From IMG/VR virus record IMGVR_UViG_3300045988_115600: a stretch of 35,928 bases of DNA. The stretch is one strand, 5' to 3'. The DNA is from a virus. The notes under the pieces are model-generated. The model was not told where the DNA came from. It saw nothing but the letters and a program-made list of their open reading frames with translations, and did no database searches. The translations under genes were made by a program, and so were the position numbers. Positions within the stretch are counted from its first letter, which is position 1, and every line of letters begins with the position of its first letter. Shown here piece by piece: positions 1-35,928 of this stretch.

Positions 1-77
1 GTTGAAATTACAGAAGAGGCAACACCGTTGCCGCTTGAATTAAATAAAGCACCAGCACCATTACAGGAAGAGGAAAA
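1..77. repeat. 77-bp terminal direct repeat identical to 35852..35928. This is a contig-end overlap indicating a circular or circularly permuted genome.
   Basis: Read by eye: the first 77 bases (gttgaaattacagaagagg...caggaagaggaaaa) recur exactly as the last 77 bases of the window. Confidence 0.9.
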
Positions 78-141
78 CAAAGCAAAGACGGATACATTTA
101 ATTTTACAGAGGCAGTATTGCTTGCAATGAATGAAGAATAA
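1..141 (+). CDS. 3' part of a small wrap-around ORF that starts at 35837. The acidic hypothetical protein is about 51 aa once the 77-bp overlap is collapsed.
   Basis: Frame 1 is open from base 1 to TAA at 139..141. It is in frame with ATG 35837, which has an AAGGAG RBS, through the terminal repeat. Confidence 0.45.
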   Translation, partial: VEITEEATPLPLELNKAPAPLQEEENKAKTDTFNFTEAVLLAMNEE

Positions 142-154
142 AGGAGAGTGCGCA

Positions 155-421
155 ATGAGCAAAGAACAGGAAGAAATGCAGCAGGCAACAGAGGAACATA
201 TAGAGCAGCCGTTACCAGATGAACCAAAAGAGGAACAGAGTGAGCCAATGGGAATACTTACAAGCCGAGCGCATGAAGATATGACATTAGCAATTTTACA
301 AGTACAGGCAGCCTATGGACTGCCAGCATATTTAACAGATCTGATTGTAACGGCAGTGCTTGCGGATATCCGGGGCTGTGCAAATAAGGATTTGCTTAAT
401 ACATTGAGCAGAAAGGAGTAG
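155..421 (+). CDS. Hypothetical small acidic protein between Tal and the fibre gene.
   Basis: ORF 131..421. The internal ATG at 155 is preceded by AAAGGAG (138..144). It sits in the tail-fibre gene cluster. No recognisable domain. Confidence 0.5.
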   Translation: MSKEQEEMQQATEEHIEQPLPDEPKEEQSEPMGILTSRAHEDMTLAILQVQAAYGLPAYLTDLIVTAVLADIRGCANKDLLNTLSRKE

Positions 422-424
422 CAC

Positions 425-1426
425 ATGGCGTTACAGAATGTACAGAGAATACAGATTGAGCTTGACGGCAGCGCACCTTTTGAGTATGTCGTGGCAAAAG
501 CTGGGGAAAAAGAAAGCCGGATAGTGGAAGTTACACTGTTGGAGAATAAGAAAGAGTTTACCATACCAGCCGGGACAACAGCAAAAATTAAGTATTACAA
601 GCCAGACGGCAAATTTGTATTGAACAATGCCACAATCAGCGGGAATGTTATTACAGTGACATATACAGAGCAGATGCTGGCAGTTTCCGGCACTGGGCGT
701 GGGGAAATTGTTTTATACAACGGAACAGCCGTATTACGAAGCGCAACGTATTACACGAAGATTACACCAACGGTGTACAAGGAAAATGGGCTGATAAGTG
801 ATAATGAGTTTTTGGATATGGCAGAAAGCATTATTGCAATGAATCAGCAGACAGATAAGGCAATAAATGCAACCAAGAGTGCAGAACAGGCGGCAGCAGA
901 TGCCAATACAGCAACAGCAGCAGCCAATAGCGCAGCAAAAGCGGGAAATGCAGCGGCTACAGCCGGAAATAATGCAGCAAAGGCAGCGAATGATGCAGCA
1001 GAGGCGGCAAATAATGCAGCAAACAGTGTAGCACAGACAAAGAAAGATGCAACAGCGGCAGCAGAAGCCGCCAACAGTGCAGCCAAGGCAGCAAACGAAG
1101 CGACCACAGCAGCCAATAGTGCAGCGAAAGCGGGAAATGCAGCAGCCGCAGCCGGGAACAGCGCAGCCAAGGCAGCGAATGATGCAGCAGCAGCGGCAAA
1201 TGAAGCCAAAGCCAATACAGTAACAGCAACACAGAACGCACAGACAGCAACCAGCGAGGCGAACACAAAGGCAGCAGCCGCCAATAATGCAGCCGTAGCG
1301 GCAAATAAAGCGGCGGCAGCCTGTGAGAATATGGCAAAGGGAATTAACAGTATGACGGACAGCACAACGGGCATTACCTACACAATAGGGATTAACGGCG
1401 GCATGGTGTATTTAGAATCAGTATAA
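425..1426 (+). CDS. Tail fibre / baseplate upper protein-like (BppU-type N-domain) with an Ala/Asn-rich shaft.
   Basis: 333-aa ORF with an AAGGAG RBS. The N-terminal ~140 aa resemble BppU-type fibre N-domains (recalled from memory, not searched). The C-terminal ~190 aa are AANSAAKAGNAAA-type low complexity, typical of fibre shafts. It lies directly after Tal. Confidence 0.6.
   Translation: MALQNVQRIQIELDGSAPFEYVVAKAGEKESRIVEVTLLENKKEFTIPAGTTAKIKYYKPDGKFVLNNATISGNVITVTYTEQMLAVSGTGRGEIVLYNGTAVLRSATYYTKITPTVYKENGLISDNEFLDMAESIIAMNQQTDKAINATKSAEQAAADANTATAAANSAAKAGNAAATAGNNAAKAANDAAEAANNAANSVAQTKKDATAAAEAANSAAKAANEATTAANSAAKAGNAAAAAGNSAAKAANDAAAAANEAKANTVTATQNAQTATSEANTKAAAANNAAVAANKAAAACENMAKGINSMTDSTTGITYTIGINGGMVYLESV
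918..1207 (+). repeat. Internal direct duplication inside the fibre shaft: ~100-nt units at about 918..1017 and 1108..1207.
   Basis: gcagccaatag[c/t]gcagc[a/g]aaagcgggaaatgcagc...gcagcgaatgatgcagcag occurs twice. The protein segments AANSAAKAGNAAATAGNNAAKAANDAA and AANSAAKAGNAAAAAGNSAAKAANDAA correspond. Confidence 0.7.
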
Positions 1427-1436
1427 GGAGCAGAGC

Positions 1437-2714
1437 ATGGCAAGAATTTATTTAGCGGATAAAGAAACATTGGACAGTACGCACGCAAATACAAATGCAA
1501 TTCTGGCAGCATTAGAGGAAAGCGGCGGGGAACATAAGAAAGCGGTACGTTATGGTATCAAAATCAGCAAGAGCGACAGCGGAAAGAAAAGCCGGGTAAC
1601 GTACCTATATGACGCTGTAGGCATGACCCCTGCGGCGATGAACTATACAGACGGTGTTTTTAACTATGGTAGCTGGGGCAATGTGGAATTTGTAAAGAAT
1701 AACTACCCTTGCATGGTTAAGTTTGACGGTACAGAGGACTACAAGTTACTGGCAACAGATTACTCATTAAAGGCAGACGGAACAACGGCAAGCGATGTGG
1801 CAAACGTGGATTATGCGGGTAATGCAATGGCAGCATTTAAGGGCGGCTGGCTGTGCCAGTACGAAACGGCTACAGACGAATACATCATTTGGAGTAATGT
1901 AAAATACGATGACGGGTACAACGCATACCACAGAACAGCACCAGACGGAGTTATCAGAGAGGGATTTTACCGCAGAATCTACACACCTGCATTATTAAAT
2001 AATGTAGCAAGGTCATTAAGTGGGCAGCAGCCAATGGCAAGCAAAAATGCAACGCAGGAACGTACATACATTAAAGCAAACGGCGATGTATGGGAGCATA
2101 CAAGCTGGTGGGAATGGAATTATATTATTGCACTGTTAAAGATTATGGCAAAATCAGAGGATTTACAGGAAGCATACGGCAATGGAAACATGAGCGGTTA
2201 TGTGAATGATTCAACGAAGTATTACGGAGTACTTGCCACAGGTAGTATGGACGATAAAGGGCAGTTTTACGGATATAATGCCGGAAATAAACAGATTAAG
2301 GTATTCCATACAGAGGCAATGTGGGGCGATCAGTGGGAGCGTATCTGTCAAATGGTTTGTGATAAAGGCGTTGTGAAAGTGCAGCCATATGGAGATTGTA
2401 ATTTAACTGGTGCAGGATTTGAAAAAGTGCTAGATTTTGCAGATTACGGAGTAAGTGGTAGCGTTGGCGGCTACATGAAAGATACCGTTATGACGAAAGC
2501 GGGACGTTTCCCGGTAACATATACAGGCAGCAGCTCAACATATCTGTGTGATTACTTTTGGTTGAATACAGGCATTGTGGCTGTGCCTCTTGTGGGCGGC
2601 GACTGCAACAGCGGGCTGGGTTGCGGGGCTTGCGTGACCTTGGCCAACACCGCTGGCAATGCGACCTGGGGCATTGCGCCCGGTCTTTCTTGCAAAATGC
2701 CTAATGCTGCGTAA
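1437..2714 (+). CDS. DGR target protein 1, a putative receptor-binding fibre tip whose C-terminal 38 codons are the variable repeat.
   Basis: 425-aa ORF with an AAGGAG RBS, immediately downstream of the fibre gene. Its C-terminus VAVPLVGGDCNSGLGCGACVTLANTAGNATWGIAPG is encoded by VR1, which matches the TR except at adenines. Confidence 0.85.
   Translation: MARIYLADKETLDSTHANTNAILAALEESGGEHKKAVRYGIKISKSDSGKKSRVTYLYDAVGMTPAAMNYTDGVFNYGSWGNVEFVKNNYPCMVKFDGTEDYKLLATDYSLKADGTTASDVANVDYAGNAMAAFKGGWLCQYETATDEYIIWSNVKYDDGYNAYHRTAPDGVIREGFYRRIYTPALLNNVARSLSGQQPMASKNATQERTYIKANGDVWEHTSWWEWNYIIALLKIMAKSEDLQEAYGNGNMSGYVNDSTKYYGVLATGSMDDKGQFYGYNAGNKQIKVFHTEAMWGDQWERICQMVCDKGVVKVQPYGDCNLTGAGFEKVLDFADYGVSGSVGGYMKDTVMTKAGRFPVTYTGSSSTYLCDYFWLNTGIVAVPLVGGDCNSGLGCGACVTLANTAGNATWGIAPGLSCKMPNAA
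2577..2691 (+). repeat. DGR variable repeat VR1.
   Basis: Gap-free 115-nt manual alignment to TR 2810..2924 shows 12 mismatches. All are at TR adenines (A->G x8, A->C x3, A->T x1). The first 24 nt, which contain no A, are identical. Confidence 0.9.
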
Positions 2715-2729
2715 GCAGTAAAGGGGGAA

Positions 2730-2747
2730 CGGGGGATTTCTCCCCCG
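2730..2747 (+). promoter_or_regulatory. GC-rich hairpin 38 nt downstream of VR1: 7-bp stem CGGGGGA/TCCCCCG with loop TTTC. Candidate DGR target-recognition element.
   Basis: The inverted repeat was read directly. A near-identical copy follows VR2 at 14278..14295. Confidence 0.7.
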
Positions 2748-2809
2748 CAGGAAAGTACAACATACGAAAAATTAACGGTAGAGAGAATATAATAGGGGAT
2801 TTCCGGGGC

Positions 2810-2924
2810 GTGGCTGTGCCTCTTGTGGGCGGCAACTGCAACAACGGGCTGAATTGCGGGGCTTACGTGAACTTGAACAACACCGCTGGCAATGCGAACT
2901 GGAACATTGCGCCCGGTCATTCTT
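2810..2924 (+). repeat. DGR template repeat (TR), non-coding.
   Basis: It lies in the 334-nt gap between the target stop and the RT start. It contains 24 adenines, and 10 codons in the VR frame are AAC/AAT. It is the invariant parent of both VR1 and VR2. Confidence 0.9.
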
Positions 2925-3048
2925 ATCAAATTATGGAAGATTAACCAAATGCCCCGGAAATTCCTACACCGCTGGCGGTTGAAATACCGCTGAAAGTGAA
3001 AATACAGCCGCAAAAGGTGCAGTATGGTAGCCGGGGCGAAGCCCTTAG

Positions 3049-4260
3049 TTGCATAGCGTGGCGAACTACTGCAAGGCGATAAGAAAGAGAATAAGAATGA
3101 TTAGTTTTAACGGCGTAAGCGAACAACTGTATATACCAGAAGAACAAATAAAAGATATATACAATGCATCAAAAGGAAAGAGCAAGAAAGAACAGGCGCA
3201 GATAGTAAAAGCGAATGTAGAACACTACAGAAAAGAGCTGGATAAAAGATTAAAGAACAATACATTTGCACCGAAAAGACATAAAACAAAAATCATACAG
3301 GAAAATTCCTGCAAGAAAACACGAAAGATAGTAAAGCCACAATATATGTATGAGCAAATGGCGCACCATTCCGTAATGCGGGTATTTGTGCCGATTGCAA
3401 TGAGAGGCATGTATTACCATGTGTACGGGAGTATACCGGGAAAAGGTGTACACAGAGGAAAAAGAACTGTAGAACGGTGGATAAGAGAGGATAGCAGAAA
3501 CTGCAAGTACATATATAAGCTGGATATACGGCATTTCTTTGAGAGTGTGCCGCACAGAAGATTAAAGAAAGCACTAAAACGGAAAATCAGAGATAGAGAG
3601 TTACTAAAGAAATTATTTATTATCATAGACAGCCATAAACCGGGGTTGCCGTTAGGCTATTACCCGTCACAGTGGTTCGGTAATTTTTATTTGCAGCCAC
3701 TAGATCACTTTATCATGGAGCAGTTACATGTAAAGCATTACATACGGTATATGGACGATATGGTTATATTCGGAAACAATAAAAAGGAACTGCATAAAGC
3801 AAGGCTGCAAATTGAGAAATTCATAACGGAAGAGCTGGGATTACAAATAAAGAAAAACTGGCAGGTATTCCGTTTTGACTATGTAGACAGAAAAGGCAAG
3901 CGCAGAGGCAGACCGTTGGATTTTATGGGGTTCAAATTTTATAGAGACAGAACAACGATACGAAAGAGCATATTACAGGGCATACGTGGCAAGGTCAACC
4001 GGGTAAAGCGAAAAGAAAAGATTACGTGGGTAGATGCAGGTAGTTTACTTTCTAGGCTGGGCTGGATTTGGCATAGTGACACTTACGCATATTACGAAAG
4101 ATACATAAAACCATATGTAAAAGTGAAAGTGCTAAAAACGCTGGTTTCAAAGCACGCAAGAAAGGAGAATGAACGCAATGGAATGGTACGCAGCAGAAAG
4201 CACTGCAGAAGAGAAACCAAAAGAGCTGGATATAACAAGCAGCCCGCACCTTGTATATAA
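3049..4260 (+). CDS. DGR reverse transcriptase.
   Basis: 403-aa ORF. An alternative, more likely start is ATG 3097 (MISFNG...). YMDD lies at 3748..3759 (IRYMDDMVIFG). The DGR-clade motif LGYYPSQ ([LIV]GxxxSQ) lies at 3652..3672. It is adjacent to the TR. Confidence 0.9.
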   Translation: MHSVANYCKAIRKRIRMISFNGVSEQLYIPEEQIKDIYNASKGKSKKEQAQIVKANVEHYRKELDKRLKNNTFAPKRHKTKIIQENSCKKTRKIVKPQYMYEQMAHHSVMRVFVPIAMRGMYYHVYGSIPGKGVHRGKRTVERWIREDSRNCKYIYKLDIRHFFESVPHRRLKKALKRKIRDRELLKKLFIIIDSHKPGLPLGYYPSQWFGNFYLQPLDHFIMEQLHVKHYIRYMDDMVIFGNNKKELHKARLQIEKFITEELGLQIKKNWQVFRFDYVDRKGKRRGRPLDFMGFKFYRDRTTIRKSILQGIRGKVNRVKRKEKITWVDAGSLLSRLGWIWHSDTYAYYERYIKPYVKVKVLKTLVSKHARKENERNGMVRSRKHCRRETKRAGYNKQPAPCI

Positions 4261-4483
4261 GAGGCGCAATATTGAAAAAGTACCCATGAGTAATGAAAAT
4301 GAGGAAAGCATGGCAGGAGAAAAGTGGGTATATGAAGAATGTATGCAGGATAAAGAAGAGTATGAGAGCCAGCAGGCAGAGTTATTAAGCCCAACTACAG
4401 AGGCAATCATGCAGGAAATTTCCGCATTGCAGATGCAGCAGACAGAAACGCAGATCACACTTGAAATGTTAATGGAGCAGTAG
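4178..4483 (+). CDS. Hypothetical acidic protein in the position usually held by an XkdW-like gene upstream of xkdX.
   Basis: ORF 4169..4483. ATG 4178 has better spacing to AAGGAG (4162..4167). It overlaps the RT 3' end by about 83 nt. It is Glu-rich and not Avd-like. Confidence 0.5.
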   Translation: MEWYAAESTAEEKPKELDITSSPHLVYKRRNIEKVPMSNENEESMAGEKWVYEECMQDKEEYESQQAELLSPTTEAIMQEISALQMQQTETQITLEMLMEQ

Positions 4484-4498
4484 AAAGGCGGCACAGAC

Positions 4499-4648
4499 AT
4501 GTACGAAGAACTGAAAAAGAAATACGATAAAGGCTATATCACAAAGGCAACATTAAAAGGCTGGGTACGCATTGAGCGTAAGGTAAAGGGCAGAGGGATT
4601 ACAGAGGAACAGTACGAGCAGATTACAGGCGAAAAATACGAGGCATAG
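4499..4648 (+). CDS. XkdX-family small phage protein (49 aa).
   Basis: It is not in the ORF track because it is under 60 aa. The translation MYEELKKKYDKGYITKATLKGWVRIERKVKGRGITEEQYEQITGEKYEA matches the XkdX pattern (W...ITEEQYxxITG). It sits between the fibre and lysis genes. Confidence 0.65.
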   Translation: MYEELKKKYDKGYITKATLKGWVRIERKVKGRGITEEQYEQITGEKYEA

Positions 4649-4664
4649 GAGAAACACAGAGAAA

Positions 4665-5021
4665 ATGGTAGAACAGGTAATAACTTACATTACGGCAAAC
4701 TGGGTAGCATGGTTATTTGCCGGAGCGTATGCAATTCTTATTGCACTTTATAAAAAAGAGAAACAGCAGCATAAGGAAGAAAGAGAAGAAAACAAGGCAG
4801 TGCGTGAGGGATTGCAGGCACTTTTGCGGCAGCAAATCATAGATATTTGCCTAAAGTATGAGGAACACAAAGAAGCCCCGGCATGGGCAAAGCAGGCTGA
4901 AACATCAGCATATAAAGCCTATGAAAAGCTGGGCGGCAATGATGTAGCACACGCAATGCATGAAAGATTTATGCAACTGCCATTATCAGACGGTAATTTA
5001 GAAACAGAAAGGATACATTAG
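4665..5021 (+). CDS. Membrane-anchored protein, first gene of the lysis cluster.
   Basis: 118 aa with one N-terminal TM helix (WVAWLFAGAYAILIALY) followed by a charged helical domain. Function not established. Confidence 0.5.
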   Translation: MVEQVITYITANWVAWLFAGAYAILIALYKKEKQQHKEEREENKAVREGLQALLRQQIIDICLKYEEHKEAPAWAKQAETSAYKAYEKLGGNDVAHAMHERFMQLPLSDGNLETERIH

Positions 5022-5027
5022 CAGTAA

Positions 5028-5351
5028 ATGACATATCGCAGGAGAAAGCGGCGTAGAAGAGTGACACCACAGGCGGCGGTAAGCTGGCTGTGGGAGTTCA
5101 GTAAAAAAGTGGTGTGGACGGTAACACTCTTATACATTGTGTCGTTTGTGTTCGCAATGGTTTTATGTTGGCGAGAGCTACAGTTCATAGGAAACACAGC
5201 GGCAATAACAACACTGATTACAGAATCAAACGAAACATTCCGGGTAGTTGTTGGTGGATATCTGATTAAAGCAGGAATAGAAAACGCCTGCAAGATTGTT
5301 ACCAGTAAGCAAACGCCGCAGGAAGAAACAGACGATAACGCAGAGGGGTAA
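5028..5351 (+). CDS. Small membrane protein (holin/antiholin candidate).
   Basis: 107 aa with an Arg-rich N-terminus, one or two hydrophobic helices (VVWTVTLLYIVSFVFAMVLCW) and an acidic C-tail. Confidence 0.45.
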   Translation: MTYRRRKRRRRVTPQAAVSWLWEFSKKVVWTVTLLYIVSFVFAMVLCWRELQFIGNTAAITTLITESNETFRVVVGGYLIKAGIENACKIVTSKQTPQEETDDNAEG

Positions 5352-5360
5352 GGTGGTAAT

Positions 5361-5699
5361 ATGGGCTTTATCATGGAAAATATCAGAGTTATAGGAATTG
5401 TGTACCTTATAGGTGCAATCATTACTTTTATTGGTTTATTTGCTTTTTTTATGTGGGCGGCAAAGGCAGATGCCAAGGAACAGGAATTATACCCGGAATA
5501 TCCGATAGAAGATGAAAACGAACCATTCAGCTTGTACATAACGGTTGTATTTATTATTTCCATTATGACGGCAATTATATGGTGGGGCGTACCGCTTTTG
5601 TTGGGTGGGTTGCTTCTTTATGACAAGATAACGCAGGAGTACCCGCAGTTAATGGGTGGCATGAATGACACAGAAGAAAAAGAAAACGGAAAGGAATAG
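5361..5699 (+). CDS. Small membrane protein with 2 TM helices.
   Basis: 112 aa with an AAGGTGG RBS. Helices VIGIVYLIGAIITFIGLFAFFMW and TVVFIISIMTAIIWWGVPLLLGGLLL. Acidic tail. Confidence 0.5.
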   Translation: MGFIMENIRVIGIVYLIGAIITFIGLFAFFMWAAKADAKEQELYPEYPIEDENEPFSLYITVVFIISIMTAIIWWGVPLLLGGLLLYDKITQEYPQLMGGMNDTEEKENGKE

Positions 5700-5704
5700 A
5701 GAAA

Positions 5705-6055
5705 ATGGAAAAAGTACTTTTTTATGTAGCGGCAGCATTGATTGCTGTAATGGTTTTGACACTGTGGGTAAATATTATTGTGGCAATCACAAAAAAGGTT
5801 GTTGCGTGGGACAAGTTCCCGGTGCAGGTGTGGGTAATGATTGTAGCCATTGCCTCTACATTGATTACCGTAGCAGCATTTGCACAGTATTTTAATATTG
5901 CAATGTTGTGGTATTACTGGGTAGCAGCTATTGCGCTGGGCTTTTTGGTATGCTATGCGGCAATGTTTGGATATGACAACCTTTATAAGCAAATCATGGA
6001 AACTGTACAAAAGATAAGGGAACTACTGGCAAGAATCACAAAAGACGCTGAATAG
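5705..6055 (+). CDS. Putative holin (3 TM helices).
   Basis: 116 aa with three hydrophobic helices and a charged C-terminus. It lies immediately upstream of the endolysin. RBS GGAAAGGA. Confidence 0.6.
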   Translation: MEKVLFYVAAALIAVMVLTLWVNIIVAITKKVVAWDKFPVQVWVMIVAIASTLITVAAFAQYFNIAMLWYYWVAAIALGFLVCYAAMFGYDNLYKQIMETVQKIRELLARITKDAE

Positions 6056-6076
6056 AAAGAATGAGGATAAAACTAT

Positions 6077-7171
6077 ATGAGCGTATTGATTGGACACGCA
6101 AGCATCAGCGAGAACGGAACTATTAACGGAAAAAAGGGAGATCAGACGGGAAAAGAGGTATGTGTAAGAAACTTTTATAGTAAAACATGGGATTTTATGG
6201 CAATCCACCCGGACGCAAACGTAAGAGAGAAGCACGCAAAAGCGGTAGAGGCAGGCTGTGCAAATAACAATATCGGATACGGACAGGGCGATAGAAACAC
6301 GCTGAACACAGAGGCAAAGAAAGTAAATTATGATTTGTCAAAAGTAGGGCTGTGCAATACGGACTGTAGCGAGTTCCAGAACGTGTGCGCCGTTGCATCT
6401 GGCGCAGCAGGCGTAACGCATGGCAGTAATGGGTGGACTACAGCAACCATGCGTAACGCATTAAATGCTGCGGGCTACAAAATCATTACAGACAGTGCAT
6501 TTCTGAAAAATGAAAATTACTGTGTAAGAGGTGCAATCTATGTAAAAGAAAGCTCACACACCGTATGCGGGCTGACAAATGGAACATACGCAGCACAGAC
6601 GCTTGCAAAAGCCGGGATTGGCGGATACGCCGGAAATAACAACTATTCTGGCAAAGGAATTGGTACAGCGGTTGCAAAATGCGATATGAACATCAGAAGC
6701 GTAGCAGAAGTAAAGAGCAATACTGTATACAGTTCGATTAAAGCGGGCACAAAAGTAGAAGTGCTGGAGGTGTTGGCAAATGGCTGGTATAAGATTGTAT
6801 GGGCGGGCGCATCTTGCGGCTATGCTTATACATCGAATACAAACAATAAGTATTATACATATACCGCCAACAGCAAAAACAACAGTACCAGCACCAGCGA
6901 TAGCAGTGGATTAAAGCAGACGCAGAAACCAGAATCAGCGTTGTGTTTTGATAAGACGCTGGCGGGTGCATATGTTGTTACAGCGGACAAATTGCACATG
7001 AGAGCAGGAGCAGGAAAAACAAAAGCGGACTATGGAACTATCGCAGAGGGTGGCAAAGTACATTGTTACGGATATTACAACAAAGAAAAGGGGACAGGTG
7101 CAAAATGGCTGTATGTTGCCTGCGGAAACGTAACGGGATACTGCCATAGCGATTATCTGAAAAGAGCATAA
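6077..7171 (+). CDS. Endolysin: N-terminal Cys/His peptidoglycan hydrolase domain plus two SH3b-like cell-wall binding repeats.
   Basis: 364 aa. The DCSEF...SSHTVCG arrangement resembles Amidase_5/NlpC-P60-type phage lysins. The C-terminal repeats contain GWYKIVWAGASCGYAY and AKWLYVACGNVTGYCHSDYL. It follows the holin-like genes. Confidence 0.75.
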   Translation: MSVLIGHASISENGTINGKKGDQTGKEVCVRNFYSKTWDFMAIHPDANVREKHAKAVEAGCANNNIGYGQGDRNTLNTEAKKVNYDLSKVGLCNTDCSEFQNVCAVASGAAGVTHGSNGWTTATMRNALNAAGYKIITDSAFLKNENYCVRGAIYVKESSHTVCGLTNGTYAAQTLAKAGIGGYAGNNNYSGKGIGTAVAKCDMNIRSVAEVKSNTVYSSIKAGTKVEVLEVLANGWYKIVWAGASCGYAYTSNTNNKYYTYTANSKNNSTSTSDSSGLKQTQKPESALCFDKTLAGAYVVTADKLHMRAGAGKTKADYGTIAEGGKVHCYGYYNKEKGTGAKWLYVACGNVTGYCHSDYLKRA

Positions 7172-7172
7172 T

Positions 7173-7355
7173 ATGGACGCACAAACAGCGGGCAGAGTTT
7201 TGGCGGCGTTGGTAATATGTAGCGGGCACAATAAAGGCTGTGACGAGTGCCCGGCATACGATGTAGAAGCCACAGGAGAAGCACAGCAGAAACGATGCAA
7301 TGAATTATTGAGCGATAGCAATATTGAAAAAGCATTAGAAACAATGAGAGGATAA
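7173..7355 (+). CDS. Hypothetical small Cys-containing protein.
   Basis: 60-aa ORF starting 1 nt after the endolysin stop and followed by a terminator. No recognisable domain. Confidence 0.4.
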   Translation: MDAQTAGRVLAALVICSGHNKGCDECPAYDVEATGEAQQKRCNELLSDSNIEKALETMRG

Positions 7356-7361
7356 AAGAAA

Positions 7362-7391
7362 GGGTAGCGGTGTGAGCCGTTACCCTTTTTG
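7362..7391. terminator. Bidirectional rho-independent terminator between convergent genes.
   Basis: Stem GGGTAGCGG / CCGTTACCC (one G-U pair) with loop TGTGAG, followed by TTTTT. It lies between the + gene ending at 7355 and the - gene ending at 7393. Confidence 0.7.
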
Positions 7392-7392
7392 C

Positions 7393-8376
7393 CTACTGAT
7401 TTAAAACCAGATCATAAAATACGTTTTCAGATAAAATCTGTATGTCCTTGCCTTTTAAAATAAGTGATTCAGCCTTTTTCTGTTTATTGCTTTTACCGTC
7501 TTTTATGAGACTGCAAAAATCATTATTGCCGAGAATTAAATAATTTGTTTTGGCTGTGACGTTATCCCCGCACTGCCCGCCGAGGTTTACCACAAGTTGC
7601 ATGGCATCTTTACGCTGCATCTTTTCTAATGTGCCAGTGAATACACAGAGCTTGCCGTAAAGCGGGTGGCTGATATCAAAATTATCTGTAGTTGCCGTAA
7701 TATCTTTTGCGTGTAGTTGGTGGCTGGAATAAGAAGCCTTAAAGCCGTCAAAGTCCCCATATTGTGAAACCGCATCAGAAAGCAAGGATTGATAGCAGGC
7801 GTTGCAGGCTTCACAATCAGCATAGGAGCGGTGCGCCGGGGAAGAAACTTTATAATGGGCGGCAACCGTTTCTAGTTTGTGGTTTTTCAGTTCCGGCAGC
7901 AGTTTCCTTGCAAAACGCATTACATCAACAAAGGAATTGGTAAAATCAATGCTGTGCGTATCCTGCAATACGTCATAAATAAAATTGATATCGAAATTTA
8001 CGTTATAGCCTACAAGGATATCAGAACCGACAAAATCATAGAAAGATTTAATTGCATCGGAAATGGCGGGAGCATCAGCAACCAGATCGTTTGTTATCCC
8101 GGTCAGTTCGGTTATAAAGCTGTCAATAGGTTCGGTGGGTTTAACAAGAGTAGTAAAAGAATCAACTAAAGAACCGTTTGAGTAGCGCAGTGCGGATAGT
8201 TCGATGATTTCACAATAACGGGAGTCCAGCCCGGTTGTTTCAATGTCAATTACCGTATAAGTATCTGGTGCGGCAATGAGGCTGCGCCCTTTATTTGGGC
8301 GGCTGGGTTTTTCTGATTTATCAGACGTAGTAACAAAAGGTTTCCCGTTTTCATCAATACCGATAGAAATGAACAT
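7393..8376 (-). CDS. DEDDh 3'-5' exonuclease (DnaQ/epsilon-like) fused to a C-terminal BRCT domain.
   Basis: ORF 7393..8457. The likely start is ATG at 8376 (MFISIGIDENG) with an AGAGGG RBS. Exo motifs DIETTG, GYNVNFDINF and HRSYADCEA are present. The BRCT-like C-terminus reads GKLCVFTGTL...AKTNYLILGN. It is the only reverse-strand gene. Confidence 0.8.
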   Translation of the reverse strand: MFISIGIDENGKPFVTTSDKSEKPSRPNKGRSLIAAPDTYTVIDIETTGLDSRYCEIIELSALRYSNGSLVDSFTTLVKPTEPIDSFITELTGITNDLVADAPAISDAIKSFYDFVGSDILVGYNVNFDINFIYDVLQDTHSIDFTNSFVDVMRFARKLLPELKNHKLETVAAHYKVSSPAHRSYADCEACNACYQSLLSDAVSQYGDFDGFKASYSSHQLHAKDITATTDNFDISHPLYGKLCVFTGTLEKMQRKDAMQLVVNLGGQCGDNVTAKTNYLILGNNDFCSLIKDGKSNKQKKAESLILKGKDIQILSENVFYDLVLNQ

Positions 8377-8501
8377 AGTAAATACCCTCTTTCGTTTGAA
8401 AATTATAGTCATGCTGACCTTTAACACAATTATGCTTTTGAAATGTGGTAAAGTCAAGAAAAATTCTGATTATTAACACAAATACGATAGGGGCGTACTG
8501 A

Positions 8502-8753
8502 ATGAAAATATACGCATACAAAGGGAAAGATAATTTATGTGGAGAACGCATAAGATTGGCAAGAGCGAAAAACAGAATTACACAAAGTGATTTAGCAGCA
8601 CGTATGCAGGTAGCTGGGGTTACAATAGAAAGAGATTCAATAAGCCGGATAGAACGGGGCACAAGAATTGTAACAGATTACGAATTGAAAATATTTTCTA
8701 AAGCGTTGGGCGTGAGCATGGAATGGCTGACAGACGAAAGCGGGACACTGTAA
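8502..8753 (+). CDS. XRE-family helix-turn-helix transcriptional regulator (Cro/CI-type).
   Basis: 83 aa. GERIRLARAKNRITQSDLAARMQVAGVTIERDSISRIERG is a canonical XRE HTH. It is divergent from the exonuclease gene. Confidence 0.8.
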   Translation: MKIYAYKGKDNLCGERIRLARAKNRITQSDLAARMQVAGVTIERDSISRIERGTRIVTDYELKIFSKALGVSMEWLTDESGTL

Positions 8754-8788
8754 CAATAGTTATGGTGTTTTTCTTTATAAAAAAATAC

Positions 8789-8830
8789 ACCCAATGAGTA
8801 AAAAATAATTGACAAATGTACTCAATGGGT
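8789..8830. promoter_or_regulatory. Operator-like inverted repeat ACCCAATGAGTA-N18-TACTCAATGGGT overlapping the -35 box and spacer of the promoter.
   Basis: 12-nt arms at 8789..8800 and 8819..8830, complementary at 11 of 12 positions. It brackets TTGACA. Confidence 0.5.
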
Positions 8831-8837
8831 ATATAAT
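8809..8837 (+). promoter_or_regulatory. Consensus sigma-A/sigma-70 promoter: TTGACA, 17-nt spacer, TATAAT.
   Basis: TTGACA at 8809..8814 and TATAAT at 8832..8837 with exactly 17-nt spacing, about 40 nt upstream of an RBS plus ATG at 8877. Confidence 0.7.
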
Positions 8838-8876
8838 ATAATTGTAGCAAGGGAACAGCGGGAAAGGAGTTAAAAA

Positions 8877-9008
8877 ATGGAGAACGAAGAAATGAGCAAA
8901 GCCGATTTAATAGCAATGTTGGTATCAATTAGAGAAGTAGCAAGAACAAACGGGGAAACACATACAGTAGAACATATAGAAAAAATTCTTGAAGAAGTAA
9001 GAAAATAA
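8877..9008 (+). CDS. Hypothetical 43-aa protein.
   Basis: It is not in the ORF track. GGAAAGGAG RBS at 8861..8869, ATG at 8877 and stop at 9006..9008. Translation MENEEMSKADLIAMLVSIREVARTNGETHTVEHIEKILEEVRK. Confidence 0.4.
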   Translation: MENEEMSKADLIAMLVSIREVARTNGETHTVEHIEKILEEVRK

Positions 9009-9127
9009 AATAGAATAAAATAAAGGGAACACACGAGGGGCGGATACCTAAACAATCCTGCTAACCGCCCCAAGTGCTTAATTAGATTATAGCAGGAAAA
9101 AAATAAAAGGCAAGAGGTGTAAATGAA

Positions 9128-9409
9128 ATGAAAGCAGTAAAGGGATACACAAAAAATGATTATATTGCAATCTGCCAAGAGGAAGATGGTGGAGAAAGTT
9201 TTAATTTCAAATCAATGAACGAAGCTGTTAAATATTTTGTGAAATTTATGCCGGGTTCTTTAAAAAAAGAAGCTATTGCAAGAATTAAGAATGATAAAAA
9301 TTGTGATTGGGTTTTCTTTGAAGATGGAAGCGTTATTTTTAGATACTACGGAAAAGGATATAATGAAACAATTATAAATGAAATGAGAGAAAATGGATAT
9401 GGAGCGTAA
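9128..9409 (+). CDS. Hypothetical protein.
   Basis: 93-aa ORF with an AGAGGTG RBS. No recognisable domain. Confidence 0.5.
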   Translation: MKAVKGYTKNDYIAICQEEDGGESFNFKSMNEAVKYFVKFMPGSLKKEAIARIKNDKNCDWVFFEDGSVIFRYYGKGYNETIINEMRENGYGA

Positions 9410-9587
9410 GGAAACAGACAAAATGACGGTTGAAGAGGCACGCAAACAGCAGGGCATGAGCAGGCGCGAGGTATCGGAATGGTTAGAGATACCATATAGA
9501 ACGCTGACAAACTGGGAGAATGGGGTACGGAGTTGCCCGCATTATATTGAAAAGCTGATAGTAGAAAAAATATTGCAGGGCAAATAA
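9393..9587 (+). CDS. Small HTH DNA-binding protein (XRE-like).
   Basis: 64 aa, with an alternative start at 9423 (MTVEEARK). ARKQQGMSRREVSEWLEIPYRTLTNWENGVRSCP is a typical short phage HTH regulator pattern. Confidence 0.6.
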   Translation: MDMERKETDKMTVEEARKQQGMSRREVSEWLEIPYRTLTNWENGVRSCPHYIEKLIVEKILQGK

Positions 9588-9604
9588 CGAAAAGCACACA
9601 GAGA

Positions 9605-9636
9605 GCCGCAGGACAACAACGCCTGCGGCTTGTTTT
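9605..9636 (+). terminator. Rho-independent terminator.
   Basis: Stem GCCGCAGG (9605..9612) / CCTGCGGC (9622..9629) with a 9-nt loop, followed by TTGTTTT. Confidence 0.7.
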
Positions 9637-9654
9637 ACGAAAGAGGGCGGGAAC

Positions 9655-10707
9655 ATGGCAAATCAAAAGGGTAGCAGACAATTAAAGCACAATGATAGAA
9701 TCAGATTAGAAGCCTTGTACAATGCAGGGCATAAGGTTGTGGAGATCGCAGAAATTTTGCATGTACACCGCAGTACAATTTATAACGAGCTGAAGCGTGG
9801 ACAATATGAACATTTGAACAGTGATTATACAAGAGAAATGAGATACAGCGCAGACCTTGCACAACGGAAGTATGAGGAAAATTTAAAAGTGCGAGGAACG
9901 CAATTAAAGATAGGAAATGATATTAAGCTGGCAAATTACATAGAGGACAAAATAATAAATGAAGATTACAGCCCGGACGCAATCATAGGGGAACTGACAG
10001 CAGAGGGACGCTGGGGAGAATTTCAAACCAGAATATGCACCACTACGGTATACAACTATATTGATAAGGGAATCTTTTTAAAAGTAACAAATAAGGACTT
10101 GCCAGTAAAGAAGAACAAAAAACGCAAGTATAATAAGGTAAAGAAACAGAAAAGGGCAGAAGCAGGGGAAAGCATAGAGAATAGACCAGAAGCAATAAAC
10201 AACCGGGAAGAGTTCGGACATTGGGAAATGGACAGCGTAATAGGACAGCGTGGAAAATCGAAAAATACATTGCTGACACTCACAGAGCGAAAGACACGAG
10301 CAGAAATTATTTTTAAATTGCCGGATCACAGCGCAGAGGCGGTAGTGGCAGCAGTTGACAGATTAGAGAATCGCTGGGGAGAAATGTTTAAGACGGTATT
10401 TAAGAGCATCACAGTAGACAACGGCACAGAGTTTGCATATTGTGCAGAGTTGGAGCGTTCAGCGATAGGCGAGGGGAAAAGAACCAAAATGTATTATTGC
10501 CACCCGTACAGTAGTTGGGAGCGTGGTACAAACGAGGTAACAAATAAAATGGTACGCCGCCGAGTTCCAAAGGGCACAAATTTTGACGGACGGACAGAGG
10601 AAGAAATACAGGCAGTAGAAGAGTGGATAAATAAGTATCCTAGGCGCATACATGGGTATAAATCAGCAGGGCAGTTATTTGATGAAGAACTTAAAAGAAT
10701 CAGCTAA
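9655..10707 (+). CDS. IS30-family DDE transposase/integrase.
   Basis: 350 aa. N-terminal HTH (RIRLEALYNAGHKVVEIAEILHVHRSTIYNELKRG). DDE triad context HWEMDSV ... TVDNGTEF ... SWERGTNE. The element ends were not found by eye. Confidence 0.85.
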   Translation: MANQKGSRQLKHNDRIRLEALYNAGHKVVEIAEILHVHRSTIYNELKRGQYEHLNSDYTREMRYSADLAQRKYEENLKVRGTQLKIGNDIKLANYIEDKIINEDYSPDAIIGELTAEGRWGEFQTRICTTTVYNYIDKGIFLKVTNKDLPVKKNKKRKYNKVKKQKRAEAGESIENRPEAINNREEFGHWEMDSVIGQRGKSKNTLLTLTERKTRAEIIFKLPDHSAEAVVAAVDRLENRWGEMFKTVFKSITVDNGTEFAYCAELERSAIGEGKRTKMYYCHPYSSWERGTNEVTNKMVRRRVPKGTNFDGRTEEEIQAVEEWINKYPRRIHGYKSAGQLFDEELKRIS

Positions 10708-10950
10708 TCTAATAAAAGGGCATAACGGCTGGCTGGAAACGGTACAGCCTTATTGGATTGCTTATAAAAAGAACCGTAGAAACAGAATATACAATAAAAG
10801 CACATATGTTTTGTACAAAATGCCGATATTGAAATTTTGTCGAAAAAAAGGTTGAAATTTTTAAAGATAAGTTTTAGAATGAAATTCGACAAAGGGAATT
10901 AAAAAAATTCTCTTGCCGAATTTCTTTTTATATATGGCAAGAAAAGAAAA

Positions 10951-10990
10951 GCGTGCAAGAGTGTAAAAAGCTCTTGCACGCTTATTTTAT
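10951..10990 (+). terminator. Strong rho-independent terminator.
   Basis: Perfect 11-bp stem GCGTGCAAGAG (10951..10961) / CTCTTGCACGC (10971..10981), followed by TTATTTTATTT. Confidence 0.75.
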
Positions 10991-11013
10991 TTCAAGAGAA
11001 AGGAGCGGGAACG

Positions 11014-11205
11014 GTGGCAAGAAAATACAAAAGATTGCGCTATGAAGATAGGCAAGTAATAGAGGAAATGAGCCGGGCGGGCAGCAGGGTGGTGGATATT
11101 GCAACTACTTTAGGAGTACACCGGGATACGATTTATAAGGAGTACGCCCGCTGCGGAGCAACGCCGGATACATACAGCGCAGAAAAAGCACAGGAAACTT
11201 TATAA
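11014..11205 (+). CDS. Stand-alone IS30-type HTH protein, a paralog of the transposase N-terminus.
   Basis: 63 aa with a GTG start and an AAAGGAG RBS. RLRYEDRQVIEEMSRAGSRVVDIATTLGVHRDTIYKEY aligns with transposase residues about 9-47 (roughly 45% identity by eye). The RBS/start context GCGGGAAC-NTG-GCAA is shared with 9645..9660. Confidence 0.6.
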   Translation: MARKYKRLRYEDRQVIEEMSRAGSRVVDIATTLGVHRDTIYKEYARCGATPDTYSAEKAQETL

Positions 11206-11234
11206 ATCAAAATAACAAAAGAGAGGCAAAGAAC

Positions 11235-11624
11235 ATGAAGAAAGTAGATTTTAACAAATTACAGGCAGGGGACTTAGTGAAAGTACCACGCACACAGTTT
11301 GCACCTATGCGTAGTGGTTGGAACGGCTGGCTATTCAGCGAGGCAGTAGTGATAAGAAAGGGAGTAGGGAGAAAAAGCAAAAAGAATGTAGCTGTAGTGG
11401 AAATGAGAATACCAGCAGGGAAGAACAACTACGGAACTATAGAGGCTACATTTTACGCAGAGAATATTTTTGAAACGCCAGCAGTGGAAAACGCAAGAAA
11501 CATTTTGAAGAATTACGAAATAAAGGACACAGAGAGTTTTTACAAATTCATTGAGCGGGACGATGTAACGGGCTGTGATTGGATAAGGTTTTTAATAGAA
11601 AAAGGCTTTTTGTTTAATGAATAA
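11235..11624 (+). CDS. Hypothetical protein.
   Basis: 129-aa ORF with an AGAGAGG RBS. No recognisable domain. Confidence 0.5.
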   Translation: MKKVDFNKLQAGDLVKVPRTQFAPMRSGWNGWLFSEAVVIRKGVGRKSKKNVAVVEMRIPAGKNNYGTIEATFYAENIFETPAVENARNILKNYEIKDTESFYKFIERDDVTGCDWIRFLIEKGFLFNE

Positions 11625-11643
11625 GCGGCAATAAGCCGCACGA

Positions 11644-11717
11644 GTGCCGTTAGTTCAGTTGGTTAGAGCAACCGCCTCATAAGCGGTAAGTCATGGGTTC
11701 AAGTCCCATACGGCGCA
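11644..11717 (+). tRNA. tRNA with anticodon CAU (elongator Met, or Ile2 if lysidine-modified).
   Basis: Manually folded cloverleaf:
- Acceptor stem GTGCCGT/ACGGCGC (one G-U pair).
- D arm GTTC-AGTTGGTTA-GAGC.
- Anticodon stem ACCGC/GCGGT with loop CTCATAA (CAT at 11678..11680).
- 5-nt variable loop.
- T arm ATGGG-TTCAAGT-CCCAT.
- Discriminator A. No encoded CCA. Confidence 0.85.
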
Positions 11718-11942
11718 TTGAAAGCAGGAACGTGGCAACCTGCGACAGCGTGGCAGCAGGCGAACAACTACACGCTGGGTGCTGTGAATTTGGAGCAGTG
11801 GGCACGCCAGCTAGAGAGCGTGTGGACGGTCAACAGGTTTTAGGCAACTTTTTAATGTGAAAAGGGGCAACACAGCATACGAAGCCACTACAGGAGCGTG
11901 GGCAATATGAGAATAAGAGCACCGCCGGGAAGAGAGGAAAGT

Positions 11943-12278
11943 ATGGAACGCACAAAAGATTTTTATAACGGCATGAATTATGCAAAAAAACAATTACAGC
12001 AACGGGAACATGAAAGACGCAGAAGAAAAAGATATTTCATTAAGCAGAAATTATGCGGGATTGCGACATTTGCGGTGTTGGTAATTGCAACACTGTTTGC
12101 ACCTCTTTTGGATTTGGATATTATCACGATTTCAGCATTTTTCATGCCGATAGCATTATCACTTACCTTTAGCAAGGAAATGTGGATAATGGACACTTAT
12201 TATTGGGAAGTAAAAGAAAGAGAGGAAAAACGTGAGCAGCATGTACATAAGAAGCCAAGACAGAGAAAAGCTGTATAG
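11943..12278 (+). CDS. Hypothetical membrane protein (2 TM helices).
   Basis: ORF 11898..12278. ATG 11943 follows GAGAGGAAAG. Basic N-terminus, helices LCGIATFAVLVIATLFAPLL and ITISAFFMPIALSLTF. Confidence 0.5.
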   Translation: MERTKDFYNGMNYAKKQLQQREHERRRRKRYFIKQKLCGIATFAVLVIATLFAPLLDLDIITISAFFMPIALSLTFSKEMWIMDTYYWEVKEREEKREQHVHKKPRQRKAV

Positions 12279-12564
12279 GTTGGGTGGAAATTACGCATGT
12301 GTGGAGTATGGAAGTGCAACAGAAAGAGCCAAAAAGGGGCAAGAACCAAAAGAAACACACAGTATTTTTATTTCTGACGGAGTGTTAGAAGAAATAGGAA
12401 CATACGAAACAAAAGAGCGGTGTTTAGAGATTATAGACGAAATACAGAAAGTAAGCGTTTCTTATTTATATTCAGAGGGTAGCCCCGGATTTTTAAAGGG
12501 TGCGCCAGCATTTCCACCATTTGCAGCGGAAATACCAAGAATATACGAAATGCCAGAGAAATAG
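12241..12564 (+). CDS. Hypothetical protein.
   Basis: ORF 12232..12564. ATG 12241 is the likely start. No recognisable domain. Confidence 0.45.
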   Translation: MYIRSQDREKLYRLGGNYACVEYGSATERAKKGQEPKETHSIFISDGVLEEIGTYETKERCLEIIDEIQKVSVSYLYSEGSPGFLKGAPAFPPFAAEIPRIYEMPEK

Positions 12565-12575
12565 GAGAAAAAGCA

Positions 12576-12770
12576 ATGAAAATTAAAATTGTACAGCATG
12601 TACCAACAAAGCCAAGCCCGGAAGTAGGCAAGGTATACGAGGTAACAAAAATAAACAAGAGAAGCAACAGGCAAGGCGGCACAGTATATTTTGTAATGTG
12701 TGAGGGCGTAGAGGTGGGCGTGCTTGAAAGAGAAATGAGGATTGTAGAGGATGGGGCTGTAGAAGAATGA
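12576..12770 (+). CDS. Hypothetical small protein.
   Basis: 64-aa ORF with RBS AGGAGAAAAAGCA-ATG. Its stop overlaps the next start (ATGA). Confidence 0.45.
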   Translation: MKIKIVQHVPTKPSPEVGKVYEVTKINKRSNRQGGTVYFVMCEGVEVGVLEREMRIVEDGAVEE

Positions 12771-13078
12771 CATTAGAGCAATTCATAGAGCCAATACACA
12801 ACATAACAAGAATACGCATTGTTAAAGGAAAGGGCAGCAGGTACGAAACCAGTGAGGCAGACGTATACATAGGCTGGCTGGGAATATTGCGGGAAGATAA
12901 AAGTCAGATCAGTAAAGAAATATGGCAGGCAGAGATAAAGGATTTTGCAGTAGTGCCGGATATTCGGCATAAGGACTGGCAAAAGCTGGGGTTAATGAAA
13001 CCATTAGAGCCGGGAGAACACCCGCAGTATAAATTTAGTGATTTGACAATGACACTGTATTACACATTTTGCATATAA
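12767..13078 (+). CDS. Hypothetical protein.
   Basis: 103-aa ORF, translationally coupled to the preceding ORF. No recognisable domain. Confidence 0.45.
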   Translation: MTLEQFIEPIHNITRIRIVKGKGSRYETSEADVYIGWLGILREDKSQISKEIWQAEIKDFAVVPDIRHKDWQKLGLMKPLEPGEHPQYKFSDLTMTLYYTFCI

Positions 13079-13096
13079 GAAACGAGGTAAAAAAGT

Positions 13097-14269
13097 ATGA
13101 GTGAAGCAATGGCAGCAGTAGAAAGAGCTGTACGGTTTGGAATTAAGATTAACAAAAACGAAGAGGACAGCAACAAGCGGGTAACGTACCTGTATGATGC
13201 CGTAGGTATGATACCTGCGGTAATGGATTTTGTAGAGGGTGCATTTAATTATGGTAGCTGGGGCAATGTGGAATTTGTAAAGAACAACTACCCTTGCATG
13301 GTTAAATTTGACGGCACAGAGGATTACAGATTAAACCCGGACAATTACGAACTGAAAGAGGACGGGACAAAGAGCAATATTACAGATATTTATTATGCGG
13401 GTAATGCAATGGCTGCATTTAAGGGCGGCTGGCTGTGCCAGTACGAAACAGCTACAGACGAATATATCATTTGGAGCAATGTAAAATTTGATGATTCATA
13501 CAACGCATACCACAGAACAGGAAAAGACGGCACATTAAATGCCGGATTCTACAGACACATTTATACGCCGTCACTGGTTGGCAATGCAGCCCGTAGCCTT
13601 AGTGGTTGTCAGACTATCGGAAATATGACAGCGGAGCAGGAAAACGAGGCTTGCAAGGCAAACGGCGATAAGTGGGCTATGAGTTCATGGTGGGAATGGA
13701 ATTACATTATTTGCCTGTTAAAGATTATGGCAAAAACAGACGATTTGCAGACAGCCTACGGAACAGGAAACAGCAGAACCGGGCAGCCAGCGAATACAGG
13801 TACATTAAACGGCAAAGGGCAGTTTTATGGTGCATCTGATTTTAGAATACAAGTTAAGGTATTCCATACAGAGGCATTATGGGGCGATAAATGGGAGCGT
13901 TTAACAAAGCTGATCTGTGCAGACGGAATTGTAAAAGTATTGCCGTATGGAGAGCCGAACTTTACGGGACAGGGATATACAGACGCATACCGCTATATGT
14001 GGAATGATTGGCGTTATGGCTATGTAGATAAAACCGTAATGACACCATACGGACGCTTGCCAATCTCATTTAATGGGACAAGCCATAAATATGCAGCAGA
14101 CGGCGGGGCAGTAGATACAGAAATTGTGGCTGTGCCTCTTGTGGGCGGCAGCTGCAACAACGGGCTGAATTGCGGGGCTTACGTGACCTTGTACAACTCC
14201 GCTGGCTATGCGTACTGGGGCGTTGCGCCCGGTCTTTCTTGTGAAATGCCTGCGGCTGCGGAGCAGTAA
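13097..14269 (+). CDS. DGR target protein 2, a paralog of target 1 that lacks its first ~35 aa. Its C-terminus is the second variable repeat.
   Basis: 390 aa with a GAGGT RBS. It shares long blocks with the 1437..2714 product (VTYLYDAVGM, NYGSWGNVEFVKNNYPCMVKFDGTEDY, GNAMAAFKGGWLCQYETATDEYIIWSNVK). The C-terminus VAVPLVGGSCNNGLNCGAYVTLYNSAGYAYWGVAPG is encoded by VR2. Confidence 0.85.
   Translation: MSEAMAAVERAVRFGIKINKNEEDSNKRVTYLYDAVGMIPAVMDFVEGAFNYGSWGNVEFVKNNYPCMVKFDGTEDYRLNPDNYELKEDGTKSNITDIYYAGNAMAAFKGGWLCQYETATDEYIIWSNVKFDDSYNAYHRTGKDGTLNAGFYRHIYTPSLVGNAARSLSGCQTIGNMTAEQENEACKANGDKWAMSSWWEWNYIICLLKIMAKTDDLQTAYGTGNSRTGQPANTGTLNGKGQFYGASDFRIQVKVFHTEALWGDKWERLTKLICADGIVKVLPYGEPNFTGQGYTDAYRYMWNDWRYGYVDKTVMTPYGRLPISFNGTSHKYAADGGAVDTEIVAVPLVGGSCNNGLNCGAYVTLYNSAGYAYWGVAPGLSCEMPAAAEQ
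14126..14240 (+). repeat. DGR variable repeat VR2, 11.3 kb downstream of the TR.
   Basis: Gap-free 115-nt manual alignment to TR 2810..2924 shows 10 mismatches, all at TR adenines (A->T x5, A->G x4, A->C x1). The pattern differs from VR1. Confidence 0.9.
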
Positions 14270-14277
14270 AGGGGGAA

Positions 14278-14295
14278 CGGGGGATTTTTCCCCCG
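14278..14295 (+). promoter_or_regulatory. GC-rich hairpin 37 nt downstream of VR2: stem CGGGGGA/TCCCCCG with loop TTTT.
   Basis: Same stem as 2730..2747 with a one-base difference in the loop. It is embedded in a shared flank, cagtaaagggggaacgggggattt. Confidence 0.7.
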
Positions 14296-14320
14296 CACCC
14301 GGAAAGGAGAACATACAAAA

Positions 14321-14989
14321 ATGAACAATGAAAATTTTGCCGGAATTATGGGAACGGTAAAGCAGGCAGAGGTAACAAGCGGGGTATGCGGATACGACAC
14401 AGAAAACCGCTATGCAGTGCTGCGGGTATGTGTACCGAGAAAAAGCGGGGCAGAGGATACGGTAATTGTAGCTGCAAAAATAAAGGAAAATGAAAACATA
14501 GACGCAGAAGCAATAGCAAGAAATATGGTGGTTGGCAGAGATATTATGGCAACGGGCATTTTGCAGAAAGCCATGAACGCAGAAAGCGGGCATACGGCTG
14601 TTTTTATCCTTGCAGATCACGTTGTAACAGTAGGGTTCCCGGAATATCAGAACGGCGTGCAATTAACAGCGGAAATTGTGAATAACCCGGAAGTAAGAGA
14701 AACACCAAGGGGAAAACATATAGCAGATGTAATGCTGAAAGTGGAAAACTGCATACAGGGTGGAAACGTACATATCCCATGTATTTTCTGGCAGGAGAAC
14801 GCCAGCGAGATTGCAAAGTACAAAAGAGGCACGATTGTAAAAATCACTGGCAGATTACAGAGCCGGGAGTATGTGAAAAAGTATTACGGCGATAATAACA
14901 CAGAATCAGAAGAGAAAAGAACCACTTTCGAGGTATCAGTAGAAAAGATGCAGGTATGGTGGCAGCCGGAAACAGTAGAAAGGAATTAG
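14321..14989 (+). CDS. ssb: Single-stranded DNA-binding protein-like, with two OB-fold halves.
   Basis: 222 aa. The second half (VQLTAEIVNNPEVRETPRGKHIADVMLKV...IPCIFWQENASEIAKYKRGTIVKITGRLQSREY...TTFEVSVEKMQV) follows the canonical SSB OB-fold pattern. The first half is a degenerate copy. Confidence 0.6.
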   Translation: MNNENFAGIMGTVKQAEVTSGVCGYDTENRYAVLRVCVPRKSGAEDTVIVAAKIKENENIDAEAIARNMVVGRDIMATGILQKAMNAESGHTAVFILADHVVTVGFPEYQNGVQLTAEIVNNPEVRETPRGKHIADVMLKVENCIQGGNVHIPCIFWQENASEIAKYKRGTIVKITGRLQSREYVKKYYGDNNTESEEKRTTFEVSVEKMQVWWQPETVERN

Positions 14990-14994
14990 ACACA

Positions 14995-15312
14995 ATGAAA
15001 AGCAGAATCATTTTAAACAGAGAACGCACAGCAAAGGCACAGGAAATATCAATACCGATACATGGAAAAGGCGGGGAGCTAGGCATAAAGGCAGTTACTG
15101 GGCTAGTGGGGTTGATTGAAACATTGAAAGATTGCGGTACATGTCAAGAGGTACAATCTGTATTTGACGCTATCTGTGGATATAACGCATGTTGTATTAG
15201 ATGTGAGTTTATTGACGAAAAGGGCGCAGATGAACTTATGGAGTTGGTAAGTATGCTTGCTGGGCAGGAAATGGCAAGATGTAAGAATAGTTGCGGGAAA
15301 GGCACAGAATGA
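14995..15312 (+). CDS. Hypothetical protein.
   Basis: ORF 14956..15312. ATG 14995 follows AAAGGA. Cys-rich (CGTC, CCIRC). No recognised family. Confidence 0.4.
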   Translation: MKSRIILNRERTAKAQEISIPIHGKGGELGIKAVTGLVGLIETLKDCGTCQEVQSVFDAICGYNACCIRCEFIDEKGADELMELVSMLAGQEMARCKNSCGKGTE

Positions 15313-15635
15313 AATTTGCATGGACGGAAAAGGATAAAGAGCGGTTTTTTAAGAGAGCCGAAAGGCAATTAAAAGCCGCTGGCATTGATTTTGTGCAGGT
15401 AGACCGGGAACAGATAGGCGTAAAAGAGTGGAATGCAGAGAAGCAGACCGCAGGCGCAGTTTATGTATGGCTGACATCATACCCGTATAACCATTTCAGC
15501 ACAAGGAAACGTGGATTATTAAAAAGGTTGGGAAATTGGGAATGTACAGACCATTTCAAGAAAGGCGGGAGCAAACCAATATATATGCACTCACGCCTTA
15601 TTTACACCTCATACAGAGAGGAAAAGAAACAATGA
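15309..15635 (+). CDS. Hypothetical protein.
   Basis: ORF 15291..15635. ATG 15309 overlaps the upstream stop (ATGA coupling). Confidence 0.4.
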   Translation: MKFAWTEKDKERFFKRAERQLKAAGIDFVQVDREQIGVKEWNAEKQTAGAVYVWLTSYPYNHFSTRKRGLLKRLGNWECTDHFKKGGSKPIYMHSRLIYTSYREEKKQ

Positions 15636-15812
15636 AAAGAGAAAGCCCCTACGGTACTGGAATACCATAGGGGCAAAGCTATAAGCCTTAACAATTTGTC
15701 TAACAAAAGTATAAATGGCGTATGGCGAAAAGTCAAGGAAATTGCAGGCACAGAGCCTGCCTTTACCACTTGATAAAAGTATTAACTATCCGACAAAAGA
15801 GAGGTAAAACAT

Positions 15813-16568
15813 ATGCCGTATGTAGAGAGAGTTACAAGAGCAGGAAAGACGATAGAGGTAGAGCGTTACTTTACCAGCAGATACAAAAAGCCGGGCATAA
15901 AAAGAGGGGATAAAGTAAAGCCAACCAAGGAAGAGCAGAAAAAGGTTAATACCAGAGCGGCAGAGAGAAAATTACGATTACTGTTAAATGCCAATTTTGG
16001 GTATGGAGATTATCACTTAGAACTGGACTACATACGGAAAAAGGGACAGCCGGATAGAAGCAGGGAGCAGATGCGTAAGGACATGGATATTTTTTTACGG
16101 GAGTTACGCAAAGAGTGCAAAAAGGCAGGCATAGAGCTTAAATATGTGCATGTTATGGAGATTGGTAAAAGAGGGGCACGCCACCACCATTTAGTTATCA
16201 ACAAGATTGATACAGAGATTTTACAACGATGCTGGTACAAAGCGTATGAGGGACACAATAGGGTAAAGGTATTCCCGTTAGACGATTCTGGAAATTACGC
16301 AAAGCTGGCAAGCTATTTTATCAAGTACACAGATACGCACAGGACAGAGGCAGACGGGGCATTACAGGGCAAGCGTTGGAATTGCAGCAAAAACCTTGTA
16401 AGACCAGAGCCAGAAATAAGAATAATTTCAGATCGTGCATGGTTCAAATCAGAGCCAACAGCGATAAAAGGTTACTACGTGGACAAAGACAGCGTGAGCA
16501 AAGGCATACATAGCCCGGAATACTACGGATACGGGTACATGAGGTACACGCTGGTAAAACTGGAATGA
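15813..16568 (+). CDS. Putative HUH-type rolling-circle replication initiator (Rep).
   Basis: 251 aa with an AGAGAGG RBS. ARHHHLVINKID has an HUH-like motif (H-H-H followed by hydrophobic residues). LASYFIKYT has a YxxK-type catalytic Tyr motif. Assigned by motif pattern only. Confidence 0.45.
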   Translation: MPYVERVTRAGKTIEVERYFTSRYKKPGIKRGDKVKPTKEEQKKVNTRAAERKLRLLLNANFGYGDYHLELDYIRKKGQPDRSREQMRKDMDIFLRELRKECKKAGIELKYVHVMEIGKRGARHHHLVINKIDTEILQRCWYKAYEGHNRVKVFPLDDSGNYAKLASYFIKYTDTHRTEADGALQGKRWNCSKNLVRPEPEIRIISDRAWFKSEPTAIKGYYVDKDSVSKGIHSPEYYGYGYMRYTLVKLE

Positions 16569-16582
16569 AAGGGGTTGATAGT

Positions 16583-16708
16583 TTGATTGTGATAGCTGCG
16601 ATTGCAATATTTATGGCAGGCGTGGTTGCGGGCATGGTGTTAATGGCACTTGCAGCCGCTGCTAAAAGAAACAATGAGCGGATAGAGAGGGCAGAAAAAC
16701 ATGATTGA
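16583..16708 (+). CDS. Possible 41-aa single-pass membrane peptide.
   Basis: TTG start 9 nt after AAAGGGG. Translation LIVIAAIAIFMAGVVAGMVLMALAAAAKRNNERIERAEKHD. It partly fills an otherwise empty 253-nt gap. A second Cys-rich small ORF (16701..16835) overlaps its stop. Confidence 0.3.
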   Translation: MIVIAAIAIFMAGVVAGMVLMALAAAAKRNNERIERAEKHD

Positions 16709-16821
16709 CAAAATTATTTACTGGTTATTCCAACCGGGGAAAGATTGCAAGCATTGTTGCCTGCGGTGTGAGTATTACGATTTATGCCGTTCAGAAGTAA
16801 AACGAGGAAAGGAGCGAAAGA

Positions 16822-17235
16822 ATGAGAAATTTTAGGCTTGACGATGAAAGCGGACATCAAGAGGCATTATTTGAGTGGGCAGCGTACCACATGGACTGTA
16901 TGCCGGAACTTGAATATATGCACCATATCCCAAACGGGGGAAAGCGAGATAAACGGACAGCGGTAGCACTGAAAAGACAGGGTGTAAAAGCTGGTGTGCC
17001 GGATATCTGTTTACCAGTGGCAAGAAACGGATATCATGGGTTGTACATCGAACTGAAAGCAGGCAAAAACAAGGCTACAAAGAACCAAGAAAAGTGGCAA
17101 GTATTTTTGAACGACCAAGGGTATTATGCAGTGATCTGTTACGGGTGGCGTGAGGCGGCAAAAGTGATTGAAGAATATTTATTAAAAGCCGACAACGACA
17201 AAGCGGCAGCAGTATTACAGGAAATGGGAAAATAA
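16822..17235 (+). CDS. VRR-NUC domain nuclease.
   Basis: 137 aa. GVKAGVPDICLPV...GLYIELKAGKNKATKNQEKWQ is the PD-(D/E)XK core of the VRR-NUC family. Confidence 0.8.
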   Translation: MRNFRLDDESGHQEALFEWAAYHMDCMPELEYMHHIPNGGKRDKRTAVALKRQGVKAGVPDICLPVARNGYHGLYIELKAGKNKATKNQEKWQVFLNDQGYYAVICYGWREAAKVIEEYLLKADNDKAAAVLQEMGK

Positions 17236-17254
17236 GCACGAAAGAGGTAAAAGT

Positions 17255-18043
17255 ATGAGAGTGATTAGCGTTTTAAATTTAAAAGGCGGCGTGGCAAAAA
17301 CATTTACGGCAGCAAACGTAGCATATGAGCTTTACAGGAGAGGTTACAGAGTATTGCTAATTGATAACGATAAACAGGGCAATTTAAGCAAAGCGTACAG
17401 CAGATACGATGCAGAGAACATAGCACCAGTTACAAAGTTACTGGCTGGGGACTGGTGCAACGTAGACGAACTGATACAGCATACAGACTATGAGGGCATC
17501 GACATTGTAACAGCGAATATGTCATTGTTTGGGGCTACATGGAATTTAACCAAAGAGGACAGCGAAAACCAGATTGAAAGATACAAAACACTGGTATATG
17601 CCAAAGTACAGTATTACGGAGATTGCACCGTATACGGCAAATACGATTACTGCATCATTGATAACCCGCCAGATATCGGGCTGAATGTTGTAAATGCGCT
17701 GGCGATTACGGACGAGGTAATAGTACCTGTAAAGGTGGACGAGGACGCATTAGAGGGGCTGGATATCGTGACAGAGCAGATAGAGGACGCAAAAGCATTT
17801 AATCCGGCATTAAAGTTGGCTGGCGTATTGATTACGTCATACCAAAACACAGACGGAGAGGCAGCAGGCGTAGAGTGGCTGGAACAGAACACAGATTTTA
17901 ATATTTTGGGCATTATCAGATATTCCAAGAAAGTAGCAGAAAACACATTTTTGCGAAAGCCCATTTATGAGTACAGCCCATGTTGTGCAGCAGCGCAGGG
18001 ATACAAGAAATTTGTAACGGCATACACAGGAAAAGCGAGGTAA
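17255..18043 (+). CDS. parA: ParA/Soj-family partition ATPase.
   Basis: 262 aa. Deviant Walker A LKGGVAKT at residues 9-16, followed by VLLIDNDKQGNLS and IIDNPPD motifs. Confidence 0.85.
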   Translation: MRVISVLNLKGGVAKTFTAANVAYELYRRGYRVLLIDNDKQGNLSKAYSRYDAENIAPVTKLLAGDWCNVDELIQHTDYEGIDIVTANMSLFGATWNLTKEDSENQIERYKTLVYAKVQYYGDCTVYGKYDYCIIDNPPDIGLNVVNALAITDEVIVPVKVDEDALEGLDIVTEQIEDAKAFNPALKLAGVLITSYQNTDGEAAGVEWLEQNTDFNILGIIRYSKKVAENTFLRKPIYEYSPCCAAAQGYKKFVTAYTGKAR

Positions 18044-18049
18044 AAAGAT

Positions 18050-19342
18050 ATGGCAAAGTTTGGCATTAACGATATTCTGAACGCAAAGACAAAGGCAGCC
18101 GGGCAGCAGGCACAGGGATACAAAGAAATCTATTTAAGCCCGTATGAGGTAAAGGCAGCCGAAGAGAACACGCACCAGAAGTTAGAGGGCATAGAAGAAC
18201 TGGCAGACAGCTTTTTACACGTAGGGCAGGAGCAGCCAACGGTTTTGGCAAGGGTAAACGGAGAATACCGCATAATTGACGGGCACAGACGTAACGAAGC
18301 AAACAAGCTGAATTTGGAGCGGGGGCATAAAGAGTATGAAAAAGTGCTTTTCCGCTCAAAGGATATGAGCGAGGCTATGTATGAGTTATCGTTGCTGGCT
18401 GGCAATGGATACACGCAGGAGCTGACGGCATACGAAAAAACGAGATTGGTAGAAAGAACCAAGGCGGCACTTATCCGGGCAAAGAAAGAGGACGGATTAG
18501 AGATTAAAGGGAAAATGCGTGATCTGATAGCCTCAATGCTGAACGAAAGCAGCACAAACGTAGCACGTATGGAAAGTATCAACAACAATGCAACGCCGGA
18601 AATCAAAGAGCAGTTAAAAAGCGGTAGTATTGGGGTAACGGCAGCGTATGAGGCTGCGAAGTTGTCAGAGGCAGAGCAAAAGGAAATTGCGGAGCGGGCA
18701 GCAGCCGGGAAAGAGATACGGGCAAATGAAATTGCACAGAAAGTTGCGGAAAAGAAAGCAGCAGAAAAAGCAGATAAGCCGGAAGAACCAAGACCGGGGG
18801 ACGATTACGAAATAGCACACCCGGAGAGCATTACATCGTTGTGCTATTCATGCCTGTATTATTCAGACTGCAATGTAAAAACGGGGACGTGTCAGAAGTG
18901 CGACAAGTACAAGAATAAGGCAGAGGCAGAAAAAACGGACGAACAGCGGTATAGCGAAGAGCAGGACAGAATAGACCGAGAAACAAAAGCGAAGCTGCGG
19001 CAGCAGGCAGAAAATGAAAAAATGGAGCATTTGCCAAGCGATACAGAAAAACAGCCAAAGCTACACAGAATAAGATTAGCAAAAATGTCTTTTGAAGATG
19101 TGGCAAGCGGTAAAAAGCCGTTTGAGCTGCGGAAGAATGACGAGGGATTTAAACAGGGCGATATTTTAGAAATGGCAGAATACACGAACGGAGAGGAAAC
19201 GGGAAGAATCATAAAGGCAGAGGTAACGTATATGTTACAGGAATATGCAGGACTTGCAGAGGGGTACTGCATCATGGCAATTAAGGTAATGGGTATTGTG
19301 TCCGAAACGGACACCAAGGGAGTAAAGCATGATAGAGGATAA
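18050..19342 (+). CDS. parB: ParB-like N-terminal domain protein fused to a Cys cluster and a C-terminal DUF3850/ASCH-like domain.
   Basis: 430 aa. ParB/Srx box QPTVLARVNGEYRIIDGHRRNEA. Central cluster CYSCLYYSDCNVKTGTCQKC. The C-terminus KPFELRKNDEGFKQGDILEMAEY...GRIIKAEVTYM matches the DUF3850 (ASCH/PUA-like) pattern. Confidence 0.7.
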   Translation: MAKFGINDILNAKTKAAGQQAQGYKEIYLSPYEVKAAEENTHQKLEGIEELADSFLHVGQEQPTVLARVNGEYRIIDGHRRNEANKLNLERGHKEYEKVLFRSKDMSEAMYELSLLAGNGYTQELTAYEKTRLVERTKAALIRAKKEDGLEIKGKMRDLIASMLNESSTNVARMESINNNATPEIKEQLKSGSIGVTAAYEAAKLSEAEQKEIAERAAAGKEIRANEIAQKVAEKKAAEKADKPEEPRPGDDYEIAHPESITSLCYSCLYYSDCNVKTGTCQKCDKYKNKAEAEKTDEQRYSEEQDRIDRETKAKLRQQAENEKMEHLPSDTEKQPKLHRIRLAKMSFEDVASGKKPFELRKNDEGFKQGDILEMAEYTNGEETGRIIKAEVTYMLQEYAGLAEGYCIMAIKVMGIVSETDTKGVKHDRG

Positions 19343-19712
19343 AATAAAACAGGAATATGAATGGCAGCATAGAGAAATGGGACAACCTGCGCTGGATGAA
19401 TTGTTTAATAAAATCAATGAGGCGTTGGGAATAGAGTTGTGGATATGGCAAAAAACGTATATGGCAATGGGCGTTTACAGACAGATAGGAGCAACAACAG
19501 CGGAATGCTTACGGACGCTGCTTTTTGGTAAAACAACACCATTGGATTACTCAAGACCGCCAAGAAGTAAGAGGGAACATTGCGAACGGGAACAGTTAAG
19601 GGAAATATATCAAAAACTTAATGAGGCAGGGATACAGACAAGACAGGTATTTTGGAACAGAGAAGAAAAGGAGCAATGGCATGAATCACAGACAGTGGAA
19701 AAAGAATTATAA
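19329..19712 (+). CDS. Hypothetical protein.
   Basis: 127-aa ORF with a GGGAG RBS. It overlaps the parB end by 14 nt. Confidence 0.45.
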   Translation: MIEDKIKQEYEWQHREMGQPALDELFNKINEALGIELWIWQKTYMAMGVYRQIGATTAECLRTLLFGKTTPLDYSRPPRSKREHCEREQLREIYQKLNEAGIQTRQVFWNREEKEQWHESQTVEKEL

Positions 19713-19971
19713 AAAGCGATATGGTTATAATCCACCTGCATATATGGACAAGCGAAAGAGAAGAAAGGCAAGGGCGCAGCAGTCCTTGCCTTGTGCTGGT
19801 ATATCGGTGGAGCAGATAACACAGGCAATGGCAACATTTACAGAGGCAGTATTTACCGCAGCAGGAAATATATGTGATGCGCTGGCACAGATGTTTAGCA
19901 GGCAGGCACAGGCATTTAATGTTGCGGCAGAAAAATATAAAGACAGTGAGGCAGGGGCGCATGGGGAATAA
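19681..19971 (+). CDS. Hypothetical basic protein.
   Basis: ORF 19621..19971. ATG 19681 follows AAAAGGAG. Lys/Arg-rich N-terminus. Confidence 0.4.
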   Translation: MNHRQWKKNYKKRYGYNPPAYMDKRKRRKARAQQSLPCAGISVEQITQAMATFTEAVFTAAGNICDALAQMFSRQAQAFNVAAEKYKDSEAGAHGE

Positions 19972-20305
19972 CAAAGAGATGCAGAGGCAGCAGTATAACA
20001 GAACAGTGGCAATGTTGAAACAGTACAGAGATGCACAATTCTTTATACAGCACACAGCGGACGAAGAAAGCAGACAGAGAACAAAAGAGGCAGTACAGCA
20101 TATTACGGCGGCACTGGAAGAGGTACAGCGGCGCAGGCAGCAGGCAGAGAGAGAGGAAGAGTACACAGCATTACGCATGTATTACATGCAGGGATATACA
20201 TACGAGCAGATCGAGAAAGAATTAAACACAGGGAAAGATACACCAAGACGCTGGATTACAGCAGCAGTAAAGGAGCTGGCAGTTATGATTTATGGGATTG
20301 AGTAA
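19961..20305 (+). CDS. Putative late-gene transcriptional regulator with a sigma-70 region-4-like HTH, in the ArpU/RinA position.
   Basis: ORF 19874..20305. ATG 19961 is the likely start. YTALRMYYMQGYTYEQIEKELNTGKDTPRRWITAAVKELA resembles a sigma region-4 HTH. It is the last gene before the packaging module. Confidence 0.5.
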   Translation: MGNNKEMQRQQYNRTVAMLKQYRDAQFFIQHTADEESRQRTKEAVQHITAALEEVQRRRQQAEREEEYTALRMYYMQGYTYEQIEKELNTGKDTPRRWITAAVKELAVMIYGIE

Positions 20306-20310
20306 AGCTG

Positions 20311-20389
20311 TGCGGAATAGCTGCACAAATTTTGCGGTATATTTGCACAAATCCTGCGGTGGACAGGGAAACGGTGCGGGCGGTATAAT
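20311..20389 (+). promoter_or_regulatory. Phased TGCGG repeats plus a TATAAT box (candidate activator-dependent late promoter).
   Basis: 17-nt direct repeats TGCACAAAT-NN-TGCGGT at 20322..20338 and 20344..20360. TGCGG occurs at 20311, 20333, 20355 and 20375 (spacing 22, 22, 20). TATAAT lies at 20384..20389, with a poor -35 box (GGACAG). Confidence 0.4.
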
Positions 20390-20398
20390 ACAACTGTT

Positions 20399-20448
20399 AA
20401 GGACGCACGAAAGAACTTAAATGTTTTTTCGTGCGTCCTTTTGTTTTT
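20399..20448 (+). terminator. Strong rho-independent terminator upstream of the packaging genes.
   Basis: 14-bp stem AAGGACGCACGAAA (20399..20412) / TTTCGTGCGTCCTT (20427..20440), followed by TTGTTTTT. Confidence 0.75.
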
Positions 20449-20512
20449 CATCATACTTTTACCTCCTGCCCAACGCATGAAACCTAGGGCGTTGGGTAAA
20501 GAAAGAGGCAAC

Positions 20513-20827
20513 ATGAAAGAGTGGGCAGAATGGTTTTATAAATCTAAAGAGTGGACGCAGACAAGAGACGCATACATGGTTGCACAGCATTACTTGTGTG
20601 AACGCTGCGGAGAGCCAGCAAAGATTGTGCATCACAAGATATGGCTGACACCAAAGAACATACACGAGCAGAACATTACGTTATGCTGGGACAACTTAGA
20701 GGCATTGTGTCAGGACTGCCACAACAAAGAGCATCATGCAAAAAACGTGCGTGCAAAACGATATGCGTTTACGGCTGACGGCGAACTAATCCCCCCCATT
20801 CAGAAAAATATTTTTCGCTCACGATAG
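20513..20827 (+). CDS. HNH endonuclease (packaging-associated).
   Basis: ORF 20441..20827. ATG 20513 follows AAAGAGG. CERCG...HHKIWL...CQDCHNKEHH is an HNH/zinc-finger core. It sits immediately upstream of terS/terL, as in HK97-like cos phages. Confidence 0.85.
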   Translation: MKEWAEWFYKSKEWTQTRDAYMVAQHYLCERCGEPAKIVHHKIWLTPKNIHEQNITLCWDNLEALCQDCHNKEHHAKNVRAKRYAFTADGELIPPIQKNIFRSR

Positions 20828-20912
20828 ACCGAGGGGTAACCCTAATTTTACTCTGCAAGGTCGCACATGCGTGGTGTAGAGGGGGTGGGGTGTATCGAAA
20901 GGGGTAAAAGAA

Positions 20913-21266
20913 ATGGCAGCACGAAAGGAAAAGAGCAAAGAAGCCAAGATAAAGAGTGAAAAGACAAGATTAAAAGGGATTTTCAAGGACTTAGACGAAA
21001 ATAAAAAGAAGTTGGTAACGCCGCTGATAGAAAAGGCTGCTTTTATGTCGATAGAACTTGATGAATTGCAGAACGTGATAGAGGAAACGGGCTGGACAAG
21101 TGAGTACAAAAACGGAGAGAACCAGTACGGGACGAAGAAAAGCCCGGAAGCAGAAACATACATAGCATTATCAAAGAATTATGCGGCTATCATCAAGCAA
21201 TTAACAGAGCTTGTACCTGCGGCAAAACGTAAGCAAAGCAAGCTGGCAGCCCTTAGAGAAGAATAG
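20913..21266 (+). CDS. terS: Terminase small subunit (P27 family-like).
   Basis: 117 aa. The position and sequence pattern (KKLVTPLIEKAAFMSIELDELQ...GENQYGTKKSPEAETYIALSKNYAAIIKQL) fit P27-family small terminases. Confidence 0.75.
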   Translation: MAARKEKSKEAKIKSEKTRLKGIFKDLDENKKKLVTPLIEKAAFMSIELDELQNVIEETGWTSEYKNGENQYGTKKSPEAETYIALSKNYAAIIKQLTELVPAAKRKQSKLAALREE

Positions 21267-21271
21267 GGCAA

Positions 21272-22924
21272 ATGCCATATAAAAATTATATCTATGAGTA
21301 CTACGCAAAGATAAGCAGCGGCGAGATCATCGTAGGAAAATGGATTAAAAAAATATTTGAAATCATCATAAACGGGCTACAAACGCAGGAGTATTTTTTT
21401 AATGCCAAGGAAGCCAATAAAGCTATAAAATTCATAGAAACATTTTGCCACCATAGCAAGGGACGTAATGATTTAATCACGCTGGAATTATGGCAAAAAG
21501 CTATAGTTTCCACCATTTTTGGCATACAAGATGCAGAAAAAATACGTGTTTTTCGTGAAATTTTTATTGTTATCGGACGAAAAAACGGCAAAAGTTTGTT
21601 TGCATCTGCGCTAATCGCATACATGGCTTATTTAGAGCCGGAGTATGGACAGGAAATATACTGTTTAGCGCCCAAATTAGACCAAGCAGCCCTTGTATAT
21701 GACGGATTCTATCAAATGGTACAGGCAGAGGAAGAGTTGGAAGAGCTGGCGAAAAAACGGCGTAGCGATATCTATATTGCAGAGAGCAATACAGTTATCA
21801 AACCGATTGCATTTAATGCTAAAAAGTCGGACGGTTTCAACCCGCAGCTTGTTGTATGTGATGAAATGGCGGCATGGAGCGGGGACGCTGGATTAAAGCA
21901 GTATGAGGTTATGAAATCTGCTTTAGGCGCACGTAAACAGCCGATGATTTTAAGCATAAGTACAGCCGGATATATCAACGATAGTATCTATGATGAGTTA
22001 ATGAAGCGTAGTACAAGTTTCTTAAAGGGAAACAGCAAAGAACGCAGACTATTACCATTTTTGTACATGATTGATGATGTGGAAAAATGGAACGATATAG
22101 AAGAACTGAAAAAAGCAAACCCGAATATGGGTGTATCAGTAAAAGAGAGTTTCTTTATTGATGAAATTGCAGTAGCAGAGGGCAGTTTAAGTAAAAAGGC
22201 AGAGTTCCTTACAAAGTACTGCAATATCAAACAGAACAGCTCTATTGCATGGCTGGAATATCAGACAGTGGAAAAAGCAGAAGTATTAAAAACACTGGAA
22301 GATTTTAGAGAGTGCTATGCAGTGGGCGGTATAGATTTGAGCCAAACAACAGACTTGACAGCCGCAAGCGTGGTTATAGAGAAAGAGGGCGTATTATACG
22401 CATTTACACAATTCTTTATGCCGAAAAACAGGCTTGAAACCTTGCAGGCAGCAGATGGAGTACCGTATGACATTTTTGTTAAGAAAGGCATTATTACTTT
22501 ATCCGGGGACAATTACGTTAATTACAAAGACGTATTTAGCTGGTATGTATGGTTGCTGGAAACATACGGCATAAGGGTTTTGAAAATCGGATATGACAGG
22601 TACAGCGCACAGTACCTTGTGGACGATTTGAAAAATTACGGATTCCACACAGATGATGTTTACCAAGGCGAAAACCTCACACCTGTAATACGGGAGTTTG
22701 AGGGAATTGTTAAAGACGGCGATTTTAAAATTGTAAACAATAAATTGCTACAGTCGCATTTCTTAAATGTGGCATTAAAGCACAACATGGAAACAAGGAA
22801 GTTCCGCCCGATAAAGATAGAACAGCGGGCGCATATAGATGGTTTTGTATCTGTCATAGACGCAATGACGGTAAGACAGAAATACCACGAAGAGGTAGGG
22901 GAATTACTGAAAAACGCCGCATAG
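21272..22924 (+). CDS. terL: Terminase large subunit.
   Basis: 550 aa. Walker A IGRKNGKS, Walker B LVVCDEM and a C-terminal nuclease region. It follows terS. Confidence 0.9.
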   Translation: MPYKNYIYEYYAKISSGEIIVGKWIKKIFEIIINGLQTQEYFFNAKEANKAIKFIETFCHHSKGRNDLITLELWQKAIVSTIFGIQDAEKIRVFREIFIVIGRKNGKSLFASALIAYMAYLEPEYGQEIYCLAPKLDQAALVYDGFYQMVQAEEELEELAKKRRSDIYIAESNTVIKPIAFNAKKSDGFNPQLVVCDEMAAWSGDAGLKQYEVMKSALGARKQPMILSISTAGYINDSIYDELMKRSTSFLKGNSKERRLLPFLYMIDDVEKWNDIEELKKANPNMGVSVKESFFIDEIAVAEGSLSKKAEFLTKYCNIKQNSSIAWLEYQTVEKAEVLKTLEDFRECYAVGGIDLSQTTDLTAASVVIEKEGVLYAFTQFFMPKNRLETLQAADGVPYDIFVKKGIITLSGDNYVNYKDVFSWYVWLLETYGIRVLKIGYDRYSAQYLVDDLKNYGFHTDDVYQGENLTPVIREFEGIVKDGDFKIVNNKLLQSHFLNVALKHNMETRKFRPIKIEQRAHIDGFVSVIDAMTVRQKYHEEVGELLKNAA

Positions 22925-22941
22925 AAAGGAGAGTAAACGGC

Positions 22942-24201
22942 ATGAGATTTTTAGATTATCTTTTTCATGGCAAAGAATTAAAAGCCATAGGAAATTATTT
23001 TAAAATGCTGAACGGCTACAGTCCGACATTTACCAGCTTTAGCGGCGGTGTATATGAAATGGATTTGACAAGGACAGCGGTAAACAATTTTGCCACTCAT
23101 TGCAGCAAATTAAAGCCGGAGATTGAGGGCAGTGCCCTTAAAACATTGGAAAAGACATTACAGCATAAGCCAAATTATTTTATGGACACAACAAAATTTA
23201 TTAAGCGTCTGGCAACGTATGTGGCTGTAGAGCATACAGCGTTCATTATTCCGATAGAGGACGAATACGGGCGTTTATGCGGCTGGTATCCATTGCGTGC
23301 CGAACGCTGCGAGGTAATAGAGTGCGAGGGGCAGTTATATTTGCGATACCTGTTTGCAAATGGCAGCTATGGGGCTATTGAGTTTGAGCGTGTGGGGATT
23401 ATGACAGATTTTGAATATAAAGACGATCTGTTTGGAGAGGATAACAGCACGCTTGCACCCACAATGCAGTTGATACATACGCAAAACGAGGGAATCATAA
23501 ACGCAGTAAAAAACTCTGCAAACATCCGATTTTTAGCAAAAGTTGCAAACATGCTGAAACCAGAGGATATAAAGAAAGAGCGCAAGCGTTTTACAGAGGA
23601 CAATTTAAGCGCAGACAATGATAGCGGAATGATTATTTATGATAATAAATTTTCCGACTTGAAGCAGGTAGAGAGTAAACCGTATACACCTAACGCATTG
23701 CAGATGCAGCACATACAGGAAAATGTTTGTACACATTTTGGTACGAACATGGATATTTTGCAGAACAAATTTGACGAGAATACATGGAACGCCTATTACG
23801 AGGGGAAAATAGAGCCTTTTGCAATTCAATTATCTTTAGTGATGACAAACATGAGCTTTACAGAAAGAGAGCGGGCGTGTGGAAATGCTATTTTCTTTTC
23901 TGCAAACCGTTTGCAATATGCCAGCAATGCTACAAAGTTGAGCGTAAGCACGCAGCTATTTGACAGGGCATTACTAAACAGAAATGGCGTAATGGATATA
24001 TGGAATATGGCGCATGTTGAGGACGGAGAAAAATATTATATCCGCAAAGAGTATACAGAGGTAAGCGAACTGCAAAAAGGCAATGAGCCACAAGTAGTTA
24101 TACAGCAAGTCCCACAGGCAGGGGAACAGAACCTACAACCAGAAACGGGAGAAACACAAGACGGACAAACAGAGAAAGAGGGTGTTAATAATGCCAGTTA
24201 A
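22942..24201 (+). CDS. Portal protein (HK97 family-like).
   Basis: 419 aa with an AAAGGAG RBS. Its position after terL and before the prohead protease, and its size and sequence, fit HK97-type portals. Confidence 0.8.
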   Translation: MRFLDYLFHGKELKAIGNYFKMLNGYSPTFTSFSGGVYEMDLTRTAVNNFATHCSKLKPEIEGSALKTLEKTLQHKPNYFMDTTKFIKRLATYVAVEHTAFIIPIEDEYGRLCGWYPLRAERCEVIECEGQLYLRYLFANGSYGAIEFERVGIMTDFEYKDDLFGEDNSTLAPTMQLIHTQNEGIINAVKNSANIRFLAKVANMLKPEDIKKERKRFTEDNLSADNDSGMIIYDNKFSDLKQVESKPYTPNALQMQHIQENVCTHFGTNMDILQNKFDENTWNAYYEGKIEPFAIQLSLVMTNMSFTERERACGNAIFFSANRLQYASNATKLSVSTQLFDRALLNRNGVMDIWNMAHVEDGEKYYIRKEYTEVSELQKGNEPQVVIQQVPQAGEQNLQPETGETQDGQTEKEGVNNAS

Positions 24202-24790
24202 AAAAGAACGGGAATACAGAACGCTGGTAACACCACTCACTGCCCAAGTTGCGAGCGATAAGCGCATAAATACAGAATGTTATGTAGAGGGATACGCCAC
24301 TACATTTAACGTACCGTATCTTTTATATGAATTTGAGGACGGTACAAAGATTTACGAAAGAATTGACGCACACGCACTGGATAATGCAGATATGAGTGAC
24401 GTTATAATGCAGTACGACCATACAGGCAGGGTATTTGCCAGACAGTCCAACAAAACATTGATTTTAGAGCCAGATGCGAAAGGCTTATTTGTGGCAGCAG
24501 ATTTAAGTAAAACAGATTTGGCAAGGGGATTGTATCAGGACATTGACGCAGGCATGATAACAAAAATGTCATGGGCGTTTACCGTAGCAGAGGAAAGCTA
24601 CGACAGGGAAACACACACAAGAACGATTCTAAAAATCAAAAAAGTTTATGATGTATCAGCCGTAAGTATTCCGGCAAATAACGATACTGAAATAAGTGCC
24701 CGTAATTTTGCAAATAGGAGTTATGAGCAGGAAAAGCAGGAGTTGCTTAAAAGGCGGGCTATGATACTAAAGATTAAGGCGAGCTTATAA
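24191..24790 (+). CDS. Prohead maturation protease (HK97 family-like).
   Basis: ORF 24182..24790. ATG 24191 (MPVKKEREYR) is the likely start. VEGYATTFN...QYDHTGRVFAR...MSWAFTV matches the S78/U35 prohead protease pattern. It lies between the portal and capsid genes. Confidence 0.8.
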   Translation: MPVKKEREYRTLVTPLTAQVASDKRINTECYVEGYATTFNVPYLLYEFEDGTKIYERIDAHALDNADMSDVIMQYDHTGRVFARQSNKTLILEPDAKGLFVAADLSKTDLARGLYQDIDAGMITKMSWAFTVAEESYDRETHTRTILKIKKVYDVSAVSIPANNDTEISARNFANRSYEQEKQELLKRRAMILKIKASL

Positions 24791-24820
24791 AAGCGAAAAT
24801 GAAAAGGAGAAAAACAGAGC

Positions 24821-26059
24821 ATGAGATTAAAAGAAATTGAGGCAAGATTAGCAGAAATCAGAGAAGAGCTGAACACCAGAGCGGCAGAGCTTACAGACGA
24901 AGAAATGACAGCACTTGAAGCAGAGGTAACAGCATTACAGGAAGAAAGAACCTCTTTGCAGGCGGCAGCAGAAAAACGCAAAAATTTACTTGCAAGAATT
25001 GCTGCGGGAGAGCCTACAGGCGGAGCAGGCACAGAACCTACGACATTCAGAAACTTTGCAGGAGCAGGCGGAACGGGTGCAGCAGCAACAGAGCCAGAGG
25101 ATAAGTACGACACTGTAGCATACAGAAAAGCATTTATGAATTATGTGTGCAGGGGCGTGGTTATTCCGCAGGAGTATAGAGCAGCAGAAAATACTACGAC
25201 AGCAGACAGCGGCGCAGTAATTCCAACCTCTATTATGAATGAGATTATTACAAAGCTGGAAAGCTACGGCAGCATTTACGCAAAAGTACGCAAGATTAAC
25301 GTACAGGGCGGTGTATCCATTCCGATTGCAGATTTAAAACCTACGGCACACTGGATTGCAGAGGAAAAGAGCAGCGATGACCAGAAAGCATCTGCAAAAA
25401 CTTCTGTAACATTCAACTATTACGGCTTAGAGTGCAAAATTTCACAGAGCATTTTAGCCAATGTTGTTACTCTGAAAATGTTTACTGATCTGTTTGTACC
25501 TATGGCAACAGAGGCAATGGTAAAGGCTATTGAGATTGCAATTTTCAATGGTACAGGAGAGGGGCAGCCGCTGGGTGTCACAAAGGACAGCCGGGTAACA
25601 ACGGTTGTTACGCTGACACAGGAAGAGTATGAGAGCTGGAACGGCTGGCACAAAGTAAAAGGGAAAATGAAAAAGGCGTACAGAAACGGCAGTTTTGTTA
25701 TGAATCAGTCCACGTTTGATACAGGCATTGACGGCATGGAAGATAAGAACGGGCAGCCGATCGGACGTACAAATTATGGAGTGAACGGAGAGGAAACATA
25801 CCGTTTCATGGGCAAGAACGTGGAAACCGTAGAGGACGATGTATTACCGAGCTGGGACGATGCAAACGAGGGCGATGTAATTGCGGTATTTATGAGTTTC
25901 TCTGATTACGTTATCAATACCAACATGGAAATGCAGGTAGTGAAGTGGACAGACCACGATAACAACAAAATCAAAAACAAGTGCTTAATGGTTGTGGACG
26001 GCAAGGTAGCCGATGCAAACGGCATTATCTTAGTGAAAAAGGGCGTTAGGCAGGTATAA
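24821..26059 (+). CDS. Major capsid protein (HK97 fold) with an N-terminal coiled-coil delta domain.
   Basis: 412 aa. The N-terminus MRLKEIEARLAEIREELN...LQEERTSLQ is a delta-domain-like coiled coil. It follows the protease. Confidence 0.85.
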   Translation: MRLKEIEARLAEIREELNTRAAELTDEEMTALEAEVTALQEERTSLQAAAEKRKNLLARIAAGEPTGGAGTEPTTFRNFAGAGGTGAAATEPEDKYDTVAYRKAFMNYVCRGVVIPQEYRAAENTTTADSGAVIPTSIMNEIITKLESYGSIYAKVRKINVQGGVSIPIADLKPTAHWIAEEKSSDDQKASAKTSVTFNYYGLECKISQSILANVVTLKMFTDLFVPMATEAMVKAIEIAIFNGTGEGQPLGVTKDSRVTTVVTLTQEEYESWNGWHKVKGKMKKAYRNGSFVMNQSTFDTGIDGMEDKNGQPIGRTNYGVNGEETYRFMGKNVETVEDDVLPSWDDANEGDVIAVFMSFSDYVINTNMEMQVVKWTDHDNNKIKNKCLMVVDGKVADANGIILVKKGVRQV

Positions 26060-26076
26060 GGAAAGAGAGGCACAAT

Positions 26077-26463
26077 ATGGCACATTTTGATGTAAAAGAG
26101 CTTGAAAAGCGGAAAAAGGAAGATTTACAGAAACTTGCAAATGAGCTGGGGTTGAGTGACAGCGGAACGAAAGAAGAGCTTGCAAAGAGAATTGCGGCAG
26201 TAGATGCAGAAGAGCCGGAAGAGGGAGAAACGCAGCAGGGAGAGCCGCAGCAGCCGGAAGTACCGGGAGAAGCAGAACAGGAAACGCCAAAGCCGGAAGT
26301 GTCCGAAACGGACACAGAAAAAGACGGTGTGAGAGTAACGGTTATTGAAACCTACAAAGATAAACAGGCGCAGCAGACATTTAGACCGGGCAAAGAATTT
26401 GTTGTAACAGCAGAACGTGCAGAGGTTTTAGTGGCAGCAGGAGTGGCGAAAATCACAAAGTAG
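26077..26463 (+). CDS. SAP/HeH-motif protein (head-associated, function unknown).
   Basis: 128 aa. KKEDLQKLANELGLSDSGTKEELAKRI is a SAP/Rho-N-like helix-extended-helix motif, followed by a Glu/Pro-rich linker. Confidence 0.5.
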   Translation: MAHFDVKELEKRKKEDLQKLANELGLSDSGTKEELAKRIAAVDAEEPEEGETQQGEPQQPEVPGEAEQETPKPEVSETDTEKDGVRVTVIETYKDKQAQQTFRPGKEFVVTAERAEVLVAAGVAKITK

Positions 26464-26473
26464 AGGCGGTTTT

Positions 26474-26761
26474 ATGGAAACAATATTAACAGATACCATA
26501 AAAAGCAGCATGAGGATTTTAAGCAAATCCGCAGTGATTGAACAGGACATAAACAACAGTATTGCAGCCTGCAAGTTGGATTTACAGCTTGCAGGCGTGG
26601 TAAATATCAATGAAAACGATGCGCTTATTATTAGAGCCGTTACGTTGTTTGTAAAAGCAGAGTTTAATTACCAAAATGCAGCAGACAGATACAGGCAGAG
26701 TTATGAGGCGTTGAAAATGTCACTGTGTCTTGCCGGAGATTACAACACAAAAGAGGGATAA
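26474..26761 (+). CDS. Head-tail connector protein (gp6-like).
   Basis: 95 aa. Its position after the capsid gene and its pattern (DINNSIAACKLDLQLAGV...RAVTLFVKAEFNY...YRQSYEALK) are typical of gp6-like connectors. Confidence 0.65.
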   Translation: METILTDTIKSSMRILSKSAVIEQDINNSIAACKLDLQLAGVVNINENDALIIRAVTLFVKAEFNYQNAADRYRQSYEALKMSLCLAGDYNTKEG

Positions 26762-26762
26762 G

Positions 26763-27041
26763 ATGCAGGAAGAAATTACGTTATGCGAGCAGATCAATGA
26801 CAGCGAGGTAGAGAAAACTATTATTTTCTGTGACGTTGAGAGCATTACGCAAAGCGAGTTTGAGGCAGTGGGGCAAAAGGACATAAAGCCGCAATACAAG
26901 TTTGTGGTATGGAGTTTTGAGTACAGCAATCAAACAGAAATTGAGTACAACGGGCAGAGGCTGACGGTATACCGAACATACAAACGGAAGAACGAAGAAA
27001 AGACAGAATTGTATGCAGAAAAGCGGGTGGGCAGACGTTGA
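26763..27041 (+). CDS. Head-tail adaptor / head closure protein.
   Basis: ORF 26730..27041. ATG 26763 follows AGAGGGA, 1 nt after the upstream stop. The size (92 aa) and the KFVVWSFEY...NGQRLTVYRTY pattern fit adaptor proteins. Confidence 0.6.
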   Translation: MQEEITLCEQINDSEVEKTIIFCDVESITQSEFEAVGQKDIKPQYKFVVWSFEYSNQTEIEYNGQRLTVYRTYKRKNEEKTELYAEKRVGRR

Positions 27042-27418
27042 GTAAAGAAGTAGATATAAAAGACCTTGCAACAGAGATTGCAGCCGGGCTTACGGAATAC
27101 GACCAGAACGTAGCGGACGAAATAAAAACGATAGTTGATGATGTGGCACAAGAGGGTGTGGACGAACTGAAACAGAGCAGCCCAAAGCTGACAGGCAGTT
27201 ATAGAAGAGGTTGGAGAAAAAAACAGACCTATGCAGATACCCGCACCAAAAGGAATACAGTGTTTAATAAAACAGATTATCAACTTACGCACTTACTGGA
27301 ATACGGACACGCAAGTAGAAACGGCGGGCGTGTAAATCCGAGGGTACATATTAAGCCTGTAGAGGAAAAAATGGTAACAGAATTGCAGGAACGTATAGAA
27401 AAGGTGGTGCAGCAGTGA
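27038..27418 (+). CDS. HK97 gp10-family tail component.
   Basis: 126 aa. The TTG start overlaps the upstream stop. KLTGSYRRGWRKK...THLLEYGH is the gp10-family signature. Confidence 0.7.
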   Translation: MSKEVDIKDLATEIAAGLTEYDQNVADEIKTIVDDVAQEGVDELKQSSPKLTGSYRRGWRKKQTYADTRTKRNTVFNKTDYQLTHLLEYGHASRNGGRVNPRVHIKPVEEKMVTELQERIEKVVQQ

Positions 27419-27765
27419 GGTTAGAAATAATAATTGACAGGGCAAAAGCAACGGGGCTGCCACTTGCAAAAGATGCGTTCCGGGAAACGAAAGAAAACCC
27501 GTTACCAGTGCCGCCATATCTTGTGTATATCGTACCACAGGTAGTTGGGCGTGGAAGTGATGAAAGAATTTTGTTACATGAGATACACGCAGCACTGGAA
27601 CTGTACACAGACAAAGTGGCAGACGGCAGTTTAGAGAAAGAAATTGAAGAGAAAGTGTTATTTGATGTGGATTACACAAAGTACCAAGATACGATTGAAA
27701 GTGAGGATATGGTACAGACCGCATACGAATTTACAATTTACGAGAAAGTGAGAAAGAAAGGATAA
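27415..27765 (+). CDS. Tail completion/terminator-position protein (hypothetical).
   Basis: 116 aa. The GTG start overlaps the upstream stop (GTGA) after AAGGTGG. It lies just before the major tail protein. Confidence 0.5.
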   Translation: MRLEIIIDRAKATGLPLAKDAFRETKENPLPVPPYLVYIVPQVVGRGSDERILLHEIHAALELYTDKVADGSLEKEIEEKVLFDVDYTKYQDTIESEDMVQTAYEFTIYEKVRKKG

Positions 27766-27769
27766 GGAT

Positions 27770-28309
27770 ATGGATAGCGAAAGAATTATTTTGGGCAGTG
27801 GAAAGCTGTATTGCATGGTTTTTACTGGGGAAATCCCGGAAGATACAGCGATTGAAACAGATGCAAACCAGCTTGCACATATCAAGGGCGGCGCATCGTT
27901 GGAGTATACCGCAGAAACATATACGGCAAAGGACGATTTGGGCGTTGTACAGAAAACGGTTTTAACCAGTGAAGATGTGACATTAAAGGCAGGGTTGCTT
28001 ACATGGTGCGCAAAGACACTTGAAAAATTGTGTGCAACAGCGAGAGTAACCGAAACAGCCAAAAAGAGAACTGTAAAAATCGGTGGAATCAAAAACCAGA
28101 ACAATAAAAAATACCTCATTAGATTCTTACACGAAGATAGTGAGGACGGCAATATCAGAGTAACGATTGTGGGAAGAAATGAGGCAGGCTTTAGCTTTAC
28201 ATTTGCCAAAGATGCAGAAAGCACAATCGAGCCGCAGTTTAAGGCGCACCCGTTGGATAAAGACGGCACATTATTGATTTTTGACGAGGATATCGTTACA
28301 GAAGTGTAA
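27770..28309 (+). CDS. Major tail protein.
   Basis: 179 aa with an AAAGGA RBS. Its position directly upstream of the chaperone/tape-measure pair is typical of siphovirus tube proteins, as are its size and beta-rich sequence. Confidence 0.7.
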   Translation: MDSERIILGSGKLYCMVFTGEIPEDTAIETDANQLAHIKGGASLEYTAETYTAKDDLGVVQKTVLTSEDVTLKAGLLTWCAKTLEKLCATARVTETAKKRTVKIGGIKNQNNKKYLIRFLHEDSEDGNIRVTIVGRNEAGFSFTFAKDAESTIEPQFKAHPLDKDGTLLIFDEDIVTEV

Positions 28310-28358
28310 AGAAAAAGCTGCGGGGCACTTCCCGCAGCTAAAAAAAGGAGAGTAAAGC

Positions 28359-28691
28359 ATGGCGAACAAAAGCTTTAATTTTGGAAAAATGAAACGCAGT
28401 TTTTATACAACGACACTGAAAGACGGCAAAGTAGTAATTGTAAACATGCCAAAGAAAAGCACATTTGAAAAGATGCAGGAAATCAGTGATCTGGACGAAG
28501 AGGAAGTGGACGGCAAAGAAGTATATAAAACAATGTTGTCACTTATGGCTGAAATCTTATCTAACAATAAAAACGGGGAGCGGATTACAGCAGAGTATTT
28601 GGAAAGCGAAGAGTACGACATTGAGGAAATCGTGGCATACATTAACGATTATGGCGATTTTGTCAATTCGATTAAGAATAACCCAAATTAA
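28359..28691 (+). CDS. Tail assembly chaperone (G-like, zero-frame product).
   Basis: 110 aa, acidic, with an AAAAAGGAG RBS. It lies immediately upstream of the tape measure gene and ends at a slippery heptamer. Confidence 0.75.
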   Translation: MANKSFNFGKMKRSFYTTTLKDGKVVIVNMPKKSTFEKMQEISDLDEEEVDGKEVYKTMLSLMAEILSNNKNGERITAEYLESEEYDIEEIVAYINDYGDFVNSIKNNPN

Positions 28692-28969
28692 AAATGCCGT
28701 ATTATCCGGGCGGCGGCAGCGGGGACGAGGTGCATTATAGATTAAATACAAAAGGGGAAAAGCTGGTAATTGACTATCTGAACATCACAATATTTGATGT
28801 GCAGGAAATGCCAATAGATTTGTATTTATATTTTATGCGAGAGGCAAATATACATAAGCTCATGCAGACGAAAGAGGGCAGAGAGTACTTAGATAATTGC
28901 TGGAGAATGGAACAGACAAAGCCGGATAGGAAGAAACTGCGGGAAAAGATGCGGAAAGGAGAGCGGTAG
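28359..28969 (+). CDS. Tail assembly chaperone -1 frameshift fusion (GT-like). The downstream part equals ORF 28694..28969.
   Basis: The downstream 91-aa ORF is in the -1 frame relative to 28359..28691. It has no RBS of its own and ends 1 nt before the tape measure start. Confidence 0.6.
28682..28688 (+). other. Programmed -1 ribosomal frameshift site, C CCA AAT.
   Basis: X XXY YYZ heptamer in the correct register (zero-frame codons CCA 28683..28685 and AAT 28686..28688), one codon before the TAA stop. The -1 frame then reads CCC AAA TTA AAA ATG CCG... and stays open to 28969. Confidence 0.65.
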
Positions 28970-28970
28970 C

Positions 28971-31871
28971 ATGGCAGCAGGAAATATTAAAGGCATTACC
29001 ATAGAAATTGGCGGCGATACTACCAAACTGTCCAAAGCACTTTCTGGGGTAAACAGCTCATGCAGTTCTTTACAGAAAGAATTGAGGGAAGTAGACAAGC
29101 TATTAAAACTAGATCCCTCAAATACAGAACTTTTGGCACAAAAGCAAAAGATTCTGAAAGAAGCTATAGGCAGCACAAAAGAAAAGCTGGATACGCTGAA
29201 AGAAGCGGAAAAACAGGTACAGGAACAGTTTGAAAACGGCGAGGTAAGCGAGGAACAGTACAGGGCACTGCAAAGAGAAATTGCATCAACGGAAATCAAA
29301 CTGGGAGATTTGGAGCAGCAGGCGCAGGAAAGCAACAAAGAGCTTGAGGGCGTGGCAGATGCAGCGGACGATACCGCAGAAAAAGTAAGCAAGATTGATG
29401 CAGCAGCAAATGCACTGGACACTGTGAGCAATAAAGCAGGAGCAGCAGCAAAAGCATTAGCCCCGTTGTCCGCAGGAGCGGCAGCAGTGGGGGCTGCATC
29501 GTATGCGGCGGCAATGAACATAGATAACGGCTATGACATTGTAATAACAAAAACAGGCGCAACAGGCGAAGCACTGGAAAGTCTGCAAGGCAGCATGGAA
29601 AATATATTTACAAATTTACCGATTGACGCAGAAACAGCAGGTACGGCAATCGGAGAAGTAAATACACGTTTCCAGCTCACAGGGGAAGAACTTGAAAAAC
29701 TGTCACAGCAGTTTATAGAGTTTTCCGAAATCAATGATACAGACCTCAATACATCAATAGATAATGTTGATACGATTTTAAATAAATTCAATGTTGATGC
29801 ATCACAGGCAGGCAATGTACTGGGACTTTTGACAAAGACAGGACAGGACACCGGGTTATCAATGGATACATTGGAAAATTCGTTGATGCAGAACGGCAGC
29901 ACCCTAAAAGAAATGGGGTTAGGGATTACAGAAAGTGTAAATTTACTGGCAGCATTTGAAAATAACGGTGTAGATGCAACAACAGCAATGGCAGGCTTGA
30001 AAAAGTCTGTTAAGAATTATACCGCAGAGGGATTAAGTACAAATGAAGCACTGCAAAAGACGATTGACAGAATCAAAAACGCCAGCACAGAAACAGAGGC
30101 GCTATCTATAGCACAGGAAACGTTTGGCTCTAAAGGTTTTGCGGAAATGGCGCAGGCTATCCGAGAGGGTAAGTTGAGCTTAGACGATTTGGGCGCATCG
30201 TTGGACGATTACGGGAACGTAGTACAGGATACCTATGAGGCAACATTAGACCCATGGGACGAAGCGAAAACAACGCTGAATAATCTGAAACTTGCGGGCA
30301 GTGATTTGGCAGGCACAGCATTATCAGCATTGAAGCCTGCCATTGAAAAAGTAACAAGTGCAGTAAAGAACTTTACGGACTGGTTTAGAAACTTGTCAGA
30401 TGGGCAGAAAGAAACGATTGCTATTATTCTGGCAGTTGTGGCAGCTTTAGCCCCGGCATTATTGATTATAAGCAAGGTGGCGGGGGCGATATCGAGCATA
30501 ATAAACGTATGCAAGATGTTAAAGCCTGCGATTGCAGCAGTAAATGCAGTAATGGCAGCGAATCCCGTAATGATAGTAGTGATAGCAATAGCTGCATTGG
30601 TGGCGGCGTTGGTTGTCTTATATAACAAGTGTGAATGGTTTAGAGAGATAGTTGACGGTATTTTTTCTGCAATCAAAGATTTTGTGGGAAATGCCATTGA
30701 TGCAATCAAAGAATTTATAAGCGCAGTATGGGACAAAATACAGGAGATATGGGGATTTATACAGCCGTACATAGAAATGATATGGGGCGTAATTCAGCAG
30801 ATCATGGCAGATATTGCACAGATTTTTAGCAACACATGGGAGATCATAAAAGCAGTGTGGGATTTGGTAGCACCGTATTTTATGATTTTGTGGGAAGCAA
30901 TAAAAACTGTATTTTCTGTAGTTGGCGAAGTGCTAAGCGGCTTCTTTTCGGTTGCGTGGGAGCTGATTAAAACCGTTTGGGACGTTGCGGTAATGTACTT
31001 TACTACAATTTGGGAAAATATCAAAATTGTATTTTCTGTAGTAGCGGAAGTGCTAGGGGCGTTCTTTAGTACGGCGTGGGAAGTCATAAAGGCAGTATGG
31101 GACGTTGTAGTAGCGTATTTCCAAGCGGTATGGAACGGTATTAAAACAATCTTTTCAGTAGTAAAAGATGTATTAACGGGGAATTTCAGTGACGCATGGA
31201 ACGGAATTAAAAGCATTTGGGCTGGTTTTGCTAATTTTTTCAGCACAGCATGGAACAGTGTAAAAACAATATTCAGTGCAGTAGGAAATTTCTTTAGGAC
31301 AACATTTAGTGCAGCGTGGGAGGCTGTAAAACAGGTATTTGCAAACTGGGGCAGCTTTTTCAGCGGCTTATGGGACAGAATCAAAAGCACGTTTTCTAAT
31401 TTGGGCACTGCAATATCAAATGCAATCAGCGGGGCAGTACGTGCCGGAATCAACGGAGTAATAAGCACGATTGAAAGAACTATTAACAGTGCAATAGGGC
31501 TGATTAACGGGGCAATCGGTTTAATCAATAAGATACCGGGCGTAAACATAGGCGGGCTGGGATATTTAAGCCTGCCAAGGCTGGCACATGGTGGTGTATT
31601 ACAGAATGGTGCGGCAATGGTTGCAGAGGCGGGACCAGAGTTAATACAAATGGTAAACGGTCAGACGATTGTAACACCATTGACACCAACGGCGAGAAAT
31701 ACCGCAATGGATACCGTAAACGGTAAACAGGGCGGCAGTACAACAAATGAAATTCAATTGAAAATTGAGAATTTTTACAACAACAGGGAACAGGACATAA
31801 GAGAACTTACAGAGGAAATATTGGAAATTGCAGACCAAATAAAAGAAAGGGAAGAGGCGGCATATGCTTAG
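28971..31871 (+). CDS. Tape measure protein.
   Basis: 966 aa. N-terminal coiled coils, a central TM-like hydrophobic stretch, and a C-terminal array of W/F-periodic repeats (FSxAWExIKxVW...). Canonical position. Confidence 0.9.
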   Translation: MAAGNIKGITIEIGGDTTKLSKALSGVNSSCSSLQKELREVDKLLKLDPSNTELLAQKQKILKEAIGSTKEKLDTLKEAEKQVQEQFENGEVSEEQYRALQREIASTEIKLGDLEQQAQESNKELEGVADAADDTAEKVSKIDAAANALDTVSNKAGAAAKALAPLSAGAAAVGAASYAAAMNIDNGYDIVITKTGATGEALESLQGSMENIFTNLPIDAETAGTAIGEVNTRFQLTGEELEKLSQQFIEFSEINDTDLNTSIDNVDTILNKFNVDASQAGNVLGLLTKTGQDTGLSMDTLENSLMQNGSTLKEMGLGITESVNLLAAFENNGVDATTAMAGLKKSVKNYTAEGLSTNEALQKTIDRIKNASTETEALSIAQETFGSKGFAEMAQAIREGKLSLDDLGASLDDYGNVVQDTYEATLDPWDEAKTTLNNLKLAGSDLAGTALSALKPAIEKVTSAVKNFTDWFRNLSDGQKETIAIILAVVAALAPALLIISKVAGAISSIINVCKMLKPAIAAVNAVMAANPVMIVVIAIAALVAALVVLYNKCEWFREIVDGIFSAIKDFVGNAIDAIKEFISAVWDKIQEIWGFIQPYIEMIWGVIQQIMADIAQIFSNTWEIIKAVWDLVAPYFMILWEAIKTVFSVVGEVLSGFFSVAWELIKTVWDVAVMYFTTIWENIKIVFSVVAEVLGAFFSTAWEVIKAVWDVVVAYFQAVWNGIKTIFSVVKDVLTGNFSDAWNGIKSIWAGFANFFSTAWNSVKTIFSAVGNFFRTTFSAAWEAVKQVFANWGSFFSGLWDRIKSTFSNLGTAISNAISGAVRAGINGVISTIERTINSAIGLINGAIGLINKIPGVNIGGLGYLSLPRLAHGGVLQNGAAMVAEAGPELIQMVNGQTIVTPLTPTARNTAMDTVNGKQGGSTTNEIQLKIENFYNNREQDIRELTEEILEIADQIKEREEAAYA

Positions 31872-32628
31872 TGAATATTTTGAAAGTGCAAATAGCTTTA
31901 CCTATAACGGCATAAATTCGTTGGATATGGGGTTATTTATTACAGGGCAGAGTGCCGCCGATTCAGCAGCAGAGCCGGAGATTGAAACCGTAGAAGTGCC
32001 AGCAAAGGGCATATTGATACAGGACAATAGAATAGACACGCTGGACAATCAGAGATTTAAAGATTACGAGCAGAAATATACATGCTGTGTAGATGCGACA
32101 CAGGGCAGGAGCTTAGAAGAACTGGCACACAGCATTTATATGTGGCTGTATGCGCCGGGAATAGAGTATAGCAGGCTGTACGACACTTACAATACAGAAC
32201 GCTATAGGCTGGCGTATATAAACAGTAATGCCAGCGTGTCAGAACTGGCAAAGCGGTTACTGGGAGAGATAGAAATAACATTCATGTGCAAAGCATATGA
32301 AAGGCGGCTGAATGGGGATAAGACAATAACCCTAACGAAAGCAGCAACCATATACAACACAGAGGGATTTACGGCAACGCCGTATATAAAAATAACGGGA
32401 AATGGTGGTATTACGCTGTATATCAATAACCGGGCACATACCTTTAAAGATGTGAACGAATATATTGAGATTGATGGCGAAATAATGAACGCATACAAAG
32501 GCGATTTGCTACAAAACAGTAAAATGGTTACTACTCTTTTCCCAAAGCTGGCAGCAGGAGCAAATAACATAAGCTGGGCTGGCAATGTTACAAAAGTGGA
32601 AATTATACCGAGGTGGTGCAGACTTTGA
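31864..32628 (+). CDS. Distal tail protein (Dit).
   Basis: 254 aa. It overlaps the tape measure stop by 8 nt. Its position between the tape measure and Tal genes, and its N-terminus FTYNGINSLDMGLFI, are typical of siphovirus tail-family proteins. Confidence 0.7.
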   Translation: MLSEYFESANSFTYNGINSLDMGLFITGQSAADSAAEPEIETVEVPAKGILIQDNRIDTLDNQRFKDYEQKYTCCVDATQGRSLEELAHSIYMWLYAPGIEYSRLYDTYNTERYRLAYINSNASVSELAKRLLGEIEITFMCKAYERRLNGDKTITLTKAATIYNTEGFTATPYIKITGNGGITLYINNRAHTFKDVNEYIEIDGEIMNAYKGDLLQNSKMVTTLFPKLAAGANNISWAGNVTKVEIIPRWCRL

Positions 32629-35600
32629 TACCGATTCTATATGATGCCTTAGAAAAAGATTTTACGACAAATGGAATAGGGTTTTTAACAGATGCGGTAA
32701 GCTGCATTGTAACCGAGGAAAGAAACGGAATATATGAGCTTGCGTTGACGTATCCGACAAAAGGACATTTGGCGAAATACTTAGAGAATGACGCAATCAT
32801 AAAAGCAAAGGCGAATGATGAAGATAACCCGCAGCTTTTCCGTATTTACAACCATACGAAAGCTGTAGGAGAAAATACAACATGGTACGGGGAACATATC
32901 AGTTATGAACTGAACGGCAACCCGGTAGACTGTTTTACAGTAAGTGAGGTAAACGGAGAACGGGCATTACATGAGTTGCTGGACGCAGCGATATTGCCAC
33001 ATGAGTTTACCTGTGCAAGTGATATTACCACAACCAACAGCACCAGTATAGACGGGGCTGTAAGCGTCAGAAACGCTATGGGCGGCACAGAGGGCAGCTT
33101 ATTGGACGTATGGGGTGGAGAATATCACTACGACAATTACAGAGTAGAGCTTTTAAAAGCAAGGGGCGTAGACAATGGCGTAACGATCGAGTACGGCAAG
33201 AATCTGATAGATGCAAAGCAGGAAAAGAATATTGCAGATGTTGTAACGGTAATTTTCCCATATGCGAAATATACCGCAGAGGGAGCGGAGCAGAAAACAT
33301 ACATAACATTGCCGGAAAAGGTATTACAGCATGAGAATGCAAACAAATATGCAACGCTGCGGTGTGAGATTGTAGACTTTTCCGGGGAATGGGAAAGCGG
33401 AACAATAATTACTACTGACATGCTGCGAGCAAAGGCAAAAGAGTATTTGGGCAAATTAAGCACAGAGCCAAAAGTAAATATTACCTTGTCTTTTGCATCG
33501 TTGAAGAAAACCAAAGATTATAAAAATATAAAGGCTTTTGAGAGTGTAAAGCTGTGCGATATTGTTACGGTTAAAATCTTGCCGCTTGATATCAACGTAA
33601 AAGCAAAGATTACGAAAGTAAAATATGACAGCATAAAAGAACGTTACGAATCGCTTGAAATTGGAGCAGCCCGCACGAATCTGACTAAAACCATTACTGC
33701 GGCACAGAAAGAGGCGCAGGAGCTGATAGTAAAGAACCAGACAAGAGCGGAGCAAATCAAAAAGCAGATTGAGAACACCATTAAAAATGTGACTGCGGCA
33801 ATCACTGGCAACAGCGGCGGGTATGTAGTATTGCACCCGGAAAAGAACCCGCAGGAAATATTTATACTGGATACGCCGGATATGTCCAAGGCTAAAAATG
33901 TATGGCGTTGGAATCTTGCCGGACTGGGGCATAGTAGCACAGGTGTAAACGGAGAATTTACAACAGCAATTACCGCAGACGGTCAGATAGTAGCAAACTT
34001 TATTACAGCCGGGGAATTAACCGGGGCTATCTTAAAAGCCGGAACAGTGTACGCAGAGGCATTAGATGTAGAGTACAGGAATAAAGTAACCAAACATGCA
34101 ACAGATGCAGCAGAGGCGGCATTAAGCAGTGCAAAGCAGTATGCGAATGGATTACAGGAAAGTACCAACAAAGAAATTCAAGATGTAAACGATGCTATTT
34201 CAAATATCAATAATGAACTGGAAACAACAGTAGCAGACGGGATTATTACGGAATCTGAAAAAGCTGCAATCCAGAAAATGTTGCAGATCATTGTGAAAGA
34301 AAAAGAAGAGGCAGACGCAAAACACGAAGAATTATTTGACAATGATTATGTGCCGCCTGCGGAATTGAACGCAATGCATAAAGCATGGCTTGCTGTGTTC
34401 GGAACGGCAAACACAGCCAAATATAATGTGCTGGTTGCGGCAATCAATGATGTTGTAAATTCCGAAACAAAAGAAGAAATTGAAAAAAATATGGAAACGT
34501 ACAGAACTGCATACAGTGAGTATGGCAGTGCGGTTACGGAGTACCAGACAGCCGTAGCTATTGCGATAGAGGCAGCAGCAAATGCATATGCAGCAGATAA
34601 AGCAAACAGCGTAGGCGAAACCGTCACAAAGGAAATGACGGCAAAAATTGAAAGTACAGCATCAGAAATCACATTGCTGTGCAAAACCATTGAAGAGTAC
34701 AACATGCACAATTATGTTGCGGGTGGCGATTTTAAAGGCGGTTTTACCGATGAGTGGTATACGAGCAGCGAAAACAACGCAGTTATTACAGACAGCACAC
34801 TGGGAATATGTGCGAAGATTTTAAAAACTTCCAGTACATCATCATACATACGGTGCAAGATTGGAGTATTGCCAGCCGGAACGTACAGGGTACGGTATAA
34901 GGCGGCAACTGCAAGCGGATACGAAAGCACTGCAAGGATACAGTGCAGCTTTTATACCTATCAGACAACCGCAGCCGGATTGCTGAAAAGCACAGAATGG
35001 ACAACCATAGAAAGAGAAGTGACATTACCAGAAAGCACGAGCACAAGATATTTATATCTGTATGCCTACGTGCAAGGGGCAACAGTATATGTAAAAGATG
35101 TAGAAGTACTGGGGCAGATGTCGGTATACACAGAAGCACAGTTAAAAATAAACAGTGATTCTATTACGCAGGAAGTTAAAAGAGCCAAGGGTATAGAGGA
35201 AGAATTAAGAGCCTCTATTAAAGTGAATGCCGACAGTATCACAAGCTGTGTAACAAAGGGAAATGTGAGTAGTTACATTACGCAGTATTACAACAATGTC
35301 ATTGTTGCATTTAACAATAACTCAAAATATGTGCAAATTAGCGCAGGAGAAATTGCAGTATATGATAACGGAGTAAGTGCATCAAAAAAACGTGCAGCGT
35401 TCGACCAAAACGGCAATCATTTTTACAGAGATAACTACTATGTGGGGAAAATTGGTACAAATCAATGGACAAGTAACAATGCACACAAAGGACTTGTATT
35501 TGATTTAGAGCCGCAGGGTAAGTATATGGCATGGGCACAAAGGGCAACCGAGAGTGCAAGCGGATACACAACGATTTTATGTTACTCAAGGGCAAACAGT

Positions 35601-35825
35601 ATATATACAAACGCTGGTTTAAATTTAGGCTGCAATATGTATGGCAACGGCTGGATACTGGACAATGTAGACCTGCGGAACTGTAGCGCAAATGGTTATA
35701 CAACTTTTACAGGGACATTACCAGTTGTATTGGAAATACATAAAACAGACAATAACGGCGGTATTGGTTGGACATATGGAAACGTGTATATAAAGAATGG
35801 CTTAATAACAAGTATTCCACAATAA
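32613..35825 (+). CDS. Tail-associated lysin-like tip protein (Tal) with a coiled-coil extension and a C-terminal carbohydrate-binding-like module.
   Basis: 1070 aa with a GTG start at 32613 (alternative TTG at 32625 after GAGGTGG). The N-terminus IPILYDALEKDFTTNGIGFLTDAVSCIVTEERNG is typical of Tal/prophage-tail endopeptidase N-domains. NYVAGGDFKGGFTDEWY...VYVKDVEV resembles CBM4/9-type jelly-roll modules. Confidence 0.75.
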   Translation: MVQTLIPILYDALEKDFTTNGIGFLTDAVSCIVTEERNGIYELALTYPTKGHLAKYLENDAIIKAKANDEDNPQLFRIYNHTKAVGENTTWYGEHISYELNGNPVDCFTVSEVNGERALHELLDAAILPHEFTCASDITTTNSTSIDGAVSVRNAMGGTEGSLLDVWGGEYHYDNYRVELLKARGVDNGVTIEYGKNLIDAKQEKNIADVVTVIFPYAKYTAEGAEQKTYITLPEKVLQHENANKYATLRCEIVDFSGEWESGTIITTDMLRAKAKEYLGKLSTEPKVNITLSFASLKKTKDYKNIKAFESVKLCDIVTVKILPLDINVKAKITKVKYDSIKERYESLEIGAARTNLTKTITAAQKEAQELIVKNQTRAEQIKKQIENTIKNVTAAITGNSGGYVVLHPEKNPQEIFILDTPDMSKAKNVWRWNLAGLGHSSTGVNGEFTTAITADGQIVANFITAGELTGAILKAGTVYAEALDVEYRNKVTKHATDAAEAALSSAKQYANGLQESTNKEIQDVNDAISNINNELETTVADGIITESEKAAIQKMLQIIVKEKEEADAKHEELFDNDYVPPAELNAMHKAWLAVFGTANTAKYNVLVAAINDVVNSETKEEIEKNMETYRTAYSEYGSAVTEYQTAVAIAIEAAANAYAADKANSVGETVTKEMTAKIESTASEITLLCKTIEEYNMHNYVAGGDFKGGFTDEWYTSSENNAVITDSTLGICAKILKTSSTSSYIRCKIGVLPAGTYRVRYKAATASGYESTARIQCSFYTYQTTAAGLLKSTEWTTIEREVTLPESTSTRYLYLYAYVQGATVYVKDVEVLGQMSVYTEAQLKINSDSITQEVKRAKGIEEELRASIKVNADSITSCVTKGNVSSYITQYYNNVIVAFNNNSKYVQISAGEIAVYDNGVSASKKRAAFDQNGNHFYRDNYYVGKIGTNQWTSNNAHKGLVFDLEPQGKYMAWAQRATESASGYTTILCYSRANSIYTNAGLNLGCNMYGNGWILDNVDLRNCSANGYTTFTGTLPVVLEIHKTDNNGGIGWTYGNVYIKNGLITSIPQ

Positions 35826-35836
35826 AGGAGCAGGAC

Positions 35837-35928
35837 ATGGAAAAAGAACAGGTTGAAATTACAGAAGAGGCAACACCGTTGCCGCTTGAATTAAATAAAG
35901 CACCAGCACCATTACAGGAAGAGGAAAA
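35837..35928 (+). CDS. 5' part of the small wrap-around ORF, which continues at 78..141 after the overlap is collapsed.
   Basis: ATG 35837 is preceded by AAAGGAG (35824..35830). It is open to the window end and in frame with 1..141. Confidence 0.45.
   Translation, partial: MEKEQVEITEEATPLPLELNKAPAPLQEEE
35852..35928. repeat. Second copy of the 77-bp terminal direct repeat.
   Basis: Identical to 1..77 by direct reading. Confidence 0.9.

Follow-up and report, generated by a model that had tools for sequence, protein, structure and literature searches.

The window analysed here is the whole of IMG/VR virus record IMGVR_UViG_3300045988_115600, a stretch of 35,928 nucleotides. Its positions 1-77 are the same as 35852-35928, so the contig is circular and corresponds to a phage of 35.85 kb. 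Because of this circularity, the genes for TMP, Dit and a Tal-like protein (28971..35825) come immediately before an ORF with a BppU_N match (425..1426). The gene that follows (target 1, 1437..2714, plus strand, 425 aa) thus lies after a Tal and a BppU-like fibre gene, as a first-pass annotation of this DNA had stated, and directly before the lysis genes. Target 1 carries a variable repeat at its 3′ end (VR1, 2577..2691), which is followed on the same strand by a non-coding template repeat with 24 adenines (TR, 2810..2924), the gene for a reverse transcriptase (RT, 3097..4260) and a small ORF that we call X (4178..4483). The gaps between VR1 and the TR (118 nt, 2692..2809) and between the TR and the RT gene (172 nt) contain no ORF. 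A second target gene on the plus strand (target 2, 13097..14269, 390 aa) carries VR2 (14126..14240, plus strand), 11.3 kb from the cassette.

Megablast of 25 kb against a phage collection gave a match of only 3% and no close annotated relative. The phage is a temperate siphovirus of gut Lachnospiraceae and is present as a prophage in [Ruminococcus] faecis, from which part of the prophage was recovered. As the strain concerned, JCM 15917, is cultured, it may offer a culturable system if the prophage is complete and inducible.

The locus had been described as a diversity-generating retroelement (DGR), starting from a manual alignment of VR1 with the TR. Our computed alignment agrees with it: the two repeats align over 115 nt without gaps and with 12 mismatches, all of them on TR adenines (12/24 adenines changed, hypergeometric P = 4.4e-10). 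The TR is free of A over its first 24 nt, where VR1 has the same letters, and the 10 AAC/AAT codons previously noted in the VR frame of the TR were counted as eight AAC and two AAT. Since the template adenines lie mostly in such codons, no stop codons arise. One of the mismatches, however, is of a different kind. TR A2919 is opposed by T2686 in VR1, and T is found at this position in 18/18 related VRs. This makes it a fixed boundary difference between IMH and IMH* and not a product of mutagenesis, which leaves 11 mutagenic differences in VR1 where 12 had been supposed. The sites that truly vary span 2601..2673, and the repeat ends in an IMH-like sequence (TTGCGCCCGGTCTTTCTT, 2674..2691, plus strand) that has a GC core at 2676..2685 and is unchanged in all VR copies. 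The GC core GCGCCCGG is present at the repeat 3′ ends. VR1 comprises codons 381-418, in keeping with the ~38 codons of the first-pass annotation; it falls within the last ~46 codons of the ORF, and 23 nt separate it from the stop codon.

That annotation had reported a single VR. VR2 lay outside the region it described, and it pairs with the same TR: all 10 of its mismatches fall on TR adenines (10/10, P = 3e-8), and it ends 29 nt before the stop codon of target 2. Neither alignment contains a mismatch at a non-adenine position of the TR.

What do the two targets encode? They are paralogues with 59% identity, and the first ~25 residues of target 1 have no counterpart in target 2. The variation would bear on ~12 surface residues of the two proteins. 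Both match a PHROG annotated as tail protein as well as tail-fibre structure models; for target 1 these are phrog_5302 (“tail protein”, 1e-63) and many gut-phage “tail collar fiber” models in BFVD (down to E 3e-33). A profile search of target 1 against PDB sequences returned nothing relevant. The AlphaFold model of target 1 has an overall pLDDT of 63, which drops below 35 in the VR region (residues 381-425), and its best PDB fold match in Foldseek was the DGR variable protein TaqVP, a weak match (E = 0.1). Display of the VR on a C-type-lectin (or Ig) fold is thus no more than a possibility here. Target 1 also shares 29% identity over 99% of its length with the “BPP-1-like Mtd” of phage FP_Epona, a homologue that has been placed in the FGE/Mtd superfamily (Cornuault et al. 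2018, PMC5883640). Gene position, phrog_5302, the tail collar fibre models and this Mtd-like homologue together lend good, though indirect, support to the earlier proposal that target 1, a putative tail-fibre-tip protein, is the receptor-binding tip. Variation in target 1 would then most likely change receptor specificity, from which we infer tropism switching.

It could be argued that the DGR is real and active and that the diversified proteins bind something other than host receptors. They might serve as adhesins towards mucus or some other surface, and target 2 might not be a virion protein at all and be expressed early or during lysogeny, for instance in superinfection exclusion or as a decoy. 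The neighbors of target 2 are in keeping with such a role: it is flanked by a tRNA-Met gene on one side and by the genes for SSB and a replication initiator on the other, and the tail module is distant. This setting amid early and replication functions, together with the missing N-terminal segment, makes it uncertain whether target 2 serves in the virion as a receptor-binding protein. Other gut-phage DGRs have targets such as Hoc-like capsid decoration proteins (Cornuault et al. 2018, PMC5883640) and, with an unclear role, “tentaclins” (PMC10743442). However, target 1 sits where the distal fibre gene is classically found, the tail-protein matches extend to both targets, and the Epona homologue has been assigned to the Mtd/FGE superfamily. 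We therefore regard a function other than receptor binding as unlikely and favor the receptor-binding reading.

To see how the repeats vary, we compared related contigs and the members of the 90% protein clusters of the two targets (1906 and 1672 distinct sequences), so that the diversity described here is diversity between assemblies. The TR was identical (115/115) in 9/9 related contigs while its flanks were only 94-98% identical. In contrast, the 21 distinct VRs of related contigs differed from the TR at 237 of 477 adenine sites, as compared to 5 of 1813 other sites, and every near-identical genome had its own, different VR1 and VR2. The invariance of the TR and the alteration of the VRs almost solely at adenines indicate that the element is active now or was so recently. 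Among the cluster members, residues 389-413 of target 1 were hypervariable, and the hypervariability of target 2 fell on the same VR codons. Residues with at least four amino-acid types coincided with A-containing TR codons, with the one exception of residue 134 of target 2. Variation confined to TR-adenine sites, which the first-pass annotation had proposed to look for, is thus what is found between assemblies. DGR variation of this sort helps to account for strain-level phage-host dynamics and for assembly breaks at such loci.

RNA folding points to a structure around the TR. The minimum-energy and centroid folds both contained a 17-bp duplex enclosing the TR, with its upstream strand at 2795..2811 and its downstream strand, in the spacer, at 2949..2965 (both plus strand). 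It is followed by a 4-bp stem with a CUGG tetraloop (2968..2979) and then UGAAAU, which together can be read from the plus strand at 2968..2985. Three G.U pairs in the duplex indicate that the structure exists at the RNA level and on the plus strand. We picked the duplex segments with a best-helix (contiguous-helix) finder before testing for covariation in an alignment of 16 divergent cassettes (A4). A first MAFFT alignment (A3), in which six sequences were out of register, was dropped. In A4, 93.8% of cells were paired, as compared to 38-44% when the partner strand was slid, and compensatory changes occurred in 11 of the 16 pairs; the observed covariation was reached by 0 of 500 shuffles. Cognate strands paired at 14-16 of 16 positions, and non-cognate combinations at a mean of 11.1. 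RNAduplex with 46-nt windows gave messy long interactions and poor z-scores for the TR flanks. Across the 16 cassettes the hairpin covaries as well as the duplex, and the stem-loop and the run of adenosines are conserved at the same place in relatives. In the BPP-1 DGR the cPRT Stop, which has been resolved structurally, consists of a duplex, a stem-loop and A-minor adenosines (Handa et al., bioRxiv 10.1101/2023.10.23.563531), and here the edge of the predicted duplex lies at the 5′ limit of TR/VR homology, as a cPRT Stop would predict. A sigma-70 scan gave no convincing promoter upstream of the TR, and its overall count was below the shuffled expectation.

Folding also predicted a GC-rich hairpin after each VR: CGGGGGA-TTTC-TCCCCCG after VR1 (2730..2747, plus strand), which has no T-tail, and CGGGGGA-TTTT-TCCCCCG after VR2 (14278..14295, plus strand). 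A hairpin of the form CGGGGGA-N4-TCCCCCG is absent after the TR, and the hairpin after the VRs is conserved in all relatives. More broadly, a GGGGG/CCCCC hairpin was found after 20 of 29 VRs of the clade, as compared to 1.9% of random 90-nt windows. The one after VR1 is presumably a target-recognition hairpin or cruciform.

Scans of the small ORFs near the RT gene and near both targets against Pfam, NCBIfam and PHROG identified no Avd, and no HRDC, MutS-like or four-helix-bundle accessory gene. The architecture is therefore the known Avd-less “TR-RT only” type, and the earlier description of the DGR as complete stands in the sense of this architecture although not in the sense of a cassette with Avd. 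One possibility raised by the lack of a known accessory gene is that the repeats record past activity and that the cassette no longer functions. This is very unlikely: the RT ORF is intact and keeps its catalytic motifs, the TR is better conserved than its own flanks, VR1 and VR2 differ even between near-identical genomes, and compensatory changes have kept the RNA duplex and the target hairpins in place across the clade. With high confidence, then, we interpret the locus as a functional DGR of Avd-less “target-TR-RT” architecture in a 35.85-kb temperate siphovirus of Lachnospiraceae. Such a DGR, in which the TR is copied with errors at adenines only and two related tail proteins are altered at their tips, is of an already well-known kind; the locus adds to the gut-phage DGRs a temperate Lachnospiraceae phage that varies ~12 residues at these tips.

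The RT has a pI of 10.3 and matches RVT_1 (5e-14). The earlier description of it as a 403-aa ORF was right about the motifs and probably not about the start. The ORF is open from TTG 3049; ATG 3097, which gives a protein of 387 aa, is the more probable start since homologues align from residue 1 of that form. YMDD (3748..3759) and LGYYPSQ (3652..3672), both on the plus strand, were read from the sequence where they had been reported, and the latter aligns to IGSLTSQ of the BPP-1 RT. In a comparison with PDB sequences the best solved relative was the BPP-1 bRT (8ub7, E 6e-24, 88 bits), 45 bits ahead of the group II and retron-type RTs, which reached at most 43 bits. On the basis of this comparison and of the motifs, the enzyme is best assigned to the DGR clade, in line with the first-pass annotation. 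A crude scan of 79 retrieved RT-related loci found A-biased TR/VR pairs in 28.

An NCBIfam scan of the RT gave no DGR-specific match. The best match in that library was the group II intron RT/maturase TIGR04416 (85 bits, cut-off 300), followed by Drt3a (74, cut-off 200), Drt2 (54, cut-off 390), retron St85 (51, cut-off 235), Drt5 (49, cut-off 550) and AbiA (29, cut-off 250). At gathering thresholds, Rfam found only a tRNA in the window and no group II or retron RNA. With TIGR04416 far below its cut-off and no intron RNA present, we rejected a group II intron identity for the RT; retron, Abi and DRT identities were rejected on the same grounds, their family models scoring far below cut-offs and no retron RNA being found. 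Differences that fall on adenines of one invariant copy in 22/22 cases here and in 237/242 in relatives are not explained by random divergence or gene conversion. The idea that the RT belongs to another retroelement (a group II intron, retron or Abi/DRT system) and that the repeats are duplicated gene ends altered by point mutation or gene conversion is thus already refuted, despite the order of the NCBIfam matches, by the alignments, the PDB comparison and the VR variation of the relatives.

Immediately after the RT lies X, which encodes a small acidic protein (101 aa, pI 4.2, phrog_20201) and overlaps the 3′ end of the RT gene by 83 nt on the plus strand. Of 78 divergent loci, 59 have an X homologue directly after the RT, as do 9/9 further places, and homologues are also found in the cultured phages Idris, Arawn and FP_Epona. 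None of 34 members had a Pfam match. X had no match among PDB sequences, and its model (pLDDT 82), a predicted three-stranded sheet and long helix encoded by a gene that appears coupled to the RT 3′ end, had none in Foldseek against PDB. By these searches X is not Avd-like. An alignment of its members held too few conserved stretches for a degenerate-pattern scan. Target, RT and X co-occur almost perfectly across loci, so linkage of X to the RT and linkage to the fibre/XkdX module are not separable; at one locus (L080) the target is different, yet the tail context is the same. X is a candidate accessory gene that may replace Avd, or it may belong to the fibre module. As a conserved and uncharacterised gene after the RT, it is an obvious candidate for an Avd replacement. 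It could be speculated further that X is the missing accessory factor of a large Avd-less gut-phage DGR clade and works with the cPRT-Stop-like RNA scaffold, and that the remote target is a non-virion protein. We hold this as possible though doubtful; if true, X and the RNA scaffold would be a second, Avd-independent way to assemble the DGR ribonucleoprotein.

By analogy with BPP-1, the mechanism would run as follows. An RNA from ~2795 to at least 2985 would be made, with the TR inside the 17-bp duplex and the tetraloop hairpin and A-run after it. The RT would cis-prime in the spacer just 3′ of the TR and copy the TR from ~2906-2918 to 2810, halting at the duplex. It would misincorporate opposite 23 template adenines, an outcome that is visible in the repeats. 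The cDNA would then replace the homologous VR in both targets, at the 3′ end of either gene. Homing would be directed by the IMH-like end GCGCCCGGTCTTTCTT that the VRs share and by the GC hairpin ~38 nt after each of them. Massive variation would result, at ~12 surface residues of the two paralogues.

Several features are shared with the BPP-1 DGR (mtd-avd-TR-brt). Both transfer adenine-specific changes from TR to VR in the 3′ end of a tail-fibre-tip gene, both RTs carry the [ILV]GxxxSQ and YMDD motifs in addition to their closeness in the PDB comparison, both VRs have a GC-rich IMH-like end and a downstream hairpin, and both TRs are surrounded by an RNA duplex between upstream and spacer segments, behind which come a short stem-loop and adenosines. 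That an Avd-less clade keeps a BPP-1-like duplex, stem-loop and A-run argues for a conserved cis-priming mechanism without Avd. On the other hand, no avd was found in this phage genome, the spacer between TR end and duplex is ~24 nt as compared to ~58 nt in BPP-1, and the hairpin lies ~38 nt after the VR, past the stop codon. Two genes serve as targets, of which one is remote from the cassette, the RT has ~45 extra basic C-terminal residues, and the host is a Gram-positive gut Lachnospiraceae.

Closer parallels are found in Faecalibacterium phage FP_Epona and the Butyrivibrio phages Arawn, Idris and Closwp03. These share the order fibre, target, TR, RT, X, XkdX-like ORF, holin and endolysin, with X overlapping the RT end as it does here; their targets are homologous to ours (29-37% identity) and so is X. 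FP_Epona also lacks Avd (Cornuault et al. 2018, PMC5883640). However, sequence identity to this group is only 29-45% and the phage backbones are different; Epona, for one, is a myovirus whose baseplate is P2-like. Their annotations show one target, next to the cassette, whereas here a remote paralogue is a target as well.

In the survey of Wu et al. (2018, PMC5758913), architecture A (TR-RT with no accessory gene) made up 29% of DGRs, and some targets were not adjacent, lying up to 20 kb away. The present DGR resembles architecture A in having target, TR and RT on one strand and no avd, HRDC or MSL; it differs in the conserved small acidic gene after the RT, as no accessory gene is listed for that architecture. 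The same study described acidic “CH1” genes of 160-169 aa in Bacteroides lineage 3a, and also “PAG” genes. The gut-phage DGRs nd4 and nd12 (“tentaclins”, PMC10743442) likewise use one TR for two VRs, with related genomes having an identical TR and differing VRs. Their two targets are unrelated to each other and lie inside the cassette, and one VR is at the 5′ end of its gene. In contrast, the targets described here are paralogues, both VRs are at the 3′ end and the second target lies in the early gene region.

A script comparison of the template repeat (TR, 2810..2924) with the variable repeat VR1 (2577..2691), which lies in the 425-aa ORF 1437..2714 ("target 1"), gave a gapless alignment over 115 nt. 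It contains 12 mismatches, each at one of the 24 adenines of the TR (P = 4.4e-10 given base composition). The first 24 nt of the TR contain no adenine and are the same in VR1, and in the frame of ORF 1437..2714 the TR carries eight AAC and two AAT codons. The first-pass annotation had described this gapless alignment with adenine-only mismatches, the identical A-free head and ten AAC/AAT codons, and the computed comparison reproduced all three. A repeat search of the whole window revealed a third copy, VR2 (14126..14240), 11.3 kb downstream at the 3' end of the 390-aa ORF 13097..14269 ("target 2"). VR2 likewise has no mismatch to the TR outside adenines (10 of 10 on TR adenines, P = 2.6e-8). 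A single TR therefore supplies two variable repeats. A 153-aa minus-strand ORF covering VR1, the spacer and the TR (2552-3013) is probably spurious; an equivalent antisense ORF was called by gene callers in some related contigs (e.g. L106, 2371-2760).

A search of a viral contig collection with the adenine-free 24-mer from the repeat head brought up 21 stretches. The nine TR copies among them were each identical to the window TR (115/115). Across the 21 distinct VRs, 237 of 477 adenine sites differed from the TR, compared with only 5 of 1813 other sites. Identity of these relatives to the window was 94-98% in the target gene, spacer and RT flanks, 86-91% in the VR and 100% in the TR. We read this adenine-confined variation among assemblies as a population-level sign of recent activity of the diversity-generating retroelement (DGR), which is almost certainly active judging from these sequences. 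The 90%-identity protein clusters headed by the two targets hold 1906 (target 1) and 1672 (target 2) distinct sequences. Among sampled members, the residues of target 1 with at least four amino-acid types were 389, 391, 392, 395, 399, 401, 403, 404, 408, 410, 412 and 413; in both targets such residues are encoded by A-containing TR codons, with the sole exception of residue 134 of target 2.

One of the 12 VR1 mismatches is of another kind. All 18 VRs that extend as far as TR A2919 have T there, so this position is a fixed difference between IMH and IMH* (the 3' ends of VR and TR) and not a mutagenised site. The earlier reading of the 12 mismatches as changes of TR adenines thus stands as a count of positions but not for A2919. 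The difference at 2919 places the 3' boundary of transfer from TR to VR between 2906 and 2919. Contigs L011, L012 and L015 end within a VR, as expected of a hypervariable site. In contig L010 (190-340) a VR has target 1 flank upstream and target 2 flank downstream, and it arose either by recombination between targets 1 and 2 or as a chimera assembled over the shared repeat.

The ORF downstream of the TR (RT, 3097..4260) contains the LGYYPSQ (3652..3672) and YMDD (3748..3759) motifs previously claimed for it and matched RVT_1 in Pfam. Compared with all PDB sequences, its best match was the DGR RT of the Bordetella phage BPP-1 (8ub7, E 5.9e-24, 88 bits), in which IGSLTSQ of bRT aligned to LGYYPSQ. 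The next matches, to group-II-like, retron-type RTs, did not exceed 43 bits. Assignment as a group II, retron, DRT or Abi RT was rejected, as the NCBIfam models all scored far under their cut-offs. An Rfam search of the whole window found no intron or retron RNA, the sole match being a tRNA-Met (11644..11717). The alignment of homologues begins at the first residue of the 387-aa form (ATG 3097); the alternative TTG at 3049 is probably not the start. Adenine-only mismatches, an RT closest to that of BPP-1 and an invariant TR in relatives support the original interpretation, and the element is a genuine DGR. A scan of species-representative genomes identified 78 further RT loci (25-58% identity) in Lachnospiraceae, Oscillospiraceae, Gastranaerophilales, Bacteroidaceae and others, and in 28 loci a crude seed scan picked up A-biased TR/VR pairs immediately 5' of the RT.

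A temperate siphovirus of Lachnospiraceae carries the DGR, which almost certainly acts on a pair of paralogous tail proteins there. The window begins and ends with the same 77 nt (1-77 and 35852-35928), so the assembly closes into a circle and represents, in circularly permuted form, a complete genome of 35,851 bp. On closure, the tail genes at the window end lie directly 5' of the DGR module at its start, in the order tape measure (28971..31871), Dit (31864..32628), Tal-like tail protein (32613..35825), a small ORF, BppU_N fibre protein (425..1426), target 1, TR and RT. These are followed by a small acidic ORF ("ORF X", 4178..4483), an XkdX-like ORF, membrane proteins and the endolysin (6077..7171). 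Within the fibre gene, 854-1303 consists of degenerate 21-nt (7-codon) Ala/Asn-rich repeats encoding AANxAAK-type heptads, likely a coiled-coil shaft; antisense ORFs listed over this stretch were dismissed as artefacts of the repeat.

Target 2 is 59% identical to target 1 and is without its first ~25 residues. Neither protein matched Pfam or NCBIfam, and both matched phrog_5302, "tail protein". The AlphaFold model of the target (pLDDT 63, pTM 0.70, with the VR region below pLDDT 35) matched many "tail collar fiber" models of gut phages in BFVD, crAss-like phages included (best E 3e-33). Its best PDB fold match was the DGR variable protein TaqVP, a weak one (E 0.1), and the VR would likely be displayed on a C-type-lectin fold. 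Target 2 is flanked by the tRNA-Met on one side and by genes for SSB (14321..14989), a rolling-circle initiator, ParA and ParB on the other; this early/replication region is an unusual site for a tail protein gene. In the related contig L007 (IMGVR_UViG_3300029678_000042, 13,136 nt), window 12563-20900 is fused directly to 59-4648, so that the replication and fibre/DGR modules are kept and the head and tail module (20900-35851) is missing in its entirety. Either this contig was misassembled or it stems from a deletion.

The end TTGCGCCCGGTCTTTCTT is common to VR1 and VR2. At a distance of about 38 nt, past the stop codon, each is followed by the hairpin CGGGGGA-N4-TCCCCCG (2730..2747 for VR1, 14278..14295 for VR2), which is absent from the TR and has no T-tail. 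A GGGGG/CCCCC hairpin followed 20 of the 29 VRs of the clade, as compared to 1.9% of random windows. This arrangement agrees with the target-recognition inverted repeat of BPP-1, reportedly described by Guo et al. in 2011; the comparison also draws on PMC5758913. In the draft genome of [Ruminococcus] faecis JCM 15917 (L022, 9448-9891), the G-runs of the TR, of the hairpin downstream of the VR and upstream of the TR contain extra G residues that no other copy has, apparently through homopolymer sequencing errors and not as real indels.

Pfam, NCBIfam and PHROG scans of the small ORFs near the RT and both targets found no Avd, HRDC or MutS-like protein in the window, and the VR-to-TR gaps in the 28 loci with TR/VR pairs leave no room for an avd gene. 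DGRs with a TR-RT arrangement and no accessory gene (Architecture A) make up 29% of the total, and non-adjacent targets have been described (Wu et al. 2018, PMC5758913). The Faecalibacterium phage FP_Epona has no Avd, and another small protein was suggested as a substitute (Cornuault et al. 2018, PMC5883640). FP_Epona and the Butyrivibrio phages Arawn and Idris carry the same module as the window, with homologous target proteins. The element is of a known kind, an Avd-less Architecture A DGR with these cultured relatives, and by itself is ordinary among gut phages; what deserves attention is the RNA scaffold conserved in a clade that lacks Avd, together with the conservation of gene X and a second target far from the cassette.

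The only window genes in common with the divergent RT loci were the target (53 loci) and ORF X (101 aa), which overlaps the 3' end of the RT. An iterated HMM placed an X homologue directly 3' of the RT on the same strand, mostly overlapping the RT end, in 59 of 78 loci. The homologue held this position at all nine places of three other family members, as it does in Idris, Arawn and Epona. The X family has at least 757 members and corresponds to phrog_20201, a PHROG of unknown function; no relative was found in Pfam or among PDB sequences. The X model (pLDDT 82) consists of a three-stranded sheet and a long helix with no fold match in the PDB, which rules out an Avd-like helical bundle. An XkdX-like ORF (47-49 aa) always lies 3' of X, and X may thus belong simply to the fibre/lysis module; co-occurrence of target, RT and X is too tight to tell linkage to the RT from linkage to that module.

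In the predicted RNA fold of 2780..3100, positions 2795-2811 pair with 2949-2965 (17 bp), enclosing the TR. Three of the pairs are G.U, implying a structure in the plus-strand RNA. The upstream strand of the duplex stops exactly at the start of TR/VR homology, and 3' of the duplex comes a 4-bp stem capped by a CUGG tetraloop (2968..2979), with UGAAAU next. These predicted elements resemble the BPP-1 "cPRT Stop", in which an avd:Sp duplex is joined by a short stem-loop and by A-minor adenosines. The cPRT Stop both licenses cis-primed reverse transcription and brings it to an end, and Handa et al. (bioRxiv 10.1101/2023.10.23.563531) could predict it for 207 of the 278 DGRs that contain Avd. An equal layout was present in 16 divergent Avd-less cassettes, with (A)GGG-N10-GCG directly 5' of the TR and AAUGC-N10-CCU, a tetraloop hairpin and AAAA ~20-35 nt 3' of it.

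Covariation was counted on a registered, ungapped alignment of the duplex segments, picked by a best-helix finder, a caveat to these counts, with the register set by conserved anchors. In this alignment 93.8% of cells were paired, versus 38-44% with the partner slid by 1-3 columns. Compensatory double changes occurred in 11 of 16 duplex pairs, and none of 500 shuffles reached the observed covariation. Cognate strands paired at 14-16 of 16 positions, compared with a mean of 11.1 in non-cognate combinations. In two Oscillospiraceae cassettes (L055, 1389-1460; L058, 9680-9750) a ~45-nt insertion, itself a GC-rich hairpin, splits the downstream strand 5' of the conserved CCU and hairpin, a natural variant of the scaffold.

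The scan of species-representative genomes also found a 99% identical RT in [Ruminococcus] faecis JCM 15917, in a region collinear with window 29028..35928 and 1..10869 (99%). Similarity ends at ~10863-10869, just 3' of an IS30-like integrase gene (HTH_38 and rve, 9655..10707). Several viral contigs (L014, L018) have the same breakpoint, and contig L021 is continuous across it. This collinearity and the shared endpoint beside an integrase gene identify the phage as temperate, and ~10863-10869 is probably the attachment region of a phage using a DDE-type integrase. The phage tRNA-Met (CAT, 11644-11717) lies ~0.8 kb from this putative site. Relatives of target 1 at least 90% identical to it (P0242, P0243) are annotated in Coprococcus comes and Blautia sp. 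AF17-9LB, and also occur in [Ruminococcus] faecis; the same prophage lineage is thus apparently present in several Lachnospiraceae genera. This phage, also seen integrated, carries ParA-like and ParB-like genes (17255-19342) and a rolling-circle initiator (15813-16568), which hint at an alternative plasmid-like lifestyle.

Follow-up and report, generated by a model that had tools for sequence, protein, structure and literature searches.

An early-region paralogue of a tail-tip protein as a second, apparently live DGR target in a gut Lachnospiraceae phage

The variable repeat (VR2) that closes T2, a gene situated among the early genes of this phage, appears from its pattern of substitutions to be a live, trans-acting target of the single DGR of the phage. 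We consider it very nearly certain that T2 is an active DGR target and that its product has an Mtd-like fold. The window (the whole 35,928-nt stretch of viral DNA that was analyzed) derives from a gut Lachnospiraceae prophage of a siphophage lineage; a prophage with 99% identity to it resides in [Ruminococcus] faecis JCM 15917 (Mediterraneibacter), on contig BBDW01000001 at about 82.8-118.9 kb, and there some 2.2 kb separate T2 from the left end of the prophage. The features discussed below are collected in Table 1.

Table 1. Features of the window that bear on the two DGR targets and their surroundings.
Feature	Position	Strand	Description
BppU-like baseplate/fibre protein	425..1426	+	Immediately upstream of T1; PF10651 (BppU_N) and a coiled coil of Ala/Asn-rich 7-aa repeats
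Target 1 gene (T1)	1437..2714	+	425-aa tail-module paralogue of T2 with a conserved N-terminal peptide
VR1	2577..2691		Variable repeat of T1
Hairpin 3′ of VR1	2730..2747		Homologous to the hairpin 3′ of VR2
Template repeat (TR)	2810..2924	+	24 adenines in 115 nt, mostly AAC/AAT codons; identical in close relatives
DGR reverse transcriptase (RT)	3097..4260	+	RVT_1, E 4.8e-14; LGYYPSQ and YMDD motifs
Prophage junction (attP)	10863..10865	.	Site where the integrated [Ruminococcus] faecis copy opens
Terminator-like hairpin	10949..10983	+	14-bp stem and T run; between the attachment junction, which it closely follows, and the T2 operon
103-aa protein, phrog_20014	12767..13078	+	Always directly upstream of T2, 18-nt gap
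Target 2 gene (T2)	13097..14269	+	390-aa Mtd/TaqVP-like variable protein with a short N-terminus; T1 paralogue
VR2	14126..14240	+	Variable repeat at the 3′ end of T2, codons 344-382 of 390
VR2 3′ end, IMH-like	14225..14241	+	GC-rich GCGCCCGG; fixed T14235 and G14241 against A2919 and A2925 of the TR
GC-rich hairpin/cruciform	14278..14295	+	CGGGGGA-TTTT-TCCCCCG in the T2-SSB intergenic gap, 37 nt after VR2; DNA fold
SSB-domain protein	14321..14989	+	PF00436; directly downstream of T2, likewise in the sister clade
Sigma-r4/DUF1492-like gene	19874..20305		Weak match; precedes the hairpin at 20399..20440
Strong terminator-like hairpin	20399..20440	+	18-bp stem and T run; between the early/replication block (with T2) and the HNH/terminase/structural block

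Results

VR2 has the sequence features of a DGR target

VR2 aligns with the TR in register, and its mismatches are distributed as the first-pass annotation had described: all 10 fall on TR adenines and none on the 91 non-A positions (hypergeometric P = 2.6e-8 for 10 of 10 mismatches on the 24 A sites of 115). The A-to-T mismatch at TR position 110 (window 14235) is fixed throughout the clade, in VR1 and VR2 sequences alike; it is an IMH/IMH*-type difference rather than a product of mutagenesis, which leaves nine VR2 sites diversified. Both of the fixed 3′-end differences from the TR that are given in Table 1 recur in VR1, as they do in all VRs of the clade, while the TR keeps A. A wildcard scan of both strands of the window returned three copies only, namely VR1, the TR, and VR2, which excludes a third VR within the window.

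The cis elements of a DGR target, a VR-specific 3′ end and a GC-rich hairpin downstream of it, are both present at VR2. The 3′ flank of the TR has no such hairpin in the DNA fold, and the VR-type 3′ end is absent there too. A role for the hairpin 3′ of VR2 as a transcription terminator was considered and rejected, because no T run follows it and because it is common to VR1 as a DGR target element. VR2 itself occupies the 3′ end of its ORF, inside a predicted C-type-lectin fold. The LGYYPSQ sequence of the RT is of the [ILV]GxxxSQ type, a motif that is a specific mark of DGR reverse transcriptases. None of the small ORFs around the RT gave any Pfam match (E <= 0.05), and no Avd or HRDC accessory gene was found among them; such a gene is not universal among DGRs, so this absence does not exclude membership.

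The arrangement resembles that of BPP-1 (Mtd, TR, and Brt; Guo et al., 2011, PMC3240598) in the adenine-specific transfer from TR to VR and in the placement of the VR at the 3′ end of a receptor-binding protein of trimeric type, about 380-390 aa in length and with a C-type-lectin fold (Foldseek match 1yu0). Retrohoming in BPP-1 requires an element 3′ of the VR that consists of a GC stem of 7-10 bp and a 4-nt loop (PMC3240598), and the hairpin found here, with its 7-bp GC stem and 4-nt loop, fits this description. The two systems differ slightly in the gap between hairpin and VR (37 nt here, against a reported 4-34; PMC3240598) and in the loop, which reads TTTY on the sense strand here and GRNA in BPP-type elements (PMC3240598). 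They differ further in that two targets are present here instead of one, that no avd was found here, and that structural alignment yields an identity of 11-14%.

VR2 varies between closely related genomes

Evidence for activity was drawn from comparison between samples, not from the read level. Eleven related contigs carry 11 distinct VR2 sequences, with variation at 23 TR-A sites as against 3 non-A sites, and two contigs whose scaffolds are identical (L002 and L005; dN = dS = 0) show 12 VR differences. The VR has a dN of 0.11-0.29 with a dS of approximately 0; among orthologues the T2 scaffold has a dN/dS of 0.12-0.17, a ratio indicating that the scaffold is under purifying selection. The proposal that VR1 and VR2 have been diversified independently is upheld. 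The two differ at 13 of 23 A sites within the window, and a VR1 and a VR2 from the same genome resemble each other no more closely than those from different genomes (13.5 against 14.7 differences; four genomes only); coupled diversification of the two repeats within one genome was not seen in these four.

An alternative is that VR2 is a fossil, a duplicated target in which mutagenesis has ceased, and the distance from the TR, though nothing else, speaks in favor of it. The first-pass annotation had held that a VR2 invariant across samples beside a varying VR1 would mark such a copy; across samples, the variation in VR2 is instead as great as that in VR1. Each related contig has a different VR2, with the differences confined to TR-adenine sites even between identical scaffolds, the cis elements are intact, and drift at the 91 non-A sites is zero. 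We regard the fossil reading as refuted and give it next to no weight.

T2 is predicted to be a complete Mtd-type variable protein

The ORF proposed for T2 and its kinship with T1 both prove to be real: T2 is a full-length paralogue with 61% aa identity to T1. It is served by an RBS and a start codon of its own, and in no relative is the frame broken. Clusters formed at 90% identity contain 1672 distinct sequences for T2 and 1906 for T1. Searches with the T2 sequence against PDB, Pfam, NCBIfam, and PADLOC gave no match; the PHROG profile phrog_5302 ('tail protein') was matched with an E value of 4.4e-49, T2 being without the N-terminal region of 130-150 aa of that profile.

An AF2 model computed with a 37-sequence alignment (A1) had a pLDDT of 46. 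A second homology search (profile A2) contributed ten new proteins only, and once a third search had added the distant half of the family the pLDDT reached 95.4. Foldseek comparison of this model with the PDB returned TaqVP (5vf4, E 7.6e-11) and Mtd (1yu0, E 1.4e-4), each over about 370 columns, as well as FGE/EgtB folds, and tail collar fibre proteins in BFVD match the model with a TM of up to 0.94. The best structural match, extending over the whole length (379 columns), is TaqVP of Thermus aquaticus, which is a cellular DGR target; identity to it is 11% and the TM is only 0.46, so the packing of the domains differs. The model depicts T2 as a complete Mtd/TaqVP-type variable protein, with a predicted N-terminal beta domain and a C-type-lectin fold in which the last 39 codons are diversified. 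In both sequence and fold, T2 belongs with the Mtd-like/phrog_5302 tail-tip receptor-binding proteins.

The closest homologues in cultured phages are gp17 of Butyrivibrio phage Arawn (35% identity) and the 'BPP-1-like Mtd' of Faecalibacterium phage FP_Epona (27% identity). The Arawn locus (TMP - Dit - Tal - 328-aa gene - target - RT - lysis) resembles that of T1. In contrast to the present phage, each of these two has a single copy, located in the tail module, and no early-region paralogue; gp17 also differs by an N-terminal extension of about 140 aa.

T2 lacks the N-terminal peptide of tail-type relatives

The absence from T2 of the ~35 N-terminal residues of T1 was correctly noted in the first pass; what had been missed is that T2 has a 10-residue start of its own (MSEAMAAVER) in their place, so that it is a net 25 aa shorter. 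The peptide in question, ADKETLD...ILAALE, is kept in all tail-type (T1-type) relatives, down to ~50% identity. Where the neighbor was examined, namely in the window and in one distant prophage (L056) with the same order BppU_N-target-RT, the T1-type protein adjoins the BppU_N baseplate gene on its 3′ side. Given this conservation and the BppU_N gene located 5′, the earlier suggestion that the peptide is an attachment segment is plausible. In the baseplate of the lactococcal phage TP901-1, BppU holds trimers of the receptor-binding protein BppL, and the gene for the BppU_N-domain protein is directly upstream of the receptor-binding protein gene, as it is here; T1 and T2 differ in having no sequence relation to BppL. 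The analogy suggests that the BppU-like protein may hold T1 by its C-terminal part.

Compact members of the family usually carry an N-terminal peptide of 30-45 aa. The T2-type protein of a third lineage has an unrelated, acidic N-terminus of 60-95 aa, and the short N-terminus of T2 contains no obvious hydrophobic leader. The homologue P0166 has an N-terminus of 15 aa, yet is encoded in a tail module; a short N-terminus, taken by itself, is compatible with a tail role, and this example weakens its use as proof of a non-structural one.

T2 resides in the early region in three lineages

Gene annotation and order bear out the placement of T2 among early/replication genes and outside the tail module, and T2 is likewise outside the tail module in all relatives and in three lineages. 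The previously reported separation of T2 and TR also stands: the two are 11,316 nt apart when the map is taken as circular and ~24.5 kb apart once the prophage is integrated. The early operon has the order HTH - variable island - 103-aa gene - T2 - SSB - Rep, while T1, the TR, and the RT are in the late structural operon beyond the strong terminator. As for the SSB/Rep/ParAB block that had been assigned to this neighborhood, SSB, Rep, VRR-NUC, and ParA are indeed downstream of T2, but the 'ParB' amounts to a weak below-cutoff match plus DUF3850. T2 is probably expressed with the early operon, its timing being read from gene order and consensus terminators only.

The position of T2 is identical in all close relatives, among which the region from attP to T2 is a variable island. 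A sister clade has T2 at the same position, where the 103-aa gene and T2 directly follow three DNA methyltransferases, and in the third lineage the T2-type gene comes just after the repressor/early switch. The window itself contains no methyltransferase, and no defense or anti-defense family was found beside T2 there (PADLOC, Pfam, NCBIfam).

That distal second DGR targets occur outside phage structural modules has already been published (Wu et al., 2018; Benler et al., 2021; Nature 2025), and the description of a second early target as unusual for a phage DGR was overstated (PMC5758913, PMC8008677, PMC12629997). Wu et al. (2018, PMC5758913) reported 'many examples' of one target by the TR/RT and another elsewhere in the prophage, within 50 kb; T1 and T2 share this two-site layout, although that survey left the phage position and identity of distal targets unanalyzed. 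ORF 84 of Quimbyvirus (Benler et al., 2021, PMC8008677) carries a second VR distal to the structural module, lies by DNA methyltransferases, and was judged non-structural, as were the distal second VRs by DNA methyltransferases in four gut prophage species (Nature 2025, PMC12629997). As in those phages, one VR here is in the tail region and a second VR of the same TR is outside the structural module, and methyltransferase neighbors are found in the sister clade though not in the window. The earlier cases are phages of Bacteroidota, whereas the host here belongs to the Lachnospiraceae, and T2 differs from them in being a same-strand, full-length paralogue of the tail target.

The neighborhood bears directly on the possibility that T2 is a conflict protein, that is, an early cytoplasmic hypervariable binder of fast-evolving host defense proteins or of competing phages. 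This role has been proposed for the second DGR targets beside methyltransferases in Bacteroides phages (PMC8008677, PMC12629997), and the methyltransferases of the sister clade repeat the pattern of Quimbyvirus ORF 84 and the four gut prophage species; the conserved early-operon position near the prophage end and the variable island between attP and T2 are further points in its favor. However, methyltransferases are common early genes, and adjacency to them may mean just 'early region'. Neither T2 nor its window neighbors have a defense match in PADLOC, Pfam, or NCBIfam, T2 is without a partner or effector domain, and its fold and closest relatives are those of receptor-binding tail proteins. 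We consider a conflict role unlikely, if well short of far-fetched.

T1 and T2 are separate clades with a shared N-domain

In a tree of residues 129-343, T1-type and T2-type proteins separate across lineages, and the divergence between the T1 and T2 bodies is saturated (pS 0.7-0.9, pN 0.35-0.5). An early-region paralogue with a short N-terminus is kept in three phage lineages, in a position that evidently predates their split. The N-domain, in contrast to the body, shows strong conservation across the two paralogues; in parts of it, the T1-T2 pair of the window has a pN of 0.04-0.11. For P0108/P0109 the N-domain has a pS of 0-0.11 versus 0.55-0.96 in the body, which amounts to recent homogenization by gene conversion in one lineage. 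Contig 081573 contains a 180-nt patch that is 100% identical between T1 and T2, and P0004, P0007, P0012, P0022, and P0065 are mosaic T1/T2 proteins. We do not take the mosaics as firm evidence of recombination but as a lead only, because short-read metagenome assemblies can make such patches; the case of P0108/P0109 is more robust.

The identical patch, the mosaics, and the P0108/P0109 homogenization are what might be expected if T2 served chiefly as a reservoir for recombination, storing an alternative head that gene conversion moves into the tail gene, and not as a protein used in itself. Some of the mosaics may, however, be chimeras of metagenome assembly, and a mere store is hard to reconcile with the RBS, start codon, and intact frame that T2 has in every relative. 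The low dN/dS of the scaffold implies that the T2 protein is itself selected, and the separate clades of T1 and T2 bodies across lineages imply that whole-head swaps are rare. A reservoir as the main role of T2 is, in our estimate, very improbable.

The N-domain is also central to the reading of T2 as an ordinary virion component, a second receptor-binding protein that is made from the early operon, is incorporated at assembly, and would give each particle two independently diversified specificities. T2 would then attach through the N-domain common to both paralogues, and would either bind the baseplate partner of T1 or enter mixed T1/T2 trimers. This reading accommodates the full Mtd/TaqVP architecture with its tail-fibre relatives and the N-domain, which is under strong purifying selection and identical or nearly so between paralogues (P0108/P0109, pS ~0); the mosaics suggest interchangeable parts, P0166 combines a short N-terminus with a place in the tail module, and T2 has no apparent hydrophobic leader, enzymatic domain, or defense-family match. 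It is opposed by the position of T2, which is outside the tail module in each of the three lineages examined, by the want of the peptide kept by every T1-type protein, and by the unrelated acidic N-terminus of the third lineage. A strong terminator between T2 and the late genes likewise stands against it, as does the saturated divergence of the bodies, which argues against mixed trimers in particular. A second virion protein is a substantial possibility, albeit one that we would not back.

Discussion

We propose that the RT copies the TR RNA with adenine-specific errors and that the cDNA homes to sites having the VR 3′ end and a downstream GC hairpin. Exactly two sites, VR1 and VR2, qualify, and each appears to be rewritten independently of the other. 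The tail-module product T1 would dock on the BppU-like baseplate protein by means of its conserved N-terminal peptide. T2 lacks this peptide, and a paralogue without it has been kept in the early region of three lineages, which argues that T2 is deployed differently from the tail tip. We lean slightly toward T2 being a separately deployed, soluble hypervariable ligand-binding protein that is made with the early genes and is not a BppU-docked tip; it is taken to be soluble because its short N-terminus has no apparent hydrophobic leader. The N-domain common to T1 and T2 points to the same oligomerization or partner surface. On the narrower point, we judge the chances to be evenly balanced that T2 is not a stoichiometric virion tip. 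Against separate deployment, the receptor-binding architecture is whole in T2 and its nearest annotated relatives are tail proteins; furthermore, the conserved and homogenized N-domain fits a shared virion partner or co-assembly.

A broader form of separate deployment, which we offer as a speculation with the balance of probability clearly against it, is that early-region T2-type proteins constitute a conserved class of non-virion 'antibody-like' binders with the Mtd fold, either cytoplasmic or released upon lysis, and used early or from the prophage end against fast-evolving molecules of the host or of rival phages. The DGR that retargets the tail would in that event also continuously rewrite the ligand-binding face of T2, and the N-domain common to T1 would reflect oligomerization and not virion docking. 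A single shared strategy would then underlie the recurrence, in gut phages unrelated to one another, of second DGR targets in early regions or methyltransferase regions.

The use of one phage DGR to diversify two C-type-lectin proteins is also known from the tentaclins (Baykov et al., 2023, PMC10743442). In that system both targets are within the cassette and have different topologies (N-terminal VR and Ig domains), whereas this phage has paralogues of the same topology 11-24 kb apart.

The role of second targets outside structural modules was raised as a question in 2021, and a second time in 2025, with respect to Bacteroides phages. The present case adds a Lachnospiraceae siphophage lineage in which the second target and the tail tip are paralogous over their whole length. 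Because the near-identical prophage is carried by a culturable type strain, virion proteomics, transcript timing, and knockout of the RT are feasible. If T2 is structural, receptor-binding proteins can be encoded and kept far from tail operons, which bears on the prediction of host range from genomes. If T2 is non-structural, phage DGRs diversify more than host-range determinants.

A second target served by one template repeat

The contig is circularly closed (1-77 equals 35852-35928) and holds exactly three copies of a 115-nt repeat: the template repeat (TR) and one variable repeat in each of two diversity-generating retroelement (DGR) targets (VR1 in T1, VR2 in T2). T2, the early-region target (ORF 13097..14269), encodes 390 aa and, as the first-pass annotation proposed, is a paralogue of the 425-aa tail-module target T1 (1437..2714), with 61% identity over the full length. 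The adenine-only divergence of VR2 was likewise confirmed: all 10 mismatches to TR fall on TR adenines and 91 of 91 non-adenine positions match, a placement with a chance probability of 2.6e-8. One of the 10, at TR position 110 (A->T), and the following difference, at position 116 (A->G), are fixed in all VRs of the clade; they belong to a VR-specific 3′ end and are not products of mutagenesis.

The cassette runs target - TR - RT with an untranslated TR-RT spacer of 172 nt. The reverse transcriptase (RT) encoded 3′ of TR has 387 aa, matches RVT_1 (E 4.8e-14) and contains the motifs LGYYPSQ and YMDD; no Avd/HRDC accessory gene was found near TR and RT (2714..4700). Homology between the T1 and T2 loci continues beyond the stop codons into a GC hairpin common to both (CGGGGGA-TTTY-TCCCCCG), with no comparable hairpin 3′ of TR. 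Retrohoming in BPP-1 requires a hairpin 4-34 bp from the VR, its GC stem 7-10 bp long and its loop 4 nt (PMC3240598). By analogy, the VR1 and VR2 hairpins are the same kind of element, although the VR2 hairpin lies 37 nt from its VR, beyond the BPP-1 range, and the loop orientation is opposite to the GRNA sense-strand consensus of BPP-1-type elements. The sense-strand loop is TTTC at VR1 and TTTT at VR2 (antisense GAAA/AAAA), and TATT in the corresponding sister-clade hairpin. The DGR is complete enough, both targets having the same cis elements, and its single TR/RT acts in trans on two sites that each carry target elements.

Features of the DGR and of the surrounding genome
Feature	Position	Remark
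BppU_N-domain protein	425..1426	7-aa-repeat coiled coil
T1, TR, RT	1437..4260	
VR1	2577..2691	
DGR target hairpin, VR1 side	2730..2747	7-bp GC stem, 4-nt loop
TR	2810..2924	
Holin-like genes and endolysin	6077..	
Terminator-like hairpin	10949..10983	5′ of HTH gene at 11014
VR2	14126..14240	
DGR target hairpin, VR2 side	14278..14295	7-bp GC stem, 4-nt loop
SSB	14321..	
Rep	15813..	
VRR-NUC	16822..	
ParA	17255..	
ParB-like/DUF3850 protein	18050..	weak match
Sigma-r4/DUF1492-like protein	19874..	weak match
Terminator	20399..20440	18-bp stem
HNH, terminase, portal, others	downstream of 20440	
Tape measure protein	28971..	
Dit	31864..	
1070-aa tail protein	32613..	spans contig join

VR2 is actively rewritten

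Ten orthologous T2 loci (91-97% amino acid identity) were retrieved from IMG/VR, and further loci from a pattern scan. The 11 contigs compared carry 11 distinct VR2 sequences, which vary at 23 TR-adenine positions and 3 others, and VR1 behaves alike. Among T2 orthologues the 343 pre-VR codons have a dN/dS of 0.12-0.17 (dS 0.2-0.25), as against a dN of 0.11-0.29 with dS near 0 in VR2; the loci L002 and L005 have identical codons before VR2 and 12 differences within it. Clusters at 90% protein identity hold 1672 distinct T2 sequences, compared with 1906 for T1. This between-contig evidence establishes that VR2 is under active rewriting, with no decay; the invariance across samples expected of a fossil copy is absent, and that explanation is very improbable. 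In the four genomes where both VRs are known, VR1 and VR2 differ at 13.5 of 23 sites within a genome and at 14.7 of 23 between genomes; because these values are so close, the two repeats are taken to diversify independently, in agreement with the earlier proposal.

The early position is conserved

T2 is flanked by a 103-aa phrog_20014 gene and SSB in all close relatives. A sister clade at ~72% nucleotide identity has the same VR pair and the same synteny around T2, with three DNA methyltransferases (two N6_N4_Mtase, one C5 DNA_methylase; L054 6236..9984) directly 5′ of the 103-aa gene. That gene (12767..13078; product without Pfam match) always lies directly 5′ of the early-type target in both clades, and its product is possibly a partner or chaperone of that target. 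The region from the attachment site to the 103-aa gene and T2 (11230..12766) is a variable island, in which close relatives replace 11230-11625 and 12563-12766. A third lineage encodes a T2-type protein (P0109, 468 aa) in the fourth gene following the repressor/early switch; its T1-type protein (P0108) belongs to the tail module, where BppU_N, target and RT follow one another. T1-type and T2-type proteins separate across lineages in a tree built on residues 129-343 (the body), so the duplication is older than the lineage splits. The types are also marked by their termini (ADKETLD N-terminus and ...KMP..A end in T1-type; other N-termini and ...EMP/IMP..Q ends in T2-type).

[Ruminococcus] faecis JCM 15917 carries a prophage 99% identical to the window within a 559-kb contig. 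The prophage ends correspond to 10863-10865, beside an IS30-family transposase gene, which places T2 ~2.2 kb from the left prophage end and ~24.5 kb from TR. Gene order and terminators suggest that T2 is co-transcribed with the early/replication genes; promoters and terminators were assigned by similarity to consensus patterns, and promoter-like sites (25) are about as frequent as expected by chance (27.7).

Instead of a tyrosine or serine integrase, integration appears to use the IS30-family DDE transposase (9655..10707; NF033563, 248.7 bits). A direct repeat, ATATAAAATA, is present in the host DNA at either end of the prophage (L050 7695..7795; L051 19350..19450), and a 9-nt inverted repeat, TTTGTCGAA/TTCGACAAA, flanks the junction (10830..10900). 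The JCM 15917 draft has extra Gly codons in both paralogues (e.g., WGGD for WGD; L050 9995..11182, L051 10078..11184), a 1-nt insertion within VR2 and a frameshift near the T1 start, all of which are more likely to be sequencing errors at homopolymers than real differences. Several IMG/VR contigs (L005, L006, L007, L016/L017/L024/L025) are collinear with the window and keep both DGR targets, but are missing long stretches (e.g., the entire structural module, or terminase through tail tube); L005 joins 20900 to 59, and L016/L017/L024/L025 join 20391 to 29573. They could be assembly chimeras or defective, satellite-like derivatives. Of the ORFs examined, 7393..8457 appears to be the one substantial gene on the minus strand. 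Its product joins a DEDDh exonuclease (RNase_T) to a BRCT domain and matches a CRISPR-associated DEDDh model and, in PADLOC, the candidate-defence model PDC-S48 (E 8.6e-26). The gene occupies the expected place of a repressor and is divergent from the HTH gene at 8502.

Fold, attachment and exchange

T2 has no match in Pfam, NCBIfam or a PDB sequence search, and both paralogues match the 'tail protein' family phrog_5302 only over profile positions 131/153-547 of 548. The T2 structure model (pLDDT 95.4, pTM 0.94; 129-sequence alignment) has the DGR variable protein TaqVP as its best solved match (5vf4, E 7.6e-11) and also matches Bordetella phage Mtd (1yu0, E 1.4e-4), both over ~370 columns, followed by FGE/EgtB lectin-fold enzymes. 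Viral models matching it (TM <=0.94) are 'tail collar fiber' proteins, many with the T2-like module at the C-terminus of a longer fibre. These matches show a complete, Mtd-sized variable protein rather than a fragment, and this Mtd-fold protein is under selection.

The paralogues have different N-termini. T1-type proteins down to ~50% identity keep M..RIY.ADKETLD..HANT.AILAALE ahead of the first strand, and compact relatives elsewhere have a 30-45 aa peptide in the corresponding place; T2 has 10 unrelated residues, disordered in the model, and the third-lineage T2-type N-terminus is acidic, unrelated and 60-95 aa long. The T1 peptide plausibly docks on the BppU-like protein encoded directly upstream, by analogy with TP901-1 BppU/BppL. 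Within the BppU-like gene, ~15 tandem 21-nt (7-aa) repeats (854..1303; Ala/Asn-rich, AANxAAKAA-type) probably form a coiled-coil shaft of variable length. Absence of the peptide from T2 is suggestive, not decisive, because one homologue with a 15-aa N-terminus is located in a tail module.

The N-domain (residues 13-128), unlike the body, clusters by phage. In P0108/P0109 (L056 10001..11287 and L057 3837..5243) it is homogenised by gene conversion (pS 0-0.11 vs 0.55-0.96 in the body); in the window it is the best-conserved part of T1 and T2 (pN down to 0.04) without recent conversion. Mosaic T1/T2 proteins (P0004, P0007, P0012, P0022, P0065) and a 180-nt patch 100% identical between T1 and T2 in a 36-kb contig (081573; L031/L049) likewise suggest exchange, but may instead be assembly artefacts. 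A role for T2 as a recombination reservoir, to which such exchange is relevant, is unlikely for a complete protein under selection.

Possible roles of T2

We lean slightly towards T2 as a separately deployed hypervariable binder, not a stoichiometric tail tip, that would be expressed early and attached differently from T1. The main competing explanation, which we rate below an even chance, is an ordinary second receptor-binding protein attached through the N-domain shared with T1; the short-N-terminus homologue in a tail module is compatible with it, and the conserved early position and missing peptide are more readily accommodated by separate deployment. As a sub-case of separate deployment, we tentatively suggest that T2 may act in conflicts with the host or with other phages.

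Many phage-associated DGRs have one adjacent and one non-adjacent target in the same prophage (Wu et al. 2018, PMC5758913), and two-target cassettes have been discussed (Baykov et al. 2023, PMC10743442). The second target of Quimbyvirus, distal to the structural module and near a nuclease and methyltransferases, was judged probably non-structural (Benler et al. 2021, PMC8008677), and in four gut prophage species a second VR was reported at a distal site, close to genes of counter-defence (Nature 2025, PMC12629997). Likened to these by description, T2 belongs to a known kind and is an unusually well resolved case. The cultured relatives Butyrivibrio phage Arawn and FP_Epona have a single target, in the tail module only. 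New in this case are the group of hosts, two targets that are paralogues of each other, the deeply conserved early position and the availability of a culturable lysogen.
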